Origin: a candidate division WWE3 bacterium RAAC2_WWE3_1 | GTDB lineage: Bacteria; Patescibacteriota; WWE3; UBA101185; UBA10185 | Assembly: GCA_000503835.1 (NCBI GenBank) | Contig: CP006914.1 | Location: 721,680 to 785,679 of the forward strand | DNA: 64,000 nucleotides | Direction of reading: 5' to 3' | Shown here: piece by piece, positions 1 through 64,000 of the stretch | How the letters are laid out: the number at the start of each line of letters is the position of its first letter | Numbering within the stretch: position 1 is the stretch's first letter | Notes under the pieces: model-generated | Databases searched by the model: none | What the model saw: only the letters and a program-made list of their open reading frames with translations | What the model was told of the DNA's origin: nothing | Program-made: the position numbers and the translations under genes

Positions 1-416
1 AATTTTACGTTTTTGATAACTTTTCCTCATTTCAAGTAGAATACGATGGTTATTTATGGGCTACTTCCGAACATGCCTATCAGGCAAAAAAATTCAAAGA
101 TACTTCACCTGAAGTATATGACAAAATTAAACATACTCGCTCTGCACACGATGCCCAAAAGGTTGCAAATGAAAATAAGAGTGTCCAAAATCCTAATTGG
201 AATACTGTAAAAAAAGAAGTTATGAAAGAGATTCTCCGAAATAAGATTAACCAACACCCATATGTCTTAAAAAAACTTCTTCAGACAGGCACAAGAGAAA
301 TAATAGAGGATTCGTGGAGAGATGCTACTTGGGGGTGGGGCCCTAATAAAGAAGGGAAGAATCTTTTAGGAGCACTGTGGATGGAATTGCGTGACGAGTA
401 CAAAGAGAAACCCTAA
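1..416 (+). CDS. NADAR (YbiA-like, DUF1768) domain protein, 5' partial at window edge
   Basis: Frame continues from position 3 without a start. The translation ...YLWATSEHAYQAKKF...WRDATWGWGPN matches the NADAR/YbiA hallmark motifs. Confidence 0.6.
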   Translation, partial: FYVFDNFSSFQVEYDGYLWATSEHAYQAKKFKDTSPEVYDKIKHTRSAHDAQKVANENKSVQNPNWNTVKKEVMKEILRNKINQHPYVLKKLLQTGTREIIEDSWRDATWGWGPNKEGKNLLGALWMELRDEYKEKP

Positions 417-478
417 CTTACCAAAAATAAGGGGTCATCATGTTTAAATTTCCTTCATGATCTTTGAAAGACTCGTAT

Positions 479-1216
479 TTAATATATATTACCAACCAGA
501 ACATCACCTTTTACAGGAATACAAGTGTACACGTCTGCGTTTGGAGCAACAAAACAATATTTTTCCGGCTCTCGTTTAAGTAGCCGGACTTGAATGACCG
601 TGTTTTTTACTGTGTCCTTAACCCTTGTAACTATTGTATCGAAGGTATTGTCATCCAGTTCGAACGTTGTTTTAAAGTGGTTACCTCTATTTATTGGATT
701 AAATTCCATCAACGTCCAATAATCTATTTTTTTACTTTCCAAAAAATTGCCGATATTTACTATGTCATCAGAATTTATCTTAGTTATAAGCGTCTTAACA
801 TTCACAGGAATACCGATTTCGATAATCTGGTCTAGCAACCGGATAACACTCGTGTATGCTTTGGGGTCCTTTCTCATGCTCACACATATATTTTCAGTTG
901 ATCCATCCAAAGATAGACTAATTCTGGTTACTAATGGTCGGATTAAATTTAATAGAGAGGCATCAAACTTTACTGCGTTTGTATGTACAGTTGTGGCAAT
1001 CCCGTTTTCTTTAAATCGCTTCAAAACATTTACAAAATCTTTATTTATAGATGGTTCCCCGCCGCTTATCGTCACTTGTTTAAACCCGGCTCTTATTATA
1101 TTGTCAATAATATTTTCCTTAATTTCCCACGAAACATCTTGAACGCGCATATCCCAGAAACAAAAATCGCAGCTGAGATTACAACTATTTCCCAGCAAAT
1201 AATGAATCCCTTTCAT
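479..1216 (-). CDS. radical SAM protein
   Basis: N-terminal CNLSCDFC (CxxxCxxC) radical SAM cluster motif plus GGEPS glycine-rich motif. 245 aa. Confidence 0.6.
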   Translation of the reverse strand: MKGIHYLLGNSCNLSCDFCFWDMRVQDVSWEIKENIIDNIIRAGFKQVTISGGEPSINKDFVNVLKRFKENGIATTVHTNAVKFDASLLNLIRPLVTRISLSLDGSTENICVSMRKDPKAYTSVIRLLDQIIEIGIPVNVKTLITKINSDDIVNIGNFLESKKIDYWTLMEFNPINRGNHFKTTFELDDNTFDTIVTRVKDTVKNTVIQVRLLKREPEKYCFVAPNADVYTCIPVKGDVLVGNIY

Positions 1217-1311
1217 ACATTGAGTATATTACTTTTGATTGTACCTCGGTTACAGCCTTTTATGACAACATGACATTTGGGTAGTTACTAAAGAGTTCCA
1301 AAGTTAGCATG

Positions 1312-1833
1312 CTACAGCTCAGAAAGTAAGTGTTCTACGATCTTTGTAGTTGATTTGGACTTTTCATAGTTTATATCAAGTAAATTGATGCCGAGTTTAT
1401 TAGCCCTTTTTTCTTTGCTCTTCCAGTATTTATCCATCTTTTTGGTGGTTATAAGATAGTGCGGTGTCACCGTTTTAAGTATATTGCTGTGTATTCTTGT
1501 TGCTTCTTTGTCATTACTGTAATCAAAGGTATCAATAATTGGAAATACATAATCTATATATTGCACAGCCTCTAAAAACCTCGTCCTAGAGTTTTGATTA
1601 TTTATTGGTCTATTAACTCCTTTTGATTTTCTGATTGTTTCATCATTTTCTACACCTACTATCAAAATATCTACCTGATTTTTTGCAGATTGGAATAATG
1701 CAATATGACCAATATGTAAAATATCAAAACATCCTGTAATTAAACCAATAGTTTTACCCTTCTTCTTATATTTACTAACGATTACCGGAAGCTCTGAAAT
1801 TAGCCTTATTTTACCTTTGCTCATTAAAACCAT
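1312..1833 (-). CDS. cytidylyl/adenylyltransferase family protein (RfaE domain II-like, heptose-1-phosphate adenylyltransferase-like)
   Basis: GCFDILHIGH (HxGH nucleotidyltransferase motif). The region RPINNQNSRTRFLEAVQYIDYVFPI resembles the HldE C-terminal domain. Confidence 0.55.
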   Translation of the reverse strand: MVLMSKGKIRLISELPVIVSKYKKKGKTIGLITGCFDILHIGHIALFQSAKNQVDILIVGVENDETIRKSKGVNRPINNQNSRTRFLEAVQYIDYVFPIIDTFDYSNDKEATRIHSNILKTVTPHYLITTKKMDKYWKSKEKRANKLGINLLDINYEKSKSTTKIVEHLLSEL

Positions 1834-1948
1834 TATACTATCTGCATGTTGGAGAAGAGTGTGGGTGTTTTATTAAAGAAAGTTCCAAGTATGCCCCATG
1901 CCTCCCCCGGGAATTTACGACAGGCTCTAGCCCCGTGAAATCGCTTTA

Positions 1949-3514
1949 GTGAAGTATCTTGATATACTTCATACAGTGTCTCTTTCAAAACCCATTTTAG
2001 CTAAAATTGTACTCTCCCTATTACTAATTCTTGTATTTGCCTCCTTTTTTCCCAAGAAAATAAATTTGGTAATAGCGGACCTGGGGCAGCATTTGAAAAC
2101 AGGAGAGATTTTTTTTAACACGGGCCGGATTATTAAATCAAATTACTATTCCTACACCGAACCTGACCGCCCTGCAGTAAATCACCGTTGGTTGTCAGGG
2201 GTGATTTTTTATGTCGTTTACAAGTATTTTGATTTCGTAGGGTTGAGTATTTTCTTCGCCCTGCTGTCCGGCGTAACTTTATTCATATTTTTTCGGTTGA
2301 TACACAAGAAGGTAGGATTTGTCTGCGCCATCGCATTAATATTTTTGGCATCCCCATTCATACTTTCACGCGTGGAAATCAGACCCGAAGTGTTTAGCCA
2401 TCTTTTTACCGGCCTTTACCTTTACTTGTTTGCGCAATATCGGGAGGGGCGTCTTAAATTCAATAAACTCTTGATTATTGTTTTTCTGATACAGGTGTTG
2501 TGGGTCAACGCGCACCTATTTTTTGTAATCGGGCTATTTTTGTCTTTAGTATTTGCATTTAATTTTTACCTGGAAAATAGATACGATTCTATGCGAAATT
2601 TCCTATCACTTTTTGTGTTGCTTGTTGTCGCAAGCTTAATCAACCCGTCCGGTATTTACGGTGTCTTTGAGCCCTTTGCAATTTTTAGAGAGTATGGCGT
2701 CGATGTTAGTGAAAATGTCGGATTGATAAATTTCTTTTCTTTGGCCTCAGAAATTCCGAATAGTAAAGGATTTTTGTTTATGTTTTTTACCGTATTTATT
2801 TTAGGAATTTTCTCCGGTGTATTTGTCCTCCGTAGGTTTAAAAACAGGAAGGATTGGGTGTGGCTAATCTTATTTATTATCTTTGGGTCCGCTCCTTTAA
2901 TGATGGTAAGACTAGTTGCTGTGTTCGGGTACTACTCAATATTATATTTTGGGACATTGCTCGCAAACTTTCCCGTACTCATTCAGCGCGCCTCGAAAGT
3001 TTTTAGATATTTCATTCCTTTTTTCATAATTAACGGGCCTTTTCTTTTCCCTAACTATGGTGTTGGATTAAGGCCGGCCGTTCAGGATTCGGCTAATTTT
3101 TTCAAGTATAACAACTTACACGGGCCGATTTTTAATAATTACGATATAGGAGGTTACCTTATATATAATCTCTTTCCGGAAGAACGCGTATTTGTAGATA
3201 ATCGTCCGGAGGCTTATTCTGTTTCTTTTGCCGGGAAAGCGACCGGGCGGTTGGGTAGCGATGAAGCAGCATGGGAAAAACTGGACATGGAGTACCGGTT
3301 TAATACAATCTATCTTTCTCTCTGGGGCAAAAAAGATAGTACAAAAGAATTTCTATTTAAGCGTTTCGGGGATGCACGGTGGAGTACGGTGTTTATGGAT
3401 GGTTACGCAATAATTTTAGTTAGGGATATTCCGGAATTTGATAACGTGGTACATGACTATCGTATATCAAATCCAGGCGAGAGATATTTGTCGGAACCCC
3501 AGCCGCCTTACTAA
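1949..3514 (+). CDS. polytopic membrane protein, possible GT-C-type glycosyltransferase
   Basis: 521 aa with more than 10 predicted TM helices and no recognizable catalytic motif. Fold-family assignment is inference. Confidence 0.35.
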   Translation: MKYLDILHTVSLSKPILAKIVLSLLLILVFASFFPKKINLVIADLGQHLKTGEIFFNTGRIIKSNYYSYTEPDRPAVNHRWLSGVIFYVVYKYFDFVGLSIFFALLSGVTLFIFFRLIHKKVGFVCAIALIFLASPFILSRVEIRPEVFSHLFTGLYLYLFAQYREGRLKFNKLLIIVFLIQVLWVNAHLFFVIGLFLSLVFAFNFYLENRYDSMRNFLSLFVLLVVASLINPSGIYGVFEPFAIFREYGVDVSENVGLINFFSLASEIPNSKGFLFMFFTVFILGIFSGVFVLRRFKNRKDWVWLILFIIFGSAPLMMVRLVAVFGYYSILYFGTLLANFPVLIQRASKVFRYFIPFFIINGPFLFPNYGVGLRPAVQDSANFFKYNNLHGPIFNNYDIGGYLIYNLFPEERVFVDNRPEAYSVSFAGKATGRLGSDEAAWEKLDMEYRFNTIYLSLWGKKDSTKEFLFKRFGDARWSTVFMDGYAIILVRDIPEFDNVVHDYRISNPGERYLSEPQPPY

Positions 3515-3627
3515 AACGCCCCGCTTTACTCCAACTTCCTTATTGATAACCCACAGCTAAGAAACCAAAATGCCCCCAAAACGGTTAAAAAATCGTCCGG
3601 GGGCTTCATTTTGATAGAATATAAATC

Positions 3628-4356
3628 ATGAAAACAGAAATGATATTAACTAAAACTCAAATTGTCCCTCACATTAGAAACGAACTGAAGAAAAATGCAG
3701 ACGCCAAAACTCTGGCAAGCTTTCAAAGGTTTTTTAAGCAGACTGTTTTGTGCCACGGAGTGAAGTCCGGAGTAGTCGGAAAAATCGCTAATGAAAACTT
3801 TATTCATGTAAGTGGGTTGAGCAAAAAAGAATTATTTTCAGTTGCCGAGGATCTTTTTAAATCGGGATACTGCGAAGAGTCCTGGGTTGCCGCAGGATGG
3901 GTACATCGAAAGGGAGATTTTGCCGAAAGCGATTTTCCAATTTACGAACGCTGGATTGACAAGTATATCGACAATTGGGCGGAATGTGACACGTTTTGTA
4001 ACCATACCGTCGGTGCCTTTATAGAAAAATATCCTAAGTATGTTAGTAAACTCAAAGTTTGGGCCGGGAGTAAAAATCTCTGGTTACGTAGGGCAGCGGC
4101 AGTAAGCTTAATTATTCCCGCCAAAGAAGGTAAGTTTCTAAAGGATGTTTTCGAAATTGCGGATATTTTATTAACAGACAAAGAGGATATGGTTCAAAAG
4201 GGATATGGGTGGCTGTTAAAAGTCGCGGGCAGCAAACATCAAAAAGAGGTGTTCGATTACGTTCAGAAAAATAAAGATAAAATGCCTCGTACCGCGCTGA
4301 GATACGCAATAGAGAAGATGCCGGAAAATCTAAAAAAACGCGCGATGGCAAAGTGA
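3628..4356 (+). CDS. DNA alkylation repair protein (AlkD-like HEAT-repeat glycosylase family)
   Basis: 242 aa helical protein with the WIDKYIDNWAECD motif typical of the AlkD/DNA_alkylation family. Confidence 0.55.
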   Translation: MKTEMILTKTQIVPHIRNELKKNADAKTLASFQRFFKQTVLCHGVKSGVVGKIANENFIHVSGLSKKELFSVAEDLFKSGYCEESWVAAGWVHRKGDFAESDFPIYERWIDKYIDNWAECDTFCNHTVGAFIEKYPKYVSKLKVWAGSKNLWLRRAAAVSLIIPAKEGKFLKDVFEIADILLTDKEDMVQKGYGWLLKVAGSKHQKEVFDYVQKNKDKMPRTALRYAIEKMPENLKKRAMAK

Positions 4357-4387
4357 CCTCCTGCACAACAAGTTGATATAATGAATC

Positions 4388-5467
4388 ATGAAGTTTATCG
4401 TCAGCGCCGGAGGCCAGGGCACGAAACTATGGCCATACAGCAGAGAAAATAACCCCAAGCAATTTCAGAAAATCTTAAACGGAGAATCGCTTTTTTCATA
4501 CAACGTAAAAACTTTACTTAGAAAATACCCCGCAAACGATATTCTTATTTCGACCAAAGACCGGTACGTAAAAATCGCGCGTGAGCAGGTTCCGCAGATA
4601 CCTTTGGAAAATTATATTCTAGAGCCGGACACACCTAAGAACAGAGGTCCCGCCGACGGACTAGCAATTGTTTACCTCGACGTTAAATTTCCGGGCGAAC
4701 CCTTTATGATCGTTCAGTCGGATTGCGTCAGAATTCCCGAAAACAATTATCTATTATTAATAGAAACTGCCGAAAAGCTAGTGAAAGAATATAAAAAGTT
4801 TATTTCGGGCGGAATTGCTGTCACATACCCCGACCTTGGGGTTGACTACCTAAAGCTCGGCAGAAAAATCCATTCTTATGGGAACGTCGATGTTTATGAA
4901 GCAAAAGAATTCGTTGACCGCCGTTCAAATTATGTTGAAACGAAAGAACTCATCGAAAATTTTAACGTTGTAAAGCACAGCAACCACAACTGCTGGTACC
5001 CACAACTGCTGTTAGAAGCGTATGAAAGATACAAACCGGATTGGTATACGGCGCTAATGCAGATTAGAAAAATTATTAGTGAAACGAACAGTCTCGAGGG
5101 CGTTTCAGCTATTTATCAGGGAATGGAAGCCGGTGCAACCGAAATCGTCACCCGCCATTTATTTAAAGACGCGCTGATTTTGCAGCTCAATTATAATTGG
5201 GTCGACATCGGTACGTGGAATTCGCTTTACGAGTATGTCGCGCGTAAAGATCAGGTGTACAAAGAGGGAAACGTGATTGCCCTGGACTCAAAAAGCTCTT
5301 TGATTAAAAGTGACAATCCCGACAAACTGATAGCGGTGTTCGGACTAAAGGATATGGTGGTTGTAGATACTGCGGACACGCTGTTGATTGTGCCTAAAGA
5401 TAAAACCGACAAAATCAAAGACATTCAGGACGAGCTGCGCAGTAAAAAGCTGGACAAGTATTTGTAG
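4388..5467 (+). CDS. mannose-1-phosphate guanylyltransferase-like nucleotidyltransferase
   Basis: N-terminal SAGGQGTKLWPYSR (GGxGTRLWPLSR sugar-nucleotidyltransferase motif). 359 aa. Confidence 0.6.
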   Translation: MKFIVSAGGQGTKLWPYSRENNPKQFQKILNGESLFSYNVKTLLRKYPANDILISTKDRYVKIAREQVPQIPLENYILEPDTPKNRGPADGLAIVYLDVKFPGEPFMIVQSDCVRIPENNYLLLIETAEKLVKEYKKFISGGIAVTYPDLGVDYLKLGRKIHSYGNVDVYEAKEFVDRRSNYVETKELIENFNVVKHSNHNCWYPQLLLEAYERYKPDWYTALMQIRKIISETNSLEGVSAIYQGMEAGATEIVTRHLFKDALILQLNYNWVDIGTWNSLYEYVARKDQVYKEGNVIALDSKSSLIKSDNPDKLIAVFGLKDMVVVDTADTLLIVPKDKTDKIKDIQDELRSKKLDKYL

Positions 5468-5535
5468 GATTTATAGGGTAGGACGGTTCAAGTTTGTGTT
5501 AAAATCAAGGCTGTTCCGGTGCTAAATGCGGCTTT

Positions 5536-5625
5536 GGAGGGATGCGAGAGCGGTCTAATCGGCTCGCTTGGAAAGCGACGCGTCGCGAAAGCGGCACGAG
5601 GGTTCGAACCCCTCTCCCTCCGCCA
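5536..5625 (+). tRNA. tRNA-Ser(GGA), type II with long variable arm, CCA encoded
   Basis: Acceptor GGAGGGA/TCCCTCC; D-loop GAGCGGTCTAA; anticodon loop TTGGAAA (U33, GGA, A37); long variable arm; T-arm GAGGG-TTCGAAC-CCCTC; discriminator G plus CCA. Architecture parallels E. coli tRNA-Ser(GGA). Confidence 0.85.
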
Positions 5626-5826
5626 TGCCTTCGGCAGACTTGCCGACAGGTAAGGCTGACGAAGCATTGCTGAAGTGAATTGGTTCGAAAGGCGCAGGCA
5701 CGACGGTACCGAGCCGGGGTCGACGGAATTCTCAGCAGAGAATTACCGGTGACCGAACCCCATAATTTGAGCTACGCGAGAATTATACAAGGAAGCGCAG
5801 CGAGTACTTGAGCGAGCAAGCTTTTA

Positions 5827-5838
5827 CTCCCTCCGCCA
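5827..5838 (+). repeat. 12-nt exact direct repeat of the tRNA-Ser 3' end (CTCCCTCCGCCA), 213 bp downstream of the tRNA
   Basis: Identical to 5614..5625. The intervening 200 bp is GC-richer and structured and contains a GGTTCGAAAGG T-loop-like motif. Confidence 0.5.
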
Positions 5839-5848
5839 AAAAATTCTT

Positions 5849-5905
5849 TTCAAAAATAAGCATAAAAAACGCCCCGGCAATATCTAATTGATATGCAAGG
5901 GCGTG
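5849..5905 (-). terminator. Rho-independent terminator of the 5884..6741 gene
   Basis: On the minus strand, hairpin ACGCCC..GGGCGT (overlapping the stop codon) followed by TTTTTTATGCTTATTTTT. Confidence 0.4.
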
Positions 5906-6741
5906 TAAGACGCTTCTAGTACATTTAACAAAATCACGTAACGATAGTAGGTAGGTTCCAGATTGGGACCCCATCCGCAGAAGTTAATCATTATTTCGTG
6001 GCCGTTATTTTTTACGGTTTCGAAAGCTTCTGCATTTCCTATCGATTCGTATCTGCCGTCAGTGACTATGTCTAGTACTTGCTCCGGATTTAGTCGTATT
6101 TCTTCGGCAGCGTTGTGATCCATTCTAATTGCTGCCACAACTTCTACTTCAACCTTAGTTCCGCTTGAGTAGAGTTTTCCTCTGCTTCCCACGGCTTGCT
6201 GAAGTTTCTTGAGGACGGATTCTTCGGAAGTTTTTCCCCGACGTTCAAAGTAAAATCGAAAGGGTTCTGCTTCCAACGGTTCGTCTTTATGGTACCCGGA
6301 GTGGATTCCAATCAAAATATTTCCATAATTTTCTGCTCTGGAAACACCGATCCCGTTTCCTACTTCCAAACCTTCGGAGGTACTTGCGTAACCCCCAAGA
6401 TTTACGGGACTAATCAATTCCGCCGAGATCTCGATTCCCTCAAATCCGCCACCATCAAATTGCATGACGACAGGACCGATAGAGAGGTCTATATTGCCGT
6501 CTGCCGCCCGGAAGATATAAGGATTTACCTCTTCTTTCGGGAGTGGGGTTGGCGTGGCGGTTGTCAAAGGCTGCTTGGTGGCAATAATTTCCTGGAGTAC
6601 GGGAGTATTCCCGAGTACTTCAAGATCTTTTGTTGCCGCAAATTCGGATTTTGCGATACGCGGTGCGCTTGTTTTGTATGTCGCAAAATCAAACGACAGT
6701 ATCGCAAGTATCAAAAATACCATCAGGCCCAATTTTTTCAT
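5884..6741 (-). CDS. secreted hypothetical protein (signal peptide)
   Basis: N-terminal MKKLGLMVFLILAILSF hydrophobic signal. 285 aa with no confident family assignment. Confidence 0.4.
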   Translation of the reverse strand: MKKLGLMVFLILAILSFDFATYKTSAPRIAKSEFAATKDLEVLGNTPVLQEIIATKQPLTTATPTPLPKEEVNPYIFRAADGNIDLSIGPVVMQFDGGGFEGIEISAELISPVNLGGYASTSEGLEVGNGIGVSRAENYGNILIGIHSGYHKDEPLEAEPFRFYFERRGKTSEESVLKKLQQAVGSRGKLYSSGTKVEVEVVAAIRMDHNAAEEIRLNPEQVLDIVTDGRYESIGNAEAFETVKNNGHEIMINFCGWGPNLEPTYYRYVILLNVLEASYTPLHIN

Positions 6742-6810
6742 CGGAACCTCCGTGAATAAACGTGGGAGAGGCGCTAAGAAATTTTTCGCTTAACGCCTCT
6801 CCGATAAGGG

Positions 6811-7572
6811 TTACATTATTTTCTTAATAATCACCGCTGCCGCTGTTACAAGCACCAGAACGTACAGCCAAATATTATCGGCGCGTTCCGGAACTTCACC
6901 GCCTAACGATGGTTCTGTTGGCGTGGGGTCGGCGGGCGGTATGTCGGTTATTGTGACAACCGGGGTGCCCGTTTCTTCGGGTGTACTTGTGGGTGTCACA
7001 GTCGAAGGAGTTTGGGTGATCGTTCCCGTTGGAGTTTCTGTAATTGTAACAGTCTCTGTCGGGGTAACGGTAACCGTCTCGGTTTGCGTTTCTGTTTTTG
7101 TTGGGGTGATGGTGTTGGTTGGTGTTACGGTCTCTGTTTCGGTTGGCGTTTCCGTTGTGGATACAACTGTTGTCACCACGGGTGTGGGTGTAATTTCACC
7201 GCATGGACCGTGAGAAAGAACAAATTGTCCATCCCAACCAACGTAAATTTCCGCCGTCGCTTCGGTGATGTAACTGCCCAGGTTGGAAGTGGTGCGATAA
7301 TGCGCGGCACCTCCGGTAAAACTGAACCTGTTTACATCCTCCTTAGCGCCGTTTAACCATTCTACTGTGATGTGGTCCGGTGCTTGCTCTACCGAACCAA
7401 TCTGGTTAATTATGATTTCCCACACAGTCGAATCGCAACCGTGGTCTTTCAAAGACCCGTCCTTGATAGAAATGGTCATCGTTTCGCTTACCTGCGCGTT
7501 TGCAGATAAAGCGGCAGTACCAAGTACTGCGATTAAACCCAGCGTTACTACTAACCGTACAAAAGTTTTCAC
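6811..7572 (-). CDS. cell-surface protein with Thr/Pro-rich repeat linker and C-terminal membrane anchor
   Basis: Signal peptide, about 90-aa TPTETETVTPT... low-complexity repeat, C-terminal hydrophobic LYVLVLVTAAAVII followed by KK. Confidence 0.45.
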   Translation of the reverse strand: MKTFVRLVVTLGLIAVLGTAALSANAQVSETMTISIKDGSLKDHGCDSTVWEIIINQIGSVEQAPDHITVEWLNGAKEDVNRFSFTGGAAHYRTTSNLGSYITEATAEIYVGWDGQFVLSHGPCGEITPTPVVTTVVSTTETPTETETVTPTNTITPTKTETQTETVTVTPTETVTITETPTGTITQTPSTVTPTSTPEETGTPVVTITDIPPADPTPTEPSLGGEVPERADNIWLYVLVLVTAAAVIIKKIM

Positions 7573-7780
7573 CTTTTCCTCCTAATATAATATTGGTTTA
7601 TCAACGTGCGTTAGATGATTACAGCCTCATTAAAGGCTTTGGTATTATAACACCCCATAGCCGTTTGGTAAAGTACTATAGGGTCGAAATGCACAGCCTA
7701 AAATACCGTTCAATCCCGTCTGCTCAACCATTTTTGGGTTTTGTTTGTGATTTAATCCGAGGTATGCTATACAAAGAACA

Positions 7781-9541
7781 ATGGACACGATTAATGAGAT
7801 CAAGCAGAAAATAGATATTGTCGACCTGGTAGGCTCCTACGTAAGTTTGAAAAAAGCAGGCCGCAACTATAAGGGCATTTGTCCCTTTCATTCCGAGAAT
7901 ACCCCCTCTTTTATGGTTTCACCCGAGCTTCAGATTTTCAAGTGTTTCGGTTGTGGTGAAGCGGGTGACATTTTTAAATTTGTCGAAAAAATCGAAGGCA
8001 TTGAATTTTCGGCAGCGTTAGAACAGCTGGCGGTAAAAGCCGGTATAAAACTTGAGAAAAAAGATTACGATCCGGAATCGGCCAGGAGAAAAGAGCTGTA
8101 TCAGATAAACAGTCTGACGGCAAAGTATTACCACTATATTTTAACTAAGCACCCGCAGGGAAAACCCGGATTGGACTATCTTACACAGAAAAGAAAACTC
8201 ACCCCGGAGACGATTGACTTCTTTCAAATGGGGTACGCTCCGGATACCTGGGATTCCCTCCACAACTTCCTTAAAAAACAGGGCATACACGAGAACGAGA
8301 TGTTAGACGCCGGGGTAATTTCCGAAAAAAGTTCAGGCGACGGTTATATCGATAAATTCCGTGGCAGAGTAGTTTTTCCCTTCAAGGGAATTGACGGGAA
8401 CATTGTCGGTTTTAACGGCAGAACTATACTGGACCGCGAACCCAAGTATTTAAACACTGCAGAAACGGCTGTATTCCACAAAGGAACTTTTCTGTTTAAT
8501 TTGGTAAACGCCAGGATAGATATAAAAAAGCACGGTGCCGTCGTGGTTGAGGGGCAAATGGATGTTATAAGTGCTTACCAGGACGGAATAAGAAATATGG
8601 TGGCTTCTTCCGGCACAGCGTTGGCGGAGAACCAGCTAAAAATCCTGCAAAGGTACACTAACGACCTTACATTCTGTTTTGACGCAGATTCTGCAGGAGT
8701 AAACGCAGTTTACCGCGCGGTAGAAATTGCCGAAAAGCTGGGATTTAACATAAAAGTGGCTTTAATTCCGGCTCCTTACAAAGATATAGACGAAGTACTT
8801 AAGGCAGAACCGGAAAAGGCCAAAATCGCTATCCGCGACGCAGTAGATGTTTATGATTTCTACATATCCAGCACACTTAAAGCTAATAGCAAAGAGTCCG
8901 CTCTGGGAAAAAAGATTATATTAGAAGCTTTGGTACCCGTCTTTTCAAAAATAAATAATCCGGTAATTGTGGACCACTATTCAAAAATGCTGGCTACGGA
9001 ACTCGGACTATCCGAAGACACCGTGACTACCATGTTCAAAGGAGGTACCCTGGGCAATTACGTCGGTCCGGAAGACGACCAGAAAATACCTCTTTTGTCG
9101 CGGGACAACCCTGAAGGATACTTTCTAGCCCTTCTCTTCAAGGCGGATATTGACATAATGCGTGAATACGCGTATAAGATGGACGTTGAGGATTTCTTAA
9201 ACCCTATAGTGGTTAATATCTATGAGGCCTTAGTTGCCTACTTAAAAGAAGACAGAAAATCCTTCAACATTAAACAAGTCATAAAAAAAGCCGAAGAAGG
9301 CCATCATGACAACATTTCGGAACTTTACCTTTGGGATTTTGATGGTATTATTGAGGTCGAGTCCCCTCAGATACTTGAGAGGGAGATTGAAAGTGTATTT
9401 AAACGTATTAAAAAAGATTCTGCTAAACGGGCAGTGAAAGCTTTGACGGAGAAGATAAAGGTTGCGGAACTGGAGAAAGATTGGGACCTGGTTCTAAAAC
9501 TAACAAAAAAGGTAGAAAAACTTAAAAAATCGTTTCTATAA
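7781..9541 (+). CDS. dnaG: DNA primase DnaG
   Basis: CPFHSENTPSF...FKCFGCG zinc-ribbon motif, Toprim region (VVEGQMDVIS), 586 aa, located immediately upstream of rpoD. Confidence 0.9.
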   Translation: MDTINEIKQKIDIVDLVGSYVSLKKAGRNYKGICPFHSENTPSFMVSPELQIFKCFGCGEAGDIFKFVEKIEGIEFSAALEQLAVKAGIKLEKKDYDPESARRKELYQINSLTAKYYHYILTKHPQGKPGLDYLTQKRKLTPETIDFFQMGYAPDTWDSLHNFLKKQGIHENEMLDAGVISEKSSGDGYIDKFRGRVVFPFKGIDGNIVGFNGRTILDREPKYLNTAETAVFHKGTFLFNLVNARIDIKKHGAVVVEGQMDVISAYQDGIRNMVASSGTALAENQLKILQRYTNDLTFCFDADSAGVNAVYRAVEIAEKLGFNIKVALIPAPYKDIDEVLKAEPEKAKIAIRDAVDVYDFYISSTLKANSKESALGKKIILEALVPVFSKINNPVIVDHYSKMLATELGLSEDTVTTMFKGGTLGNYVGPEDDQKIPLLSRDNPEGYFLALLFKADIDIMREYAYKMDVEDFLNPIVVNIYEALVAYLKEDRKSFNIKQVIKKAEEGHHDNISELYLWDFDGIIEVESPQILEREIESVFKRIKKDSAKRAVKALTEKIKVAELEKDWDLVLKLTKKVEKLKKSFL

Positions 9542-9573
9542 AGTATAAATTTTCCTAATAATCAAACTTAAAC

Positions 9574-10827
9574 ATGGTAAAAAAATCTAAAGAGCCCGAA
9601 GAAAAAAAAGGCAAGGGTGCGATAAGCGACGCAGTCATTTCACGTCTGGTAACCAAAGGAAAAAAGCAGGGTTTTCTGACATTGGACAACATACTTGAAC
9701 TGTTTCCACAAGCTGAGGAAGAGCTTGAAACATTGGATTTTCTTTACGAGAAACTTGTAGATGCAGGAGTTGATGTTTTCGACGTGACTTCTGAAAAAGA
9801 AGCCGAAAAGATTCACAAGTTCGAGGACATCGACCTTTCACAGATAAAACTTGATAAGACCGTGAGCTCCGACCCGGTAAGGATGTATCTGAGAGAAATT
9901 GGTAATTATAGTCTGCTTACATCTCTTGAAGAAGTAGATTTGGCAAAAAAGGCTGAGGTTTTGAGATACAAAAAGATAATTAAGGATCTGCAGCACGCCG
10001 GAAATAAAAAGCCCGGCCCTAAAGATATTTCCAAAGAAATGGGTCTTAAAGAAAGGGAAGTGAAGGAGATTGAGGCGTTTTCCCACGGTACTAATGACAG
10101 AGAAGGTGCGCGCGCTCACGAGATGCTGATAAAGGCTAATACCCGTCTTGTTGTTTCCATCGCGAAAAAGCATATGGGCAGGGGGCTTCAATTCTTAGAC
10201 CTTATTCAGGAAGGAAACATGGGTTTGATGAAAGCCGTTGATAAATTCGACTGGCGCCGGGGATTTAAATTTTCTACTTATGCTACCTGGTGGATTAGAC
10301 AAGCTATCACCCGAGCTATTGCAGACCAGGCCAAGACGATACGAGTTCCTGTTCACATGGTGGAAACAATCCACAAGTACAAAAAAATTGAGCGCGAACT
10401 GGAACAAAAATTTGAAAGGACGCCGACCCCCGAAGAAGTAGCCAAGGTCATGGGTATAGAGCCCGAGAAAGCTCACGATATCGTAAAGATCGCTCAGGAT
10501 GTTACCTCTCTCGAAACCCCGGTGGGCAAAGAGGAAGATACAAGGTTAAAAGAATTTATCGAGGACGAGACTACTTTATCTCCTTTCGAGGCCGCCAGTC
10601 GCGAGCTGTTAAAAGGACATATCGACGAAGTCTTGCAGTCCTTAAATCCGAGAGAAAGAAAAGTTTTGGAACTGAGGTTCGGGTTAAAAGACGGGCGTAC
10701 CCGCACACTTGAGGAAGTGGGAAAAGAGTTCGGTGTCACCCGCGAAAGAATACGACAAATAGAAGCCAAAGCATTGAGAAAACTCAGACATCCTTCCAGG
10801 AGCAAACGTCTTAGAGATTATCTTTAG
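9574..10827 (+). CDS. rpoD: RNA polymerase sigma-70 factor RpoD
   Basis: [36 protein letters not shown] (region 2.4/3), and C-terminal region 4 [30 protein letters not shown]. Confidence 0.92.
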
Positions 10828-12403
10828 GCTGTAAAAAGGGAATTACTTCCGAAATAGGTATAGTTTTCTTGTCTAAATTCCTGTATATAAACACGTCCGA
10901 TAACGGAATTAAATTCGGTTTTGACAATGTGAAATCCTTCACAAGCTCAAATTTTTCCGGGGAATTAAGAACCCGGACGAAACTATTCCACCTAAGATAA
11001 TATTCGGGAAATGCATCTTTGACTTCCGGGCGTTTGTGGTTTTCCAGGGGCCGCGAAGAAACTACAATGTAATCGTAGTAAGAAGGGTCTTTGGGATAGA
11101 AAAGTTCCGCATTTTTTGAAGCATAAACCTCGTACTGATAGACTTCGGCTACCGGCAATTTGTTCATCGGGTCTAATCCTTCCTCGGTGTAGACAAGCTT
11201 GGCCGAAAGTTCGGGTATGTTTTTCTGCATCCACAAATAGGCTTCGGACTTGGGTGTCCACTTTTGAAATTGAGTTAACAAAAGCGCGGGAAAATATAAA
11301 TAATATCCCAGTAGCGCAGCAGTTATAAAGTAGGCCGGTTTGAGGCCGAACTTCCCCCGTAATTCTTTTAGCCCCCGGACCGTGAAATATAGAACCATCG
11401 GCAAAACAGGAAGGAGCCACCTGTCCACTCTTCTTGATTGTAACGAGAAAAAGAGCAGGTAAATGAGAACGTTAAGTATGAGGAACAGATCGAATTTTAC
11501 TTTTCCTTTTGAAAATATTCCGAATCCGGATAGAACGGCAATCGCCGGGGTGACCATAAAACCTAATGCGTAAACGTATTTAAAATACCCGCGGTCGACG
11601 GAGTCGAAGACCAGACCCCCTTCTTTAAACATCATTTCGTATATCCTGAAAACGAAATCCTGAACAAAAATAAGAGCGAAAGGATTGGACAAAGCAAACA
11701 CACCCAAGGTTATGAACAGCAGAGCTGCCACGTTCCTGAATTGTCCCTTCTTATAAAAGATCCAGACGTAGAGCGGGAGGGTAATAAGAGCGGTGATTTT
11801 AGTGCCTACAGCCAGTCCCAGGAGCACCCCCGTTATTACTGTAAGAGCCGTATCGTTCTTTTCTTTTTCGGCATAAAGCAAAGAAGTAAGAAGGGACAAT
11901 GAGATCAGCAAGGTTAGGAGGACGTCGGCATTGATGTAATGGGCATGAACGATTAGTTTCCAGTTGAGCGCGAGCAGGAAATAGAGAGCCAGCGTAGGTT
12001 TTATGTCCTTCGTTTTTTTATAAAAAAGAAAAGAAACGACCGGGGCTATCAAAAAACTTAACAGCGCATTAAAGACCCTCATTGCCACGTAAAGGTCGTA
12101 TTTAGCGGCGGAAGTTCCCAGGATGTTGGAAATTTTGCTGAATCCCATGACGAAAAAAGTAAAAAGATATGAGGGAAATGTTCCATAAACGTAGGATACG
12201 GGAGTCAATTTATAGTAATCGCCCTCAGCAATTATCGACCTGAACTCGTAAGTGTATTTAATGGCAAGTTCCGCTATCTCGGGCTCGTCGGCGTAAAAAC
12301 TGTGGGGGAGACCGAACTCTATGTGCCACAATCGGAAAAATATTCCCGCTACGGTAATTAACGTAATAATTATGATGACAATTTTTTTATTTCTCATACA
12401 CAA
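10811..12403 (-). CDS. polytopic membrane protein, GT-C (ArnT/PMT-like) glycosyltransferase candidate
   Basis: 530 aa with about 12 TM helices. N-terminal loop contains a YADEPE (DE) motif like GT-C family 39/83. Assignment is inference. Confidence 0.4.
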
Positions 12404-12474
12404 GCTTATGCTGAGTATATCAAAATTTCCTTTGGGTTCTTCAATGACTGCTCAAATGAAGTATAATTTTTCAT

Positions 12475-13023
12475 ATGGATGAAGAAAAGAAAACGGCGGG
12501 CTGGACGATTGTAGGCATCCTCATTTCCGGTATTATCGTAGTTTTGTCTATGAGGTATTTCGACAGCTTGGAATTTATTCTCAAATCCACGGGACTGCTG
12601 GGGCCGATAATAAGTATCGGTTTATATGGTGTGTTCAGTGTTACACCCGTACCTACGGACTCGCTTACTGTAGTGAACGGTCTGGTGTTCGGAACTCTGG
12701 TCGGTACTGTTTTGGCTACGGTGGGGAACACCATCGCCGCGTTAGTGGAGTATTTCTTAGGTTTAAAGGTCAGGGATGTCACAGGCACGAAAGGTAAGAC
12801 TTTCACTATTCCGATAATAAAGAAAAAGTTTCCCGTAAACTCAGCCATGTTCCTGATATTCGGAAGGTTTTTACCGGGCTACGGCGGAAAAATAGTAAGT
12901 GTGGTCGGAGGTATGTATAAGGTTTCGTTTTGGAAATATACATGGACCGCCTTAGTAGCGAACTTTATCGGGGCGCTGATGTTTGCTTACGGGGGTAGTC
13001 TTTTGAGAACACTTTTATATTAA
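12475..13023 (+). CDS. DedA/SNARE-associated (TVP38) family membrane protein
   Basis: 182 aa, multi-TM, with conserved VTPVPTD and GT(L/V)VG motifs typical of the DedA family. Confidence 0.55.
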   Translation: MDEEKKTAGWTIVGILISGIIVVLSMRYFDSLEFILKSTGLLGPIISIGLYGVFSVTPVPTDSLTVVNGLVFGTLVGTVLATVGNTIAALVEYFLGLKVRDVTGTKGKTFTIPIIKKKFPVNSAMFLIFGRFLPGYGGKIVSVVGGMYKVSFWKYTWTALVANFIGALMFAYGGSLLRTLLY

Positions 13024-13079
13024 CTATATTTACGATCTCCCGAGGTTGAATTAAAAAATTTATACTGGATAATTAGTTA

Positions 13080-14045
13080 ATGATGATCCTGCTCCGGGCT
13101 GTGGTGTATTTTTTCATGTTCTTTGTGTTGTGGCTGGGTTCCGGTTTGATAATTTCAGCAGTTGAAAAAGCCTCAAAAGTATTAAAGATATCAACTTTCG
13201 CTCTGTCCTTTTTTGTACTGGGTCTGCTGACGTCCATACCGGAGATTGCGGTAGGAGTGACGTCGGTTGTAGAGAACGATCCCCGGATTTTCGTCGGTAA
13301 TCTTCTCGGCGGGGTGATAGTCATTTTTCTGTTAATAATTCCCGTTCTGGCGATATTAGGTAATGGCATAAATCTTAACCATCGTATGGACAAAAAGGGA
13401 TTGTTAGCCGCGATGATAGTCAGTGTTGCGCCGGCGCTGTTGGTAGCCGATAAAAGGGTCGGAATGTTCGAGGCGGTACTTATGATCCTTCTCTATATTT
13501 CAACTTTGTATATTGTTCAGAGAAAGCAGAGTCTTGTGGAGAAAATCGAAACCATTCAAACCTCGTTAAAGACCGACGGGAGAACGCACATTCAAAACAT
13601 ACTAAAAATATTGGTCGGATTAGTTATAGTCTTTTTCGGAAGCGAGTATATTGTGAAAGAAACGTTAGCGTTCTCTGAAATTATAAAGGTGTCCCCGTTC
13701 TTGTTGAGCATTTTGGTACTGTCCATCGGAACAAACCTTCCCGAACTTTTTCTTGCCGTAAGAGGCATAAGGAAAAACAAGAAAGATGTAGCCTTCGGAG
13801 ATTACATAGGGTCGGCGTCTGCGAACACCCTGATATTTGGAGGGCTGGTATTTATGAATGGCGGAACAGTTACCCTTACAAATAATTTCATGCAGAGCTT
13901 GATATTTATTATTATCGCTCTGACCTGTTTCTATTTTTTCGCGAGGTCAAAAAGCACAATCTCGAGAAAAGAAGGCATAGTTCTTGTGCTGATATACATT
14001 TGTTTTGTAGCGCTTGAGTTCTGGGCGGCGTCTAACGGAAAATAA
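13080..14045 (+). CDS. Ca2+/Na+ antiporter (CaCA/YrbG family)
   Basis: Two alpha-repeat regions: GNLLGGVIVIFLLIIP and SIGTNLPELFLAV (GTSLPEL-like). 321 aa, about 10 TM helices. Confidence 0.7.
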   Translation: MMILLRAVVYFFMFFVLWLGSGLIISAVEKASKVLKISTFALSFFVLGLLTSIPEIAVGVTSVVENDPRIFVGNLLGGVIVIFLLIIPVLAILGNGINLNHRMDKKGLLAAMIVSVAPALLVADKRVGMFEAVLMILLYISTLYIVQRKQSLVEKIETIQTSLKTDGRTHIQNILKILVGLVIVFFGSEYIVKETLAFSEIIKVSPFLLSILVLSIGTNLPELFLAVRGIRKNKKDVAFGDYIGSASANTLIFGGLVFMNGGTVTLTNNFMQSLIFIIIALTCFYFFARSKSTISRKEGIVLVLIYICFVALEFWAASNGK

Positions 14046-14065
14046 ACAAGAACGCCGGCTTAGAG

Positions 14066-14368
14066 TTAAGCCTTTTTCTTATCCAACTTGTCCAGCTTTA
14101 GAACTTTCACGCCTGTATATACGACGAGTGCGATTACGACGAAGTCGATAAGGACATTCAAAAAACTGCCCCACATTATTTTTGCCGAACCCACCTGAAG
14201 ATAAGCACCCTGAAGGTTCTCGATGTTTTTCAACGCCAGTGCCAGCAGCGGGCTGATGATGTCTCCTACCAGGGAAGCTACCAGTTTGGACACCGCACCG
14301 CCTAAAATAAACCCGACCGCTAATCCCACGACACCTTGTTCTCTTACAAAATCCAAAAATCCTTTCAC
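14066..14368 (-). CDS. mscL: large-conductance mechanosensitive channel MscL
   Basis: MKGFLDFVREQGVVGLAVGFILGGAVSKLV. 100 aa, two TM helices. Canonical MscL N-terminus. Confidence 0.85.
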   Translation of the reverse strand: MKGFLDFVREQGVVGLAVGFILGGAVSKLVASLVGDIISPLLALALKNIENLQGAYLQVGSAKIMWGSFLNVLIDFVVIALVVYTGVKVLKLDKLDKKKA

Positions 14369-14489
14369 GGAAGATCACCTCCTAATCGGAACTTTACTGT
14401 TCTCAGTATATCAACTGTCTCTAAAATAAAAAAAGGCACCGGAGACAGGAATGAACCTTATCTGAGGTGCCTTGCGTAAATGTTACTCA

Positions 14490-15482
14490 CTACCTTTTAG
14501 GAAAGTTCAACTTAAGTTGACGCGGTTTCACGGGCAGTATCCGGGGCCAGACCTTCACTTCTCCGCCTGATTCTATCCCGTCGGTCGGTTCCGTGGTCAT
14601 TAACGGACGGTCGGGGTTGAGCGCGCCGCATTCCTTAAAGAAATCGCATCTTTTGCAGTGGCGTCCGAAGTGCGGAGGATACGATTCATCTTTTATACCG
14701 TTCACTATGTATCCCATGATTTCCAGGAACGTTCCAAAATCGTTCTTATTCCTATACGTCATGAAGGCTTTACCGTCTCTTAGGTGATACCAGTAAAAGG
14801 CTACCGGCAATTTTTTATACACCTGATAGTAGAGCCAGTAATACGCGGTTACCTGAAGGTCTTCATGCAGTTCGAATTGGTGCGCCGCCAGGGCAAGATC
14901 GCTGATGTTGGGGTCGAACCTGCGTGGATCATAGGATTCTTTTCCGGTCTTAAGATCGATGATAGCGACAGGATCGTACCCTTCCTTCAATCTTCCGTTG
15001 ACGATTAGTTCGGGCCTGATTTTTGCTATCGATTCCGTCGGCATCATTCTTATTTGGTCGACGATACCGACAAACATCACTCTTGGAAATAACGGGACTT
15101 CGTATCTTTTTTCAACATACAGGGGAGCGGGTTTATCGATATTCTGCTTCCAGTAGTTGTTGATACAGAACCACCCGTCTCTTCCGTAGTCACTGCTTTT
15201 TTCATTAGACCGGACAATTAGTGTGTCGGCATTTTCTTCAAGTGCCCTTTTCCAGGTCCAAAACCAGGCTCTTCGTGCGTTGTCTATGTTTTGGTAATAG
15301 AGCGGGTTGCGGTTTGACTTGTGCATTTTAGCCACGAATTGATGGACCGTGTGACCCATAAGCCTCGGACAGTCGGTTTTTCCCGGCAGTCCTAAAATGT
15401 GAGGGAACCAGTAGCTTCGGGGACAGTCCAGATAAGACCCGCCCGAGCTTTTACTCAGCCGCAGAGACCATTTTCCGGCCAT
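14490..15482 (-). CDS. PD-(D/E)XK nuclease with Cas4/AddB-type 4Fe-4S cysteines (Cas4-like/RecB-family exonuclease), stand-alone
   Basis: N-terminal GSYLDCPRSYWF (first Cys) and C-terminal CKRCDFFKEC (CxxC..C), a Cas4/DUF83 signature. Start chosen at ATG 15482 preceded by GGAGGAG RBS; the ORF track extends in-frame to 15662 but that region has no RBS. Confidence 0.6.
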   Translation of the reverse strand: MAGKWSLRLSKSSGGSYLDCPRSYWFPHILGLPGKTDCPRLMGHTVHQFVAKMHKSNRNPLYYQNIDNARRAWFWTWKRALEENADTLIVRSNEKSSDYGRDGWFCINNYWKQNIDKPAPLYVEKRYEVPLFPRVMFVGIVDQIRMMPTESIAKIRPELIVNGRLKEGYDPVAIIDLKTGKESYDPRRFDPNISDLALAAHQFELHEDLQVTAYYWLYYQVYKKLPVAFYWYHLRDGKAFMTYRNKNDFGTFLEIMGYIVNGIKDESYPPHFGRHCKRCDFFKECGALNPDRPLMTTEPTDGIESGGEVKVWPRILPVKPRQLKLNFPKR

Positions 15483-15670
15483 TTCTCCTCCTTTTCTCTT
15501 AGGTTGTGAAAGTGCTGATTTACGCCATTTATTGATAGGCGTGGGTAGTTGGCTAATAATATAACATTTTAGGGCAAATTTTTCGCTTTTCGGGACGGAT
15601 GGAACACGGTGTAAATTTCCAATACAATGATGTAGACCGAGGAAAGCTGCCGGATTTTTCATAGGAAGTT

Positions 15671-17404
15671 ATGTCAAAAATTACAAAAAGCCAGAAAAAA
15701 TTCCTAAAAAACGCATACAAAAATACACCTCTCGGGGAGCTTTCAAAAAAGACCGGCATCCCCCGGGAAGAAGTTTTGTCCTACATAAAAAAATCCGGAA
15801 AAAACCCGGATAAAATTATCGGGAACGAAAGTGAAAACAAAGTTAAGTCTTTTTCTGAAATTTTATTGGTTCTTAAGGAAAGCAAATGGGTAGTATTGGG
15901 ACTTTTTATTTTGGTTTCGGCATTATACTTCAATTCTTTAAAAGGACAGTTCGTGGCCGATGACATTTTGGGGTTTCGTGACAACCCGCAGGTTAAAAAT
16001 CTCGCCGTTTCTTTTCGTTCGATGAGAGCTCAGGCGATTGTTTATGCGTTGTCATATAAATTTTTCGGATTAAGTCCGGTGCCCCTCCACGCAGCCTCAA
16101 TTTTGTACCATTTAATAAACTCGCTCCTGGTCCTTATTTTGGGAACTTTGTTGTTTGGAAGGAAGATCGGGACTTTGGCGGCCTTTTTATTCGCGGCATT
16201 CCCCGTTAATACCGAGGCTGTTTCCTGGATCTCGGCATCGAACTATTCTTTAGAAACATCGACCTTTTTGGTAATGGCTATTCTTTATGTTTTTTACAAA
16301 TCTTCGGGAAGAAAAACTTATTTATCCGGGGCAATTGCGGCAAATGCTTTCGCAATATTTATCGTGGGAAGCAATTTCGTTATTTCCTTCGTGCCCCTGA
16401 TATTTTTAATCGACAGGTTCTTTATAGAAAAGAAAAGTTTCGTAAGTTCGCTGAAAAACGTTGCGTTCCTTATTCCTTTAACGGTAGTAAATTTTTTGTA
16501 CAAATACGGACAGTACAATAACAGGGTCTCGTACCTGTCCGGTTCGGCCGAAGCCAATGTTGAAGCCGCAATGCCTTATTTTTTGAGGTTTCCTTATACA
16601 CTTTACTCGAACCTCAGGCTGCTCGTTTTTCCCGATAATCTTTCGATTTTTCACGAAGGAGACGTAATAACGGACACGGGTTTTCTGTTAATGTGGCTCT
16701 TTACTTTAACGTTTTTCGGCGTGGCCTTTTTCCTGAAAAAAAGAAACGCGGAAATTGCGGGGCTTATGTTTTTTATACCCACAGCCTTGTTGTTAACTTT
16801 CAGCCCGGTGCTTATCTCAAGTTATTATGCCGAAAGGTACATGTATTTGGCTACGGTAGGATTTAGTATTCTCGCGGCCTCGCTTTTTGTAATGCTTGAA
16901 GAAAAAATTAGAATTAAACACCTGGCTGTAATTTGTGCCGTGTTCGTACTGGGTTTTTATTCATTCAGGGTTGTGACGAGAAATGTTGAGTGGTCCACTC
17001 CGGAAAAACTTTGGGTTTCAACGGCAAGAGAGGTTCCCAACAGCCCTCGGGCACACAAAGTGTTGGCCGACTATTACATTGAGAATAAAGATTTCGATAA
17101 TGCTGCAAAAGAATCTGAAATTGCTCTGAAGTTGAGGGACGGAGACTATCCGGGAGCGCGCAACAACCTTGGTTTAAGCTATTTAAGGATGGGGATGGCC
17201 GATAAAGCGGAAGAGCATTTTATAAATAATATCGAGAACTATCCTGATATGTGGCAATCCTACTTTAATATGTCGGAGATCGAAGTTAACAGAAATAATC
17301 TAAAGGGGGCGGTTTTTTATCTGGAAAAAGTCCTCGAACTGGACCAGGGAAATGATAGAGCCCGGTACATTTTAGGGAAAATAAAGGAAGGGTCGGGGTT
17401 ATAG
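15671..17404 (+). CDS. membrane protein with C-terminal TPR repeats (TMTC/PMT_2-like O-mannosyltransferase candidate)
   Basis: 577 aa: cytoplasmic N-terminus, about 9 TM helices, then TPR repeats (NNLGLSYLRMGMADKAEEHF...). This architecture is common in CPR genomes. Confidence 0.5.
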   Translation: MSKITKSQKKFLKNAYKNTPLGELSKKTGIPREEVLSYIKKSGKNPDKIIGNESENKVKSFSEILLVLKESKWVVLGLFILVSALYFNSLKGQFVADDILGFRDNPQVKNLAVSFRSMRAQAIVYALSYKFFGLSPVPLHAASILYHLINSLLVLILGTLLFGRKIGTLAAFLFAAFPVNTEAVSWISASNYSLETSTFLVMAILYVFYKSSGRKTYLSGAIAANAFAIFIVGSNFVISFVPLIFLIDRFFIEKKSFVSSLKNVAFLIPLTVVNFLYKYGQYNNRVSYLSGSAEANVEAAMPYFLRFPYTLYSNLRLLVFPDNLSIFHEGDVITDTGFLLMWLFTLTFFGVAFFLKKRNAEIAGLMFFIPTALLLTFSPVLISSYYAERYMYLATVGFSILAASLFVMLEEKIRIKHLAVICAVFVLGFYSFRVVTRNVEWSTPEKLWVSTAREVPNSPRAHKVLADYYIENKDFDNAAKESEIALKLRDGDYPGARNNLGLSYLRMGMADKAEEHFINNIENYPDMWQSYFNMSEIEVNRNNLKGAVFYLEKVLELDQGNDRARYILGKIKEGSGL

Positions 17405-17457
17405 GTCGAAAAAAAGCACCTGAGTTTTTTAAAACAGGTGCTCGGTGTCACTTACGA

Positions 17458-17841
17458 CTAGTTGGGATATTTTCCTCTCACAGTGTACTCCGCAATTTTT
17501 TTACAATCGGGAAAGGTCCTGAGAACAACCTCCTCTTTTTTATATTTTTTTGCGAATGTCCAAAGAGCGTAATGTTCAATCGGGGAAATATATTTCGGGT
17601 CCATGCTTAAATACAATTTGGACACGTGTTTCCATCTGGGGAAAGCCATTTCGCCCCTATGCATGTCCGCCAGAGACCCGATAATTAGGGTCGTGTTACC
17701 CGGGCCAAGGAAAATCTTCTTGAATTGGTCATAGCTCATAGGCGGGTTTCTCGGACGCTTAGACATAAAAATGTAGGTTAGTCCGGATCCAACAAGCGCT
17801 CCGGATACAAGACTAACGGCTAATTCCAGCCACAGATCCAT
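17458..17841 (-). CDS. hypothetical protein with N-terminal TM helix
   Basis: 127-aa ORF. AAGGAG RBS 7 nt upstream of ATG at 17841. Confidence 0.4.
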   Translation of the reverse strand: MDLWLELAVSLVSGALVGSGLTYIFMSKRPRNPPMSYDQFKKIFLGPGNTTLIIGSLADMHRGEMAFPRWKHVSKLYLSMDPKYISPIEHYALWTFAKKYKKEEVVLRTFPDCKKIAEYTVRGKYPN

Positions 17842-18046
17842 TTTTCACTCTCCTTTAAAATGTTCCGAACCCTTCAACTTATTGTTTGAGGAATCGGGGG
17901 ATTTGAACCTAACTTTGTGTGTGGGGATATTAGCACAAACCGGTGCGGTAGTAAACTATGGGATCATAGAGACACAACCAACCTCCGGACGTGAACCGTA
18001 GAGTAGTAAATAAAAACCTTTTCTCCCCGTTTAACCCGGATGGTAG

Positions 18047-18319
18047 TTACTTGACGAGCATCTTACGAACCGAGATAAATATGTATCCGACCACCCATGC
18101 AGTGATCACGGATGAGATAAGACCCAGTATGAATGACGACGCTGTCGTATCCCATGCTCCTGGTTTGACAAAATCAATGCTGTGGAACCAGGATCGAACG
18201 ATGGTAACTGAAACACCGGGGAACAGACCTACCAAGACTCTGCACAGAACATAAATTATTCCCGTCGTAAGAGCGAGGGTATTAGGGATGACCAAAAATT
18301 GGTTTTTCATTAACTTCAC
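18047..18319 (-). CDS. small membrane protein (2 TM), hypothetical
   Basis: 90-aa ORF with two hydrophobic helices. Confidence 0.3.
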   Translation of the reverse strand: MKLMKNQFLVIPNTLALTTGIIYVLCRVLVGLFPGVSVTIVRSWFHSIDFVKPGAWDTTASSFILGLISSVITAWVVGYIFISVRKMLVK

Positions 18320-18356
18320 CCCCTTCGGTAAAACTTACTTCTTTAAACTCAGTCTA

Positions 18357-18587
18357 TCAAAACTTATTATCCGCTTCCATTTGTTTAGGCGGACATTTAC
18401 TGTCTGAGTACGAGCAAAAAACACAGCAATCCCCGTTTTTAGGCTCGAGCATTTCTCCGCAGTGAATACATTTGTAAAAATGCTGACAGGCATTTACGGG
18501 CATGGTAGCAGACTGGTCCCTGCCGCATTTGGGACAGGTCAGAACGGCGTCCGTTTTAATATGTGGCATATAATTAGTATAGCGCAT
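18357..18587 (-). CDS. cysteine-rich zinc-ribbon-like small protein
   Basis: 76 aa containing CPKCG, C..H, CIHCG and GDCCVFCSY motifs (10 Cys). Confidence 0.4.
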   Translation of the reverse strand: MRYTNYMPHIKTDAVLTCPKCGRDQSATMPVNACQHFYKCIHCGEMLEPKNGDCCVFCSYSDSKCPPKQMEADNKF

Positions 18588-18794
18588 TTTAGCGTGTGTA
18601 CAGCGGGCGTATAAATCTCATCCGGGGTGCGGTCATTTTATAAGGACGGTTCGGCGATCTCAGAAATTCTGCACCCGATTTTTTTAAAGAAACCGCGTCC
18701 GTTTACAGCGAAGCGCTTACCGCGGTAAACAGGAAGCCGGAAGTTAGTAATTAGAAAAAGGAACGTCCCAACTTATAGAGTATATAAAGTTGTT

Positions 18795-19139
18795 TTATTC
18801 TCCGTCTTTTTTCCTTCTTCTTGATCCGTAGTAGATTAGTGTTTCTAAGGCTTCGGTTGCTATGTAACCCATAAAAGCGTATGCGATGAGCGCAAAAAGA
18901 GCGGAGAATTCAATAATAAAACCTTCCGGTAACTTCGGTGACGGAAACATGCCCTGAAACGGGTAGAGGAGCGGCTGGGTAGTTTCGTACATCCATGTAA
19001 CAAACGGAGCGGTTGTTGAGGCCCCGAAAAGTTTAAGAAGAATACGCAATCCTAAAAAACCCTCAATAACACTCAGTACAAAATTTATCAAAGATTCTAT
19101 GAGCCGGGGTATGTATGAATATACTCTATTCACTAACAC
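18795..19139 (-). CDS. YggT family membrane protein
   Basis: 114 aa, two TM helices, GFLGLRILLKLF motif similar to the YggT/Ycf19 family. Confidence 0.5.
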   Translation of the reverse strand: MLVNRVYSYIPRLIESLINFVLSVIEGFLGLRILLKLFGASTTAPFVTWMYETTQPLLYPFQGMFPSPKLPEGFIIEFSALFALIAYAFMGYIATEALETLIYYGSRRRKKDGE

Positions 19140-19420
19140 GCATTATAAGTGTAAATAATTGAGAAGTAAAATACGCATGCCGTAATTTAAGACACACCAT
19201 GCCTGTAGCTTCACAAGAACCGTGCTTACCGTTGTACCGCCACGGGCCTAGGTGAACAATAGTATCAGGCCGAGAACAAGCACAAGAACAATTATGATAG
19301 GATAACGGGCCACGAAACGTTTGATTGTTATTACTATCCCTGACATTAATTGAATGATACCGCAAAAGGGTAAAACTTGTCTGCTCTTCTCACCCCTGTT
19401 TAATATTTTTTGGAAACCCC

Positions 19421-19464
19421 TTGACACAATCTTACTGAGCAGTTAATATATCTGAATATTCAGA
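19421..19464 (+). promoter_or_regulatory. sigma-70-like promoter (TTGACA, 17-nt spacer, TAATAT) followed by a perfect 14-bp palindrome TCTGAATATTCAGA (putative operator)
   Basis: -35 at 19421..19426, -10 at 19444..19449, palindrome at 19451..19464. Located directly upstream of the AbrB-type regulator gene. Confidence 0.4.
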
Positions 19465-19502
19465 CGGGTCAGGACCGTCAGAATAATAAAAAGGATAAAA
19501 CA

Positions 19503-19754
19503 ATGAAAAAACAAAAATCAGACATTCTTAACTGCTGCAAAGTACAGGCAATTGTGCCGGTAGACGGTAGAGGACAAATGGTCTTGCCCAAAGAAATTAG
19601 GGAAAAAGCGGATATCAAAGCCGGAGATAAACTTGCAATCGTTACGGGAGAACAGAACGGACAGGTTTGTTTAATTGCCCTTATAAAGGCGGAACAGTTG
19701 GAAGAAACAGTTGAAAGCATGCTTAAGGTGTTGGGAGGGCAGACGCGAAAATAA
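19503..19754 (+). CDS. AbrB/MazE/SpoVT-family (swapped-hairpin) DNA-binding protein
   Basis: VPVDGRGQMVLPKEIREKADIKAGDKL matches the AbrB-N looped-hinge helix motif. 83 aa. Confidence 0.5.
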   Translation: MKKQKSDILNCCKVQAIVPVDGRGQMVLPKEIREKADIKAGDKLAIVTGEQNGQVCLIALIKAEQLEETVESMLKVLGGQTRK

Positions 19755-20434
19755 TGATAGGCCGGATAAACACTAATAAGCATACGGGGGTAATCGAAGC
19801 CCCACTAAAGGTCGATAAGATTAGAAGTCTTTACAATTTTGCAAGTAATTTCTACGCTCTCGCTAACTTTATCGAAGAAAAACATCATTTAAGAGCTTTG
19901 CAGTTGGCAAATATTCAGTCGGAAGAAAAAGTCTTGGAAGTGGCCGTCGGGCTGGGATACACATTCTCGAAAATTCTGGGTAAAGTTGACGCTGAGAATA
20001 AAGTACACGGCATCGATCTTTCGGAGAAGATGCTAGATAAAACAAAAAAGCGTGCCATCAAAAACGGTTATTCAAACTTTGATCTTAAAATCGGCGACGC
20101 CCGCAACCTTCCGTATCCTGACCAAACGTTTGATGTAGTCTACAACAGTTACATGTTGGACCTCATTCCGCTAGCCGATATGCCCGTTGTCCTTAAAGAA
20201 TTTCACAGAGTTCTAAAAAAAGGAGGACGCCTGGTTCTGCTCAATTTCAGTAAAAAAGACACCTCTCCTGTTTTCGCGGAGACGCTTTACAGGTTAATGC
20301 CGTCTATGTGGTTTGGTTGCAGACCGGTACTTATGGAGTCGTTTGTTAAAGAAACCGGGTTTAAAGATGTGACAAGGGAAGTTCCCAGGTTTTTCCTATC
20401 TTTACCGTCGGAAATTGTTATGGCCAGAAAGTAG
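19754..20434 (+). CDS. class I SAM-dependent methyltransferase (UbiE/COQ5-like)
   Basis: Motif I VLEVAVGLGY and post-I acidic residue. 226 aa. The start overlaps the upstream stop (ATGA). Confidence 0.65.
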   Translation: MIGRINTNKHTGVIEAPLKVDKIRSLYNFASNFYALANFIEEKHHLRALQLANIQSEEKVLEVAVGLGYTFSKILGKVDAENKVHGIDLSEKMLDKTKKRAIKNGYSNFDLKIGDARNLPYPDQTFDVVYNSYMLDLIPLADMPVVLKEFHRVLKKGGRLVLLNFSKKDTSPVFAETLYRLMPSMWFGCRPVLMESFVKETGFKDVTREVPRFFLSLPSEIVMARK

Positions 20435-20673
20435 AGTGTGGGTGGGGACTTACCGACACGCTTCTTTATGAAACTTGCCGTTGTTTCTCTTAGTTCCTAA
20501 ACTTTACCGCCTTGTGCCGCGAGGATAAGTGCATTCTTCACCGTCTCTGTAGGAGTGTCTGTTAGTTTATTGATAATGCAAATAGGCACTCTTGTAAGAT
20601 AGGAAATTACATTCCAGTATTGTGCGGTCGTTTCCGGTGAGACTTTTATTTAAAGTTGATAAAGAATCGTCCG

Positions 20674-20735
20674 GAGAAAAAGAAAACCGCCTTGGGGAGT
20701 TGTGAAAATCGCTTATTCACAGTCCCTTACGACGG
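20674..20735 (-). terminator. conserved about 60-nt hairpin element, copy A (terminator-like: CCGYC..GGCGG stem plus T-run on minus strand)
   Basis: About 85% identical to 23365..23424. Inner inverted repeat GTGAA-N9-TTCAC. Lies directly 3' of minus-strand gene 20772..21014. Confidence 0.4.
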
Positions 20736-20771
20736 TTTGTTGTATTACGTATTTGAAGGCGGAGACTGCAA

Positions 20772-21014
20772 TCAATATCTCGGCGGTTCCGGTAGATCCA
20801 ATGCTGTTGCAACTGCTCTAAATGCCATGTAAAGACTATCAAGCATTTGGTCCCCGGTACTTTTAACAGCTTCTTTGGGAATCTCGCTTTTGTAGAATTT
20901 TATTATTTTGCCCTTGGAATCTGTCAACAACGCTACCCCCTCCGCAATGATTATTCCCCAAATTCCCCACCGGCTTTGGATCAAGTCCCCTACTAAGAAC
21001 TTTTCTTCTGACAT
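20772..21014 (-). CDS. hypothetical small protein
   Basis: 80-aa ORF followed by a terminator-like hairpin. Confidence 0.35.
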   Translation of the reverse strand: MSEEKFLVGDLIQSRWGIWGIIIAEGVALLTDSKGKIIKFYKSEIPKEAVKSTGDQMLDSLYMAFRAVATALDLPEPPRY

Positions 21015-21199
21015 GTCACTCTCCTTTTTTGTTATGTAGAAAGTTTAGCTTGGTAGTCGGCATTCTAAGCTATCAAAGTTACCTTGTAAAGTGTGGCTTA
21101 GTGGCCCTCGTATATTATTTATTAGAGACAGGGTATCAGCATAATTCCAGGAAAAAAATTGAACCCCGCACGATTGTGATCGTTTAGGGTTCTGTTTGT

Positions 21200-21502
21200 T
21201 TATCCGACGAATCTTGTGTCTCCTTTGGACGGGATTTCCCACACTTTTTGTTCGTTGTGTACCATCTCTACTACGGAGACACGATAGCCCTTCTTTCCTA
21301 CAAATTCTTCTCCGAATTCCTTCTCCAATAGTTTCCGTACGGGGTCGTTGATTCGTGAAAGCGATCCCATCACAGTTAGAAATGCTTCGCTAGCTGTACC
21401 CGCCTCGATTATACTATTTGATTTCTCGAGAAAACGAATTTCCGGCTCGTGGTCACGCGTAGCGAAATGAGGTTGAAAGACCTTAACATTGAACAGCATC
21501 AT
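21200..21502 (-). CDS. hypothetical protein
   Basis: 100-aa ORF with no recognizable motifs. Confidence 0.3.
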   Translation of the reverse strand: MMLFNVKVFQPHFATRDHEPEIRFLEKSNSIIEAGTASEAFLTVMGSLSRINDPVRKLLEKEFGEEFVGKKGYRVSVVEMVHNEQKVWEIPSKGDTRFVG

Positions 21503-21803
21503 TTTTTCTCCTTTTCTATCTTGATAGCACGGGAATTTTATTACCCGATACCCCTCAAGTCAAGTACTACAGGATACTGGCTCTACACGACAGAGGGTGT
21601 TAGGTGGTATTTGTGTAAGCTTAGCTCTTTGCCAGTTCTTTTTTAATATCTTTTACAAAGTCGGATTTTAACAATTCCACCCAAGGTAAAAACAAGTACC
21701 AAGGTATTTGAAAAACTTTAAATTAATAGCAGAACTTAGCCAGGAGATTGGTAAACTCAAGAACAATTACTTTGACTCCTGCGCCGATACAGCCAGCCAA
21801 TGT

Positions 21804-22724
21804 TTAAAAAGCCCTATTTACCAGATAAACGCCTATCGTAATTGCCAATATTGCAAACATTCTCTGCGCAAGTGTCTTTCTTGATATATCCTCTTTTGAT
21901 ATTCTTGGAAAAAGAATTGTAAGTATTATTCCAAACAAAAACACAAAAAAAGGCTGGAGACCATTGATTATCCATATCAGTGTCACCGGAGCAAGTATGG
22001 ACGCATAATTGAAGGAAATTTTAGCAACTATATTTACAATTTCGTTTGTAATATTTACTCCCAGAACTTGAGTTTTATTTGTTTTTAATACACTAATAAA
22101 TCCATCTCTGTAGCTTTTGATAAAGATGAGTAAAAATAATCCGAATAATCCAAATCCAATATATTCCCAGAAACTTGTTATAAAGAAGTCTGTTTCCACT
22201 GCAAAATATTTAAAGAATATAAAATTAAGAGAATACAGAAGACTTGATAGTACCATCAAGAGGAATACATCCCACTTCATATGAATTTTTTTAATATCCG
22301 CTAGGTTGAGCGAAATGAAAACGGAAGATACAAGAATTATTATCCCTCCAAGGATTTGATTGATATCCAAAACCTCTCCTAGAAAGATATAACCAAGAAT
22401 AAAGGAGAAAACAGGAATCATTTGGAACAGTGGAACCGTTAGCGATGCGTCATCTTTATCAAGAGCGTAGAAGTAGGGTAAGGTTGCCAATAGATAAAAA
22501 GACCCGTTTACAACAATTAACAAGTAGCTAAGGTTGAATTGTTGAAGGACTACCGGGTGAATTATTGCTATTACCGGAAGGAGGAGTACGGAAACACTGG
22601 CTGAGAATATCATAACCGAACCAACAGCACCCTTGTTAAAGAACTTAGTTAGGAGATATTTATCTATATGGTTTGTAACGCTCCAAAGTATTGGGGGTAA
22701 GAGTGCCATTAAAAACCAATCCAT
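21804..22724 (-). CDS. EamA/DMT-family transporter
   Basis: 306 aa, 10 TM helices in two 5-TM halves. The HIDKYLLTKFF region is typical of EamA. Confidence 0.6.
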   Translation of the reverse strand: MDWFLMALLPPILWSVTNHIDKYLLTKFFNKGAVGSVMIFSASVSVLLLPVIAIIHPVVLQQFNLSYLLIVVNGSFYLLATLPYFYALDKDDASLTVPLFQMIPVFSFILGYIFLGEVLDINQILGGIIILVSSVFISLNLADIKKIHMKWDVFLLMVLSSLLYSLNFIFFKYFAVETDFFITSFWEYIGFGLFGLFLLIFIKSYRDGFISVLKTNKTQVLGVNITNEIVNIVAKISFNYASILAPVTLIWIINGLQPFFVFLFGIILTILFPRISKEDISRKTLAQRMFAILAITIGVYLVNRAF

Positions 22725-22790
22725 ACGGAGATTATATCAGGGTTCGATTGTTATCCGGTGGGTTTTTTTGTTATGTTAAGTAAGATTTGT
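22725..22790 (-). promoter_or_regulatory. repeated promoter module, copy 1 (TGATATAATCTCCGT immediately 5' of the ATG; leaderless-type)
   Basis: Shares AGATTATATCA..GTTATC..TTAAGTAAGATTTG with 23273..23320. A TATAAT -10 lies 8-9 nt from the start codon. Confidence 0.35.
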
Positions 22791-22894
22791 CTCCCCCTCG
22801 CCGACCGTAACCTTAACATAACTAAGTATTTTATGCGAACCATTAAGATATTTGAGGATTTTAAGCTAGTACAAGGATTGAGGGAAGAAATAAA

Positions 22895-23272
22895 TTATTT
22901 CAAATTTCCATCAGAAAAATAATGCGATTCATCCTGAAACCTATTTGGCCAGAAGTCCAACTGTTCTCCTGGAATATTTAGTCTTTTACCAAAATCAATT
23001 ATCGGTTTCCAAGAGTTAGCATGAGGTTTTACATCAAAAACCTTGTTTTTAAAAAGTACAATTAGCCTCTCATCATTATAAAGGTGGGCATACCACGTCC
23101 CCTCGCTCTTCATATTTTTTTGAATCTTATTAATCACTTCCTGTAACTGAGAATCGTCAATTTCAATTCCATAGATACGCCACGACCCGTCTTGTTTTTT
23201 AGCGAATATTTTAAAAGAGTTTATAAATTCCTGGTCAATAAATTCCTGGTCAATAATAATTCCATGGTACAT
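22895..23272 (-). CDS. hypothetical protein
   Basis: 125 aa. Contains an internal 15-nt tandem duplication (IDQEF IDQEF). Confidence 0.4.
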   Translation of the reverse strand: MYHGIIIDQEFIDQEFINSFKIFAKKQDGSWRIYGIEIDDSQLQEVINKIQKNMKSEGTWYAHLYNDERLIVLFKNKVFDVKPHANSWKPIIDFGKRLNIPGEQLDFWPNRFQDESHYFSDGNLK

Positions 23273-23320
23273 ACGAAGATTATATCATCAGTTATCTTAA
23301 GTAAGATTTGGCTCACCATA
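23273..23320 (-). promoter_or_regulatory. repeated promoter module, copy 2 (TGATATAATCTTCGT immediately 5' of the ATG)
   Basis: Near-identical core to copy 1 at 22725..22790. Confidence 0.35.
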
Positions 23321-23364
23321 CACAACTATATCCGAGTATTATGAAAATGCTGGTGGGCTGTTAA

Positions 23365-23424
23365 GAGAAAAAATACCGCCTTGGGGAACTGTGAAAATTG
23401 CTTATTCACGTTTCCTTACGGCGG
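23365..23424 (-). terminator. conserved about 60-nt hairpin element, copy B (terminator-like)
   Basis: On the minus strand CCGCC..(GTGAATAAGCAATTTTCAC)..GGCGG followed by TATTTTTTCTC. Directly 3' of gene 23453..23743. Confidence 0.4.
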
Positions 23425-23452
23425 AGTGAGCTTAAATTTTATTTAAAGCATT

Positions 23453-23743
23453 TTATGGGAACAAGGCAAGGATAAGAGTTCCAAATAGGTGAAATGCGGC
23501 CAGCGCTGCAAACGAAAGAAACACAAGACCTGCTGCCACATACCCCCGTCCTGTGTGTTTGAGGAAAATTACCCCAATAATCACAGCGCAGGAACCATAG
23601 ATCGTGCTCAGCACAATTTCAAGCGGTTTAGATACAGCATATAGACCGATGTAGCCCAAAAAATCATAGATTACAGCAAGGTAAAATATTACCGCTACGG
23701 TGACTAATAGCCACATCAGATTTTTTTGTGCCTTAATAAACAT
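23453..23743 (-). CDS. small membrane protein (3 TM), hypothetical
   Basis: 96-aa hydrophobic ORF. Confidence 0.4.
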   Translation of the reverse strand: MFIKAQKNLMWLLVTVAVIFYLAVIYDFLGYIGLYAVSKPLEIVLSTIYGSCAVIIGVIFLKHTGRGYVAAGLVFLSFAALAAFHLFGTLILALFP

Positions 23744-24050
23744 GATTTTCTCTCCTTTTATCTATACAGTCCGCAAAGAATTTGTGCGGTTTATGAACGA
23801 TTTGTAGAGATTATAGCTTAGAATGGGTGAATAGTCAACCTATAGTGTAGATATTGGCTCGCTAGTTGGGGCGCTTTTCGTACTATGGAAATAGAGAGTT
23901 TTGTTTATGAAGAGGCTTTAGAAGTTTTGAGTTAGTAATTACCCCACACCTTCACACACTTTACTTTTTGATAAAAAAAGAGCCCTCTATTTTCATAGTG
24001 AGCTCTGTTTGCCGTAATGGCGATAAATATTTCTTTTGACGTTCTTGTCT

Positions 24051-24251
24051 CTATTCGGCTACAACGAGTTCGTATTCGCCGCAATCGCAGTGAGCAGTTC
24101 TGGAACCGAGGTTTCCCGATGTTTCGCGAGACAGGTGCACATGGCTACCATGACAATATGGGCAATCGCCCACGATGATGCAAAAACCGCCAACCTTCAA
24201 TTTCATCCCAACTCTTGCTTTTGCTGTAGGGAGATTTTTTTCTTCTGGCAT
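24051..24251 (-). CDS. small Cys/His-rich protein, hypothetical
   Basis: 66 aa with GDCPYCHGSHVH and HCDCGEYE motifs. Sits in a locally GC-rich (about 50%) segment. Confidence 0.3.
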   Translation of the reverse strand: MPEEKNLPTAKARVGMKLKVGGFCIIVGDCPYCHGSHVHLSRETSGNLGSRTAHCDCGEYELVVAE

Positions 24252-24260
24252 TTCTTCCTC

Positions 24261-24656
24261 CTAGCTCACAACGTAGTAGTAGGGCATGCCGCCTGGAAGT
24301 GCTGACCACATTTCGCGCGGAAGACAGGGTTTGACCTTGCCAATGGCGATGCCAAGCTGGAACAGTTGCTCCATAGTTTGGTGCATTCCCGTCCATTGGT
24401 TACCGTTTCGGTCGAAGCAAGCGTTCAGGAAAGACATACCTCCACCACCAGAAACCTTGAAATCATCAGGCAGTCCGGCGAGCATTGCTTCGATGTCTTT
24501 GCGGTGACTCTCGAGTCGCTGTGGGTTGAATCCGACCGTGCATGTAATGCCTTCGGCATTGACATGGTTCGTTGTGTCTTCGCCGTCCTTGAACATGCAG
24601 TCGTTAAAGACCGCGACGACCTTCTCTGCTGTTAAAGCATTCTGGTCCATTTTCAC
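24261..24656 (-). CDS. hypothetical protein (GC-rich foreign-looking segment)
   Basis: 131-aa ORF with GGAGAGG RBS. Local GC is clearly above the window average. Confidence 0.4.
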   Translation of the reverse strand: MKMDQNALTAEKVVAVFNDCMFKDGEDTTNHVNAEGITCTVGFNPQRLESHRKDIEAMLAGLPDDFKVSGGGGMSFLNACFDRNGNQWTGMHQTMEQLFQLGIAIGKVKPCLPREMWSALPGGMPYYYVVS

Positions 24657-24792
24657 CTCTCTCCTTTGTTATTGGTGGATATTGATAGCGGTATTATAAG
24701 GTAAAATCGTGGTTTAATCAACCTGTAGTGTATGATACATGTTCTGAAACATAGACACGGTCTTTGTAGAAAGAGATGTAATAGGCTAATAG

Positions 24793-25275
24793 TTTCAGGA
24801 GTTTACAGGTGAAAGAAACGAGCTTATAGACCAAAGGAAGAGGCTAAACACAAAGGACAGTAGCTTTTATGAGAAAACTGCAACACTTTACGACGTTGCC
24901 CAAGAGGGTATAGCGATTTATGAAGGTTCAAAAGAATTTGGAAAGCGCAGACTTATAAAGCTTATGTTCACAGATATGGTTCTAAATAGTGGGAACCTAC
25001 CTTTTGCCTATACAAAGCCTTATAAGACATTAAGAAAAGCTGTAGAAGAAACTAACGGTTCGAAAATAGCTGAAAATCCTACCTTTATGAAAAATATTTT
25101 CGAACTCAAGGATTTCAGCGAAGTGAAAGCAAAAATGGAGCTTTTGGGCGTCGATTGTTCTAATTGGCTCCGAGCTGTGCAGGAACTTAGAACCGTTATT
25201 TTAAGCGGTCGGCACTCCTACGAAATGGAGGCGGCTGTCAAAAAGCTCCGAGGAGAAGAACCGTTCGATGAGTAA
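24793..25275 (+). pseudogene. 5'-truncated gene fragment, copy 1 of a duplicated unknown gene (island boundary repeat)
   Basis: Open frame from stop 24790..24792 with no start until an internal Met at 24964. About 75% nt identity to 34726..35148. Translation ...ERNELIDQRKRLNTKD..FTDMVLNSGNLPFAYTKPYKTLRKAVEETNGSK... Confidence 0.5.
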
Positions 25276-25427
25276 ACGATGAGGTGGATGGAGAGGGTTA
25301 AGCCTGTAGCCAGTTCACGCTAAAAGGCGAAATTTTAGTGAATTGAATACTGTTTATTGTTCTTATTCACTAAACTTCAAAAGTGAACTGGAAAGGACCT
25401 TCAACGCCCTTTCCAGTTAAAAAGAGG

Positions 25428-28307
25428 TTATTCTGGAAAGCTGTACTTTTGTTCTCGTTTTTGGAATGCCTCTTGACCTCCCTCGAGAATTTCACAGACA
25501 TGCTGCCGAATCCCTTTGCGATATAAAATCGCTGGCTCTTCTGTAGCCTCTAACTCAAAGGTATTTTCAAGCGCACCAGAAACGTACTCAAAGCGAAACT
25601 TCTTATTTTCTCTCCCCACCTCCTGTCCGGACTGATTCGCAACAACTGTTTCTTCCGCGTCCGCACCGACAACAAGATTCGGGTTATGAGTGACAATGAC
25701 AATTTGCCTCTGCAATTTTTTCTTTTTCAAGAAATCAACCAAGTCATCATATACAGATCGATTATCAAGATCGTCCTCTGGCTGATCGAGAAGAATAGGC
25801 CACTCTTCGTCACTTAAATTAATAAGCAGCTGTAGAAGTACTAATCCCTTTTTGCCCGGTGACATTTTGTCGAGAGAGTCATTTTTATAGAAAATCCTGA
25901 AGTCGAGATAAAAATAGTTTTCCAAAAGCTTGGCAACAGCATCTTTTGGCTGTCGGTTCTTGACGGTGTTTATCGTCCCCTCGATAAGCCCCTCAAATAC
26001 TGTCGTCATATTGGCCAAATGTTTGGCCGGATCGTACTTGTAAACGAATTCATCACCCCACTCTGCCTCTACAATGACGCGCTTGAGGTCATTTTTATTT
26101 ATATATTCTTTAACCACGTCTGAGTTGAAGACATCGTCGTTAAAACTGACATGTACTCCAAGGGTGATTTCACCGAATTTACTTTCAAATTTCTTGAACT
26201 CATTCCGTAAGCCTTCATGCTTAGCAACTATCAATTTATATGAATCAATGACCCCGTCAGCCTTCTTTTTATAGGAGGCCTTCTTCGTCTTGAGATTATT
26301 TCTCTTGATGGCGATCTCATTTAATTTCTGTTGTTCTTTTTTAATAGCGTCGGTTTTTTCTTGAAGCTCCGATTGTAACTTAACTTTAGCTAGCAAAGGT
26401 GCTAACTCCGCTTTGATTTTGATTAGCTCCGCGTTGTAAGTCGTGATCTTTGTGTCGATAGCCGTAACCAAATTTGTGGTAGCAGATTTTACATTCGGAG
26501 CAAATGAATCCACTACTTTTAGTTCGATTTTAAACTTGGCTTTGATTTCAGCATCGTTGAGATATGCTTCATATTCGTCTGCCATTGTCCGCAAACCATC
26601 GACTTGGGATACCAAGCTGGTGTTGAGGTTTTTAATCGTCTTTTTATCTTCTTCGAGATTTGAAACTTGAGTAGTAATGTCCTTTTCTTTTGTTACCAAG
26701 TCCTCGTACTGCTTAAGTTGCTCTTCCGATAAGCCTGATTTTGCTTTGATATCATCGGCTTGTTTTTGGAGGGTTTGTATATAGCTCTCAATACCTTTTT
26801 CATCACCGGTCTGCTTCAGTTCTTCTTCGGTTTTCTTAATATCGTCCCGATCAGAAAATAGCTCACCAATCTCGGTTGGGATAGACTTAACCTTAACCTT
26901 TATTTCTTGCACGGTCTCCTCGTATTTTTCTCTGATAGTCGGTTCTTGAAGAATTACATTCAAAACAAACTCATTAAGTGCCTCACGGCTTTTAATGTTT
27001 GCTTCTGAAAGAGTGTTTAGATATTTCTGCGGTATATAAAGAATTTTTCGCTCCTTAGACTCATCTTCTGTGGCTCCATCCGGCACTCTTAGCAAAGTAC
27101 GCTGACCATCTTTCCACGTTACTTCAAAATTGAAATCAACTGATGCATCAAAGTCGTATTTTACCGGTACCCCACTATCAGCTGTCCGGTTCTTAACTTC
27201 TTCTCGGTCAATCGTTTTGGCCATGTAATAAAGCAATAGAGACTTGCCGGTTGATTTGCCTCCAATAATCGTAGTTAGATTTTGATTGATCTCAATTGAC
27301 TCACTGCCAAATTTTGCATCGCTGGTATTATCAAGAAAGCGGACTTTATCGATAACAAAATAAGATTTTTTCTCTTCGGGTTTTTGAGGGCCGACAAAGA
27401 TACGTTGCTCTGGTTCGTAAATAATCTGCTTCAATCCCTCAAATGTAGGGTCTGCTTTAATCCATAAGAAATTATCATCCTGATCGCATCGGCCAAGGTC
27501 TCTAAGTGACCTTGCGTCTGAACTAATATGGGCGCAAAACTTTGATGTAAGTGTTGCATTGGTCTTAATATATTCAGAAACAGCAACGGAAGATTGATTG
27601 TGCTGTGACTGTAAAAGATTTACTTTCTGATGATTGAAAATATCCGCGAGATGAGTTCTGTCTGTGCTTGTCCTTTCCTGAAATAACCCATTGCTACTAT
27701 TACAGTGAGGATAGATCACGATGCTGTTATTCTTTTTTGCCTCATTTAAGATATCCTTTATATCCGCAGTCGTTGTAGTAAGCACCCCATCTACATTCGT
27801 TCGATTGTTAATATTGAATTTCGTTAAAAAAGCATGAATCCCAGCCGAAAAAGTTTCTTTTCCATAAAGCTTCTCCCGGAAAAATAAAAGCATGTGAATG
27901 CCTTGGCAGTTGATTTCAACACCCGGTATCACTTTGCACCGAGATTGTTTTGCATATTCTATAAAAGAATCGAGCAAGCAATCATCAAAATAGTTATGAT
28001 CCGTAATGCCAATGCATTCAAGTTCGGGATTAAAGACGTCTAAAAATGCAAAATAACTTCTGACGTAATTAACACATCGATCATTCTTGGGAATGGCCGT
28101 ATCGTTAAAATAAGCCTTCGAGTCATACAGCAGAGCATTCTCTTCGCCACCAACTTTAGCAATGTATTGTTGCCAACCGGTAGGATTCGCTAGTTTTAGC
28201 TCTTCGGAATATTGACTAAGGGATATGTAGCCATCGTCCAATATGGTTTGCGTTTGCAAGTCCCATTTTCGCCATATTGAACCTTTTGTATATGGAAAGT
28301 TGCTCAT
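25428..28307 (-). CDS. PHP-like phosphoesterase domain fused to a Rad50/SbcC-like coiled-coil ABC ATPase (candidate defence nuclease/ATPase)
   Basis: N-terminal PHP-like motifs (KWDLQTQT, IGITDHNYF, VIPGVEI, IVIYPHC, HISSDAR) with His to Gln/Arg substitutions. Walker A IIGGKSTGKS, about 350-aa coiled-coil, signature-like MSPGKKGLVLLQLL, Walker B ILLDQPEDDLD, H-loop IVTHNP. Confidence 0.7.
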   Translation of the reverse strand: MSNFPYTKGSIWRKWDLQTQTILDDGYISLSQYSEELKLANPTGWQQYIAKVGGEENALLYDSKAYFNDTAIPKNDRCVNYVRSYFAFLDVFNPELECIGITDHNYFDDCLLDSFIEYAKQSRCKVIPGVEINCQGIHMLLFFREKLYGKETFSAGIHAFLTKFNINNRTNVDGVLTTTTADIKDILNEAKKNNSIVIYPHCNSSNGLFQERTSTDRTHLADIFNHQKVNLLQSQHNQSSVAVSEYIKTNATLTSKFCAHISSDARSLRDLGRCDQDDNFLWIKADPTFEGLKQIIYEPEQRIFVGPQKPEEKKSYFVIDKVRFLDNTSDAKFGSESIEINQNLTTIIGGKSTGKSLLLYYMAKTIDREEVKNRTADSGVPVKYDFDASVDFNFEVTWKDGQRTLLRVPDGATEDESKERKILYIPQKYLNTLSEANIKSREALNEFVLNVILQEPTIREKYEETVQEIKVKVKSIPTEIGELFSDRDDIKKTEEELKQTGDEKGIESYIQTLQKQADDIKAKSGLSEEQLKQYEDLVTKEKDITTQVSNLEEDKKTIKNLNTSLVSQVDGLRTMADEYEAYLNDAEIKAKFKIELKVVDSFAPNVKSATTNLVTAIDTKITTYNAELIKIKAELAPLLAKVKLQSELQEKTDAIKKEQQKLNEIAIKRNNLKTKKASYKKKADGVIDSYKLIVAKHEGLRNEFKKFESKFGEITLGVHVSFNDDVFNSDVVKEYINKNDLKRVIVEAEWGDEFVYKYDPAKHLANMTTVFEGLIEGTINTVKNRQPKDAVAKLLENYFYLDFRIFYKNDSLDKMSPGKKGLVLLQLLINLSDEEWPILLDQPEDDLDNRSVYDDLVDFLKKKKLQRQIVIVTHNPNLVVGADAEETVVANQSGQEVGRENKKFRFEYVSGALENTFELEATEEPAILYRKGIRQHVCEILEGGQEAFQKREQKYSFPE

Positions 28308-28311
28308 AAGC

Positions 28312-29184
28312 TTAATTCGATTTTTGGTTAAAATATATTACCTTATCTATTTTCTTAAAAAGAAAATTCAAGAATGACAACAGGTCCAGAGCCTCTTCTC
28401 GGTTAATAGGCCAATCAAGTGCTGGTTCATGGGCTTGGGGGTTACGAATAGCTCGCATTAGACCTACCGAAAGATGCATAACACCCTCTTGTTCATTCTT
28501 TTCAGTTCTTGTCTGTTGTGCATTCAGCTTAAGCGTACCGGTAAGCGCAAGAGCGTTTTCCATTAATCGCGATCCATACTCAGACATCTGAGATTTTTCT
28601 TGAATTTCTTTGTCATAAACCTTGCAACATTCAAAGACCGCATGAAAATAATTTCTCTCGGTAAATAGTTTTCGAGCATGCTGGGAAATTTTATTGTGAA
28701 ATTTACGGTCATCAAAAATTTTGGCGTTCTCCGGTATAGCCTTCGATAAAGATGTGATTTTCTCTCCGGACTTCCGTAGCTTCCCATCATCGCCAACCAG
28801 CAAACCGTAAAACCTTAAAATTTGATTCACTTGTTTACAAATAACCTCATGTTTTTCTGGAGCAGAAAAATACTCCTGTGGATCACAAAGTTGTTGAATC
28901 AGCGTCGCGATGTTAAATGTGCCGTAGGTCTGTTTCTGCATTGCTTCCAGAGCAGCATAAACGAACCGCCACTTCGTGCCGCCATCATGGGATATCTCTG
29001 GAAAGCCTGCTTTACGAAAAAGCTCGGATATTTCTGACCCGGTATAGTTGTCTCCGATTATTTTTGCCAGTGCTTCAAGGGCAGGCAACTTAAATGGTTC
29101 TAATTCCATATTCGCTACTTTAGTAATCCACAACCGAACCGCTTCCGTTTTCGTAAGATTTTCGGTATAATGGAAATATAGCAC
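28312..29184 (-). CDS. HEPN-domain protein of the Ymh/TIGR02391 type (Rx4HxE motif)
   Basis: C-terminal NYFHAVFECCKVYDKEIQ...EQEGVMHLSVGLMRAIRNPQAHEP...EALDLLSFLNFL matches the Hypoth_Ymh/TIGR02391 HEPN pattern. 4-bp gap to the downstream ATPase gene, so operonic. Confidence 0.6.
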   Translation of the reverse strand: MLYFHYTENLTKTEAVRLWITKVANMELEPFKLPALEALAKIIGDNYTGSEISELFRKAGFPEISHDGGTKWRFVYAALEAMQKQTYGTFNIATLIQQLCDPQEYFSAPEKHEVICKQVNQILRFYGLLVGDDGKLRKSGEKITSLSKAIPENAKIFDDRKFHNKISQHARKLFTERNYFHAVFECCKVYDKEIQEKSQMSEYGSRLMENALALTGTLKLNAQQTRTEKNEQEGVMHLSVGLMRAIRNPQAHEPALDWPINREEALDLLSFLNFLFKKIDKVIYFNQKSN

Positions 29185-29211
29185 TTTCGGCTTTAAACAT
29201 CAATCAAACTT

Positions 29212-30906
29212 ATGGGTATTCCAGTCACTAAACGACAAAAAGAAGTTTTAGACTTCGTAAAAACCTTCATTGATGATCAGGGCTACTCTCCGACTCTGGA
29301 AGAAATAAAGAAAAAATTACACCTCTCTGCTGTATCAACGGTTCACCAGCATATTAACGCCCTCATTGATAAAGGTTATATAAAAAAGTTCGACAATCTT
29401 GCTCGAGCTATTGAAGTCAATGGCCGGAGGGAAGAAAGTGTAAATAATTTTATAGAAATCCCTCTACTAGGCATGATCGCGGCTGGTAAGCCAATAGAGG
29501 CTATAGAAATACCAGAAACTATTTCCGTGCCTAAAGATTTTACATCAGGCCATGCCCGACACTATGCATTAAAAGTTCGCGGAGATAGTATGCAAGACGA
29601 CGGAATCTTTGATAGTGATACTGTGATTGTCCGCGAACAACCAGTGGTTGATAATGGTGAGATCGGCGTGGCTATTATAAATGGAAACGAAGCTACTCTT
29701 AAAAGAATCTACAAAGAAAAAAATGGTATCAGACTTCAACCAGCCAATGAAAGTTATAAACCTATACTCACCAAGAATGTCGAAATTAGAGGCAAAGTCA
29801 CGGGCGTATTACGAAACAGGTTCGATTCTTTACCTGAACCAGCCCAGCTCCCCTTATTCGTCTATCCTCAAAAAAGCGAACAACGGTTACTTCAAATACA
29901 TAACCGAAGGTTTCTGGGTAACAAAACTAAACTTCTTGGTTTTATAGGAGACATTGTAGCTGACAAATGTCGTGGCTATTATAGCTTTTGTGATATCTTT
30001 GCGGGTACCGGAGTTGTTGGACATTATTTCAATAGGCCAGATACCAAAATCATCTCGAATGATATTCTCGATAGTAGCTTTGTATCTCTTCAATGCTGGC
30101 TGAACACCAAAAATTACAACGAAGAAAAGATATCAAACATCATCGGACATTTAAATAACCTTCAACCGAAGAAAGAGAATTACGTATCGGAAATTTTTGG
30201 CGGCTCTTATTTTACTAAGGAAAATGCACAGAAAATCGGAGCTGTCAGAGAAAAAATAGAAAAACTACATAAAGATGGGGAGATCGACCAGGAAGAGAAA
30301 AATATTCTGCTGACTTCATTAGTTTACGCAATTGATAAAGTGGCTAATACTGTCGGCCATTATGAGACCTATAGAAAAAAACTCGATACAATACAGAGTT
30401 TGCGACTTTTAATGCCAGGCATTGATGTGAAAAACAATCTTAATAATGAAGTTCATCAAAAAGACGCAAATCAACTGATTAGAGAAATCGCGTGTGATGT
30501 GCTTTATATTGATCCACCATACAACTCAAGACAGTATGGAGATTCCTATCACCTACTAGAGAATATTGTTACCTGGGAGAAACCAAAAGTTGAGGGTATA
30601 GGAAAAAAAATGGTAGACCGCGAACATCTAAAAAGCCGTTACTGTTTAAAGGGTGCAGTTCACGCTTTCGAAGATTTGATACAGAACGCAAAAACAAAGC
30701 ATATTCTGGTCTCCTATAACAACACCGGCGAGAAAATGAACGAACGCTCCAACGCTAAAATACCCGATCACAGGATTATTGAGATTTTGAAAGAGCGAGG
30801 AGAGGTTGAGGTCTTCGAGCGAGAATATAAAGCATTCACTACCGGTAAAAGCGAAGCACCGGGTCATACCGAGCGCGTATTTTACTGCAAAGTTACAGGT
30901 AAATAA
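29212..30906 (+). CDS. LexA-like repressor (wHTH plus S24 autopeptidase) fused to a Dam-family (D12 class) N6-adenine DNA methyltransferase
   Basis: Residues 1-200: HTH, AAG cleavage site, GDSM catalytic Ser and LKR Lys of LexA/S24. Residues about 225-564: RRFLGNKTKLL, FCDIFAGTGVVG (motif I) and DPPY (motif IV) of Dam/D12 MTases. Single uninterrupted ORF. Confidence 0.75.
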   Translation: MGIPVTKRQKEVLDFVKTFIDDQGYSPTLEEIKKKLHLSAVSTVHQHINALIDKGYIKKFDNLARAIEVNGRREESVNNFIEIPLLGMIAAGKPIEAIEIPETISVPKDFTSGHARHYALKVRGDSMQDDGIFDSDTVIVREQPVVDNGEIGVAIINGNEATLKRIYKEKNGIRLQPANESYKPILTKNVEIRGKVTGVLRNRFDSLPEPAQLPLFVYPQKSEQRLLQIHNRRFLGNKTKLLGFIGDIVADKCRGYYSFCDIFAGTGVVGHYFNRPDTKIISNDILDSSFVSLQCWLNTKNYNEEKISNIIGHLNNLQPKKENYVSEIFGGSYFTKENAQKIGAVREKIEKLHKDGEIDQEEKNILLTSLVYAIDKVANTVGHYETYRKKLDTIQSLRLLMPGIDVKNNLNNEVHQKDANQLIREIACDVLYIDPPYNSRQYGDSYHLLENIVTWEKPKVEGIGKKMVDREHLKSRYCLKGAVHAFEDLIQNAKTKHILVSYNNTGEKMNERSNAKIPDHRIIEILKERGEVEVFEREYKAFTTGKSEAPGHTERVFYCKVTGK

Positions 30907-30913
30907 TAAATTT

Positions 30914-32731
30914 ATGAAAAAAATTTGGAGCATATCAACAACGGTTAGAAACCCAGAGAGAATCAGGAACTTCCTGGTCGCCCTAAAACCTTTAGATGGT
31001 GAGGTCTGGAATCACGATACTCAAAGGCGATTCCAAATACTCCTCATTCAGCACAAATTATACGGTGCTGGGAATAAACAATTTACAAACAATCTCTCTC
31101 GGGAGCATAGAGAATTGTTGGAAAATTCAGAGACTCTTACCTACGAACAAGCCGAAGAAATTCTAAATGCGAGAAATTATGTCGGTGCTGGTGATATGCG
31201 AGGCCGACAATCATTCAATCCGATTAAAAAGATGGGACTGGCAAAAATAGATGACCAGGGTCGGATTCGGATAACTTCTTTTGGAGAATACCTGCTGAAA
31301 GAAGATGCCGATCTTGGTGAAATGTTCTTTAAGAGTTTTCTTAAATGGCAATTACCGAATCCTCTTTCAAGAGATTTTAAGGTTGAAGATGGATATGACA
31401 TTAAACCTTTCATCGCGACGCTCCACCTCATCAACAAAGTGAATAAAATTTGTCGCAAGCGCGGACTTACTGAGAAAGGGCTATCTCAAGCTGAGTTTGA
31501 TATCTTTGTTCCTACACTTATTAGCTATCAAAATATTCAGGCTCAAGCTCGTAAGGTACTAGAATTTCGAACAGGTCTCGAGAGACTTGCCAATGAGCGA
31601 GAAAAACAAACGTACACCCATAGTTATGTAAGCGAAAACTTTGAAGATTTTGAAAATATGGAACACACCAAGGACTATGGCGACAATATTCGTCGCTATT
31701 TTCGAATGACTAGGTACTTCCATTTGCGTGGCAACGGTTATTATATTGATCTTGAGCCAAGGAGAAGTATTGAAATTCAAAAGATATTGAAGACGGACAA
31801 CGGCTCAAGCCAAGATTTTACTGCGGAAGCATATATTGATTACATCTCTGACATTAACCTGCCAATTCTGCCTTGGGAAACTCAAACAGAGTTGGTGCGA
31901 ATTAGTAACTATACAGCTGATGATATCAGGCAGTATCAAAACCAACTCAGAGAACAAAGAATACAAATACCTGATTTTGAATTTAAGAACACCGATCGTC
32001 TTTCGGTTGAACAACTAAAAGCCTATGTCGGTGAATTGAGAGATTACCGCAGAACTCTTCAAGAAACCGAGGATCACTTTGTATCTCAGAATGTCGACAA
32101 GGTCAGAGAATATATAGATCGGCTACGCAACATTCGACAATCCAAAGAGAAAAAGAGCATTGAGCTTGAACATTTAGCTACTCTAGCTTTGAATGCTATT
32201 AATGACGCACTTGCAATAAAGCCAAACTATCCAGTGGGAGACGATAACCAGCCAACTTTTACAGCACCAGCAAACAAACCAGACATTGAATGTTTCTACG
32301 ACGCATTTAATGGCGTATGCGAAGTAACCATGCTTACTAACCGCGCTCAGTGGATGCAAGAAGGTCAGCCAGTAATGAGACATCTAAGGGACTTCGAGGA
32401 TGCAAATAATAGTAAAGATACTTACTGTTTGTTTGTCGCTCCAACTTTGCATAGAGACACCGTAAATACTTTCTGGACAGCTGTTAAATATGAGTATGAA
32501 GGACGTCGACAAAAGATCGTACCGTTGACGATTAATGAACTCGCAAAATTACTAGAAGCGATTATTGCGATGAAGGACCGTGGTCAGCGACTTGATCACC
32601 GGCAACTCATGAATCTTTACGATTCCATAATCAACTTGACCAGCACAGCGCCTAGCTCTGATGTCTGGACTTCGCAAATATCCGGAGTCGTCGAACAGTG
32701 GTCTCGAGAAATTTTATCAGCACAAGTATGA
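30914..32731 (+). CDS. Type IIS restriction/nicking endonuclease, AlwI/N.BstNBI (RE_AlwI) family
   Basis: N-terminal WSISTTVRNPERI..GEVW, central RRYFRMTRYFHLRGNGYYIDLEP, PDIECFYDAFNGVCEVT, YCLFVAPT and C-terminal IVPLTINELAKLL. These co-linear blocks match N.BstNBI/AlwI family proteins as I recall them. Start set at ATG 30914 just after the upstream stop; the ORF track's 30806 start overlaps the upstream gene. Confidence 0.7.
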   Translation: MKKIWSISTTVRNPERIRNFLVALKPLDGEVWNHDTQRRFQILLIQHKLYGAGNKQFTNNLSREHRELLENSETLTYEQAEEILNARNYVGAGDMRGRQSFNPIKKMGLAKIDDQGRIRITSFGEYLLKEDADLGEMFFKSFLKWQLPNPLSRDFKVEDGYDIKPFIATLHLINKVNKICRKRGLTEKGLSQAEFDIFVPTLISYQNIQAQARKVLEFRTGLERLANEREKQTYTHSYVSENFEDFENMEHTKDYGDNIRRYFRMTRYFHLRGNGYYIDLEPRRSIEIQKILKTDNGSSQDFTAEAYIDYISDINLPILPWETQTELVRISNYTADDIRQYQNQLREQRIQIPDFEFKNTDRLSVEQLKAYVGELRDYRRTLQETEDHFVSQNVDKVREYIDRLRNIRQSKEKKSIELEHLATLALNAINDALAIKPNYPVGDDNQPTFTAPANKPDIECFYDAFNGVCEVTMLTNRAQWMQEGQPVMRHLRDFEDANNSKDTYCLFVAPTLHRDTVNTFWTAVKYEYEGRRQKIVPLTINELAKLLEAIIAMKDRGQRLDHRQLMNLYDSIINLTSTAPSSDVWTSQISGVVEQWSREILSAQV

Positions 32732-33498
32732 AGCTAAACACCATTCACAAAGGCGATTGCCGGACAATATTAAATAAGGACATCCCGGAAGAAAGCGTGG
32801 ATTTGATTTTTGCCGATCCTCCATACAACCTGTCAGGGAATGGCCTTAAATGGGAAGGAAATAAAACAGGTGGAGACTGGTTCATGGTTAACGAAAAGTG
32901 GGACCGGATGACCGAAGCCGAGTATTTAAAATTTACCAAAGAATGGATAGAGGCCTGCAAAAGAGTTTTAAAACCGACTGGCAGTATTTATATTTCCTGC
33001 ACATATCATAATATTGGTGAACTAATCATGGTTCTTAAGGCTCTTGGATTTATTCCAAGGAATATTATTACCTGGCACAAGAATAACGCTATGCCAAGCA
33101 TGACTCGACGCACCTTTACTCATTCATGCGAATACATACTATTTTTCTCAAAGGGTAAGAAATGGGTATTTAATTATTCAGAGATCAAAAAAATAAATCC
33201 AGAGAGAGCAAAAGATGGGTCCGAAAAACAAATGCGTGATCTCTGGATTATGCCTATTGTACAGGGCAAAGAACGAGTGAAGGATAAAACCGGTCGCTCT
33301 GCTCATCCAACACAAAAACCAGAGAATCTACTTGAAAGAGTTATCCTGGCTAGCAGCAACAAAGGAGATATTGTCCTTGATCCTTTTCTCGGAAGTGGAA
33401 CTACTGCAGTAGTAGCTAAACGTTTGGGTAGGAAATGGGTAGGTATTGAAACTGAAGATAAGTATGTAAAAGTCGCTGAAAAACGCCTCAATAATTAG
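32728..33498 (+). CDS. beta-class N6-adenine/N4-cytosine DNA methyltransferase (N6_N4_Mtase)
   Basis: DPPY (motif IV) precedes FLGSGTT (motif I), which is the beta permutation. ATG 32728 overlaps the endonuclease stop (ATGA), suggesting translational coupling. Confidence 0.8.
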   Translation: MKLNTIHKGDCRTILNKDIPEESVDLIFADPPYNLSGNGLKWEGNKTGGDWFMVNEKWDRMTEAEYLKFTKEWIEACKRVLKPTGSIYISCTYHNIGELIMVLKALGFIPRNIITWHKNNAMPSMTRRTFTHSCEYILFFSKGKKWVFNYSEIKKINPERAKDGSEKQMRDLWIMPIVQGKERVKDKTGRSAHPTQKPENLLERVILASSNKGDIVLDPFLGSGTTAVVAKRLGRKWVGIETEDKYVKVAEKRLNN

Positions 33499-33516
33499 AT
33501 ATTCACAAATAAGCAT

Positions 33517-33546
33517 TGACGGTCCATTCTCGGACCAGCTATAATA
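33517..33546 (+). promoter_or_regulatory. strong sigma-70-like promoter TTGACG-18-TATAAT
   Basis: TTGACG at 33517 and TATAAT at 33541. The spacer contains the palindrome GGTCC..GGACC. Confidence 0.5.
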
Positions 33547-33552
33547 AATACA

Positions 33553-33690
33553 TCAGAGTTAGTTGGTCTGACGGCGACTGAGTTCTCAGTCTAAACGCGA
33601 CGGGACTACGACTACTGTTATCGGCACTGCCATTTGGCGTGTGCATTTGATGACAAGAGTCGTGGTCCCGTTTTTGTTTTCCAGCTCGCT
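33553..33690 (+). ncRNA. candidate small RNA (about 135 nt) bounded by a promoter and an intrinsic terminator
   Basis: Downstream of the promoter there is no ORF with an RBS. Long hairpin GGGACTACGACT..AGTCGTGGTCCC followed by GTTTTTGTTTT at 33601..33690. Confidence 0.4.
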
Positions 33691-33791
33691 CTGCTAATAA
33701 ATAATTTCCCTCTGAGGCTAAGGTGCCTCGATTAGACTGACGAATTTGATTAGACAGATAAAGGCTAGTTCCCGGCAGGGGCCAGCCTTTT

Positions 33792-33992
33792 ATGTTGCCC
33801 CAAGAAGCAATTCAAGAATTCAAAGAATTATACGAGAAACGCTACGGCGTAAAGCTCTCCGACGAGGAGGCCGCTTTGCGTGCCAACAATCTTTTTAAAC
33901 TCTACAAAATCACCTACATGGGTGAGCCAAACATCGATGACTTTAAAGAAAAAGTAGTGAAAAGCCATGACCTACAACAAAACCACAATTAG
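33792..33992 (+). CDS. hypothetical small protein
   Basis: 66-aa ORF. Upstream tandem GATTAGAC(A) direct repeats at 33745..33771. Confidence 0.3.
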   Translation: MLPQEAIQEFKELYEKRYGVKLSDEEAALRANNLFKLYKITYMGEPNIDDFKEKVVKSHDLQQNHN

Positions 33993-34275
33993 CGAAACCC
34001 AGTTCTATCCGGTTAAACCCCAGGACGGCCTCCTAGGGTTTGTTTTGTTTGTCCTGGACGGGAAATTCTGGATGGGATCAGTGGCCGTGTTTAGTCGGCC
34101 GGACGGCCGATACCGGTTGGTTTACCCGACACGAAAAGTTGGCGGCCAAAATATTAATGTCTTTCATCCAATTAACCAAGAGGCAGGCCAACAGGTCGAA
34201 GCGGCCGTCAGTGAAAAAGTAGCTGAAATATTTAGTGAATCATGTGAACAAACCGAACCGGACAACACGTGGTAA
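33967..34275 (+). CDS. SpoVG-like protein
   Basis: FYPVKPQDGLLGFVLFVLDGKFWMGSVAVFSRPDGRYRLVYPTRKV...VFHPINQEAGQQVEAAV parallels the SpoVG fold (..ASITLD..F.V....G..VAMPS......HPIN...R..I). Confidence 0.45.
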   Translation: MTYNKTTISETQFYPVKPQDGLLGFVLFVLDGKFWMGSVAVFSRPDGRYRLVYPTRKVGGQNINVFHPINQEAGQQVEAAVSEKVAEIFSESCEQTEPDNTW

Positions 34276-34675
34276 AAGCTTAAATTTCTTTCCCGCTCCT
34301 CACCTAGTCTTCGATGACGACCGGCTGAAGAATTCGCTCACACATGCCGAGCGAGATTTTCTCATGGTAATCTGCCATCTCTCAAACCGCTATGCAAATG
34401 CAGACGGCTGGTTTTGGCATACCGATCGATTGTTTACGACGCGCGAAGATAAAGAGCGCGGGTTCGCTTCGTTCGGATTAAGTAGATCAACATGCCGACG
34501 TGTGAGAAAGAAGCTTGCCAGCCTTGGACTTATAGAAATCAGACCGGGAACATCGGAACGCGGCCGGTGGGCCGGAACTTTGTATCGCCTTAACCCAAAA
34601 CTTCTCCAATCCACCGAGGTTCATAATGAAGCACGGTCAGGCGTCTTGGAGAATCACGGCCCAGCTCCACCATGA
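34235..34675 (+). CDS. HTH-domain protein (replication-initiator/DnaD-like candidate), GC-rich
   Basis: FGLSRSTCRRVRKKLASLGLIE helix-turn-helix. Local GC is elevated. The start may be internal because the 5' end overlaps the upstream gene. Confidence 0.35.
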   Translation: MNHVNKPNRTTRGKSLNFFPAPHLVFDDDRLKNSLTHAERDFLMVICHLSNRYANADGWFWHTDRLFTTREDKERGFASFGLSRSTCRRVRKKLASLGLIEIRPGTSERGRWAGTLYRLNPKLLQSTEVHNEARSGVLENHGPAPP

Positions 34676-34725
34676 AGCACTTAGTAATAAAGATTGAGTA
34701 AGAAAGAAATAATAATAAAGCTTAA

Positions 34726-35148
34726 ATAAAGCTCGATGGAAAAATAACCGAGGATTTTTATCAAGAAAAGTACCAAGAGTTTACAGCTGAAAGAAATGAA
34801 CTCATTGTCCAAAGAAAGAAGCTAAACACAAAGGATAATAGTTTCTATGAGAAAACTACCGCTCTTTATGATGTAGCTCAAAAAGGTATTGAGATTTACG
34901 AGGAATCTAAAGAGTTAAGGAAACGCAGATTAATACGGCTTATATTTACAGACATGACCCTTAATAGTGGAATATTATATTTTGCCTACATAAAGCCATA
35001 TATGATATTAAGAAAAGCGGTTGAAGAAACTAATGGTTCGAAAGTAGCTGAAGACGAGACTTTTATGGAAAATATTTTCGAACTTAAGGATTTTAGCGGT
35101 GTTAAAGCAGAAATGGAGCCTTTGGGCATTGATTGTTCTTTATGGCTC
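34726..35148 (+). pseudogene. gene fragment, copy 2 of the duplicated unknown gene, truncated at both ends and abutting the tRNA-Asn 3' end
   Basis: No start codon. About 75% identical to 24793..25150. Identity to copy 1 ends at TGGCTCC, exactly where the minus-strand tRNA 3' terminus (TGGCTCCCCCGGG) begins. Confidence 0.5.
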
Positions 35149-35183
35149 CCCCGGGTGGATTCGAACCACCAACCTGCCGATTA

Positions 35184-35752
35184 CATGTGATCCGTTTGTT
35201 TCCAAACAGCATGGACTATCTCATCATCTTTTGTGTCACCACATTAAGATGTCGGGCGCTCTAGGGTGTAATCACCTAGTCTCTGCACCTTTTCATGTGT
35301 ACCCGGCAAGGCGTACAAATGAACTTGGCTCAGGATTACCATGTCCGTCGATTAATCGACAGAGTTAGGTTTCCCTGAGTTCACCCAATTTTTCAACCGT
35401 CGTTTCCGGCGGAAGCTGCACTACTCCGTTATGAATTTCCTTGTGACAGTTCGAACAGACTAAAACACATTTTTCAAGCTCTCTTTTAATTGTTTCCCAA
35501 CTTCTCGTTAGTCCGCGACTGGCGAGCCCGAAGTCTTTTTTCTGCCCATCTTTATGGTGAAACTCTAATGCCGCAAAGCATTTGTTATAACCACAAAGGT
35601 TGCATTTATTTCCAAGGTACTCGACTGCCAGCATTTTCAGTTTTCGTCTTCTCTTAGAGACAGCGAGACTGAGATAGCGGGGTCTGTCTGAGTACCTTCG
35701 GGTTTCCTTCGTCACAAGATATTTATATAACTTTCATAACGGTTGTCAACGT
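35184..35752 (-). other. tRNA intron (group I-like, inferred) carrying an HNH endonuclease ORF
   Basis: Lies between the two tRNA-Asn exons. Contains CDS 35365..35715 on the same strand. The secondary structure was not verified. Confidence 0.45.
35365..35715 (-). CDS. HNH homing endonuclease
   Basis: CNLCGYNKC...EFHHKDGQKKD...CSNCHKEIHNG. Canonical HNH motif with zinc-binding Cys pairs. 116 aa. Confidence 0.7.
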   Translation of the reverse strand: MTKETRRYSDRPRYLSLAVSKRRRKLKMLAVEYLGNKCNLCGYNKCFAALEFHHKDGQKKDFGLASRGLTRSWETIKRELEKCVLVCSNCHKEIHNGVVQLPPETTVEKLGELRET

Positions 35753-35857
35753 ACAGTCGGACGCTCTACCATTGAGCTACAGGGGAACGAAGCACAGAAA
35801 TACTAACATAACCGCTTCGGGGCTTCAATAATCGATTACTTTTCTATTTAGTGGATT

Positions 35858-36724
35858 TTACGGCTTTTCCTGAGTAGCAACTTCGACAGGATTCTTCCCA
35901 ATCTCCCTCAGCACAAAAACCCCCATTACCAAATTCACCGCCAGAAACCAATATGTAATCGGCATCGGCAGGTTTACAACGCTTAGAACAGTATCTATAA
36001 GCACGGGGAGGGTCATGGCGTGAAGCCCTATCCTAAAAGCATTTTTGTAGGGGACACCGGCCCCCAGTGCCCTTCCGGCAATAAATAACAGACCACCGAT
36101 GACTAATAGATAGGCGCCCCTAAAAATGGAATAGTAGACCATGAGCCCTGCAAACACCGGTACTATCAGGAACAGAGGAAGTATCCAGCCTGAAACCTCG
36201 CGGACATCTGTAATAGTTTTCGTTACTTTGCCTTTATCCAATATCGTGTCCGGTATGTCTTTAAGAGGATAAACTCCCGGTTCTCCTGCCTTTTTGATTA
36301 GGAGATTTTTTTCGTTTACAAGTAGGGCGGTGTTGTATTTCTCGAGGTCCCCGACCGTTCCGTTTTTATCGAAAACCACAAGGTTAGCGGGTAGTTTTTC
36401 TTTATCCTCAGCTTCATAGTTTCCCGGGAAAGGTATTACCAGGGGCTGAGGCTGGTTTATTTCCCACTCCCCGGCTTTTATCGTGAAAACCAGGTTTTCC
36501 GGGTATACCCTTTCGGCTTCGGAAAGTGCATTTTGGAAGGTATCTCGAATCTTCGGAGCCTCGATAAAGTAAGTTCCGACAGAGGTAACCACCGCGGCTA
36601 TCAGCACAAGGACCGCGTAGTACTTCAAAGAAAACTCAAAATGTGTTTTCAGAATTTCGTCATAATATTTGGGGGACACTACGCTTTTATATGCGACGTA
36701 GAAAAATGCTTTAATCTTTTTCAC
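35858..36724 (-). CDS. membrane protein (DUF1189-like), hypothetical
   Basis: 288 aa with N-terminal and C-terminal TM segments and a large extracytoplasmic middle. Family assignment is tentative. Confidence 0.35.
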   Translation of the reverse strand: MKKIKAFFYVAYKSVVSPKYYDEILKTHFEFSLKYYAVLVLIAAVVTSVGTYFIEAPKIRDTFQNALSEAERVYPENLVFTIKAGEWEINQPQPLVIPFPGNYEAEDKEKLPANLVVFDKNGTVGDLEKYNTALLVNEKNLLIKKAGEPGVYPLKDIPDTILDKGKVTKTITDVREVSGWILPLFLIVPVFAGLMVYYSIFRGAYLLVIGGLLFIAGRALGAGVPYKNAFRIGLHAMTLPVLIDTVLSVVNLPMPITYWFLAVNLVMGVFVLREIGKNPVEVATQEKP

Positions 36725-36820
36725 CTAAGTATTTTAACACGCCACAACGCAGAAGGAGGGTAGGGCGCTCCCACCACATTGGTTGACTTCTCAAGTCATA
36801 TAGACTAATATCTATTCGTT

Positions 36821-37099
36821 ATGTCAGAGACACCTTGCATAAAGTGTTTCGGCACCCTGGGTGTCGGATCACGCATGAAAATATTCGAATATCTTAGAAA
36901 AACCGGCAAATCCACGGTTAATGAGATAGTGGGGTTTATTAATTTAACACAGCCCACAATCTCCTATCATTTGAGAGAGATGAAGATGGCAGGTCTTCTG
37001 GAGAGCGACAAATCAGGCAAGGAGGTCTTCTACTCCATTAGAAGACGCTGCCCTTCCCGTAACGGTGATTGTATACTTAGTAAGGTAAGATTTTCGTAA
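36821..37099 (+). CDS. ArsR/SmtB-family transcriptional regulator, candidate suf regulator with C-terminal Cys pair
   Basis: HTH LTQPTISYHLREMKMAGLL. C-terminal CPSRNGDC. Directly upstream of sufC with a 1-nt overlap. Confidence 0.6.
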   Translation: MSETPCIKCFGTLGVGSRMKIFEYLRKTGKSTVNEIVGFINLTQPTISYHLREMKMAGLLESDKSGKEVFYSIRRRCPSRNGDCILSKVRFS

Positions 37100-37866
37100 T
37101 GGTGTATTCCCTTGAAATAAAAAACTTAAGATCGGGTATTGAGCAAAAAGAGATATTGAAGGGTGTCGACCTTACGATAAAACCCAAAGAAGTTCACGCC
37201 TTAATGGGAAGGAACGGTTCAGGTAAGAGTACGCTTGCTCAGACTTTAATGGGGAGTCCCACATACAAAGTACTGGAGGGTTCCGCCAAAATTTTCGGAA
37301 AAGATATTCTGGAACTTGAAACTACCGAACGCGCAAAAACCGGTCTATTTCTGTCTTTCCAGTATCCGAGCGAAATACCGGGAGTGAAAGTTTACAGTTT
37401 TTTAAGGATGATTTACAACAAGTCTCATGAAGCTAAATTGTCCCCCAGAATGTTCAGAGAGTTTTTAGAGAAAAAGATTGAAGTTCTTGAAATGGACCCG
37501 TCCTTTTCGGATCGTTTTTTGAACGAAGGTTTTTCGGGAGGCGAGAAAAAAAGAATGGAAATGCTTCAGATGCTCATGTTGGAACCAAAAGTAATTATTC
37601 TCGATGAAGTAGATAGCGGCCTTGATATTGATGCGATAAAAGTTGTTTCCCGCGCGGTAAATTATTTAATTGAGGAACACAACTCTTCCGTATTACTCAT
37701 AACTCATTACTCAAGGATTCTAAATTACATCAAACCCGATTTTGTTCATATAATGCTCGACGGAAAAATCGTTAAAACAGGCGGAGAAGAGGTGGCATCG
37801 CATTTGGAGGAATACGGCTACAGCGATTCCGAGTTGGACGTTCCCGTTTTAAAGAATGAAGAATAA
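37099..37866 (+). CDS. sufC: Fe-S cluster assembly ATPase SufC
   Basis: Walker [13 protein letters not shown] signature FSGGEKKR, Walker [11 protein letters not shown]. 255 aa. Confidence 0.9.
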
Positions 37867-39265
37867 TCAATTAAAAGACATTCGTGAAACCTACGCTACG
37901 AAATTCGGTTTCAACATGCCCGAGGCTCCCTTTTCAAAAGCACAGATGGGTTTGTCGGAAGATGTGGTAAGAGAAATTTCAAAAAATAAAGGTGAACCCG
38001 AATGGATGCTGGAATACAGGCTTAAAGCTTACGAAGCATTTAAACAGAAACCCATGCCTTCGTGGGGTGCGGACCTTTCACACATTGATCTACAAAATAT
38101 TTATTACTACATTAAACCGACGGGTGCCGAAAAAAGAACCTGGGAGGATGTTCCGGAAAATATTAAAACAACATTTGATCGTCTGGGGGTGCCCCAGGCC
38201 GAAAGGGAGTACCTTTCCGGAGTAAAAGCCCAATACGATTCCGAGGTCGTGTACTCGTCATTAATGGACGAGCTTGAAGAAGAAGGTGTCATCTTTTTAT
38301 CAACAGACGAGGCCTTACGTAAACATCCCGAAATTTTTAAAGAATATTTCGGAAAAGTAATACCTTACGCCGATAACAAGTTCTCGGCATTGAACAGCGC
38401 AGTCTGGTCCGGAGGCTCCTTCGTTTATATCCCGAAAGGCGTTTCGGTTAAACGTCCTCTTCAGGCTTATTTCAGAATTAATGCTCAAAATATGGGGCAG
38501 TTCGAAAGAACGTTAATAATTGCCGAGGAGGGTAGTTTTGCTCATTACGTTGAGGGTTGCACAGCTCCGGTTTATTCGTCGGATTCACTCCACGCCGCAG
38601 TGGTGGAAGTTATAGTAAAGCCGGGCGCCCGGTTCAGATACACGACCATTCAGAATTGGTCGGACAATGTTTACAACCTCGTTACAAAAAGAGCCCGTGT
38701 TGAAAAAGACGCGGTTATGGAATGGGTTGACGGGAACCTCGGATCGAAAGTGACCATGAAATATCCGTCGTGCTATTTGATTGGCGAGGGTGCGAGAGGC
38801 GAGGTTTTGTCTATCGCCTATGCTTCCAAAGGTCAGCACCAGGACGCTGGTGCCAAAATGATCCACGCCGCGCCCAACACTTCCTCGAGCATAGTCTCTA
38901 AATCAGTAAGTCTTCGCGGAGGCCGTACCAGTTACCGCGGACTTGTTGATGTGGCGCTGTCGGCCCCGAACGCAAGAGCGCGTGTGGAATGTGACGCTTT
39001 GATCCTGGATTCAATTTCGGCGACGGACACATTTCCTACCATGAGAATTAACGAGAGTAGTGCAAATGTGGAACACGAAGCCACAGTAAGTAAGATCGGG
39101 GAAGAAAAACTGTTTTATTTAATGAGCAGAGGCCTGACCGAAAGTGAAGCGATGGGCTTGATAGTATCAGGATTTATTGAACCGATCGTCAGAGAACTTC
39201 CCATGGAATACGCAGTCGAATTGAACAGGTTAATAGAACTTGAAATGGAGGGAAGTGTCGGATAA
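37856..39265 (+). CDS. sufB: Fe-S cluster assembly scaffold SufB
   Basis: 469 aa with conserved SufB C-terminal core ([41 protein letters not shown]). Confidence 0.9.
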
Positions 39266-39852
39266 TGAAAAGTTTATTATTGGAGCAAAATAAGAATATT
39301 TCGATATCTCCGGTCGAAGACACACAGTATGTTTATGTTCTGCCGGGTGTTTCTACGGAACCGACGAACCTTGAACTTAATTTTGAAAAAGAAGGAGTTA
39401 CCTGCGAAATCATAGTGTTGGGTAAAATGCACGAGGGACAGTCTGTGGAACTCACAACTATCTCACGTCATCTTGTTCCCAATACTTCCTGTGTCACGAA
39501 TTATTATGTGGCTTTAGAAGACGGTTCCTCGTCCAACTATGTAGGAAAAATAATCATCGCTAAGAAAGCCTTTCAAACAAATTCTTACCTGAATAATAAA
39601 ACTCTGGTTATCGGGGAGGGCACGAAAAACATAACCCGTCCCATACTTGAGATTGAGGCTGATGATGTAAAAGCGTCGCATGGCGCAACGACCGGAAGGG
39701 TCCGGGGAGACGACATTTATTACCTCACAAGCAGGGGACTTACAAAAAAAGAGGCCGAAGAGCTCGTAGTTGAAGGTTTTTTTGAAAGTATGGTGGAGAA
39801 AATTGAGACCGGGGATGTTAGAGAAAAAGCCCGGGCCGGGGTAAAATCATAA
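39265..39852 (+). CDS. sufD: SufD-like protein (short form)
   Basis: SufBD C-terminal motif DDVKASHGATTGRVRGDDIYYLTSRGLTKKEAEELVVEGF. 195 aa. Confidence 0.65.
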   Translation: MKSLLLEQNKNISISPVEDTQYVYVLPGVSTEPTNLELNFEKEGVTCEIIVLGKMHEGQSVELTTISRHLVPNTSCVTNYYVALEDGSSSNYVGKIIIAKKAFQTNSYLNNKTLVIGEGTKNITRPILEIEADDVKASHGATTGRVRGDDIYYLTSRGLTKKEAEELVVEGFFESMVEKIETGDVREKARAGVKS

Positions 39853-39856
39853 TATT

Positions 39857-41077
39857 ATGGACATAAAAAAGCTCAAAAAAGATTTTCCTATACTTTTTCG
39901 AAAAATAGGTTTAAACGACCTCGTATATTTAGATAATGCAGCTACAAGCCAAAAACCTGTGCAGGTTGTTGAAGCAGTAAAAGACTTTTATCTGGAACAT
40001 AATGCCAACGTCCACCGCGGTATCCACACTTTGAGTGAAGAAGCGTCCGGTATGTATGAAGACGCCCGTAAAAAAGTGGCCCGTTTTATTAATGCGATCT
40101 ATCCCGAGGAAATTATTTTTACCCACGGAGCGACCGAATCTCTAAACATGGCCGCGTTTTCATGGGGTGTTCCCAATTTGAAAAAGGGTGACAAGATTTT
40201 ACTGACCGGATTTGAACATCACAGCAATTTAATACCTTGGCAGATTGTTGCTAAGAACACAGGTGCGGAACTGAAGTTTGTTAAGACCGAATCGAACGGT
40301 ACCGTTGATATGTCCGAGTTTAAAAATGTTTTAACACCCGACGTTAGGTTGGTATGTGTTGCGCACGCCTCGAATGTTTTAGGAACGATTCTTGATGTCA
40401 GGGAAATATCTAAATTGGCACATGCCGTGGGAGCTCTGGTTTGTGTCGATGGGGCTCAGGCAGTACCTCACATTCCGGTAAATATTCAAAGCTTGGGCTG
40501 TGATTTTTACGCTTTTTCCGGGCATAAGATGTTGGCCCCTATGGGCATCGGTGTTTTGTACGTAAAAAAGAGTGTAATGGAGCAAATGGTTCCTTCTCAG
40601 TTCGGTGGCGGGATGATAAAGGAAGTTTCGCTTACTGAAGCAAGCTGGGCAGAGGCTCCCGAAAAATTCGAGGCCGGAACACCCGACGTAGGAGGTGCCA
40701 TAGGACTTGCCGCAGCGGTGGATTACCTCTTGGCCATCGGTATGGACAAGGTTAGGGAACACGAAATTGAATTAAACAGACATGCAATCGAAAAACTTAA
40801 CTCAATTGAGGGAATAAAGATAATAGGGCCTGTAGATCCCGAAAAAAGAACCGGTTTGGTTTCCTTTTATTCCGAAAAAGTTCACGCTCATGATATCGCG
40901 TCGGTGCTTAACAGTTCCGGAGTTGCCGTCAGGTCCGGCCATCATTGCGCGATGCCTTTACATAAAGAGATGGGATTGCCTGCCACAGTGAGGGCGTCTT
41001 ACTACATTTATAATGACCTTTCGGATATTGATAAGTTGGCAGAAGGTGTAGAAAAAGCTTTAAAGATGCTTTCTTAA
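39857..41077 (+). CDS. sufS: cysteine desulfurase SufS
   Basis: PLP-binding SGHK motif (FSGHKMLAPMGIGVLY), catalytic Cys region (RSGHHCAMPL). 406 aa. Confidence 0.9.
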   Translation: MDIKKLKKDFPILFRKIGLNDLVYLDNAATSQKPVQVVEAVKDFYLEHNANVHRGIHTLSEEASGMYEDARKKVARFINAIYPEEIIFTHGATESLNMAAFSWGVPNLKKGDKILLTGFEHHSNLIPWQIVAKNTGAELKFVKTESNGTVDMSEFKNVLTPDVRLVCVAHASNVLGTILDVREISKLAHAVGALVCVDGAQAVPHIPVNIQSLGCDFYAFSGHKMLAPMGIGVLYVKKSVMEQMVPSQFGGGMIKEVSLTEASWAEAPEKFEAGTPDVGGAIGLAAAVDYLLAIGMDKVREHEIELNRHAIEKLNSIEGIKIIGPVDPEKRTGLVSFYSEKVHAHDIASVLNSSGVAVRSGHHCAMPLHKEMGLPATVRASYYIYNDLSDIDKLAEGVEKALKMLS

Positions 41078-41079
41078 AT

Positions 41080-41454
41080 ATGGACAATATATATCAGGAA
41101 GAACTTATGGATATTTATAAAAATCCCGCAAAACGGGGCCTTCTCGACGGTGCCGACGTTTCAATCTCCCAATCAAATCCGATGTGCGGAGACGACGTCA
41201 GTGTGCAATTGAAAATTGAAAACGGAATTGTCAAAGATGCCCGGTTCCACGGAAACGCATGTATGGTGAGCATAGTTTCCAGTGAAATTTTACTGGACTA
41301 CTTGGTCGGCAAAACACTGGACGAAGTTAAAGTCGTTACAAAAGAAAAATTTCTTGAAATGCTGAATCTGAATTTGTCGACAAGCCGTATCGGGTGTGCA
41401 ACCCTTGCTTTGGGAGCAGTGCAGAAGGCGGTAAACGAATATGAAAAAAAATGA
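41080..41454 (+). CDS. sufU: SufU/IscU-like sulfur-transfer scaffold protein
   Basis: NPMCGDD, HGNACMVS, and IGCATLAL. Three conserved Cys of NifU-like proteins. Confidence 0.7.
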   Translation: MDNIYQEELMDIYKNPAKRGLLDGADVSISQSNPMCGDDVSVQLKIENGIVKDARFHGNACMVSIVSSEILLDYLVGKTLDEVKVVTKEKFLEMLNLNLSTSRIGCATLALGAVQKAVNEYEKK

Positions 41455-41491
41455 TGAGACAAAAGAAATAAAAATAACAAAGGAGTTTAAT

Positions 41492-41680
41492 ATGGGCGAA
41501 CTCGTCTATAAATATCCCGATGCCGAAGAAGTTTTGCTGGATTACGGATTGCATTGTGCGGGGTGTTTTGCGAATTCGTTTGATTCGGTAGAAGCCGGGG
41601 CGAAGGCTCACGGTATGACCGATCCCGAGATAGATGAAATGCTCGAAAGAGTGAACGAGGTATTAAATTTCCACGAGTAG
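41492..41680 (+). CDS. DUF1858-like small redox protein
   Basis: LHCAGC motif. Start set at ATG 41492, which has an AAGGAG RBS; the longer ORF from 41441 overlaps sufU. Confidence 0.4.
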   Translation: MGELVYKYPDAEEVLLDYGLHCAGCFANSFDSVEAGAKAHGMTDPEIDEMLERVNEVLNFHE

Positions 41681-41694
41681 GGGAGGTATTTAAA

Positions 41695-41925
41695 ATGAAG
41701 ATCTCGAAAGTAGCTGTCGATCGGAATGTCTGCATAGGTTCGGCGACCTGCGTAGTAATTTCACCCGACGCTTTTGAACTGGATTCCGAAGGAATTTCCA
41801 CAGTAAAGAAAGACGCGTTAAAAGTTGACGAGGAGACGTTGCTTAAAGCCGCAAAATCGTGCCCTGTCCAAGCCATAAGTATTTTTGATGAGGACGGGAA
41901 CAGGATTTTTCCGGTTTCCAGGTGA
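41695..41925 (+). CDS. small ferredoxin
   Basis: CIGSATC ... CPVQAI cysteine pattern of single-cluster Fe-S ferredoxins. 76 aa. Confidence 0.6.
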   Translation: MKISKVAVDRNVCIGSATCVVISPDAFELDSEGISTVKKDALKVDEETLLKAAKSCPVQAISIFDEDGNRIFPVSR

Positions 41926-41940
41926 TGTTAAAATACCCGT

Positions 41941-42282
41941 ATGAACTATCAAATTACTTCCGATAATATGACCGTGTCTCCCAGCATGGATTCGTTAGCA
42001 AAAACTAAATTTGAAAGAGTATCGAAGAGATTTGATAACGTGGGGGAGGACGCAAAATTTGCCCGCATTGTTTTGAACACAGCACCTAATGAAATGTTCC
42101 ACGTCAAAGCTAATATTACGATTGCGGGAAAAGAGTATTTTTCCGACGATACCGACTATAACCTGGAGACAGCGATGATAAACACCGTCGAGGAGATTCT
42201 CCAGATGATAGAAAAAGATAAAGACGTTCAGGACAAAACTGCGCTAAAAGAGGAAATTGACTTGATAGACGAAATAGAATAA
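41941..42282 (+). CDS. hpf: ribosome hibernation promoting factor (HPF/RaiA family)
   Basis: 113 aa. N-terminal MNYQITSDNMTVSPSMDSLAKTKFERVSKRF matches the sigma-54-modulation/HPF family. Confidence 0.6.
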   Translation: MNYQITSDNMTVSPSMDSLAKTKFERVSKRFDNVGEDAKFARIVLNTAPNEMFHVKANITIAGKEYFSDDTDYNLETAMINTVEEILQMIEKDKDVQDKTALKEEIDLIDEIE

Positions 42283-42337
42283 CCTACACGTTGGAAGTTC
42301 AGCTTATTGTGACCTTGTCGGAGCTGCCGTACTTTAG

Positions 42338-42372
42338 GGGTGATTAGCTCAATTGGCAGAGCTCTCGTCTTA
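42338..42372 (+). pseudogene. partial tRNA: 35-nt duplicate of the 5' part (acceptor, D-arm, start of anticodon stem) of the downstream tRNA-Ile
   Basis: GGGTGATTAGCTCAATTGGCAGAGCTCTCGTCTTA is identical to 42461..42495, then diverges. No T-arm follows. Confidence 0.5.
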
Positions 42373-42460
42373 CGTTTGACGCTATAGTGAGCATCGCGAG
42401 CTATGGCTCAAAGGAAAGTCCTCGTGAACTTTGGTAATTTTGAAAAACCTGGTCTTGTGG

Positions 42461-42536
42461 GGGTGATTAGCTCAATTGGCAGAGCTCTCGTCTTATACAC
42501 GAGCGGTTCCTGGTTCGATCCCAGGATCACCCACCA
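42461..42536 (+). tRNA. tRNA-Ile(UAU)
   Basis: Acceptor GGGTGAT/ATCACCC, D-arm GCTC-AATTGGCA-GAGC, anticodon stem CTCGT/ACGAG with loop CTTATAC (TAT), T-arm CCTGG-TTCGATC-CCAGG, A plus CCA. Confidence 0.7.
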
Positions 42537-42590
42537 GAAACATTAAATCCCACCGCACAGCTGGATGTTTTTATAGAAAATTATTTCAGT

Positions 42591-43466
42591 TTAAAGAGTA
42601 TCCAGTTCGGTCTTTTCCTGTTCACCGGTTCTGTCTATGTACTGAAGATACCTTTCGGTTGTGGAAATTCTTTTGTGTCCTGCAATTTTAGACAAGTAGA
42701 TTATGCTAACTCCGCTTGCTAAATGATGGGCTACAAAAGTGTGTCTTAGATCGTTGACCTTGGCTTTTTCCACACCGGCAAGTTTAAAGAATCTATCTAT
42801 GGTAGACCTTATATTTCTTATCAATAGGGGGTTGCCGGTTTTTGTGATGAACAGATAGCCGGAGCTTTTAACGATAGATCTTTCTTCACTCATGTATTTA
42901 TTTACCGCATCTATAACAGCCTTGTTCAAAGGAATGGTTCTCGCTTCTTTATTATTTTTCTTGGCAACAAAAAGATTTCCGTTAGATCCGGAAATAGTTA
43001 AATTCTCTGTTTTTATTTCTGCAAGTTCGGAAATGGTCACACCTGTCTGTAAAAGCATTTCGATCATTGCGTAAGTTCTAAGGTCATTTCTCGTCGCGTC
43101 TCTTAAAGCCCTGTACTCCATTTTGGTTAGGATTCTCGGAGCCTTGGTTTCGAGTTTAGGGTGTTTTAATCCAAGGGAAACATTTTCCGCAATTTCTCCC
43201 TCAGCGTGGAGGTATTTAATAAATGTTCTGGTGGCGTTGGTCTTTCTGGAGACAGATTTTAAAGTGTAGTCAGCATTAGCCAGTTTCTTCATAAAATCCT
43301 CTAAATGACCGAGCTTTATCTCGCTAACCAGGTTTACGCCCATACCGGATAGATGGGACAATAGTTGCTCAACGTCCTTGCTATAAGCTACAACGGTAGC
43401 TCCGGACTTGCCTTCGCTCTTAAGTTTTTCTACAAAGTTTTTATGCGCAGCTTCAAGATTCAGCAT
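42591..43466 (-). CDS. tyrosine site-specific recombinase (XerC/XerD-like)
   Basis: C-terminal catalytic region LRHTFVAHHLASGVSIIYLSKIAGHKRISTTERYLQ (R..H..R..Y). N-terminal SAM-like core-binding domain. 291 aa. Confidence 0.8.
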   Translation of the reverse strand: MLNLEAAHKNFVEKLKSEGKSGATVVAYSKDVEQLLSHLSGMGVNLVSEIKLGHLEDFMKKLANADYTLKSVSRKTNATRTFIKYLHAEGEIAENVSLGLKHPKLETKAPRILTKMEYRALRDATRNDLRTYAMIEMLLQTGVTISELAEIKTENLTISGSNGNLFVAKKNNKEARTIPLNKAVIDAVNKYMSEERSIVKSSGYLFITKTGNPLLIRNIRSTIDRFFKLAGVEKAKVNDLRHTFVAHHLASGVSIIYLSKIAGHKRISTTERYLQYIDRTGEQEKTELDTL

Positions 43467-43597
43467 AGTTTTTAATTATTTAAGCAGTTTTAAAAGGGAT
43501 TCCGAAACCAAATAAAAATCCTGTCATAGGTGAAATCCTATGGGCTATATTAGCACTTGCCTTGCCAAGTGTCAATTAATTAACTATCATCGCATTA

Positions 43598-43975
43598 ATG
43601 TTAAAAAGAGGCACTCGCGGACGGGTACTAATTTCCCTGGTTTTGCTTGTCATATCGGCCAATTTTATAAAATCCACGGTGGATGTGCTGAACAGTCGGA
43701 AAAGGCTTGAGGACGCCCTGGAAAAGGAAGAAAGCCTCACTTTTGAGAGAGACTCGCTTAAAAAACGGATAGAGTACAAAAAAACCGGAGAATACATAGA
43801 GGAAAGCGCCCGCAACGAGCTGAACATGGTAAAACCGGGCGAAAAAGTGTATGTAATGGATGAGGTGGTTCCGGCACCCGGAGAGGTTGCTGGGGCTTCT
43901 GAGATGAGGAAACTGACCCCGGCCAGTGACAGCGAGGATCCGAACTGGTATCTTTGGTACAAGCTGTTTTTTTGA
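43598..43975 (+). CDS. septum formation initiator (FtsB/DivIC-like)
   Basis: N-terminal TM helix followed by a coiled-coil (RKRLEDALEKEESLTFERDSLKKRIEYKKT). 125 aa. TTGCCA-17-TATCAT promoter upstream. Confidence 0.45.
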   Translation: MLKRGTRGRVLISLVLLVISANFIKSTVDVLNSRKRLEDALEKEESLTFERDSLKKRIEYKKTGEYIEESARNELNMVKPGEKVYVMDEVVPAPGEVAGASEMRKLTPASDSEDPNWYLWYKLFF

Positions 43976-44003
43976 CAATAAGAGGCTTATCTGTTAGATT
44001 TTT

Positions 44004-44077
44004 ACCGTAATAACGCGGGGTGGAGGAATGGCACCTCACCGGGCTCATAATCCGGGGGTCCTGGTTCGAGTCCAGGC
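44004..44077 (+). tRNA. initiator tRNA-fMet(CAU)
   Basis: C1-A72 mismatch (CGCGGGG / CCCCGCA), anticodon stem CCGGG/TCCGG with loop CTCATAA, T-arm CCTGG-TTCGAGT-CCAGG, A plus CCA. Confidence 0.75.
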
Positions 44078-44134
44078 CCCGCAACCAATTATTCCCACTT
44101 TCTATTGATATCTGTATAATCTCTTCTGAGGCAG

Positions 44135-44211
44135 GCCAACATAGCTCAGTCGGTAAGAGCGGTCGTTTCATAAGCGACAGGTCCCAGGTTCGATCCCTGG
44201 TGTTGGCACCA
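44135..44211 (+). tRNA. tRNA-Met(CAU) elongator, or tRNA-Ile2 (lysidine); not distinguishable from sequence
   Basis: Acceptor GCCAACA/TGTTGGC, D-arm GCTC-AGTCGGTA-GAGC, anticodon loop TTCATAA, T-arm CCAGG-TTCGATC-CCTGG, A plus CCA. Confidence 0.75.
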
Positions 44212-44293
44212 TATAACTCAAATCGTCCCCTCCCTAAAGAAAAAGCGCCTTTTTTATGTTAAATTTATCCTAGAAATTATTACGTTAAACACC

Positions 44294-45295
44294 ATGAGAA
44301 AAAGGATACTGACAGGAGACAATACAACAGGACGACTTCACTTGGGCCATTACGTGGGCTCTCTGGAGAATAGGGTTAAACTTCAAAACGATTACGATAC
44401 GTTTATAATTCTCGCCGATGTCCATTCACTGGCTTACCCCAAATATATAGGCGAACCGAATTTAATTGCCGATTCTATACTTCAGGTGGCTATGGACAAT
44501 CTTTCCGTGGGCCTTGATCCTGCAAAGGTGACAATATTTGCCGAGTCGACCGTTCCGGAAATATACGAACTGGCTTTATTACTCTCGATGTTGGTGCCCT
44601 ACTCTAGAGTTCTCAGAAACCCCACAATTAAGGACGAGATAAAAGAAAAAGAATTGGGGGACAACTATTCTTTAGGTTTTTTGAATTTTCCGGTAATGAT
44701 GGCCGCGGATATTTTGTCGGTAAATGCCGATCTTGTGCCGGTCGGAGAAGATCAGAGCCCGCATTTGGAACTTACCCGCGAGCTGGCGCGTAAGTTCAAT
44801 ACTACCTACGGGGATGTGTTTAAGGAACCTGAAGGCATGGTAGGAAGGGTCGCCCGACTTGTCGGTCTCGATGGAGGGGTGAAGATGACAAAAAGCTTGG
44901 GTAACGCAATATTTCTAAGTGATGACGCCGAAACTGTTCGCAAAAAAGTGATGAAAATGTACACCGACCCAAATCGTCTGCACCCGTCCGATCCGGGCAA
45001 AGTGGATGGAAACCCGGTTTTTATCTATCACGATGCATTTAATGAGGATAAAGAAGAGGTAGCCGACCTGAAAAAGAGGTACGTTACCGGAAAGGTCGGG
45101 GACGTTGAGGTGAAGGAAAAACTCATCGGTGCTCTGGAAAGGTTGTTAGAACCTATCAGACAGAGAAGGTCTGAGTACGAAAGCGATACGGACGCTGTCC
45201 GCGGCATCCTAATAGAGGGTGCAAAAAGGACCAGAACAGAGGCTTCGGCGACACTGGATTTGGTCAGAGAAAAGATGAAGCTACCCCGCTTTTAA
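44294..45295 (+). CDS. trpS: tryptophan--tRNA ligase
   Basis: Class I HIGH-type motif TGRLHLGHY and KMTKS motif. 333 aa. Confidence 0.9.
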   Translation: MRKRILTGDNTTGRLHLGHYVGSLENRVKLQNDYDTFIILADVHSLAYPKYIGEPNLIADSILQVAMDNLSVGLDPAKVTIFAESTVPEIYELALLLSMLVPYSRVLRNPTIKDEIKEKELGDNYSLGFLNFPVMMAADILSVNADLVPVGEDQSPHLELTRELARKFNTTYGDVFKEPEGMVGRVARLVGLDGGVKMTKSLGNAIFLSDDAETVRKKVMKMYTDPNRLHPSDPGKVDGNPVFIYHDAFNEDKEEVADLKKRYVTGKVGDVEVKEKLIGALERLLEPIRQRRSEYESDTDAVRGILIEGAKRTRTEASATLDLVREKMKLPRF

Positions 45296-45313
45296 TGTAT
45301 AATTCACACGCTT

Positions 45314-47185
45314 ATGGCGAATAAGAACGGCTCAAACAAGAATGGCAAAAAGGCCAAAAAACAGAATATTTCCATTCCTTTTATAGGTGATATAAATCCC
45401 AAGAACCCGTGGGGAAATATCTTTTTCTACATATTTCTGATCTTCCTTTTCTTTATGATATTCGGCGGGTCGGGCGGTCTGTCTCCAAAACCGGAGCAGG
45501 TAGGCGTTAACGAACTGGTAAAACTTATTAAAGACGAAAGAGTACAGGACGTTGTTGTGGCCGGGGATAAGCTGGAAGTTCAGCTCAAGGACGGTACAAA
45601 ACTTTTGGTAGAAAAAGAAAGCTCGATCAGTTTCGACCAGATCTTAACAAATAACGAAGTTGACAGGTCTAAAATAGCCGGTGATGTAAAAGTAGAACGT
45701 CGCATCAGTTTCGAGCAGATACTTACGCCCGTATTAATGTTCGCATTTCCGTTGATAATTCTTTTTTTCATTTTCAGGCAAATGAGAAGTGCGAACAGCG
45801 ATATCACATCTTTCGGAAAAAGCCGCGCCCGTTTGTTTAAAAAAGGGCAAACCCAGATTACTTTTAACGATGTTGCCGGCAACGAAGAAGCGAAAACCGA
45901 GATGATGGAGATAGTGGACTTTTTGAAGAACCCCGAAAAATACAGGAAACTTGGAGCAAGAATACCAAAAGGAATTTTACTGGTAGGACCGTCGGGCGTA
46001 GGAAAAACATTATTGGCTAAAGCTATTGCGGGCGAAGCTAACGTTCCTTTTTATTCTGTAGCAGGAAGCGAATTCATGGAAATGCTGGTAGGAGTGGGGT
46101 CTTCCAGAGTAAGAGATCTTTTCGATGTGGCCAGGAGCAATCAGCCCAGCCTTATTTTTGTTGACGAGATAGACGCCATCGGAAGACAAAGGGGCATGGG
46201 TATCGGTGGGGGGCATGACGAAAGAGAACAGACCCTTAATCAAATACTCATTGAAATGGACGGGTTTGACGCCCGTACCGACGTTATTGTTCTGGCAGCC
46301 ACCAACAGGCCGGACATGCTCGATCCCGCGCTAATAAGACCGGGAAGATTCGACAGGACCATAACAGTCATGTTGCCTGATTTGAAAGACCGCGAGGCCA
46401 TAATAAAAATTCACATGAGAGAAAAACCTGTTGCAGAAGATGTGAAGGTAGAGCAGATAGCAAGAAAAACCGTAGGTTTCAGCGGGGCCGATATCGAGAA
46501 TATGATGAACGAAGCGGCGATACTTGCCGCCCGCGTGGGAAAAACAAAAATAGAGCAGGTGGATATTGAAGAAGCCGCGCTGAAAGTAACTTTGGGATCC
46601 GAAAGAAAAACTTTACAGACCGAGGAAGAAAGAAAAATGACGGCATATCACGAAGCGGGACACGCTTTAGTTTCAGCCTTTGTGAAAGATATGGATCCTG
46701 TTTACAGAGTATCTATAATCGCTCGGGGTGCTTCACTGGGTCACACAAGCTTTCCTCCGGAAAGAGACCGTTACAACGAAACTAAGACACGCTTGTCCTC
46801 CATAATTTCAACTATGCTTGGGGGGCGGGCAGCCGAAGAAATAGTTTTCGGCGAGCTTACGGTGGGCGCATCCGATGATATAGGTAAAGCCACGGGTATT
46901 GCAAGAAAGATGGTAGCCGAATGGGGAATGAGTTCCCTGGGACCCGTTTCGTACGATATAGGCGGCGGTCAGTTTTGGCTTGCCCGCGGGATAGAAGAAG
47001 GAAACAAAGTAAGTGAAGCCATGGCGGCCAAAATCGATACCGAAGTGGAGGAACTGGTTCATAAAGCTTACATCCACGCTAAGGAAATAATAGAAGCCAA
47101 TAGAGATAAACTGGACAGAGTAGCCGCGAAACTCCTTGAAAAAGAAACGATAGATGGTGAAGAGTTCAGAGCCCTGGTGGCTTAA
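45314..47185 (+). CDS. ftsH: ATP-dependent zinc metalloprotease FtsH
   Basis: N-terminal TM, AAA Walker A GPSGVGKT, Walker [13 protein letters not shown], zinc-binding HEAGHA. 623 aa. Confidence 0.92.
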
Positions 47186-47187
47186 AT

Positions 47188-47970
47188 ATGTTAGTAGACT
47201 CCCATTGCCATCTAAAAGATTCCCGTTACGGTAAATCCCCTCTTGAAGTGGCCGAAGATAGCAAAAAAGAAGGAGTCTCCCTTTTTATAAACATAGCAAC
47301 ATCCCTTGAAGATAGTTTTGACTCTTCTAAGATATGCGGCGAGATCCCTTATGTATACGGGACGGTCGGAATATATCCCCATAGCGATGTCGGTAAAGAA
47401 AACGGCGGAATGATGACAGCTCTCGAAAAAATGATTGACGCTAATCCGAAGATCGTAGGTATAGGTGAGTGCGGGATAGATGTACCGGAAAATCGACCTC
47501 AAAGGAGTGTTAAAGACCAGAGCCGGCTTTTTGATGAGCATATAAAGCTAAGCATTAAAAAGAAACTTCCTCTGATAATTCATAATAGGAATGCCGATGC
47601 CACTGTTTTAGAAATGCTTTCTCATTATGAAAACTCGGGATTAAAGGCAGTTGCCCATAGTTTCTCTTCAAATTGGGCCACGGCCAAAAAACTTTTAGAC
47701 TTGGGAATATACTTATCTTTTTCAGGAATGATAACCTATCCGTCCCGCAACGATTTGCGGGAAGTTGTTTCTAAGGTACCTGATGATATGTTTTTACTTG
47801 AAACCGACTCGCCGTGGCTTCCGCCTCAGGGACACCGGGGAGAATTAAATTATCCCAAATATGTTAAAATTGTTGCTGAAAAAGTCTCACAGGTAAAGGA
47901 AAAACCCTACCTGACCGTAGCCTCTCTTTCAACAGCCAACGCCCGCAGACTTTTCAACATCAGCCTATGA
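47188..47970 (+). CDS. tatD: TatD-family metal-dependent hydrolase (DNase)
   Basis: N-terminal VDSHCHL motif. 260 aa. Confidence 0.8.
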   Translation: MLVDSHCHLKDSRYGKSPLEVAEDSKKEGVSLFINIATSLEDSFDSSKICGEIPYVYGTVGIYPHSDVGKENGGMMTALEKMIDANPKIVGIGECGIDVPENRPQRSVKDQSRLFDEHIKLSIKKKLPLIIHNRNADATVLEMLSHYENSGLKAVAHSFSSNWATAKKLLDLGIYLSFSGMITYPSRNDLREVVSKVPDDMFLLETDSPWLPPQGHRGELNYPKYVKIVAEKVSQVKEKPYLTVASLSTANARRLFNISL

Positions 47971-49511
47971 TGGCTTCTTTTGTAGAAAAACACGACAAAT
48001 TCGTGCACAGGGTATTAGAAATGTCTCTGGGTGTGATGACGTGGACACTTCTTACATCTCCGATATGGCTGGGAGTTATTTACCCCCCGGCCATTGTTTA
48101 TATGCTTACCCTTTTTACCGTTTACTGGAGCTATCTTGCGGCCAAACATTCGTTCGGCCTTTTCCTGGGTTACAGGAAATATAAGGAAGAATTGAAAGTA
48201 AATTGGGGCGAAGAGTTCGATAAAATTGCGTTTTCCGAATTACCCGATCCTGCGACTTTGCCGGAGAGCAAGGACGCTCTGAAACACCTTATTCTGATAC
48301 CGGCTGTGAACGAACCCGTGGGTGTTTTAAAAGAGAGCATAGAAAGTATTTTTAACCAGACGTTCAACACTAAAAAGATTACCCTTGTTTATACCCTCGA
48401 GGAGAAATATTCGGAAGAAACCGAAAGGTGTATAAGAGAAATAGTTGGCGACCGTGTTGATAAACTCGAAAAACTTTTGATCTTTGTGCATCCCAGAGGT
48501 ATTGTCGGCGAGGCAATCGGTGCGGCTGCTGCTAACAGGACGTGGGGAGCAAAACACGCGGTCGATGTGTTACGGGAAGAAGGGGCGAACATAAGAAATT
48601 ATATTTTCAGCACTATCGATGCCGATCACGTCCTCCATCCCCAATATTTATCAAGGTTATCCCACCTGTACCTGTCAACAGATAGAAGGGACAACCATTA
48701 TTACTCCACTGCCGTGCACCTTTTCAATAACAATCTCTGGCGTGTGCCCGTTATGATGCGCATTGAGGCTAACGCCGTTACGATGGGAAGTTTATCCGAC
48801 TGGAGTGCCTCCAAAGGCGCTTTGAAAGACAGTTTTTCTTCTTACTCTGCTTCCCTTCAAACCCTGATTGATGCTAATTACTGGGATGTTGCGCTGGGTG
48901 TCGATGATACGATTTTCTACTGGAGAGCGTTTTTTGTACGCAACGGGGATTTTGACGGAGTCCCTCATTATATTCCGTACTCAGCAGATGCAGTGGAAGG
49001 AAGTAGTTACATAGATTCGCACGTCAGACTCTATAGACAGTTACTAAGATGGGGCTGGGGAGCCATAGACTTCCCCTTATCTATGAAAGAGTTTATGAAA
49101 AATAAAAAGATACCCGCTTCAAAAAAAATAGGATGGCTGATTAAACACATCGAAAGAAGAGTCATTTTGATAAATATAGTATTCTTAATTACGTTCGGTT
49201 TCGGACTCGTTACACTGGTTAATCCGTACGTTAAACAGTCCAACTTCGCGTACAGTCTGCCTGACATTATGAGTTTGATATTGACCATAACTTTGGTGTT
49301 TTTGATACCGGCGACGATCTTGAGGATGGGGCTTGTCACACCAATGCCCAAGAAATGGCCTATATGGAGGAAGTTTTTTGTTCTTTTAGAGGGCCCGCTC
49401 ATCATGCTTAATCTTTTGACCTACTCTTTTTTTCCGTGGGTACAGGCTCAGACTAAGATGCTGTTCGGTCACAAAATGAAGGACCTTTACCACACTCCGA
49501 AGGTGAGGTAG
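47967..49511 (+). CDS. membrane-bound family 2 glycosyltransferase-like protein
   Basis: ILIPAVNEPVGVL...NQTF (GT2 DXD-region-like) with N-terminal and C-terminal TM helices. 514 aa. Confidence 0.45.
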   Translation: MMASFVEKHDKFVHRVLEMSLGVMTWTLLTSPIWLGVIYPPAIVYMLTLFTVYWSYLAAKHSFGLFLGYRKYKEELKVNWGEEFDKIAFSELPDPATLPESKDALKHLILIPAVNEPVGVLKESIESIFNQTFNTKKITLVYTLEEKYSEETERCIREIVGDRVDKLEKLLIFVHPRGIVGEAIGAAAANRTWGAKHAVDVLREEGANIRNYIFSTIDADHVLHPQYLSRLSHLYLSTDRRDNHYYSTAVHLFNNNLWRVPVMMRIEANAVTMGSLSDWSASKGALKDSFSSYSASLQTLIDANYWDVALGVDDTIFYWRAFFVRNGDFDGVPHYIPYSADAVEGSSYIDSHVRLYRQLLRWGWGAIDFPLSMKEFMKNKKIPASKKIGWLIKHIERRVILINIVFLITFGFGLVTLVNPYVKQSNFAYSLPDIMSLILTITLVFLIPATILRMGLVTPMPKKWPIWRKFFVLLEGPLIMLNLLTYSFFPWVQAQTKMLFGHKMKDLYHTPKVR

Positions 49512-49521
49512 AAGTTAAGTA

Positions 49522-51027
49522 ATGAATATAATTGCAAGGATAAAAAGATTGTCGGATATTTTCTTCGCGGGCAAAAGAAGGAGCGTCGCACCTTTTGTTT
49601 TGCTGAATATTTTCCTGATACTGCTCGAGGTCTTATATATATTTTCCAGGTATAAGTATATTAATTCAGAAATACCTTTTTGGTTCGCAAAAAGTTGGGG
49701 TGACTTTCAATTATCCCCCAAATACTATATCTATTATTTGCCGGCGACCGCGTTCGTGTTAACTATGCTTGCGGGAACGATAAGATACGTTAATCGTTTA
49801 TACCTGAGATATTTTGATGAGATTGTTTCCTATTTTGTATCCATAGTTAACGTATTCTTTTTCTATTCTATCTATTACATCATACAGTCGGCCTCTCTGC
49901 CTTTTCCGCCCATTATTTCGGCAAAATTTTTAACCTTGGTTCCTCCGTTCATCGCAGCTTTTTTGGCAGTTTATGCGGTGCTCCCGTACTTTATCGATTT
50001 AGCCCACAGGAAACGTCTTGTTACGGACCCGGGAGTGCATACCCACCCGGCGATGCTTTTAAGAGAACCTTCTGCCCGCGGAGGAGGTTTTGTATATGCA
50101 ATAATATTTTTACTTCTTAGTGCGGTATTTCTGGGGGTTGGAAAACAATTCCAGGGTGTTTATCTTTCTGTTTTCATGCTCGCCGTTCTTGGCATCATCG
50201 ATGACTTTCAGAATACCCACCCGACGTCTGAATTCAGGGTGCTGGAAAACCCGCTTTTACGTTTGCTACTGTTGTTCCTCTGTGTGCTTCCCGTAATTTT
50301 ATCGGGCCTGGTCGTAAGCACGGTAAGCATACCTTTTAACGGTCTTGTGAATTTAGGGAATATTAGCATTTCAGTAGGCTCCGTTTCCATACCGGTTGTT
50401 TCCGCTGTTCTAACAATGATCTGGGTTGTCTGGATGATGAACTCTCTTTCGTGGTCCAACGGGATTGATGGACAATTTGCCGGGGTGATAGGTATTTCTT
50501 CAATCTTTGTCGCCATATTGGCATTAAGGTTTGAGGACCTCGAGCCTCTGCAAAGGAGCGTAGCGGTAATGGCTGCAATAAGCGCCGGGGCGGCCTTCGG
50601 ATTTACAAAGTATACGTGGTATCCGTCAAAGATTATGTGGGGTTTCGGTGCGATGGCGGCGGGTCTTGTGATAGCTGCGCTCTCGATTGCAGTTCAAACC
50701 AAGGTTCTGGTTTCGGTACTTTTCATCTTAATACCCTTTCTCGACGCGCTGGTCACTTTCTTCAGAAGAATTTTCCAGGGGAGAAATCCATTATCGGGAG
50801 ACAGGGGGCATCTGCACCATTTGCTGTTGGACAGGGGGTGGAGCGTTCAGAAAATAGCGCGTTTTTATTGGTCCGCAGCACTTGTTTTTGGGCTAATAGG
50901 ACTCTTGTCGCCGGAGAGATACATAGTTAAACTGTCCCTTACAATAATCGGTGCCGTTGGATTTCTTATAGCGCTGTTGAACCTAAAATCATTAGGGCGG
51001 AGAAAGCAGAAACAAGAATCTGCGTAA
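49522..51027 (+). CDS. polyprenyl-phosphate N-acetylhexosamine-1-phosphate transferase family (MraY/WecA, GT4-type) with long N-terminal membrane extension
   Basis: LGIIDDF (DDxxN-like) and NSLSWSNGIDGQFAGV motifs of the MraY/WecA family. 501 aa polytopic. Confidence 0.5.
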   Translation: MNIIARIKRLSDIFFAGKRRSVAPFVLLNIFLILLEVLYIFSRYKYINSEIPFWFAKSWGDFQLSPKYYIYYLPATAFVLTMLAGTIRYVNRLYLRYFDEIVSYFVSIVNVFFFYSIYYIIQSASLPFPPIISAKFLTLVPPFIAAFLAVYAVLPYFIDLAHRKRLVTDPGVHTHPAMLLREPSARGGGFVYAIIFLLLSAVFLGVGKQFQGVYLSVFMLAVLGIIDDFQNTHPTSEFRVLENPLLRLLLLFLCVLPVILSGLVVSTVSIPFNGLVNLGNISISVGSVSIPVVSAVLTMIWVVWMMNSLSWSNGIDGQFAGVIGISSIFVAILALRFEDLEPLQRSVAVMAAISAGAAFGFTKYTWYPSKIMWGFGAMAAGLVIAALSIAVQTKVLVSVLFILIPFLDALVTFFRRIFQGRNPLSGDRGHLHHLLLDRGWSVQKIARFYWSAALVFGLIGLLSPERYIVKLSLTIIGAVGFLIALLNLKSLGRRKQKQESA

Positions 51028-51442
51028 GTATCCCCCACGGGAGAGGAGATTGAAATTGAAGTTTCGCCTGAACCCGGTTATTTATTTTTAGTAAACCGTT
51101 CAGGTTTTTGAGGTACATTGTCATTCCGCTAAGAAGGTCCGGTAAAACTCCCCCTATCCCGCAAATTAGCATTCGGAACGCAAGCGTTGGGTCATTTACA
51201 ATCCAAAGAGCGTAAAGGACCGAAGCTGTTCCTGCGGATACAGCGAGGGACAGTTCTCCGGCTACTGCTAAGGGCCGCCATCCGGAAACCCTTTCTTCTT
51301 CGGTCGTGCCTGAGAAAAAATCCCAATGCGGAACCATGTCGCCCAGGTAATGCATACCTATAGAGACCGGAAACGCTATTAAGGGATTTTTTACCACTGT
51401 CGCCACTGCCAGGCCTACGAGTGTGTGAGGTGTTAGAAGCAT
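50966..51442 (-). CDS. membrane protein, hypothetical
   Basis: 158 aa with 4 hydrophobic helices. Convergent overlap with the upstream gene end. Confidence 0.3.
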   Translation of the reverse strand: MLLTPHTLVGLAVATVVKNPLIAFPVSIGMHYLGDMVPHWDFFSGTTEEERVSGWRPLAVAGELSLAVSAGTASVLYALWIVNDPTLAFRMLICGIGGVLPDLLSGMTMYLKNLNGLLKINNRVQAKLQFQSPLPWGILTQILVSAFSALMILGSTAL

Positions 51443-51653
51443 AACAAGATAGAATTTTAATTTATCTACGTATAAAATTCAACCCCGGTTCACTTTTTTC
51501 ATTCTATTTTCATTTTTGAAGTCTAGTTATTGTTTATTTACATTTTTACTCAAGCCGGAGTAGGAGGATAGGTTCCACACTTACATGAAAAACAAAAGAA
51601 GAATACTCTAATACATGTGGGTGTATATTAAATTGGACTAACGAATATTTCAA

Positions 51654-52322
51654 ATGAGATTTCTCTTAGTTAATTCCGGAAGTTTTCGGGAACAAACTGT
51701 TCTGAACGAAATACGTAAATACGGTGTCTGCGATGTAACCGCCGATTCAGGCGAGTGTCTTTATATGGCAGATTGTACCGAATATGACTGTCTGGTTCTG
51801 ACTCCTAACATAAAAGGAAAACAGGCTCTGGAATTATGCAAAGAACTTCGTGCAAATGATGTCAAAATACCCATAGCGTATCTTTCGCCAAGCCCCAACT
51901 CCGAGGAGAAAGTTCTGTTCCTGAACTCCGGCGCGGACATATATTTGTCATCGAAAGCGCTGGCAGGTGAGTTCCACGCGGAGTTTCGGGTTTTATTAAG
52001 ACGCGACCTGGCTACAAAAACATACGATACGGTAGAGTTTAAAGGATTCAATTTAAACTTGCGCAGCCGCCTGTTATTTTTCGGAGAGCAGGGGGTTCAC
52101 CTGAGAAAAAAGGAGTACGAACTAATGGAGTATTTTGCTTTTAACAGGGGGAGGGTTATTACCCGGGAGATACTTTTAGAGCATATCTGGGAATTGGGTT
52201 TAGAGATTCCTTCGAACACCCTGGTAGTTCATATAAGGAACCTGAGGATAAAATTCAAAATGTATACTTCGGAGCAGATTATTGAGACCAAAAGAGGTCG
52301 CGGATATATTTTGCATGCTTGA
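51654..52322 (+). CDS. OmpR/PhoB-type winged-helix transcriptional regulator with atypical receiver-like N-domain
   Basis: C-terminal LRKKEYELMEYFAFNRGRVITREILLEHIWE...VVHIRNLRIKF...RGRGYIL (trans_reg_C). Confidence 0.55.
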   Translation: MRFLLVNSGSFREQTVLNEIRKYGVCDVTADSGECLYMADCTEYDCLVLTPNIKGKQALELCKELRANDVKIPIAYLSPSPNSEEKVLFLNSGADIYLSSKALAGEFHAEFRVLLRRDLATKTYDTVEFKGFNLNLRSRLLFFGEQGVHLRKKEYELMEYFAFNRGRVITREILLEHIWELGLEIPSNTLVVHIRNLRIKFKMYTSEQIIETKRGRGYILHA

Positions 52323-53299
52323 GAAAAAGTGAAAAAAGCCATATTATTCCACTAATGGTCTACACATTCTATCAACTGATTAGAACGGCACGTCCCAGGC
52401 AGTGGCTGAAAAATTTAAGCCTGTTTGCCGCCCCCATTTTTGCGGGAAGACTGTTTTACCCCGATACTATGGCTTTAACTTCAAAGGCGTTTATTGCTTT
52501 TTGTCTATTATCGTCAGGAAGTTACTTTGTAAACGATATTATCGACGCTCAGAAAGACCGGCTTCACCCGATAAAGAAGAACCGTCCGATAGCTTCCGGC
52601 CGTCTTTCTCCAACCCTCGCATCTATCGTTGCGGGGATTCTTATAGTGTCTTCCCTGCTTGTAGGTTTCGGTGCCGTGGGTACTTACTTCGGATTATCGT
52701 TAGTGGCTTACATAGTTCTGCAGATGTCGTACTCACTGTATTTCAGGAATGTAATAATCATGGACTCTTTGGTTGTGGCTACCGGATTTGTTCTTAGGGT
52801 TTTTGCAGGCGGCCTGGCGTCATACGCATCTATTTCAAGCTGGCTGGCTCTGACCACTATCGGGATTTCTCTTCTTTTGGCGTTTGGAAAGAGAAGATCG
52901 GAAAAGACAATTCTTTCAAGATATTCTCCGTCTCAGGGCGAAATGGCAACGAGAAAAACTCTCAGGCATTACCCTGACAACCTTTTGGATAGCATGATCT
53001 CTATGGCGGCCACTTACACGATAATAACTTACTCACTATTTGTTTTTCAGATATCTCCGAGAGGAACGAACGACGCTTTGTTAAAGATACTGCCTTCAAT
53101 ATTGAAATCTCCGAAGTGGATGATGCTTACTATACCGCTGGTTATCTACGGCGTGGCAAGATATTTGTATGTAATATATGAAAAAGACGAAGCGGAATCT
53201 CCTGAGAGAGTGTTGCTTTCGGATAAACCTCTTCTTCTCACCGTAACTTTTTGGGGGCTTCTGACGATGCTGATTATATTTTTAATTCCCGATCTCTAG
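52319..53299 (+). CDS. UbiA-family prenyltransferase (decaprenyl-phosphate phosphoribosyltransferase-like)
   Basis: NDIIDAQKDRLHPIKKNRPIASGRL (NDxxDxxxD motif). 8-9 TM helices. 326 aa. Confidence 0.7.
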   Translation: MRKSEKSHIIPLMVYTFYQLIRTARPRQWLKNLSLFAAPIFAGRLFYPDTMALTSKAFIAFCLLSSGSYFVNDIIDAQKDRLHPIKKNRPIASGRLSPTLASIVAGILIVSSLLVGFGAVGTYFGLSLVAYIVLQMSYSLYFRNVIIMDSLVVATGFVLRVFAGGLASYASISSWLALTTIGISLLLAFGKRRSEKTILSRYSPSQGEMATRKTLRHYPDNLLDSMISMAATYTIITYSLFVFQISPRGTNDALLKILPSILKSPKWMMLTIPLVIYGVARYLYVIYEKDEAESPERVLLSDKPLLLTVTFWGLLTMLIIFLIPDL

Positions 53300-53599
53300 T
53301 TCGTCAGGCACTGATGATTCAGCGGTTCCGGAAGACCCGGATGTTACCCCGGGCTCTGCAGACTGTCTTGCCATCTCAAGCTCGACTTTTCTTATTATCT
53401 CCTCCAGTTCAACGGGCATGTCGTTGTACAATTTTTCTCCCTTGTTGATATTTTCATCCTGAGCTGACAACACCTCGGAGCTTTCAACTGTCCCCGCGTT
53501 GAAACCTGCCATTGAAACTGCCAGCACCGGTATAAGGAGCAGTAAAGAGAGAACGGAGAAAAGCCCGGCGTTCATAAATAGTTTATTTATGAATTTCAT
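53282..53599 (-). CDS. hypothetical protein with N-terminal TM anchor
   Basis: 105-aa ORF. Confidence 0.3.
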   Translation of the reverse strand: MKFINKLFMNAGLFSVLSLLLLIPVLAVSMAGFNAGTVESSEVLSAQDENINKGEKLYNDMPVELEEIIRKVELEMARQSAEPGVTSGSSGTAESSVPDELEIGN

Positions 53600-53601
53600 A
53601 G

Positions 53602-54159
53602 TTAATCCGTGTTTACCTCCAAAAATGTGACGTTGTGATCCAGACCGTCATCTTCAGATGTCTTAACCTCATTCTCAATATCGGAAATCAAAAAGATAGA
53701 AGAAACCACTGCTACGGTAAGTGTTATGTAGAAAACGAAGGAGTATATGTATGAGTATAACGCCAGAGCTCCGGTAAGTATTGTCATAAGATAGGCATAC
53801 GAGATCCAGATTGCCCCCTTGGTGTAAAGATCCAGTGAACTTTGAACCAACCCCTGCATCCTTAAGGAAAAGAGCATGGCTGTCAATTTCGGCGTAATGT
53901 GGGTGTCATGGAATACGTGGGCTTTCAGAAGGAAAAAGGCAAGGCTTATGGCAAGTACTGCGGTCATTATTAACATTGAGTAGGAGTTTATCTGGATATA
54001 CTGCTCTTTGCCCTCGAAGATAAATCCCTTATTTGTCAGTTCAAACGGCACTTCGAAATACATCGCTAAAAGAGCCATCGAAACTATTCTTGTTGAAACC
54101 AGCACAACCGCGGGAACTATAGCCTGGTCGATAAGTTTAATAAGCAGTTTAGAGAACAT
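53602..54159 (-). CDS. membrane protein, hypothetical
   Basis: 185 aa with 4-5 TM helices. Confidence 0.35.
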   Translation of the reverse strand: MFSKLLIKLIDQAIVPAVVLVSTRIVSMALLAMYFEVPFELTNKGFIFEGKEQYIQINSYSMLIMTAVLAISLAFFLLKAHVFHDTHITPKLTAMLFSLRMQGLVQSSLDLYTKGAIWISYAYLMTILTGALALYSYIYSFVFYITLTVAVVSSIFLISDIENEVKTSEDDGLDHNVTFLEVNTD

Positions 54160-54214
54160 AATATTTGCACCGGCCGGAGAAAGATTTGGGCAGGCTTGAT
54201 ATGATATTACTACT

Positions 54215-55510
54215 ATGCATTTTGTTCCGTCAATAAAACGGTTCTTGAGTAAGCCTTATTTGCTCATATATTCTTTTCTCATTTTTGTCCTGCCTTTTGT
54301 TTTTTCCCGCGAAACCGCCGAACTATATGAGTTTCCCAAGATTACGTTTTTCTATCTGATTTGTACTATCACAGCAGCTTTGTTTCTATCCGATGTCATC
54401 CTGAAACCGCGAAAAATATCTTCGGTTCCTCCGGCTATAGTTCTATTTCTTATTTCGGCCGGTATTTCCACTCTGCTTTCTTCCCACATCTATACCTCGG
54501 TATTTGGATATTATTCGAGATTTGCCGATTCTTTTGTTTTTTATATCACACTCGCTATTTTTTATTACGTTGCAGTGAATGTGTTTTCTGCCGAAGATCT
54601 AAAGACGCTTTTTAAGGTCGCCCAGGCCGGATCCGTGTTTCTTTTTATGTTCGCCCTCGGTCAGTATTTTAAACCGTTCGAATTTTTATGGGGAGGACAG
54701 TTGCAGGACAGGGTGTTCTCGACCCTGGGGCAACCTAATTGGTATGCTCAGTACATCATAATATTGTTAGGGATTAGTTTGTACGAATTCATTTTTCGTA
54801 ACGGGAAGATATATTTTGTTTTGTTTGTTGTTCAGTTCTTTTCTCTTTGGCTGACTTTCTCAATGTCGGGCCTGGCCGGATTTTTAGTGCTTCTCATTTT
54901 TTACTTTTCGCGTTCTTTCCTTGATAAGGAAAAAGCCGAAGAAAGATCGGCCATGGCTTTCCGTTTCGCGGCTGTTGCGCTCGTGACGTTAATCATTCCT
55001 ATTTTATTTCCGGGAATGTTCAGAGAAAGACTTAACGATGTTCTCATCGATGCCAAAAAAATTGTGAGTAAATATACTGTGGTTCGGGCGCAAACCGAAG
55101 ATCAGGCTAATTTTGTTTCTGATCCCGGGTACATAAGATCGGGGTTGTGGAAAGGTACGGTGGACATGATTGTTTCGGAGCCGAAAGTATTTTTGTTCGG
55201 CAGCGGACCGGAAACATTTCCTTATTACTTTCAAAAATTCAGACCTGCCAGCCTGAACTATTCTTCCGAGTGGAACTACGTTTTTAATAAACCCCACAAT
55301 TATTACCTGGAAATGTGGGCGGAACAGGGATTGGCCGGCGTCTTTTCATATATATTTTTACTTTTCTTTTTGTTCAGATGCACAGACAGGAGATATAAAG
55401 GCGGTATTTTGGCATTTGCCGTCACTAACATGTTCGGGTGGCCGACTGTAGCGTCGTCAATACTGTTCTGGCTTTTATTGGTTTCGACCGGGAGGAGGGG
55501 GGAGCTGTGA
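54215..55510 (+). CDS. O-antigen ligase/polymerase-like (Wzy_C) membrane protein
   Basis: 431 aa with about 10 TM helices. Periplasmic loop with NKPHNYYLEMWAEQGLAGV (O-antigen ligase His-containing motif). Confidence 0.5.
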   Translation: MHFVPSIKRFLSKPYLLIYSFLIFVLPFVFSRETAELYEFPKITFFYLICTITAALFLSDVILKPRKISSVPPAIVLFLISAGISTLLSSHIYTSVFGYYSRFADSFVFYITLAIFYYVAVNVFSAEDLKTLFKVAQAGSVFLFMFALGQYFKPFEFLWGGQLQDRVFSTLGQPNWYAQYIIILLGISLYEFIFRNGKIYFVLFVVQFFSLWLTFSMSGLAGFLVLLIFYFSRSFLDKEKAEERSAMAFRFAAVALVTLIIPILFPGMFRERLNDVLIDAKKIVSKYTVVRAQTEDQANFVSDPGYIRSGLWKGTVDMIVSEPKVFLFGSGPETFPYYFQKFRPASLNYSSEWNYVFNKPHNYYLEMWAEQGLAGVFSYIFLLFFLFRCTDRRYKGGILAFAVTNMFGWPTVASSILFWLLLVSTGRRGEL

Positions 55511-56106
55511 AGTTTTTTAAGCTGTTATCGGTAGCGGTAGTTTGGGTCTCTGCGGTCTACGTAATTTCTTTTGTAAATAGAATTTATATGGCGGACAAGC
55601 TATCCGTGCAAGCGTCAGATTTTCTGAAGGAGATGGAGTATGAGAAGGCTTTGAATGCGGCAAACAGATCGTTGGAACTGAATTCTTCAGAGCCCTCGTA
55701 CTACAGAACTAGGGCATTGATATATCTGACGTTGGGTGCTGCAGAAAAAGATGGGGTTAAAAAGCTTGCCCACAAAAGAAGTGCTTACGGTGATCTGCGG
55801 AAATCTCTCAGTTTAAATCCGAATAATCTCGTGACGGAAAGGAATCTCGTTCCGGTTTACTACTTTTTGGCTAACGAAGATCCGGCCGCCGAACCCGGAA
55901 CCGGCAACCATGCCCCGGAGTTTATCAGTGAGACAAAAAATTATTTTCAAATGCTTAAGGGAAAATATTCCCGTGACGCCGGAGTTATCTCGTTGGTTGC
56001 GGATTACGAGAAAAAGCTCGGTTTAATCGAGGAGTATGAGAAAAGTAAGGAAATTATTAGATTACTTAGACCCGACCTGCTGGAGTGGTACGGTTCATTC
56101 AACTAG
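55507..56106 (+). CDS. TPR-repeat protein with N-terminal TM helix
   Basis: GTG start at 55507 after GGAGG, overlapping the upstream stop (GTGA). TPR-like helices. Confidence 0.4.
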   Translation: MKFFKLLSVAVVWVSAVYVISFVNRIYMADKLSVQASDFLKEMEYEKALNAANRSLELNSSEPSYYRTRALIYLTLGAAEKDGVKKLAHKRSAYGDLRKSLSLNPNNLVTERNLVPVYYFLANEDPAAEPGTGNHAPEFISETKNYFQMLKGKYSRDAGVISLVADYEKKLGLIEEYEKSKEIIRLLRPDLLEWYGSFN

Positions 56107-57285
56107 TTCTACATAGTCTGCAGATACCCAGCCCTCCGAAGTATCGGAGACCCTTATTTTCACCCATCCTGTTTGTTCTTCGAGCACCCGGTATATTCCG
56201 CCGGTGTCGACGCGTGTTATTTCGGTTCCATCCAGGCTTGGTTCGCTCCTCACCCTGAGCCATCCGGTAGGGGTTGTCTTTATCTTCGCTTGTTTACCGG
56301 TGGCCACTGTGCCGAGTAAAGTTTCAATGGTTTGTTTGGCCTCTTTAGAAAGTCCGGGTCCGTCGACCGTTCGTCCGAGATAGGCAATTCTACTTTCTGT
56401 TTTAACTGACGCCAGCTCTTCTTTTGTGGTGATGGGCGTCCCTTCCGCATTAAAAAGGTCTCCTTTATATGAAAGGAACAGTTCAAAAAACGTCTCTTTA
56501 TTCTCACCGGTTCCTTCGACGTTCAGGCCTCTGGACTTATTCCAGTGTATTACCGCTTTAGCCCATTCCTGAGGACTTGTGGTAACGACATTATTGTCCG
56601 AAGATAGGTCGTATATATTCCTGGATCCCTCAAAGGATGATATTTTCTGGGGAACGGGCAGAGGGAAGAGCTTAAACGTGGTATTCAGCGTGTACCCCTT
56701 ATTTATAGTTATCCTTGAAGATTGGGGTTCAAATCCTGCTACAACTACTTTTAGCTCGTAATCCCCGTTGCTAATGTTGTTTGACAAGAAAGGGGTGACT
56801 CCTACCTCGGAGTTGTCGATGTAGACTTTGGCTCCCGACGGTTCGCTTATTACCCTGAGGACGTTGCCTGAAGTATCTTTCTCGAACCAAAACTCTCTAC
56901 CTGAACTGAAAGTATCTGAACTCCCGAGATCCCTCACGATACCTACATAATGGATATTGTCGCCCTCACGGGGTAAGAAATTTATAGAAGTTTGGTATTG
57001 TCTATCCCCGCTTTTTAGGGTGACTTTATTGCTTCCTGAGGCTATGTCGTTCGATGTGTACGGTGTTTTACTGACGAATTTATCGTTAATGTATATTTCG
57101 GCCGATTCTCCCGAAACCTCAACATTTAGCCCTGATTTTGACCTTAATTTGTCGGCGTTAGTTATGATATACCCCCCAAAATACACTATAAGTCCCACAC
57201 CTATAATACCGATGATGTAGAGGACGGCGTTGGGCAGTGATTTTTCCTTGTTAGCAATAGTAGATATTGACATGGAACAATACAT
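56095..57285 (-). CDS. membrane-anchored protein with PEGA domains and C-terminal SH3b domain
   Basis: Two PEGA-like segments (YINDKFVSKTPY..., VYIDNSEVGVTPF...) and C-terminal GWLRVRSEPSLDGTEITRVDTGGIYRV...GWVSADYVE. Confidence 0.5.
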   Translation of the reverse strand: MYCSMSISTIANKEKSLPNAVLYIIGIIGVGLIVYFGGYIITNADKLRSKSGLNVEVSGESAEIYINDKFVSKTPYTSNDIASGSNKVTLKSGDRQYQTSINFLPREGDNIHYVGIVRDLGSSDTFSSGREFWFEKDTSGNVLRVISEPSGAKVYIDNSEVGVTPFLSNNISNGDYELKVVVAGFEPQSSRITINKGYTLNTTFKLFPLPVPQKISSFEGSRNIYDLSSDNNVVTTSPQEWAKAVIHWNKSRGLNVEGTGENKETFFELFLSYKGDLFNAEGTPITTKEELASVKTESRIAYLGRTVDGPGLSKEAKQTIETLLGTVATGKQAKIKTTPTGWLRVRSEPSLDGTEITRVDTGGIYRVLEEQTGWVKIRVSDTSEGWVSADYVELVE

Positions 57286-57317
57286 AAATTATCACGGCAA
57301 TGGTAAAATGGCAACAT

Positions 57318-57392
57318 GGCCTGGTAGCCAAGCGGCAAGGCAAGGGTCTGCAAAACCCTCATGCGCGGGTTCGATTCCCGCCCAGGCCTCCA
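57318..57392 (+). tRNA. tRNA-Cys(GCA)
   Basis: Acceptor GGCCTGG/CCAGGCC, D-arm GCC-AAGCGGCAA-GGC, anticodon stem AGGGT/ACCCT with loop CTGCAAA, T-arm GCGGG-TTCGATT-CCCGC, T plus CCA. Confidence 0.8.
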
Positions 57393-57495
57393 AAGACTAC
57401 GACGTACATTTTGTACGGCGAAGTTTTTGTGGTTTGGTAGGAAGAAGCGCCACGCGAAGCGGTTCGACTTTTGGTGCTATAGTAATCTATAGCTC

Positions 57496-57600
57496 AAATG
57501 GAACGTTCTCGAGCGGAGCGAGAGGTTGTTACTTTTTGTAAAGTAAATGGAACGTTCTCGAGCGGAGCGAGAGGTTGTTATTCCCGCCCAGGCCTCCAAA
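57496..57600 (+). repeat. tandem duplicated 36-mer (57496..57531 and 57545..57580) ending in a 21-nt exact copy of the tRNA-Cys 3' end (57580..57600)
   Basis: AAATGGAACGTTCTCGAGCGGAGCGAGAGGTTGTTA occurs twice. ATTCCCGCCCAGGCCTCCAAA is identical to 57374..57394. Confidence 0.6.
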
Positions 57601-57656
57601 AAAGTTCGGCAGGTATGCTGCCTGACGAAGTGTGTCGTCACGGGAACTATCGCTTT

Positions 57657-59495
57657 ATGACATCTAAAGAAATACTACAAAAATATATAAACTTTTATAC
57701 GGAGCGCGGGCACAAGCAAATCCCCAACGTTTCACTTATTCCCGAAGGAGACTCAACATTACTTTTCGTAAACTCAGGCATGTTTCCTTTAGTACCTTAC
57801 CTTTCCGGAGAGCAGCACCCTTTGGGTAAAAGGTTAGTAAATGTACAGCGTTCGTTACGTTTCGAGGACATAGAGGAAGTTGGTACGACGATAAGACACA
57901 CAATAGCTTTTCATATGATAGGGAATTGGTCGCTCGGCGATTATTTTAAAAAAGAACAATTGCCTTGGGCATACGAATTTCTTATCGAAGTATTAGGACT
58001 AGCTCCGGAAAAACTTTTTGCAACCGTTTTTGAAGGGGACGCCAACGCTCCGAGAGACGACGAATCCATAGCAATTCTAAAAGAAGTTTTTAAAAAATAC
58101 GGCATTGAGGCAAAGGAAGGTGAAAGGATCTTTTTATGCGGTAAAAAGGACAATTGGTGGCAGCGCGGTGACGCCGTAGGCGAGCTCGGAGGTCCCGATA
58201 GCGAGGTTTTTTATTACCTCGGCTCAGGAACCGGCGTAGGAAAATCCCCGACCGATAGTCCGGATGAATTTTTAGAAATCGGAAACTCGGTTTTTATGCA
58301 ATATAAGAAGACCGAAAAAGGTTGGGAGCCCCTTTCACAAAAGAACGTAGATTTCGGCGGCGGACTGGAAAGATTAGCCGTGGTTTCTCAAAATAAACAC
58401 GATATTTTCGAAACAGATAATTTCTGGCCTATTGTGGAAAAAATTGAGGAATTATCAGGAAAGTCCTATTCTTCCGACGACAGGACCAAGCGGGCAATGA
58501 GGATTATATCTGACCACATGAGAGCCGCGTGTTTGCTGGGAATGGACGGCGTACAGCCTGAAAACAAAGACCAGGGGTATGTTTTAAGGAGGCTGTTAAG
58601 AAGAATGGTGAGGTCGGGAAAAATTCTGGGAATTGAAAAAGAGCTTACTTCTTCTTTGGTAGACCCCGTTATAACTGCCGTGGGATGGCTTTATCCCCAA
58701 CTATCAGAGAGAAAAGAACAGCTTAAAAAAACCTTTACGGATGAGGAAGAGAAGTTCAGAAAAACCCTAACGAGGGGCTCAGTCATTTTAGAAAAAGCTT
58801 TGCTTAAAATCGGACACGAAGAACTCAAGAAGAAAACACTTAGGGAGTGGGCTCAAATGTCTTTTGATCTGTTCCAGTCCGTGGGTTACCCCGAAGAAAT
58901 TTTCATAGACGATCTTGAGGATAAGGGAATACTTCCGGACCATAAAGATTTTCACAAGGAGTTTTTAGCCGTATTTGACCTTCACCAGCAAAAATCACGT
59001 GCGGGAGCGGAAAATAAGTTTAAGGGCGGTCTGGCAGATCACAGTGAGGCGGTCATCAAATATCATACGACGACTCATCTGTTACAGGCAGCACTCAGGA
59101 AAGTATTGGGCGACCATGTGGGACAGTTGGGCAGCAACCTGACCGCCGAAAGACTGAGGTTCGATTTTTCCCATCATGGGAAAAAGATAAGTGAGCAGGA
59201 GGTTGCCGAGGTTCAGTCCATTGTAAACTCGATAATAAAGGAGGCGCTTCCCGTAGGTTTTATTGTTATGCCTAGAGAAGAAGCTGAAAGATCGGGTGCT
59301 CTCTACATGAAACATGAGACCTACCCTGACGAAGTTAAGGTTTATTATGTCGGAAACGATTTTTCTAATGCTGTTAGCAAAGAATTTTGCGGCGGACCCC
59401 ATGTGGCCAACACGGGTGAATTAGGTGAGTTCGAAATATATAAGCAGGAGAGTATCGGAGAAGGCAAACTTCGTATCTACGCCCATTTGAAATGA
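57657..59495 (+). CDS. alaS: alanine--tRNA ligase (short form lacking the C-terminal Ala domain)
   Basis: Class II catalytic core, then editing-domain HTTTHLLQAAL...CGGPHV motifs. Start at ATG 57657; the upstream in-frame region overlaps the tRNA-Cys repeat. Confidence 0.85.
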   Translation: MTSKEILQKYINFYTERGHKQIPNVSLIPEGDSTLLFVNSGMFPLVPYLSGEQHPLGKRLVNVQRSLRFEDIEEVGTTIRHTIAFHMIGNWSLGDYFKKEQLPWAYEFLIEVLGLAPEKLFATVFEGDANAPRDDESIAILKEVFKKYGIEAKEGERIFLCGKKDNWWQRGDAVGELGGPDSEVFYYLGSGTGVGKSPTDSPDEFLEIGNSVFMQYKKTEKGWEPLSQKNVDFGGGLERLAVVSQNKHDIFETDNFWPIVEKIEELSGKSYSSDDRTKRAMRIISDHMRAACLLGMDGVQPENKDQGYVLRRLLRRMVRSGKILGIEKELTSSLVDPVITAVGWLYPQLSERKEQLKKTFTDEEEKFRKTLTRGSVILEKALLKIGHEELKKKTLREWAQMSFDLFQSVGYPEEIFIDDLEDKGILPDHKDFHKEFLAVFDLHQQKSRAGAENKFKGGLADHSEAVIKYHTTTHLLQAALRKVLGDHVGQLGSNLTAERLRFDFSHHGKKISEQEVAEVQSIVNSIIKEALPVGFIVMPREEAERSGALYMKHETYPDEVKVYYVGNDFSNAVSKEFCGGPHVANTGELGEFEIYKQESIGEGKLRIYAHLK

Positions 59496-59499
59496 ACAG

Positions 59500-59530
59500 T
59501 TGACACTCTCCAACTTTGAGTGCTATAAAT
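59500..59530 (+). promoter_or_regulatory. CIRCE-like inverted repeat (TTGACACTC-N9-GAGTGCTAT) overlapping a TTGACA-18-TATAAA promoter upstream of groES
   Basis: Compare CIRCE consensus TTAGCACTC-N9-GAGTGCTAA. Positioned about 65 nt upstream of the groES start. Confidence 0.5.
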
Positions 59531-59593
59531 TGATACGTTGTAGAATTGCCCTTATAAATTAAAGTAGTAAATTTTATTGCAACGGAGGTTTGT

Positions 59594-59896
59594 ATGGCTT
59601 CAGCAGCTAAAATAAAACCGCTTTTTGATTATTTATTGGTCGAGCCTATGCAAAAGGACACGACACTTCCGTCAGGTATTGTTATTCCTGATACGGCAAA
59701 GGAAAAACCCCTGGAAGGCAAGGTTGTATCTGTAGGTTCGGGTAAAAGAGATGAATCCGGGAACAGGATTCCCATGGAAATTAAAGCCGGAGATGTAGTT
59801 ATGTACAAGAAATGGGGTGGAACCGAAATTAAATTAGATGGAAAAGATATGCTTCTTATTAAAGAGGAAGATATTTTAGCTATAGTTGAGGGTTAA
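59594..59896 (+). CDS. groES: co-chaperonin GroES
   Basis: KPLFDYLLVEP...LPSGIVIPD...GKVVSVGSG canonical Cpn10. 100 aa. Confidence 0.92.
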   Translation: MASAAKIKPLFDYLLVEPMQKDTTLPSGIVIPDTAKEKPLEGKVVSVGSGKRDESGNRIPMEIKAGDVVMYKKWGGTEIKLDGKDMLLIKEEDILAIVEG

Positions 59897-59908
59897 AGGA
59901 GGAATTAT

Positions 59909-61558
59909 ATGGCAGTAAAAAACATAATCTATGGAGACGCCGCGAGAATGAAACTTAAAGCAGGTGTCGATAAGCTAGCGAAGGCCGTGGCGACGACGCT
60001 CGGGCCCAAGGGAGGAAATGTTGCTTTGGATAAGAGTTGGGGAACGCCCGCTGTTGTACACGACGGTGTTACCGTAGCCAAAGAGATTGAGCTTGAAGAC
60101 AAGTTCGAAAACATGGGCGCTCAGATTGTAAAAGAAGCCGCCTCAAAGACAAACGATGTAGCAGGTGACGGAACCACAACAGCAACCGTACTTGCACAGG
60201 CGATAGTTGAAGCCGGACTGAAAAATATCTCAGCCGGAGCCAACGCAATGATGGTAAAAAGGGGTCTGGAAAAGGCCGTTGATGCAGTGGTTGAAGAGAT
60301 TAAGCACATGTCTAAGAAGATTTCCAGCAAGGAAGAAAGAGTGCAGGTAGCAACTATTTCAGCACAAAGCGAGGAAATCGGAAAAATAATAGCCGATGCC
60401 ATGGAAAAAGTCGGAGAGCAGGGTGTCATTACCGTGGACGAATCCAAAGGTTTTGATATTGAGCTCGAATACAAGGAGGGAATGCAATTCGATAAAGGTT
60501 ATTCTTCACCCTATTTTGTTACTAATCCCGATAAAATGGAGTCGATAGTGGAGGAACCCTACATTTTGGTTACAGATTCCAAGATTTCAGGTATGCAGGA
60601 TTTACTGCCAATGCTTGAAAGCTTTGTTAAGGTGTCCAAGAATTTGGTGATAATCGCTGAAGATGTTGAGGGGGAGGCCCTGGCAACTTTGGTAGTAAAC
60701 AAATTAAGAGGCGTTTTAAATGTATTGGCAGTAAAAGCTCCGGGCTTTGGTGATAGAAGAAAGGCTATGATGGAGGATATCGCTATATTGACCGGCGCCA
60801 GCTTTGTGAGCCAGGAAACAGGAAGAAAGCTTGATTCGATAACGATAGATGATCTCGGCAGGGCAGACAGGATAATCGCCGACAAGGACAATACCACAAT
60901 AGTCGGGGGAAAAGGCGACTCAAAAGAACTTCAGGAAAGACTTAAACAGATAAGAACACAGATTGAACAAGGCACATCCGATTACGACAAGGATAAGATG
61001 AAAGAAAGGCTCGCTAAGCTAAGCGGAGGGGTCGCCGTAATAAAAGTCGGAGCAGCCACCGAAGCTGAGTTGAAAGAGCTGAAACTAAGAGTTGAAGATG
61101 CCGTAAATGCCACAAAAGCAGCAGTAGAAGAAGGAATAGTACCCGGCGGCGGCATCACTTTCCTTAACGTCAGAAAAGCCATCGATAAACTTGAGTTGCA
61201 GGGAGATGAAAATACAGGAGCTAAAATTCTCAACGAAAGTCTGGAAAAACCGGCTCGTTTACTGATCAGAAACACCGGTGCTGATGACGGGAAAATTTTA
61301 GCCGAAATCGAAAGAAGGATGGTTGATGAAAAGAATACGAACATAGGTTACAACGTGGTAAAGATGTCTTTTGTCGATATGGTTCTTGACGGGATCATAG
61401 ACCCTGCCAAAGTTGCACGAAGTGCTTTACAGAACGCGGTTTCTGCGGCGACTATGATACTCACTACAGAATGTCTTGTTGCAGAAGCTCCGAAAAAAGA
61501 TGACTCGAAACCCGGTAATCCCGGAATGGGCGGAATGGACATGGACGGAATGATGTAA
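59909..61558 (+). CDS. groEL: chaperonin GroEL
   Basis: [15 protein letters not shown]..., [11 protein letters not shown], and C-terminal GGMDMDGMM repeat. 549 aa. Confidence 0.95.
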
Positions 61559-61577
61559 ACTTTTACTTTTAAAGTAA

Positions 61578-61614
61578 GGTCAGCAAACGGAGGGCGCCGC
61601 ACGGCGCTCTTCTT
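61578..61614 (+). terminator. intrinsic terminator after groEL (possibly bidirectional)
   Basis: GGAGGGCGCCGCACGGCGCTCTTCTTTTTACC. GC-rich hairpin followed by a T-run. Confidence 0.4.
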
Positions 61615-61622
61615 TTTACCGA

Positions 61623-62528
61623 TTATCCGGATACTTTTAATCTTTTTAACGAGGACTTGTAAGCCTCCATAATCCTGGGGGAGTTATCGTTCTTGTTAAA
61701 GTGAATTATGTGGGATTTCAGCACTTCCGTAGTAACTTTCTTTTTCATGTATACCATCTGAGACCGCTTTGCAATTTTTTCCAAGGCATTAAGAAGGATT
61801 CCGCTGTTTTTTCGTTTGACCTTTGCGGGGTAGTTAATTTTAAAATTCGGAAAATACTCTGAAACCCAACTGTTTTCTTTCATAAACTGCAGGTAAGTGT
61901 CGGATTTGTCCACAACGGGTTGCATTATAACTATGTCCGAAGCCACAAAAATATTTCTCCTGTCTTTGTCCCAGGCCATTTTCGTTTCGTCCATAAAGAG
62001 GTTTGTGCAGAAACTACCCGGTTGTCCGTCATACTCAGGATGTTTTTTTAACATTTTTAGAATCAAAGCCACAAAACCGCGCGTCAGCCAAACCCTGTTC
62101 TTACCCGTAATTATTAGTAGATCGATATCGGAATCTTTTTCCGGATTATAGGCAGCCAAAGACCCGGTAACGGCGATCATCTTTATCCAGGGAATTCCTC
62201 CGAGAAATCTGAGCAACCGGGCATTTTCGTTAAAGATTCTTGTGGCGTGTTTGTATTTCCAAAGCCAGTTTGTATATTTTTCACCGCAGATTTCGTATTT
62301 TCCGTATCTTTTCCTCACCCAATTTTCTTTTATTAAATTGTTTATGGACTCTCTAAGTTTTTTTCCTTCAGTAACTTTTGGTGAAATTAAAAAAGTCGAG
62401 ATCTGGAAGAAACTCATCGGGTATAGGAATATTGACCGGTAGGCAAGCGTACGCTTAATTGCTTTTGCCGTTTCCTTTCTGGTACTTTTTTTCATTTTAG
62501 CGGTCCTTGGGGGAGTATTGGTAAGCAT
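61623..62528 (-). CDS. nucleotidyltransferase-domain protein (Pol-beta superfamily)
   Basis: GSLAAYNPEKDSDIDLLII (GS-x9-D-x-D). The true start is probably the internal MKKSTRK near 62495. Confidence 0.45.
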   Translation of the reverse strand: MLTNTPPRTAKMKKSTRKETAKAIKRTLAYRSIFLYPMSFFQISTFLISPKVTEGKKLRESINNLIKENWVRKRYGKYEICGEKYTNWLWKYKHATRIFNENARLLRFLGGIPWIKMIAVTGSLAAYNPEKDSDIDLLIITGKNRVWLTRGFVALILKMLKKHPEYDGQPGSFCTNLFMDETKMAWDKDRRNIFVASDIVIMQPVVDKSDTYLQFMKENSWVSEYFPNFKINYPAKVKRKNSGILLNALEKIAKRSQMVYMKKKVTTEVLKSHIIHFNKNDNSPRIMEAYKSSLKRLKVSG

Positions 62529-62916
62529 CTAAGGCTTTGTTGACCAAAAGGTCGGCGTCCTGATTATTTTCTCTTAGTACGTGGTTAAATTCTATTTCTT
62601 TGAATTTTGATGCCAAATCTTCGGCTGTTTGCCATAATACTTTAAGATCGGCATTCTTAACTTTATATTCCCTTCTCATTTGCTTTACAATCAGCTCGCT
62701 GTCCAGTCGACAGTCGAGTTGCGTAATGTTTCTTTCCAGGGCTGCTTTTAAACCTTCTATCAGAGCTGTGTATTCCGCCTGGTTGTTAGTGGCTTTTCCG
62801 ATGTACGTGCCCATTTCAAAAACTTTTTCTTTTTTTTCGTCTCGTATCACAATACCTATTCCGGAGGGTCCTGGATTGCCACGTGCACCGCCGTCAGTGT
62901 TCATCACATATCTCAT
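62497..62916 (-). CDS. rnhA: ribonuclease H (RNase HI-like)
   Basis: MNTDGGARGNPGPSGIGIVI, ..NNQAEYTALIEGL.., and ..DADLLVNKALD with catalytic D/E/D residues. 139 aa. Confidence 0.75.
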   Translation of the reverse strand: MRYVMNTDGGARGNPGPSGIGIVIRDEKKEKVFEMGTYIGKATNNQAEYTALIEGLKAALERNITQLDCRLDSELIVKQMRREYKVKNADLKVLWQTAEDLASKFKEIEFNHVLRENNQDADLLVNKALDAYQYSPKDR

Positions 62917-63518
62917 TTCAGATACTCCTTTAAAGCTATTTTCAGGAGAGAAATTGTCAGACCGGCTAACAAACCACCCAACACATAGTTTATAAAAGGT
63001 CTTTGTTCCTGCCTTAACACAGGTTCGTCCGAAAGGGAGGTCACGGATATATTTTCGTCCGTTCCTGCGCTGATCTTTTCACCGGTCTCAAGGAATTTTG
63101 ATGAAATTGCCGTAAAGGTATTTAGGGATCTGGCATAGTCATAATCAGTCACGGATAGAGTAATAACCTGAGGCCCGTTCTTCGATACTCTGTAGCTTCT
63201 GGAAAGTTTTCTAATGTTAATGTCCGTTACGGGAAATCCTAATTCGCTCAAGACCCTCCTTTTCAGGTCCTGACTTTCAAGGAGGGCAATTGCTGTATTC
63301 GTGTACGATTGTGCTGTTTGCTGGGCGTAGTAACCTTCGTATGTAAAAAACTCAGTGCTCGGTTTATCGGCCGCCCTGCCTACAAAATAAGAAATTTCGG
63401 CCTTAAATTTACCCGGAAGAAAGGACACAGCCAGACCCAAAAGTCCCCCGCAAATTATAAATAATCCGATTTCGCGCCGTTTTTTGTTCAGTATTTTCAT
63501 TATTTCCTTTAGTTCCAT
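62913..63518 (-). CDS. Wzz-like (chain-length determinant-type) bitopic membrane protein
   Basis: N-terminal and C-terminal TM helices flanking a soluble domain. 201 aa. Family assignment is tentative. Confidence 0.3.
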   Translation of the reverse strand: MELKEIMKILNKKRREIGLFIICGGLLGLAVSFLPGKFKAEISYFVGRAADKPSTEFFTYEGYYAQQTAQSYTNTAIALLESQDLKRRVLSELGFPVTDINIRKLSRSYRVSKNGPQVITLSVTDYDYARSLNTFTAISSKFLETGEKISAGTDENISVTSLSDEPVLRQEQRPFINYVLGGLLAGLTISLLKIALKEYLK

Positions 63519-63527
63519 AGGTGCCTT

Positions 63528-63602
63528 CTGAATTAGAGATCCAAATTCATGCCTGAATTAGAGACCCAAATTCATGCCTGAATTAGAGACCCAAATTCAT
63601 GC
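63528..63602 (+). repeat. three exact 25-nt tandem repeats (CTGAATTAGAGAYCCAAATTCATGC) followed by about 3 degenerate copies to about 63700
   Basis: Units at 63528, 63553 and 63578. Each unit contains the inverted motif TGAATT..AATTCA. Lies between divergent genes. Confidence 0.6.
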
Positions 63603-63731
63603 CTGAATTATAGCAATAAATTCACTACATGAATTGTAGCAACAAATCGCCGATTTAGAGTAACAAATCATTGTGTCAGCAGTCCGCTTTTGGTTATACT
63701 TATAACCAGAATTTGTTAAGAAACTGCCCTA

Positions 63732-64000
63732 ATGGTCAAAAATCAGTCCATTAAAAAAAATTCGCTCGCCCCGACGATCTTAGTCAGCGGCGGCGCAGGA
63801 TTTATAGGATCTCATCTTGTTGAGGCACTGCTTGCTAACGGAGCTAAGGTTCTGGTGGCAGACAATTTTAACACCGGAAAAGAAATCCACGTCAAACACC
63901 TCCTTTCAAACCCCAACTTTGCTCTTTTTAACGTTGACATTAATGAAGGTCTTCCGCCTGAAATCGAGAGTGTCGACTATGTTTTCCATATGGCCGGACT
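63732..64000 (+). CDS. NAD-dependent epimerase/dehydratase (UDP-sugar 4,6-dehydratase/decarboxylase-like), 3' partial
   Basis: ILVSGGAGFIGSHLVEAL Rossmann motif. Runs off the window end. Confidence 0.7.
   Translation, partial: MVKNQSIKKNSLAPTILVSGGAGFIGSHLVEALLANGAKVLVADNFNTGKEIHVKHLLSNPNFALFNVDINEGLPPEIESVDYVFHMAG

Follow-up and report, generated by a model that had tools for sequence, protein, structure and literature searches.

In the candidate division WWE3 bacterium RAAC2_WWE3_1 (CPR/Patescibacteriota), the first methylase of a mobile Type IIS restriction-modification (RM) operon bears a whole LexA repressor at its N-terminus, with a flexible tether of ∼20 residues between the two. The operon has the order M1-R-M2 and lies in the 64-kb stretch of DNA that we analysed (the window); its fusion is no one-off curiosity but belongs to a large clade of such LexA-methyltransferase proteins in CPR bacteria. 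On balance, and with modest confidence, we favour the reading that the RM operon, and likely also its divergent neighbour, is gated by a LexA-methylase that represses itself and can probably be cleaved with the help of RecA.

The fusion gene M1 (29212-30906, plus strand) is a single reading frame of 564 aa, comprising a wHTH (residues 1-70), a hinge (residues 72-78), an S24 domain, a disordered linker (residues 203-223; 29818-29880) and a D12-class m6A methyltransferase (MTase) part (residues ∼224-564), whose motifs DIFAGTG (residues 261-267; FAGTG at 29992-30012) and DPPY (residues 434-437; 30511-30522) are invariant among homologues. Pfam placed LexA_DNA_bind at residues 4-66 (4.9e-17), Peptidase_S24 at 84-196 (1.2e-29) and MethyltransfD12 at 234-501 (8.2e-33), and the NCBIfam lexA equivalog TIGR00498 scored 188.8 bits (cutoff 110.95) over model positions 3-201 of 203. 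With all these domains on one ORF, the fusion of LexA to a methylase claimed in the original prediction holds. Alignment to E. coli LexA set the cleavage bond at Ala91-Gly92 (29482-29487), the nucleophile at Ser126 in RGDSMQD (29587-29589) and the general base at Lys164 in ATLKRIY (29701-29703), which bears out the intact AAG cleavage site and Ser/Lys dyad, and both bond and dyad are invariant in close fusion homologues. In an AlphaFold2 model, three modules fold independently and the linker has a pLDDT <50; the top Foldseek match was T. maritima LexA (3k2z), and the LexA fold is confirmed. The first MTase had also been called Dam-like; it is D12-class, but reached only 21 bits against TIGR00571 (cutoff 114.85), and because M1 is outside the Dam family, the argument from a Dam-like partner to a GGATC-type target is unsupported.

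Seven nt past the M1 stop, most likely at ATG 30914, starts an AlwI/MlyI/N.BstNBI-family Type IIS endonuclease (30914-32731, plus strand, 605 aa), an assignment backed by its HMM (PF09491 RE_AlwI, 3.1e-81); the PADLOC REase_II 'nicking endonuclease' profile matched it full length (7.8e-135). M2 (32728-33498, plus strand, 256 aa) is a beta-class N6/N4 DNA MTase, as had been proposed, and is CcrM/HinfI-like (PF01555, 1.1e-67); it resembles CcrM-type NCBIfam models and scores under their cutoffs. Its ATG at 32728 overlaps the endonuclease TGA in the expected ATGA, and all three ORFs of the predicted operon were recovered at their places. The unit shares with the AlwI/MlyI/PleI/BstNBI-BspD6I systems a PF09491 endonuclease of ∼600 aa and two adenine methylases, but the endonuclease is only remotely similar to its nearest solved relative, the large subunit of N.BspD6I (E 1.3e-33), there is no small-subunit gene, and M1 carries LexA in the lineage of the window and RadC in its place in the L060 lineage.

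The three-domain full-length fusion recurs in ∼85 protein clusters (59-96% identity), which were defined at 90% identity, are independent of one another and come from different assemblies (JGI, ENA, NCBI and Logan). Their named carriers are all CPR/Patescibacteria, and >20 loci contain the three-gene operon. The homologues are uninterrupted (555-566 aa) and the length of their linker region is conserved. An assembly or frameshift artefact joining two genes is refuted by this recurrence in ∼85 independent clusters with conserved linker length, and we give it practically no credence. Closest to this LexA are 53 further clusters in which the repressor is joined to a DNA methyltransferase of the beta, gamma or alpha class. 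One stand-alone relative shares an operon with a DpnI-family nuclease. Near-identical fusions (80-97% aa) were found in bins assigned to Vogelbacteria, Daviesbacteria, Saccharibacteria and Paceibacterota, always within one mobile cassette with the bounds 29122-33498, and the LexA module travels with restriction genes.

On the minus strand, divergent from M1, lies a Hypoth_Ymh/TIGR02391 HEPN protein resembling PD-Lambda-3_B (28312-29109, 265 aa; PF09509, 6.5e-33; PADLOC PD-Lambda-3_B, 6e-36), with an Rx4H motif, RNPQAH, seen in its translation. It is followed by a TrlF-family protein with PHP and AAA-like ATPase parts (25428-28307, minus strand, 959 aa), which scored 491.6 bits against NCBIfam NF045780 (cutoff 350) and is related to the anti-phage protein Ppl (PADLOC Ppl, 9.1e-19). 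Because the start conserved in homologous loci (L001, L017 and L010) is the ATG at 29109, the intergenic gap is 102 bp (29110-29211), and the 27 bp given originally came from a GTG-extended ORF. A divergent gene is found about 100 bp from the fusion in 30-32 of 34 loci and its identity is variable: Ymh and TrlF in the window, and TPR-PIN, STAND-like NTPases, a serine recombinase or unknown giant proteins elsewhere. The conserved element is the bidirectional cassette, not its pairing with a given upstream partner.

The fusion loci have in common a promoter cassette made of a DnaA-box-like nonamer, a direct-repeat operator and a leftward promoter, and identity between two fusion types is 89% in the control region versus 62% in coding DNA. 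On the left, the mobile control cassette is delimited by the nonamer TAATCCACA (29124-29132), with one mismatch to TTATCCACA, and homology to L003 and L018 starts at 29122/29124. In 30/34 loci, a nonamer with ≤1 mismatch to TTATCCACA, in either orientation, precedes the operator by 12-30 bp, against 4.9% of random 130-bp windows. The rightward promoter of the RM operon, P(+), was read from the sequence (29143-29171, plus strand) and has a weak -35 TTCCGT (29143-29148), a 17-nt spacer and a -10 TATAAT (29166-29171) that is conserved in every locus as TATAAT/TATACT. At the -35 position, TTGACA/TTGACT is found in distant relatives; the weak predicted -35 in the window cassette counts against our preferred reading.

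The predicted LexA operator is a direct repeat with an 11-bp period, TTTTCGTAAGA / TTTTCGGTATA (29148-29169), instead of the palindrome that had been anticipated. Its consensus TTTTCG-N5-TTTTCG overlaps the P(+) -10, and it runs from about -30 to -9 relative to P(+), and from about +1 to +20 relative to the leftward promoter P(-). The operator core is invariant across 28 aligned upstream regions, and TTC[GT]-N7-TTC[GT] occurs at -53 to -65 in 34/34 loci. In 628 kb, a ≤1-mismatch match to TTTTCG-N5-TTTTCG lies just upstream of every analysed LexA-fusion start, five extra one-mismatch matches elsewhere look like chance, and the operator is single copy in the window. In distant relatives the repeat changes to GTTC-N7-GTTC (L053) or to TTCG-N7-TTCG (L055, L056, L059 and L061), with period and position kept. 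Direct-repeat LexA boxes are established in Alphaproteobacteria (GTTC-N7-GTTC, likewise with an 11-bp period; PMC8565304), and PMC7739468 cites such a structure for Patescibacteria as well (its reference 52). Control of the operon by LexA, as originally proposed, has strong in silico support in this conserved predicted operator, which overlaps the promoter, at its -10, in 34/34 loci examined.

A promoter scan placed P(-), directed at the divergent HEPN/ATPase operon, in the LexA leader (29175-29203, minus strand), with a -35 TTGATG (29203-29198), 17 nt spacing and an extended -10 TGcTATATT (29183-29175). P(-) is a predicted promoter, identified purely as a consensus match; it scores ≥9.5 in 21/34 loci versus 1.2% of random windows and has equivalents in the distant relatives L053, L055 and L059. 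Because no Shine-Dalgarno sequence is visible in the LexA leader, an alternative role for the conserved stretch could lie in the translation of LexA mRNA. Given the leftward promoter in this leader and the regular presence of a divergent gene, it is plausible, as had been suggested, that one repressor gates both modules.

In the model that we prefer, the S24-dimerised LexA part would bind the two 11-bp-spaced repeats, and because the repeats overlap the operon promoter at its -10, the fusion would repress its own operon by negative feedback. It would probably also hold down the divergent defence genes (the PD-lambda-3-like HEPN protein and the TrlF ATPase), because the operator sits at the start of P(-). 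RecA activated on ssDNA, whether this arises through DNA damage, during phage replication or as restricted DNA is processed, would then induce self-cleavage at Ala91-Gly92, as expected from the invariant Ala-Gly bond and Ser/Lys dyad. Cleavage would separate the DNA-binding domain from the rest, and both transcription units would become derepressed. Since the endonuclease and M1 share an operon, derepression would lift toxin and antidote together with no evident selective benefit, and this joint rise counts against the model; moreover, the MTase is a bulky addition to the LexA C-terminus and might get in the way when LexA docks in the groove of the RecA filament. No recA was found in the window or the sampled flanks, and RecA is assumed from general knowledge to be present in the host.

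The operator/promoter architecture would account for autoregulation without any cleavage, and methylase-borne autorepression is an established mode of RM control (PMC3874152), so the LexA module may be only an SOS-independent DNA-binding and dimerisation device that autorepresses the operon, with a function comparable to that of a C protein or an SsoII-type HTH. In that case self-cleavage would be unused, or just a slow RecA-independent turnover. L053 has a classical HTH_3 C protein beside its LexA-MTase, which implies that LexA need not be the timing switch. We consider this reading unlikely: in the wider clade, the cleavage bond and the Ser/Lys dyad are kept in 53/53 C-terminally fused 50%-cluster representatives, and the cleavage-site region and S24 fold are wholly retained. 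A dimerisation-only module would be expected to lose these residues in some lineages, and hence the invariance favours cleavage; a few stand-alone relatives from the same search lost one of these residues and the fusions none, which argues for selection on catalysis.

Cleavage could also act as a switch for suicide or addiction, in which cleavage induced by activated RecA exposes degradation signals and leads to destruction of the S24-MTase fragment; the asymmetric site would then lack methylation on one strand and the endonuclease would kill the damaged or infected cell (abortive infection). The post-cleavage C-terminus ...GMIAA resembles the ...RVAA of the E. coli LexA N-fragment, which is recognised by ClpXP, M1 and M2 are distinct enzymes such that one strand could lose its protection if only M1 were lost, and the locus lies in a defence island adjoining an abortive-type HEPN/ATPase module. 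However, derepression would at once resupply full-length M1, instability of the C-terminal fragment is assumed, and the logic fails where the LexA module has a single palindromic-type MTase as its fusion partner or stands beside a methyl-dependent DpnI-like nuclease, and we find this scenario improbable. Equally doubtful to us is that a host housekeeping LexA, the global SOS regulator, captured a methyltransferase and that RM linkage is incidental. The passing of the TIGR00498 threshold, the label 'transcriptional repressor LexA' given to homologues by their sources and the absence of a second lexA from the window agree with it, but near-identical fusions occur in very different CPR lineages within one mobile cassette, L031 carries two LexA genes in tandem, the operator was found at the fusion's own promoter only, and the partners comprise three MTase classes and a DpnI nuclease.

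The fusion shares with canonical LexA (TIGR00498; E. coli and T. maritima 3k2z) the wHTH, hinge and S24 parts, the Ala-Gly bond, the Ser/Lys dyad and an operator overlapping its own promoter, but it is covalently joined to an enzyme and belongs to a restriction cassette that moves horizontally; the only target identified is its own bidirectional promoter, and no SOS repair genes are linked. Known SsoII-type MTases are C5-cytosine enzymes with a short HTH and are not known to carry a sensor. MTases of the SsoII/Ecl18kI/EcoRII/ScrFI type with an N-terminal HTH autorepress their own promoter (reviewed in PMC3874152), and the window fusion resembles them in its N-terminal DNA-binding domain on an RM methylase, its operator over the methylase promoter, divergent promoters and predicted negative feedback on the antidote gene. 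It differs from them in adding a full ∼200-aa LexA with a self-cleaving S24 domain, in its m6A D12-class MTase (beta or gamma class in other fusions), in its direct-repeat operator and in having a variable second defence system, rather than the cognate endonuclease, as divergent gene. C proteins of Type II RM systems are likewise dedicated transcription factors inside the RM unit acting at their own promoter, but are small stand-alone HTH_3 activator-repressors on palindromic C-boxes that usually delay endonuclease expression without damage-sensing or self-cleavage. LexA-repressed toxin-antitoxin and colicin modules, including symE, tisB and dinJ-yafQ (PMC3874152), also place a toxic mobile module under SOS control with a LexA box at the promoter, but these modules use the host LexA in trans, whereas the window module brings its own, fused to the antidote enzyme. 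Our literature search found no description of a LexA-methyltransferase fusion. A LexA-methylase behind a two-way promoter would thus be a previously undescribed design that recurs among many RM systems of CPR bacteria.

The ORF at 29212–30906 (+) encodes a protein of 564 aa in which an N-terminal LexA part is joined to a C-terminal methyltransferase (M1). Pfam placed LexA_DNA_bind (PF01726) at residues 4–66 (4.9e-17), Peptidase_S24 (PF00717) at residues 84–196, with model positions 1–115 of 116 matched, and the D12 class of N6-adenine DNA methyltransferases at residues 234–501; the original prediction of a LexA-methyltransferase fusion in a single ORF therefore held. Alignment with E. coli LexA brought Ala91-Gly92, Ser126 and Lys164 opposite A84-G85, S119 and K156, as had been anticipated for the S24 catalytic residues, and the scissile bond (Ala91-Gly92), the nucleophile (Ser126) and the general base (Lys164) are all present. 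An AlphaFold2 model built on 55 homologues consisted of three folded modules, wHTH 1–70, S24 80–200 (block-mean pLDDT mostly about 85–91) and MTase 225–564, which are parted by a low-confidence hinge (72–78) and a disordered linker of roughly 20 residues (203–223). The best solved matches in Foldseek were LexA proteins, with T. maritima 3k2z first, and the DNA-binding domain superposed on 1lea with a TM of 0.89. As aligned and modelled, the LexA part of the fusion is complete. The catalytic motifs FAGTG and DPPY of M1 are intact as well. The earlier description of this enzyme as Dam-like stands at class level only, its sequence assigning it to the D12 class, whereas it scored 21.2 bits against the Dam family model TIGR00571, below the cutoff of 114.85. 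One source labelled a homologue of M1 ‘StsI methylase’. Comparison of the M1 sequence with solved structures returned LexA-family and UmuD entries only, and the fold search returned LexA-type repressors with a few weak unrelated matches; because no DNA methyltransferase relative emerged from these structure searches, they gave no clue to the specificity of M1.

The fusion is the first of three co-directional ORFs in 29212–33498. The endonuclease (30914–32731, +) starts at an ATG only seven nt past the fusion stop and matches PF09491 over model positions 2–440 of 441 (3.1e-81), which bears out its proposed membership of the AlwI family; its nearest solved relative is a remote one, the GAGTC-specific large subunit of N.BspD6I (1.3e-33). 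The second methyltransferase, M2 (32728–33498, +), starts at ATG 32728 and overlaps the endonuclease stop by 4 nt as ATGA, just as originally read. Its proposed beta class agrees with Pfam/NCBIfam profiles, which describe it as CcrM/HinfI-like, and its motifs DPPY and FLGSGTT are intact. Hence an AlwI-family endonuclease shares its operon with cognate methyltransferases (M1 and M2) whose catalytic motifs are intact. Site avoidance in the window was indecisive for the target site, with observed/expected ratios of 0.81 for GAGTC and 0.96 for GGATC, and no ORF for a small HTH_3 controller (C protein) was found in 29110–33498. Shine-Dalgarno sequences were unrecognisable upstream of all three genes (29200–29214, 30900–30916 and 32716–32730), and translation initiation signals in RAAC2_WWE3_1 appear to be non-canonical.

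The same full-length architecture recurs in ∼85 clusters at 90% identity, which are 59–96% identical to the fusion and stem from several independent public sources. A frameshift artefact was rejected on this ground, and the ORF is one gene rather than a joined pair. Named members all belong to CPR/Patescibacteria (Daviesbacteria, Parcubacteria, Pacebacteria and Zambryskibacteria), and genome records add Vogelbacteria, Saccharibacteria and Paceibacterota, the closest being a Candidatus Vogelbacteria MAG with a fusion 97% identical. In each of the more than 20 loci with contigs of sufficient length, an AlwI-family endonuclease and M2 come after the fusion. The endonuclease occurs in two forms, both matching PF09491, one 84–97% identical to that of the window and the other only 24–29% identical (605 aa in the window versus ∼647 aa in loci L004, L006, L007 and L019–L034), and the flanking methylases stay 68–95% identical across loci. 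Within a fixed operon frame, the endonuclease thus seems to have been replaced or to have diverged very fast. Because fusions 80–97% identical occur in bins of very different CPR lineages, and because blastn against loci with different neighbours gave sharp cassette boundaries at ∼29122 and 33498, we infer that the cassette is horizontally mobile.

Alignment on the start codon of 34 upstream regions, drawn from both D12 fusion types, other methyltransferase classes and stand-alone relatives, reveals a shared control cassette. In the window it comprises a DnaA-box-like nonamer TAATCCACA (29124–29132), which is one mismatch away from TTATCCACA, a weak −35 TTCCGT (29143–29148) of the rightward promoter P(+), a predicted operator in the form of a direct repeat TTTTCGTAAGA/TTTTCGGTATA (29148–29169), the −10 TATAAT of P(+) (29166–29171), and a conserved leader AATATAGCA...ACATCAATCAA ahead of ATG 29212. 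A palindromic operator had been proposed, but none was found, and the conserved element is instead this direct repeat, which overlaps the −10 in all 34 loci and has a period of 11 bp in every one of them. Its sequence drifts with LexA divergence, being TTTTCG in both D12 types, TTCGG in L056, L059 and L061, GTTCGG in L057 and GTTC in L053. The window repeat shares its geometry with the established direct-repeat LexA box GTTC-N7-GTTC (PMC8565304), and a passage of PMC7739468 has a direct-repeat structure cited by the Erill laboratory for the Patescibacteria LexA box. In silico, the predicted operator lies at the fusion's own promoter, as in the autoregulation typical of LexA.

Allowing ≤1 mismatch to TTTTCG-N5-TTTTCG, a scan of 628 kb of related loci gave a match just upstream of every LexA-fusion start analysed, including one for each of the two tandem LexA genes in L031; five extra one-mismatch matches elsewhere in the 628 kb look like chance. 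The 64-kb window holds one match, no more than chance predicts, and therefore the case for the operator rests on conservation across loci. Comparison of the two D12 fusion types gave 89% identity for the 90 bp upstream but only 62% for the LexA coding DNA; the non-coding cassette is thus either under stronger constraint than the protein or recombining as a unit. A phage origin was rejected after an exact-match operator scan of viral contigs gave no match. In L031 (7001–8951), a 3′-truncated M1 precedes another operator (8679–8695) and another LexA start (8733), and these two tandem cassettes are consistent with a module of promoter and LexA that recombines as a unit. Other contigs (L010 9962–10477, L044, L045, L046; clusters P0136 and P0152) lack the methylase and restriction genes and retain Ymh, the promoter cassette and no more than the initial 89–143 LexA codons (ORFs of 115–171 aa); they represent either deletion remnants or cases in which a repressor consisting of the DNA-binding domain only was kept for the leftward operon.

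The DnaA-box-like nonamer lies 12–30 bp upstream of the operator, in either orientation, in 30 of the 34 loci and in 4.9% of random windows. TTATCCACA or a one-mismatch variant is found upstream in L021, L024, L027, L030, L055, L057, L059 and L061, and L057 and L061 have a second such copy in the leader. This suggests an input of DnaA, or of another factor, into these restriction promoters. A role of the box as Shine-Dalgarno of the leftward gene was rejected, as it lies at a variable distance from the ATG (14–26 nt) and some loci have it in inverted orientation.

A promoter scan and our own scoring also placed a leftward promoter, P(−), inside the LexA leader (−35 TTGATG 29203–29198, 17-nt spacer, extended −10 TGcTATATT 29183–29175). 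It scored at least 9.5 of 12.5 in 21 of the 34 loci versus 1.2% of random 87-nt windows, and equivalents are present in the distant loci L053, L055 and L059. The predicted start of P(−), near 29168, abuts the operator, and therefore one bound LexA dimer would cover P(+) from −30 to −9 and P(−) from +1 to +20. The nearest upstream gene is divergent and starts ∼100 bp away in 30 of 34 loci, a count that rises to 32 once two loci are corrected in which the filter had missed a large minus-strand ORF. The identity of this gene varies; it is Ymh, together with TrlF, in the window, L001, L017 and L037, and elsewhere a TPR-PIN protein, a STAND-like NTPase, a serine recombinase or a large protein without Pfam match. 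In the window, Ymh (28312–29109, −) matches PD-Lambda-3_B (6e-36), and the divergent ATPase beyond it (25428–28307, −) is TrlF-family and Ppl-like, matching Ppl/TrlF rather than the PD-Lambda-3_A model. ATG 29109 is the Ymh start that the loci share, which makes the intergenic region 102 bp long and not 27 bp as originally given. The TrlF ATPases of the window and of L001 (5956–9096) are only 24% identical; the adjacent Ymh is ∼96% identical, and this Vogelbacteria locus is otherwise ∼91% identical to the window. By this comparison, cassette swapping within the neighbouring defence module is indicated.

Fusion residues 1–205 were searched exhaustively with HMMER through 1.84 billion 50%-cluster representatives. 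Most of the nearest LexA relatives (50–58% identity) are long proteins whose N-terminal part is LexA, and 53 of the best 149 matches carry C-terminal extensions. N6_N4 (beta) methylases account for 30 of these and N6_Mtase/Eco57I/TaqI_C (gamma) methylases for 12; several further ones are D12 (alpha) methylases, and some shorter extensions have no recognisable domain. Ala-Gly, Ser and Lys are kept in 53/53 extended representatives, and a few stand-alone relatives in the same best-149 list have lost one catalytic residue. Named members of the extended clusters are again CPR (Nealsonbacteria, ‘Patescibacteria group’), one of them being called just ‘LexA repressor’ in UniRef. A second D12 fusion type of 508 aa, LexA with a Dam-like MTase, is found in Buchananbacteria, Nomurabacteria and Saccharibacteria bins; a separate D12 MTase lies downstream, and a 461-aa ORF without Pfam match converges on that MTase. 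A LexA-beta-MTase in L053 lies beside a convergent 212-aa gene and an HTH_3 C protein, another lies beside a gene with an Mrr_N domain and one with an MwoI_N domain, presumably an endonuclease, and a LexA-gamma-MTase is located in a toxin-antitoxin/Abi island. The contexts of this clade are restriction systems throughout. Literature searches within the searchable library found no paper describing LexA-methyltransferase fusions.

There are also related arrangements. In L057 (1125–2551) the clade has a stand-alone member, a LexA of 213 aa, directly upstream of a DpnI-family (methyl-directed) endonuclease; their operon lacks a methylase and has the same DnaA-box/direct-repeat promoter. Among non-LexA proteins, the closest relatives of M1 (P0091–P0120; ∼602 aa) are 59–65% identical over the MTase, and a RadC/JAB plus UPF0758_N module replaces LexA at their N-terminus. 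A similar operon in L060 (5001–9462; CAYVEO010000041.1), next to a tRNA gene, has a RadC-type M1, an AlwI-endonuclease and a 268-aa third ORF with no Pfam match on record. By domain comparison, a second DNA-repair-associated domain (RadC) is swapped onto the same methylase as LexA.

Our best reading of these sequences is that the fusion would act as an autorepressor of a bidirectional defence promoter. The invariance of its catalytic apparatus throughout the clade makes it probable that the fusion is a RecA*-cleavable sensor as well, in which case a cut at Ala91-Gly92 would take off the DNA-binding domain and so derepress the restriction operon and the divergent cargo. As proposed, the fusion resembles SsoII/Ecl18kI-type methylases, which repress divergent restriction-modification promoters via an N-terminal HTH (PMC3874152), but unlike these it has a predicted built-in damage sensor. 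The sensor step has a rival in SOS-independent control. In tblastn with E. coli queries, neither recA nor dnaA was found in the window or sampled flanks. Another rival takes the protein as a housekeeping LexA. The fusion passed the NCBI curated lexA equivalog TIGR00498 (188.8 bits, cutoff 110.95); it departs from the stand-alone two-domain LexA of ∼200 aa in its length and its C-terminal MTase, and in a search for extra operator copies near other genes, clear sites in the 64-kb window and the 628 kb of flanks were found only at LexA-fusion promoters. A suicide logic is a further rival. Candidate purposes of the system are damage-triggered suicide, a defence boost when restriction or phage replication makes RecA filaments, and additional methylase in repair synthesis.

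With autorepression and probable RecA*-dependent cleavage as the preferred reading, a broader view can be held only tentatively and with some doubt: LexA-methyltransferase fusions would form a CPR-wide class of self-contained RecA-sensing master switches, a portable cassette placed before many unrelated methylases that puts the defence genes on both sides under damage or infection control, possibly with DnaA input. That portable cassette may consist of the DnaA-type box, the direct-repeat operator, the back-to-back promoters and the LexA coding module. The original observation is confirmed, and its interpretation is considerably broadened and largely supported in silico.

Several features surround the island in the window. 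Just downstream of M2, at 33516–33685 (+), lies a near-consensus promoter, TTGACG-18-TATAAT (11/12), and after it a very stable structure of ∼130 nt (−61.8 kcal/mol, z = −6.4) ending in a hairpin and U-run, a candidate small RNA with no Rfam match; the surrounding DNA is ∼91% identical to that of L001 and is not part of the restriction-modification cassette. A tRNA-Asn(GTT) at 35143–35786 (−) borders the defence island with its 3′ end, and its anticodon loop is split by a 569-nt group I intron (RF00028, 90 bits) holding an HNH-type ORF (35365–35715). Imperfect 300-nt direct repeats (24788–25087 and 34766–35065; 77% identity, 9978 bp apart) flank both sides of the TrlF-Ymh-restriction island. 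A coding segment of ∼90 nt (…ELRTVILSGRHSYEMEAAVKKLR…) at 25160–25250 recurs in L001, L003, L010, L018 and L037 at the distal end of the variable defence cargo, and may be a conserved island-end gene. ARAGORN also found a tRNA-Ile with anticodon TAT at 42461–42536 (+), which is uncommon in bacteria, where AUA is usually read by a lysidine-modified CAU tRNA.

CPR bacteria are a huge, uncultivated part of the tree in which restriction-modification is believed to be the main defence, and to our knowledge these organisms are largely without CRISPR. The control of restriction-modification is attributed to C proteins, HTH domains carried by methylases, antisense RNA and promoter methylation (PMC3874152). 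The LexA fusion, widespread in CPR bacteria, would be a new form of methylase-borne control, and a cleavage-competent LexA on the antidote enzyme would, if true, add a further control logic in which restriction and methylation levels are coupled directly to RecA-sensed DNA damage or infection. It would also show, in a natural protein, an enzyme tethered to a sensor that is predicted to cleave itself. Its occurrence with three methyltransferase classes and in at least 53 divergent extended clusters, some without recognisable domain, points to a general strategy in CPR. From the conservation of the bidirectional cassette, co-induction of neighbouring defence systems seems possible, and how defence islands are regulated, a long-standing question, becomes directly testable. 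If the master-switch reading is true, the fusion would be an inducible, modular ‘defence-island regulator’. The system is small, about 100 bp of DNA and one protein, and can be tested in E. coli.

Follow-up and report, generated by a model that had tools for sequence, protein, structure and literature searches.

The only tRNA-Asn(GUU) gene of the candidate division WWE3 bacterium RAAC2_WWE3_1 is split between positions 35 and 36 by what is, with a probability of about 0.92, a self-splicing group I intron of subgroup IA1 that carries in the loop of P1 an HNH endonuclease gene, likely a homing one. The locus lies on the minus strand of the window, which is the whole stretch of 64,000 nucleotides analyzed here (GCA_000503835.1, contig CP006914.1, positions 721,680 to 785,679), and the coordinates of its features are collected in Table 1. 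The element itself, its locus and its class have already been published, and the present finding is an independent confirmation. Williams (2020; bioRxiv 10.1101/2020.01.27.920355) was the first to list the class, under the name 'Asn.4Ug'. Nakagawa et al. (2026, mSystems; PMC13011429) have reported that in Patescibacteria group I introns interrupt tRNA-Asn(GUU) at position 35/36, and the row for GCA_000503835.1 (class WWE3) in their Table S3 gives Asn(GTT), 35/36 and an intron of 569 nt. The 399 nt of that entry compared with the window, which comprise the same 5′ exon and the first 365 nt of the intron, are identical. The same sequence was assigned to subgroup IA1 by subgroup covariance models (Table S5, PMC13011429), and nearly all tRNA introns of Patescibacteria were classed as IA in that study. 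The element is no different from those introns, with which it shares the host gene, the insertion site, the IA1 subgroup and the HNH gene. What is added here to the published account is the location of the ORF in the P1 loop and onward through the internal guide sequence (IGS) to P5, a possible internal promoter, empty-site alleles from the same gene neighborhood, and the HNH-bearing form outside Patescibacteria.

Table 1. Features of the split tRNA-Asn(GUU) locus and of the repeats on its 3′ side (positions in the window).
Feature	Position	Strand	Details and basis
5′ exon of tRNA-Asn(GUU), positions 1–35	35753..35786	-	TCCCCTGTAGCTCAATGGTAGAGCGTCCGACTGT (35786..35753); ends in U35, the -1 U of the splice site; ARAGORN -i and L157 alignment end at 35753
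3′ exon of tRNA-Asn(GUU), positions 36–76 including encoded CCA	35143..35183	-	TAATCGGCAGGTTGGTGGTTCGAATCCACCCGGGGGAGCCA (35183..35143); ARAGORN; L157 and L129 alignments restart at 35183
Group I intron, 569 nt, subgroup IA1	35184..35752	-	omega-G at 35184; Rfam RF00028; helix counts; Tables S3 and S5 of PMC13011429
Possible promoter	35722..35749	-	TTGACA (35749-35744), 16 nt, TATAAA (35727-35722), 6 nt, GTG; read from sequence
HNH endonuclease ORF, 116 aa	35365..35715	-	GTG start, TAA at 35367..35365; ORF list, N-terminal conservation, PHROG, PDB profile, dN/dS
P1, 3′ strand	35415..35421	-	IGS GCAGC (35419..35415), paired with exon CUGU; the GU before it paired with intron +1 and +2
P2 hairpin	35397..35412	-	CCGCCG-GAAA-CGACGG; 98.6% of cells paired; compensatory change in 5/6 pairs
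P3	35388-35382 / 35258-35252	-	98.8% paired, compensatory changes; encloses P4, P5, P6, P7 5′ strand and P7.1-like hairpin (whole 35252..35388)
P4	35378-35374 / 35334-35330	-	98.4% paired, compensatory changes
P5	35370-35368 / 35340-35338	-	Rfam alignment
P6	35329-35327 / 35289-35287	-	99.1% paired, compensatory changes
P7	35281-35277 (5′ strand) / 35218-35214 (3′ strand)	-	Invariant, 37/37
P7.1-like hairpin	35276..35265	-	GGTG-ATTA-CACC; between P7 5′ strand and P3 3′ strand; read from sequence alone
P8	35250-35246 / 35230-35226	-	Compensatory change in 4/5 pairs (P8-P9 block 35192..35250)
P9 hairpin	35209-35203 / 35198-35192	-	GAAA loop; compensatory change in 6/7 pairs
Direct repeat, 384 bp, proximal copy	34766..35149		Begins with the last 7 tRNA nt (GGAGCCA, minus strand); blastn, 78% identity to distal copy
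Direct repeat, 384 bp, distal copy	24788..25171		Last 7 nt, TGGCTCC, are left over from the tRNA 3′ end; blastn and alignment

Run with its intron option (-i) on the region, ARAGORN called tRNA-Asn(gtt) i(35,569), which places the intron after position 35, and on the joined sequence it drew a 75-nt cloverleaf with U1-A72, G73, an encoded CCA and the anticodon loop CTGTTAA. The joined tRNA has only one blemish: the uppermost pair of the anticodon stem is mismatched (U27-C43). An earlier reading of the letters alone (the sequence-only reading) had proposed a tRNA-Asn(GUU) split at 35/36 by a 569-nt insertion, with a U1-A72 acceptor, this loop and CCA, and with an exon ending in U and an intron ending in G. 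The intron-aware search, Rfam, the empty-site allele and the helix counts described below uphold the split, the cloverleaf has the predicted acceptor, loop and end, and the two splice-site bases are U35753 and G35184 (omega-G). The same reading took the product of the plus-strand ORF 35099..35368 (..PGWIRTTNL..) for an antisense translation of the locus, and this entry of the ORF list does overlap the ribozyme core and the 3′ exon on the opposite strand. Default-mode ARAGORN and the Rfam tRNA model both missed a tRNA gene at 35143..35786. For the complete genome GCA_000503835.1, Table S2 of Nakagawa et al. (PMC13011429) counts no tRNA-Asn gene by tRNAscan-SE, one by ARAGORN and one by tFind, so that the split gene is the only one and an intact tRNA-Asn elsewhere is excluded. 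The tRNA-intron region is 99.5–100% identical across six independent assemblies. Identical copies of the DUF1189 protein encoded beside the tRNA are also present in the WWE3 assemblies GCA_003525165.1 and GCA_000999505.1.

Uninterrupted alleles exist in related organisms. Metagenome contigs were scanned for the predicted spliced junction, and 105 metagenome loci were found to hold an uninterrupted tRNA-Asn with an identical 25-nt anticodon arm. The intron-less tRNA-Asn of locus L157 matches the predicted spliced tRNA at 75 of 75 positions, the U27-C43 mismatch included, and this locus shares its gene neighborhood with the window, the upstream flank being 77% identical over 2 kb. The intron-less genes of L129, L154 and L176 are one base off the spliced product and have the upstream gene in common with the window. 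The alignments of all four loci to the window break precisely at 35753|35183. A further contig (Logan, L006) terminates right at the junction. Because they stop at 35753 and resume at 35183, the two tRNA halves are one gene split by an insertion, and the insertion point is unambiguous since the first base (A) and the last base (G) of the intron are unlike the adjoining exon bases. The comparison with intron-less relatives that the sequence-only reading had called for has therefore fixed both boundaries.

The inserted sequence is a group I ribozyme. Rfam model RF00028 (Intron_gpI) matches 35472..35192 of the minus strand over its full length (1–253) with 90.3 bits, against a gathering score of 50, and an E of about 1e-23; no other Rfam family matched at the locus, even at E up to 1. 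For the comparative analysis, 80 related loci were fetched via the HNH protein family, the ORF was removed, and 37 distinct introns were aligned. The structure that was counted had been drawn by hand from the window copy, which is itself in the alignment and is thus somewhat favored, and the margin is still large, with standard pairs in 93.9% of the P1-P9 cells of the 37 introns versus 32–42% when the partners are slid by 1–3 columns. Compensatory changes on both sides occur in 27 of 49 pairs (10–15 in the slid controls), and the covariation score is 0.49, compared with 0.107 or less for the slid partners and with none of 500 shuffles reaching 0.49. P2, P3, P4, P8, and P9 contribute four to six compensatory pairs apiece. 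The core can therefore be folded from P1 to P9, as had been proposed as a check. The hairpin at 35276..35265 may be one of the additional elements by which subgroup IA is recognized. The omega-G is invariant in the 37-intron alignment, and its boundary is set by the empty-site alleles. Attempts to draw a P10 with the 3′ exon gave no convincing pairing. The Rfam alignment opens with a hairpin (P2) that contains several non-pairs and falls inside the ORF, and the comparative P1 and P2 were put in its place.

The U.G wobble of P1 is formed by U35753 and G35419 and is invariant in 37 of the 37 aligned introns. The guide GCAGC stands directly upstream of P2 in all 63 introns examined. Intron position +1 covaries with the base preceding the IGS (G-C in 35, A-U in 18, C-G in 2, and G-U in 3 of the 63), and the pair adjoining the wobble is G-C in 21, A-U in 12 and C-G in 1 of the 37 aligned introns. 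The GCAGC guide and this covarying adjacent pair are the reasons for choosing 35/36 over a 33/34 reading of the gene as 'tRNA-Thr.' In the window copy, P1 has only 6 base pairs, an A-C mismatch at exon position -5 and a loop of about 330 nt. Another IGS candidate, GCAGUCG at about 35627..35621, can form 7 bp with the exon; it was rejected as it lies inside the ORF, where it encodes conserved AVE residues, and 63 of 63 introns use GCAGC instead.

The loop of P1 holds the HNH ORF, the last 19 codons of which (VVQLPPETTVEKLGELRET) overlap the IGS, P2, P3, P4, and the 5′ strand of P5. Because the end of the ORF overlaps the guide and the core, the conserved 'QLP' and 'GELRE' tails of its homologs are ribozyme sequence read as protein. 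A start at ATG 35634 was ruled out, as the 27 codons upstream of it are conserved as protein across homologs; the true start is GTG 35715. In a 90%-identical strain (L004) this GTG is lost and an ATG stands two codons downstream. The Pfam HNH model PF01844 gives the ORF 15.1 bits, which is under the gathering cut-off of 21.4, and an NCBIfam search of the ORF returned nothing useful; two homologs have a precomputed PF01844 match. Ten PHROG HNH families match the ORF, the best with an E of 2e-27. The family profile searched against the PDB matches, over the motif, 6me0 (En domain of a group II intron reverse transcriptase, E 3.4e-5) and 6ghc (McrA). The protein has an HH...N...H motif and two CxxC pairs; in 29 sequences, C41, H53, H54, C87, N89, C90, and H91 of these do not vary, and C38 almost never does. 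For the part of the gene outside the ribozyme overlap, the comparison with L007 gives a dN/dS of 0.04, and the median for 83 pairs of the family is 0.085. These low values indicate strong purifying selection, and a protein function is thus maintained. The claim of an intact HNH ORF on the same strand as the tRNA is in this way substantiated, and the protein is predicted to be an active nuclease.

Expression of the ORF may start within the intron. The 5′ end of the intron reads ACG-TTGACA-16 nt-TATAAA-6 nt-GTG, and the two hexamers resemble a promoter. A promoter/terminator scan gave no minus-strand entry; it demands T at position 6 of the -10 hexamer, which is why TATAAA is absent from its list. 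Of 66 related introns, 39 have a TATAAT-like hexamer with at most one mismatch ahead of the start codon, mostly about 6 nt from it, and in 23 of those 39 a TG extension precedes the hexamer. Judged by this spacing, transcription would begin at or near the start codon, and the HNH mRNA would be leaderless. Copies from hosts of higher GC outside Patescibacteria have no promoter-like hexamer, and some of them have a Shine-Dalgarno sequence instead.

In the proposed mechanism, the exon bases CUGU and the first two intron bases of the precursor tRNA would pair with the guide GU-GCAGC, 330 nt downstream, and form P1 with its U.G wobble. Free guanosine would attack after U35, the terminal G (35184) would then enter the same pocket in P7, and the ligated exons would yield a normal 75-nt tRNA-Asn. 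Two ORF-less introns have been reported to self-splice precisely in vitro, with a change of omega-G to C as the control, and splicing at 35/36 has been shown in vitro for an ORF-less homolog from GCA_016700035.1 (PMC13011429). The copy in the window would be expected to splice in the same way. The predicted HNH protein would cut the uninterrupted tRNA-Asn gene near CTGT|TAA, and repair of the break would copy the intron into it.

The anticodon loop is also the place of protein-spliced tRNA introns, and the element might on that ground be taken for an archaeal-type bulge-helix-bulge intron or, alternatively, for a group II intron. Such an assignment is hardly conceivable here, since Intron_gpI is the only Rfam match, the U.G wobble, the omega-G and P3-P9 are all present and covary, the insertion is at 35/36 and not at the canonical 37/38, and guanosine-dependent, protein-free splicing has already been shown for a homolog (PMC13011429). 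The view that the gene is dead, with an inactive intron or with halves that are unrelated remnants of two tRNAs and a functional tRNA-Asn encoded elsewhere, could appeal to the blindness of default ARAGORN and the Rfam tRNA model to the gene and to the mismatch in the anticodon stem. It is very improbable and already contradicted: the uninterrupted L157 allele is identical to the joined halves, carries the same mismatch and sits in the same neighborhood; every core helix is intact in the window copy; the complete genome GCA_000503835.1, in which the sequence is identical, contains no second tRNA-Asn; and the locus is conserved in the six assemblies mentioned above.

A further alternative accepts the splicing and doubts the homing. 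The HNH protein might now serve as a maturase or a general nuclease, and the intron might be a fixed passenger that is inherited vertically. The intron occupies the genome's only tRNA-Asn gene, which leaves no target inside the cell, and its GC content follows that of the host flanks across lineages, which suggests long residence. Likewise, the overlap of the ORF with the ribozyme from the IGS through P5 couples protein and RNA physically, and strong purifying selection is compatible with any function. This alternative is nevertheless unlikely. Intron-less alleles with an identical target coexist in related organisms, and an HNH protein acting as maturase for a group I intron is, to our knowledge, without precedent. 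In addition, many copies of the intron have no ORF and splice or are retained in the absence of the protein (PMC13011429; L070 and L073 in the present set). A self-splicing intron with a homing enzyme remains the preferred reading.

In a scan of one representative genome per species, relatives of the HNH protein turned up in at least 586 genomes, and the best 80 of these loci were examined for a split tRNA-Asn. A strict test was passed by 69 of the 80, and the addition of ARAGORN -i calls for loci with anticodon-stem mismatches raised the number with a split at 35/36 to 77. The HNH gene lies inside the intron in 74 loci. Locus L051 was cut earlier by a contig end, and L030 and L045 have the ribozyme in a locus that a contig end cuts. 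In the other three loci (L043, L070, L073), the intron is ORF-less, with one group I match each, and a free-standing HNH homolog is found a few hundred bases from the tRNA-Asn on the opposite strand. ARAGORN misread about half of the relatives as tRNA-Thr; its calls of tRNA-Thr(tgt) at 33/34, and also of His, Tyr, Ser, and Leu, are boundary artefacts, the Thr call being a 2-nt shift, and were re-assigned to Asn 35/36. The same tRNA-Thr artefact has been reported by Nakagawa et al. (PMC13011429).

By record name, the best 80 loci include 40 from Patescibacteria and 30 from other groups. Some of the non-Patescibacteria labels look like binning or naming errors; they are doubted because the GC is low and the tRNA exons match Patescibacteria records. 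The loci from Acidobacteriota (L072 on a 5.5-Mb chromosome and L076 on a 2.9-Mb contig), Omnitrophota and Elusimicrobiota look genuine, and they have lineage-typical tRNA exons and an intron GC that tracks the GC of the flanks. Among complete genomes, Nakagawa et al. found a homing endonuclease gene in 12 of 333 tRNA introns, with HNH genes (PF01844) in four tRNA-Asn introns, and they found IA introns bearing such genes at 35/36 only in Patescibacteria, with more expected from draft genomes (PMC13011429). The sequence-only reading had called self-splicing tRNA introns with homing endonucleases rare in bacteria. That statement has to be qualified, given the 12 of 333 introns in complete genomes on the one hand and the at least 586 species genomes that encode relatives of the HNH protein on the other. 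There is slightly less than an even chance that the window copy is a member of a single, very large family of IA introns with HNH genes, a family that is still mobile, targets CTGT|TAA of tRNA-Asn(GUU) throughout, reaches Acidobacteriota, Omnitrophota, and Elusimicrobiota, has a nuclease whose C-terminal tail is guide and core, and is expressed leaderless from an internal promoter in many Patescibacteria. In such a family, the free-standing copies may record the union of intron and nuclease.

The tRNA gene also appears to mark the boundary of a genomic island, as the sequence-only reading had stated. Gene order upstream of the tRNA is kept in L004, L129, L154, L157, and L176, and the DNA downstream of CCA differs in every one of these five relatives. 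From the tRNA to the homolog of the methyltransferase gene at 19754..20434 of the window, the distance is about 730 nt in L154 versus 14.7 kb in the window. Inside these 14.7 kb, the 384-bp direct repeats, the proximal one of which starts with 7 nt of the tRNA end, bracket about 9.6 kb with genes for a restriction enzyme of the AlwI type, two DNA methyltransferases, a protein of the Ymh family and a 959-aa SMC-like ATPase (Pfam); one of these methyltransferases is fused to a LexA-like domain. No integrase domain was found among the ORFs examined in 19754..35142, and the window has no direct repeat, 18 nt or longer, of the tRNA 3′ end.

Several well-known introns resemble the element in part. 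The HNH endonucleases I-HmuI of Bacillus phage SPO1 and I-TevIII of phage RB3 are encoded by phage group I introns, and these introns likewise combine a subgroup IA ribozyme with an intron-encoded HNH enzyme; they sit in protein-coding phage genes, whereas the present host is a cellular tRNA. I-HmuI and I-TevIII are also larger and have extra DNA-binding modules, in contrast to the window protein, which is a minimal HNH protein of 116 aa with a basic N-terminal segment. The tRNA-fMet(CAU) intron of Synechocystis PCC 6803 is another bacterial group I intron in an anticodon loop with a homing endonuclease gene. It is inserted at 33/34 and not at 35/36, encodes the PD-(D/E)XK enzyme I-Ssp6803I and not an HNH protein, and its host is a cyanobacterium and not a member of WWE3. 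The introns of Azoarcus tRNA-Ile and cyanobacterial tRNA-Leu(UAA) belong to subgroup IC3, contain no ORF, and differ from the window intron in these respects and in their insertion positions. The tRNA-fMet(CAU) class and the insertion of the tRNA-Leu intron at 34/35 are both listed by Nakagawa et al. (PMC13011429).

For annotation, the consequence of such introns is that standard tools give no tRNA-Asn in the genomes that have them, which lowers completeness estimates, and intron-aware tools often misname the gene tRNA-Thr through a shift of 2 nt. An organism with a minimal genome relies on a ribozyme for an essential, single-copy tRNA gene, a point that has already been made and tested in print. 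The spread of the HNH-bearing form across phyla would run contrary to the published view, drawn from complete genomes, that Patescibacteria alone have it at 35/36 and that little horizontal transfer occurs (PMC13011429). For the homing-endonuclease field, the family offers modest leads, namely the cross-phylum spread of the HNH gene, the overlap of ORF and ribozyme, the possible leaderless expression, and the free-standing HNH genes beside ORF-less introns.

A TATAAT-like hexamer with one mismatch at most was found upstream of the start codon in 39 of the 66 HNH-bearing introns, and the commonest spacing between the two is about 6 nt. In 23 introns the hexamer also has a TG extension. Examples are seen at the intron 5' ends of loci L010, L013, L019, L036, L038, L050, L066, and L074, among others. 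The hexamers suggest that these introns may contain an internal promoter and give rise to a leaderless mRNA. A candidate promoter is also present in the intron of the window (see table); it was not listed by the promoter scan tool, which demands T at position 6 of the -10 hexamer.

The tRNA-intron region of L004, a related strain, is 99.6% identical to that of the window (3 differences in 758 nt), and its flanks are merely 83-90% identical. Of the three differences, one abolishes the GTG start and one makes an ATG two codons further on; the remaining one is an A72-to-G substitution in the acceptor stem. The Logan assembly contig SRR3989297_303464 (L006) ends exactly at window position 35753, the final base of the 5' exon. 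A sample in which alleles with and without the intron occur together, so that the assembly graph forks at this point, would be expected to give such an end.

On the 3' side of the tRNA-Asn lies one of two copies of a direct repeat, each of which starts with the final 7 nt of the tRNA gene. The copies enclose a segment with genes for an AlwI-type restriction enzyme, a Ymh-family protein, a 959-aa SMC-like ATPase, and two DNA methyltransferases, one of which carries a fused LexA-like domain. The ORFs examined in this segment yielded no integrase domain. Each repeat copy holds a small ORF, and that of the proximal copy, adjoining the tRNA-Asn, extends into the tRNA gene in antisense.

Elsewhere in the window, both ARAGORN and Rfam tRNA (65.9 bits) call a tRNA-Ile whose anticodon is TAT (UAU), an isoacceptor not often seen in bacteria. 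Two tRNA-Met(CAT) genes stand in tandem, and immediately downstream of the second one the window and L001 have about 97 nt that are missing from L002 (LCGD01000004.1), an assembly identical in other respects; a small indel or a difference in assembly could account for this.

Coordinates of features in the window and in related loci
Feature	Sequence	Position	Strand	Remark
Candidate promoter TTGACA-N16-TATAAA-N6-GTG	window	35722-35749	-	
Direct repeat, distal copy	window	24788-25171		384 bp; 78% identity between copies
Direct repeat, proximal copy	window	34766-35149		384 bp
Segment between copies	window	25172-34765		~9.6 kb
Small ORF, distal copy	window	24964..25275		103 aa
Small ORF, proximal copy	window	34954..35190		78 aa
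tRNA-Ile	window	42461-42536	+	
tRNA-Met, second of two	window	44135-44211		
~97-nt site	window	about 44223-44319		
tRNA-intron region	L004	10860-11643		equivalent of window 35143-35850
HNH	L043	515-817		tRNA-Asn c2-405
HNH ORF	L070	757-1071		tRNA-Asn c118-472
HNH	L073	1034-1354		tRNA-Asn c574-908

Among the 80 best loci from a scan of one genome per species for HNH relatives (L007-L086), ARAGORN -i has named about half of the split tRNA-Asn genes tRNA-Thr(tgt) 33/34 and a few His, Tyr, Ser, or Leu. These calls were rejected, as all fit Asn 35/36 with CTGT|...G|TAA. Several records labelled Gammaproteobacteria, Burkholderiales, or Limisphaerales combine low GC content with Patescibacteria-like tRNA exons and may be mislabelled or mis-binned. 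In L043, L070, and L073, the 35/36 intron of tRNA-Asn (260-331 nt) lacks an ORF, and an HNH homolog is encoded as a free-standing gene on the opposite strand, a few hundred bases away; just one group I match was obtained per locus. The layout of these three loci resembles arrangements of a free-standing endonuclease and an intron through which mobile introns have been proposed to arise.

Follow-up and report, generated by a model that had tools for sequence, protein, structure and literature searches.

In this work, we analysed a stretch of 64,000 nucleotides of WWE3 DNA (hereafter, the window), in which an insert of 206 bases containing no gene lies between tRNA-Cys and alaS. The results allow us to conclude that this insert is probably an ORF-less member of a family of cassettes that invade tRNA genes. 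It is built of four parts, namely a terminator-like hairpin, a decayed copy of the 5′ part of tRNA-Cys (A′), a double-hairpin module (E), and an exact copy of the tRNA 3′ end (B), and no conserved ORF was found in the 185 bp between the Cys repeats.

The tRNA-Cys locus and the parts of its insert

The tRNA-Cys(GCA) gene, with an encoded CCA, is intact (57318..57392, plus strand); it was called by ARAGORN and scored 65.9 bits as an Rfam tRNA. The earlier, sequence-only reading of this DNA had noticed a 21-nt copy of its 3′ end 206 bp downstream, and both copies of ATTCCCGCCCAGGCCTCCAAA were located exactly, at 57374-57394 and 57580-57600, with an offset of 206 nt. The match is indeed 21 nt long, but its tRNA-derived portion comprises 19 nt (A58 to CCA; 57374-57392 = 57580-57598), and the two extra A's may be due to chance because the flank is A-rich. 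The 36-mer AAATGGAACGTTCTCGAGCGGAGCGAGAGGTTGTTA, also pointed out in that reading, is present twice, at 57496-57531 and 57545-57580, with a 13-nt spacer, and the alaS start was correctly placed 57 nt beyond the second repeat copy, with the ATG at 57657. When searched with up to three mismatches, the 21-nt and the 36-nt patterns each gave exactly two matches in the window and none in 100 shuffles. The alaS gene itself (57657..59495, plus strand; 612 aa; Pfam tRNA-synt_2c, 8.9e-109) lies outside the element. Four other independent assemblies with the same AlaRS (L151-L154), as well as the metagenome contig L122, match the Cys stretch at every base, which indicates that the insert is not an assembly artefact.

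The cassette starts (57393..57430, plus strand) with the terminator-like hairpin CGACGTAC-ATTTT-GTACGGCG (57400-57420), followed by AAG and then by TTTTT (57424-57428). L004, a much more distant relative bearing the same cassette, shares the T-run and the hairpin, the latter with a compensatory change (cgacgGac/gtCcggcg), and a clear hairpin followed by T6 is seen at the corresponding position in the tRNA-Pro cassette of L118. We infer that the hairpin acts as a terminator for tRNA-Cys, and only infer it because the consensus terminator scan did not flag 57400-57420. More generally, the promoter and terminator roles should be taken as putative, since the consensus scans flagged only one of the two hairpins of module E (hairpin Y) and one minus-strand site; no consensus promoter was found in any cassette.

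The next part, A′ (57431..57467, plus strand), looks like a decayed and internally deleted copy of the 5′ part of tRNA-Cys. Within it, GGTTTGGTAGGAAG matches GGCCTGGTAGCCAAG, and its 3′ end, GCGGTTCGA, corresponds to the 5′ strand of the T-stem and the T-loop up to A58. The motif GGTTCGA, which had been described as T-loop-like, is present at 57461-57467, 69 nt 3′ of tRNA-Cys, and is better assigned to this decayed second copy of tRNA-Cys, interrupted by module E. In L004, A′ is collinear with tRNA-Cys (GGCTTGGTAG..TCTTGCAAA..GCGGTTCGA; shuffle p=0.04), while the window A′ compared to tRNA-Cys gave a shuffle p=0.08. The derivation of A′ from tRNA-Cys is thus suggested mainly by where A′ lies and by the matching layout found at tRNA-Pro and tRNA-Gln. 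A real tRNA composed of A′ and B was discarded, because ARAGORN did not call it as a tRNA even at lowered stringency. As for B (A58 to CCA plus AA; 57580..57600, plus strand), it joins the ancestral alaS leader directly, and the flank past it (AAAGTTCGGCAGG...) is homologous to the post-tRNA sequence of the relatives with an empty site (..CCA AGAATTTCGGCAGG..).

Module E occupies 57468..57579 (plus strand), as defined by the repeats, the consensus fold and the copies at other tRNAs. At tRNA-Cys it starts with CTTTTGGT, followed by hairpin H (GCTATAG-TAAT-CTATAGC, 57476-57493, extended by TTTGG/TCAAA), TCAAAT and hairpin Y (GGAACGTTCTCG-AGCGGAG-CGAGAGGTTGTT, 57500-57530). The region of the two 36-mers and their spacer CTTTTTGTAAAGT (57496..57580, plus strand) bears hairpin Y twice, once within each 36-mer, and the 13-nt spacer with its flanks folds as a small hairpin, TTACTTT-TTGT-AAAGTAA. 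The doubled Y is present in all five assemblies of this strain, whereas the otherwise homologous element of L004 has a single one. What had been regarded as a perfect 36-nt tandem duplication therefore holds as two exact copies, but is now read as a lineage-specific doubling of one E hairpin. The insert folds are more stable than those of shuffles (z-scores -3.1 and -2.7), and compensatory changes were found in the terminator hairpin, in hairpin Y, and in hairpin H (Ser copy vs. the others). The Rfam searches of all three family loci of the window and of L149, at the gathering threshold and at E<=10, gave tRNAs only and no T-box.

Filled and empty sites among relatives

The tRNA-Cys site is empty, with one copy of the 3′ end, in L001, L002 and L028 (AlaRS 92-94% identical) and in L003 (79%), and in the empty-site relatives alaS follows 5-60 nt behind tRNA-Cys. 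A reading of the insert as a T-box or another alaS leader was rejected, since it is absent in the closest relatives. In L004 (AlaRS 73%), the same cassette occupies the same site. The fourfold-degenerate alaS sites of the window and L004 are 35% identical, which corresponds to saturation, and the alaS leaders are not alignable, while about 80% of the cassette positions align and the terminal identical run of about 70 nt covers the 3′ portion of E and reaches into the beginning of the tRNA copy. Judging from these alignments, conservation of the cassette far exceeds that of neutral DNA. As an observation that speaks against an insertion, this strong conservation (exact B, the ends of A′, and E) would also fit a host-functional A′-E-B RNA.

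The direct repeat of 19-21 nt marks the junctions of the cassette insertion. The presence/absence polymorphism that the sequence-only reading had proposed to look for was found at the Cys, Ser and Ile sites; further tRNAs show the pattern, and relatives without the segment do exist. All assemblies of this strain are filled, and neither an excised form nor a second genomic copy of the Cys cassette nor polymorphism within the population was seen.

Three of the five intact tRNA genes in the window (Cys, Ile, Ser) carry elements of this family. At tRNA-Ser(GGA), where the next gene is convergent, the sister element (5626..5838, plus strand) was delimited by the repeats, the module comparison and the relatives. 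Its cassette extends over 5626-5826, with E nested at 5762-5826, and ends at a copy of the tRNA 3′ end (5827-5838), which had been mentioned earlier and proved to be 12 nt long. In L149 and L145, the tRNA-Ser cassette lacks E and bears an uninterrupted 21-nt tRNA copy, L149 having two such cassettes in tandem; in L144, L146 and L147, the site is empty. The pseudo-tRNA-Ser was recognised only from the comparison with L149, a simple alignment giving p=0.21. Since the tRNA-Ser relatives are either empty or bear a cassette lacking E, the comparison suggests an arrangement in two layers, in which a small hairpin element sits within the pseudo-tRNA of a cassette that carries a tRNA end. The architecture said to be shared by the Ser and Cys loci is thus confirmed as a homologous module, but not as a single element. 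Their similar spacing (206 vs. 214 nt) does not hold as a family trait, as the members range from about 60 to 215 nt.

At tRNA-Ile(UAU), the sister element (42337..42459, plus strand; identified by repeats, module comparison and orthologues) lies upstream of the tRNA. It comprises an exact copy of tRNA positions 1-35 (42338-42372), then E in the form of CGTTTGAC, hairpin H at 42381-42407 and TCAAAGGAAAG, and an AT-rich promoter-like stretch, after which the full tRNA-Ile follows (42461-42536). Orthologues of the Ile element are present in L119 and L121, L155-157 retain it in a decayed form, and L158 and L017 lack it; in L155, it is under erosion via recombination between short repeats. The extra 1.3 kb found after tRNA-Ile in L121 turned out to be an ordinary membrane-protein gene.

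Module E and its copies at other tRNA genes

The module common to the Ser and Cys inserts consists of hairpin H with the loop TGAGCNNNGCGAG, CAA-GGAA, a second hairpin and the tRNA copy, E itself being about 65-75 nt in size. Outside the window, E was found at tRNA-Cys (L004), tRNA-Pro (L118), tRNA-Gln (L114) and tRNA-Ile (L119, L121). At tRNA-Gln, its orientation relative to the tRNA is reversed, and it is the 5′ part of the tRNA that is copied. The sequence-only reading had suggested a family of small elements associated with tRNA 3′ ends; the shared module at several tRNAs bears out the family, but the 5′ copies at tRNA-Ile and tRNA-Gln remove its restriction to 3′ ends. In metagenomes, 7 of the 10 matches to a specific E pattern were tRNA-linked, and the matches in L115, L117 and L120, with no tRNA and no extended stem, were treated as chance. 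In viral contigs, the specific pattern gave no match; the general motif TGAGCNNNGCGAG..CAA..GGAA gave 33 matches there, about the roughly estimated chance number, and was discarded. When 45 tRNAs were surveyed for exact partial copies of at least 12 nt within 700 nt, these were found only at the family loci and in L007, with one other match, a weak 11-mer, at L030.

The consensus fold of seven E copies gave an extended H stem of 16 pairs. No covariation was seen in the H stems of these seven pattern-selected copies, which reflects the selection bias of the search pattern itself. In hairpin Y, a compensatory change distinguishes the Cys and Gln copies (TTCTCG/CGAGAG vs. TTCCCG/CGAGGG), and the L004 Cys and L114 Gln copies, from different organisms, are identical at 66 of 73 positions. 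The copies of E are located near the D-, anticodon- and T-loop positions in either orientation, so far only inside tRNA-derived sequence. E is a separate small element. Its apical loop motif, GAGC-NNN-GCGAG, also tops solitary hairpins elsewhere in WWE3 genomes.

The features of a MITE were not found in E: its ends, CTTTTGGT and GGTTGTTA, are not inverted repeats, and there is no target duplication of a fixed length, the flanking repeats comprising 12, 19-21, 22-23 and 35-36 nt. The cassette-flanking repeats always stop at a mature tRNA end, and around E itself 0-3 nt are repeated. A match of 18 out of 23 positions to the 5′ half of tRNA-Ile (p ~0.005 among 16 comparisons) is suggestive, though only suggestive, of a possible origin of E from this part of the tRNA.

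Origin and possible movement of the cassettes

Cassettes in which a tRNA, an insert and a hairpin-interrupted tRNA copy enclose a GIY-YIG gene (PF01541, E=2.6e-11) were found at tRNA-Cys in L007 (WWE3), at tRNA-Met in L123-126 and L138-140, and at tRNA-Asn in L136. In such cassettes from other CPR (candidate phyla radiation) bacteria, the GIY-YIG gene lies between the terminator and the hairpin-interrupted pseudo-tRNA. In L127, GIY-YIG genes are arrayed in tandem, and every one has as its partner a tRNA-Met with a hairpin in the D-loop. The Cys and Ile loci of the window match these cassettes in layout, with the order tRNA, terminator, (ORF), hairpin-broken pseudo-tRNA in one case and 5′ copy, hairpin, (ORF), tRNA in the other. 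A GIY-YIG profile built from 46 homologues had no match in the window or in any E-bearing locus. By layout alone, with no sequence homology shown, the window cassettes look like gene-less relatives or derivatives of the GIY-YIG cassettes.

No mobilising enzyme was found in the Cys cassette or adjoining it. The sole tyrosine recombinase of the window, which is Xer-like (42594-43466), was considered as a driver and set aside as probably housekeeping, since it is kept in synteny by tRNA-Ile beside the empty site of L017 and the decayed remnant of L155-156.

According to the insertion model, the cassette would have supplied a replacement 3′ end of tRNA-Cys (57374-57392) followed by the terminator-like hairpin; as it brings this replacement, tRNA-Cys would stay intact. 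The original 3′ end would have been displaced downstream to become B, adjoining alaS. The first layer would thus be the cassette, in the order replacement end, hairpin with T-run, pseudo-tRNA; the second would be E, which may have landed in the T-loop of the pseudo-tRNA, with one of its hairpins later doubled in this strain. The full tRNA and its exact fragment may serve as portable homology or attachment sites conserved between species, so that the cassette could be copied into the empty tRNA gene of another lineage. The cassette presumably moves, and its spread would depend on recombination aided by a nuclease or recombinase supplied in trans. In the empty-site relatives, alaS is probably co-transcribed with tRNA-Cys; in the filled strain, its expression would have to rely either on transcription running through the hairpin or on a start within the cassette.

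Other origins were weighed against this one. The repeat spans the T-loop to CCA, which is the classic identity block of tRNA integration (Williams 2002, as cited in PMC9897764), such events are known to yield partial tRNA copies as a by-product, and the tandem accretion seen in L149 is typical of att sites. The insert might accordingly be a scar left by a prophage or island that integrated via a tyrosine integrase at the T-loop-to-3′-end segment of tRNA-Cys and was then mostly deleted, the remnant being attL, about 185 bp, and attR. We hold this to be unlikely, as five or more different tRNAs bear inserts of the same tiny size and with the same internal order, and independent random deletions would not each leave the same module. 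Nor would a scar retain the alignment and the long identical run shared with L004 while neutral sites are saturated; besides, no integrase fragment is present, and the 5′ part of a pseudo-tRNA is not expected in an attP arm. It is likewise improbable that the insert was never mobile and arose locally, by a tandem duplication of tRNA-Cys (slippage or break repair) followed by decay and palindromic filler, the repeat being a leftover. A′ does resemble a decayed duplicate, the doubling of the 36-mer shows that local duplication occurs at this locus, and the Ile element of L155 is eroding through short repeats. However, the spacer that follows the tRNA does not stem from the local flank of the empty-site relatives, the distal 19-21 nt remain exact while the rest decays, the same cassette is present in L004 but missing from closer relatives, and E, which should be mere filler, is nearly identical at unrelated tRNAs (the L004 Cys and L114 Gln copies above).

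A host-functional structured RNA, whether a tRNA-like small RNA, a processing or promoter module for alaS, or a decoy of the tRNA end, seems quite improbable to us, even though several features speak for it. A′-E-B, which ends in CCA, forms a stem like that of an acceptor, and its pairing (GGC/GGT with CCAGGCC) is retained through a G-C to G-U change; conservation is strong in parts of the element and uneven, the folds are more stable than in shuffles, and alaS needs to be expressed past the hairpin. Yet the closest relatives have the same tRNA-Cys-alaS arrangement with no insert, and the module is also found behind tRNA-Ser, followed by a convergent gene, and reversed at tRNA-Gln. The Rfam searches up to E<=10, T-box included, the ARAGORN runs on A′ and B and the consensus promoter scan, all negative, also disagree with a host RNA. 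The order of repeat, 13 nt, repeat and a 20-nt match to the neighbouring tRNA recalls a guide-RNA or CRISPR-like mini-array, in which the 36-mers would act as repeats and the 20 nt identical to the tRNA as a homing spacer, by analogy with the homing crRNAs that transposons encode. This we find hardly credible: L004 has a single 36-mer, the spacer, with its 13 nt, is too short and belongs to a hairpin, and at tRNA-Ile the tRNA copy lies on the opposite side of the module. Moreover, the only match to a CRISPR repeat family fell on the tRNA itself, below the threshold, and in the neighbourhood of the element no transposon or cas gene was seen.

tRNA genes are classic landing sites of large mobile elements. 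With prophages, ICEs, genomic islands and tycheposons, the cassettes share the insertion into a tRNA gene that remains intact while a displaced segment is carried along, the identity block between the T-loop or anticodon loop and the end of the tRNA (A58/G59 to CCA at tRNA-Cys and tRNA-Pro, position 1 to the anticodon loop at tRNA-Ile), the presence/absence among relatives with boundaries at the repeat, and tandem accretion. In contrast to these elements, which encode an integrase, the window-type cassettes comprise 120-215 bp with no ORF, contain, besides a conserved module of two hairpins, part of a second, decayed tRNA, and in some cases duplicate the 5′ half with a promoter-like stretch instead of the 3′ end. 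The known tRNA-integrating elements are of kilobase scale, about 9-120 kb (PMC9897764).

The cassettes also resemble those of homing endonucleases, where a selfish insert leaves an essential gene functional by carrying a duplicate of its end, the original one persisting as a fragment; the window cassettes differ by lacking a nuclease gene and by targeting a tRNA gene in a bacterial chromosome. A GIY-YIG element in the Allomyces mitochondrial atp6 gene, reportedly described by Paquin et al. in 1994, is said to bring a replacement gene end, and the seg genes in the tRNA region of phage T4 exemplify free-standing homing endonucleases. A homing model would leave the intact tRNA exposed as a target, and it does not account for the immunity of the filled allele, which speaks against such a model. 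The double-hairpin elements of Allomyces and other fungal mitochondria are short, dispersed, non-coding modules of two hairpins. E shares these properties with them and with bacterial REP/MITE repeats, as well as the location in non-coding or structural-RNA contexts and at the borders of mobile inserts, but it has neither terminal inverted repeats nor a fixed target duplication. Our literature search for small ORF-less tRNA-linked elements or GIY-YIG/tRNA cassettes in CPR found none, which is no proof of novelty.

A wider reading, which we put forward tentatively and, taken as a whole, regard as rather doubtful, would be that CPR harbour undescribed selfish cassettes that use pieces of tRNA as portable, species-independent homology arms. 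Autonomous members would encode a minimal GIY-YIG nuclease of about 80-90 aa, and gene-less miniatures, such as the three of the window, would be mobilised in trans. The loop positions of tRNA-like DNA would be the specific target of E, or of GC hairpins in other lineages, and the invading hairpins might label the displaced copy, confer immunity on it, or provide the cis site of the nuclease.

The insertion model extends the logic of an insert bringing its own copy of the displaced gene end to gene-less elements of 120-215 bp, in tRNAs that we assume to be single-copy and essential in a tiny CPR genome. If the cassettes are mobile, tRNA fragments would be universal recombination handles for horizontal spread between diverged genomes, and the many small GIY-YIG genes beside CPR tRNA and rRNA genes would gain a role. 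Partial or hairpin-interrupted tRNA copies would then be junctions of elements and not genes, which should serve as a warning to annotators. In addition, by splitting alaS from the otherwise adjoining tRNA-Cys, the insert provides a natural experiment on tRNA-mRNA co-transcription.

Repeat-bounded insertion between tRNA-Cys and alaS

ARAGORN called five tRNA genes in the window, among them tRNA-Cys(GCA) at 57318-57392. The sequence-only reading had described an exact 21-nt copy of the tRNA end and a doubled 36-mer in front of alaS (start at 57657), and both are indeed present: the 21-mer ATTCCCGCCCAGGCCTCCAAA at 57374-57394 and 57580-57600, the 36-mer AAATGGAACGTTCTCGAGCGGAGCGAGAGGTTGTTA at 57496-57531 and 57545-57580. 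Neither has an extra match in the window at up to three mismatches, and no matches appeared across 100 shuffles. The locus is real, since its sequence is the same in five independent assemblies (L122, L151-L154).

Judged from its AlaRS relatives, the window belongs to candidate division WWE3 (Katanobacteria, a lineage of the candidate phyla radiation, CPR, or Patescibacteria). In the nearest genomes (L001, L002 and L028, with 92-94% AlaRS identity, and L003, with 79%), alaS lies 5-60 nt behind the tRNA-Cys CCA, the tRNA 3' end is single-copy, and the post-CCA sequence (AGAATTTCGGCAGG...) is homologous to the window sequence after the second copy (AAAGTTCGGCAGG...). This allows us to conclude, by sequence comparison, that the 206 bp at 57393-57598 (equivalently 57374-57579) are a repeat-bounded insertion relative to the empty-site genomes, which leaves the tRNA intact by bringing the displaced segment with it. 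The presence/absence comparison proposed in the sequence-only reading thus found the site empty in these four genomes and filled in L004 (73% AlaRS identity), where the same insert occupies the same position with a longer first-hairpin loop and a single 36-mer. As the 36-mer is single in L004, a CRISPR-like reading was rejected.

At fourfold-degenerate sites of alaS, the window is only 35% identical to L004 (55-63% to the closest relatives), yet about 80% of the insert positions can be aligned, and the final stretch of about 70 nt, which extends into the tRNA copy, is identical without interruption. Neutral descent does not account for this; either the element would be under selection, or both lineages would have acquired it from a shared pool.

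The insert opens with a hairpin (57400-57420), which bears a compensatory change in L004 and is followed by T5. Comparison with tRNA-Cys and L004 delineates next A' (57431-57467), in which the 5' part of tRNA-Cys is copied in shortened and decayed form: GGTTTGGTAGGAAG matches GGCCTGGTAGCCAAG of tRNA-Cys, the copy's end is GCGGTTCGA, and A' of L004 additionally retains TCTTGCAAA, matching the anticodon loop TCTGCAAAA. The ends of A' are conserved; shuffle tests of A' against tRNA-Cys (p=0.04 and 0.08) are suggestive only. A double-hairpin module, E, occupies 57468-57579 and comprises CTTTTGGT, a long bulged hairpin H (TTTGG.GCTATAG / CTATAGCTCAAA) and a hairpin Y, doubled in the window; the exact tRNA-Cys 3' end from A58 on (B) closes the insert at 57580-57598. 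Without E, the insert is the hairpin/T-run plus a pseudo-tRNA-Cys.

The 3' part of E (TAGCTCAAATGGAACGTTCTCG, 57487-57511) matches positions 8-30 of tRNA-Ile(UAU) (42468-42490) in 18 of 23 nucleotides (shuffle p about 0.005, one among 16 comparisons), and E may itself derive from a tRNA 5' segment that was duplicated in inverted orientation. Upstream of the conserved start, 53 further codons of the alaS frame are open, running from an ATG at 57498 across the doubled 36-mer; in view of the relatives, this extension (57498-57656) is probably due to chance. In a close relative (LCBB01000010; L021, 5940-5997), the tRNA-Cys before alaS lacks about 18 internal nt, spanning part of the D-arm and the anticodon stem-loop. 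ARAGORN gives no call for this gene, which is a pseudogene or else the product of an assembly error.

The nested module E at other tRNA genes

A family of small elements associated with tRNA 3' ends had been suggested from the sequence, and the Cys insert does belong to one specific for tRNA genes, with E as a separate nested module found also at tRNA-Ile and tRNA-Ser in the window and at tRNA-Pro and tRNA-Gln in metagenomes. A specific pattern of H plus linker matched 10 loci in public metagenomes. This strain accounts for two of them, two more (L119, L121) belong to relatives with about 81% DNA identity and represent the orthologous Ile element, and two lie at tRNA-Pro in a Cys-type layout (L118; L116 partial); at tRNA-Gln (L114), E is reversed within the D-loop of a pseudo-copy and followed by an exact copy, about 21 nt long, of the tRNA 5' end. 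The remaining three lack a tRNA and resemble chance matches. The two tRNA-Met genes of the window have no comparable partial copy or insert.

Upstream of tRNA-Ile(UAU) (42461-42536), an exact copy of tRNA positions 1-35 (42338-42372; 35-36 nt, into the anticodon loop) precedes CGTTTGAC, H (loop TGAGCATCGCGAG) and TCAAAGGAAAG. The 88-nt insert between copy and tRNA (site 42337-42536) comprises E and a promoter-like sequence (TTTrGTAATwTTGAAAA), which is AT-rich and conserved. The element behind tRNA-Ser(GGA) (5626-5838) has a 201-nt insert ending in H (CATAATT / AATTAT, loop TGAGCTACGCGAG), CAAGGAA, a Y-like hairpin and a 12-nt tRNA-end copy, with E nested at 5762-5826. E sits at or beside loops, namely the D-loop (Gln), the anticodon loop (Ile) and the T-loop (Cys, Pro), or in the T-stem 3' strand (Ser), and in the family members compared the exact tRNA fragment is always on the outer side and terminates at the mature tRNA end.

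The sites turn over among relatives. Where the neighbouring ManC-like protein is 88% identical, the tRNA-Ser site exists in three states, being empty in L144, L146 and L147 and bearing in L145 and L149 a homologous cassette without E (two in tandem in L149, 2737-3051). Because these cassettes keep the 21-nt tRNA copy uninterrupted, the window E is a secondary insertion splitting this copy into 9 + 12 nt. At the Ile site, L158 and L017 carry no element, and in L155-157 the element has decayed and lost H: the 5' copy ends at TAGCTCAA, directly joined to the module's AGGAAAG (L155, 1385-1450), which fits a deletion that ran from TAGCTCAA in the tRNA copy to TAGCTCAA in E.

Several further features accompany these sites. 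The tRNA-Ser cassette core (GGGTTCGAA ... GAGCCGGGGTCGAC ... GGTGAC + CGAACCCC...) resembles a T-arm split by another two-hairpin insert. A 291-aa Xer-type tyrosine recombinase gene (42594-43466, minus strand) lies directly 3' of tRNA-Ile, likewise in L017 and L155-156. Elsewhere in WWE3, the apical motif GAGC-NNN-GCGAG caps solitary or tandem hairpins with varied stems in both orientations (L020, 8260-8345; L007, 11400-11440 and 5440-5480), for example just after groEL; it could form tandem G-A pairs, two G-C pairs and a triloop, and may represent a lineage-wide REP-like or protein-binding hairpin.

GIY-YIG cassettes and the origin of the insert

In another WWE3 genome (L007, 2925-3419), tRNA-Cys has partial self-copies on both sides, with three copies of a GC hairpin, TCCGCC-NNN-GGCGGA. 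Downstream, a 21-nt 3' copy lies 40 nt away, behind a decayed anticodon-loop fragment and the 16-nt GC hairpin; upstream, the tRNA 5' part is interrupted by the same hairpin and followed by a 79-aa GIY-YIG ORF (PF01541, E=2.6e-11) that ends in a stop codon overlapping the tRNA-Cys 5' start. Homologues of this protein occur elsewhere in the same arrangements. In L123-126 and L138-140, tRNA-Met is followed by a terminator, GIY-YIG and a pseudo-tRNA-Met interrupted by GC hairpins; in L136, a 5' copy, hairpin and GIY-YIG precede tRNA-Asn. A tandem array in L127 (1-3771; 368-bp period, at least 10 units) repeats an 87-aa GIY-YIG gene overlapping a tRNA-Met with a 15-nt D-loop hairpin, still called as a tRNA by ARAGORN in most units (78 nt; 8 in the locus). 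Another member, P0045 (164 contigs), is probably inside the 23S rRNA gene, since it lies about 1 kb downstream of the rRNA-operon tRNA-Ile(GAU)-tRNA-Ala(UGC) (L128-L133). No GIY-YIG ORF is found across the window or in any E-bearing locus, and the link between the two cassette types is architectural only, without demonstrated sequence homology. A large serine recombinase gene directly behind the cassette-bearing tRNA-Asn (L136, 1782-3258) suggests that this tRNA may also be the attachment site of a larger element.

Partial tRNA copies left by kb-scale integrations are well known (PMC9897764), and the deletion scar of a large integrated element would account for the repeat; however, the miniature architecture recurs and is conserved, which such a scar does not fit. 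Nor does a purely local duplication at tRNA-Cys, as the spacer is foreign, L004 has a copy, and E is near-identical at unrelated tRNAs. The insert would act as a host RNA or alaS leader in a third reading, which is contradicted by its lack in the closest relatives, its occurrence behind tRNA-Ser, where the neighbour is convergent, and its opposite orientation at tRNA-Gln; in Rfam the insert has no matching family. Spread of the cassette would probably rely on recombination in which the tRNA and the exact fragment provide homology or att sites, with a GIY-YIG nuclease or recombinase acting in trans. The hairpin/T-run would terminate the tRNA transcript, and alaS would be expressed by read-through or from inside the cassette. 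The literature searched contained no account of ORF-less tRNA-linked elements of 120-215 bp, of the double-hairpin module, or of cassettes in CPR that pair GIY-YIG genes with tRNAs.

A sixth tRNA gene with a group I intron

A group I intron (Rfam, 90.3 bits at 35192-35472) interrupts a sixth tRNA gene of the window (35786-35143, minus strand), which ARAGORN did not call. An ORF within the intron shows by eye an HNH-like motif (..SNCHKEIHNG..), while Pfam gives no family for it. The 5' exon is TCCCCTGTAGCTCAATGGTAGAGCGTCCGACTGTA, the 3' exon ends in ..GGTGGTTCGAATCCACCCGGGGGAGCCA, and the anticodon is probably GUA.
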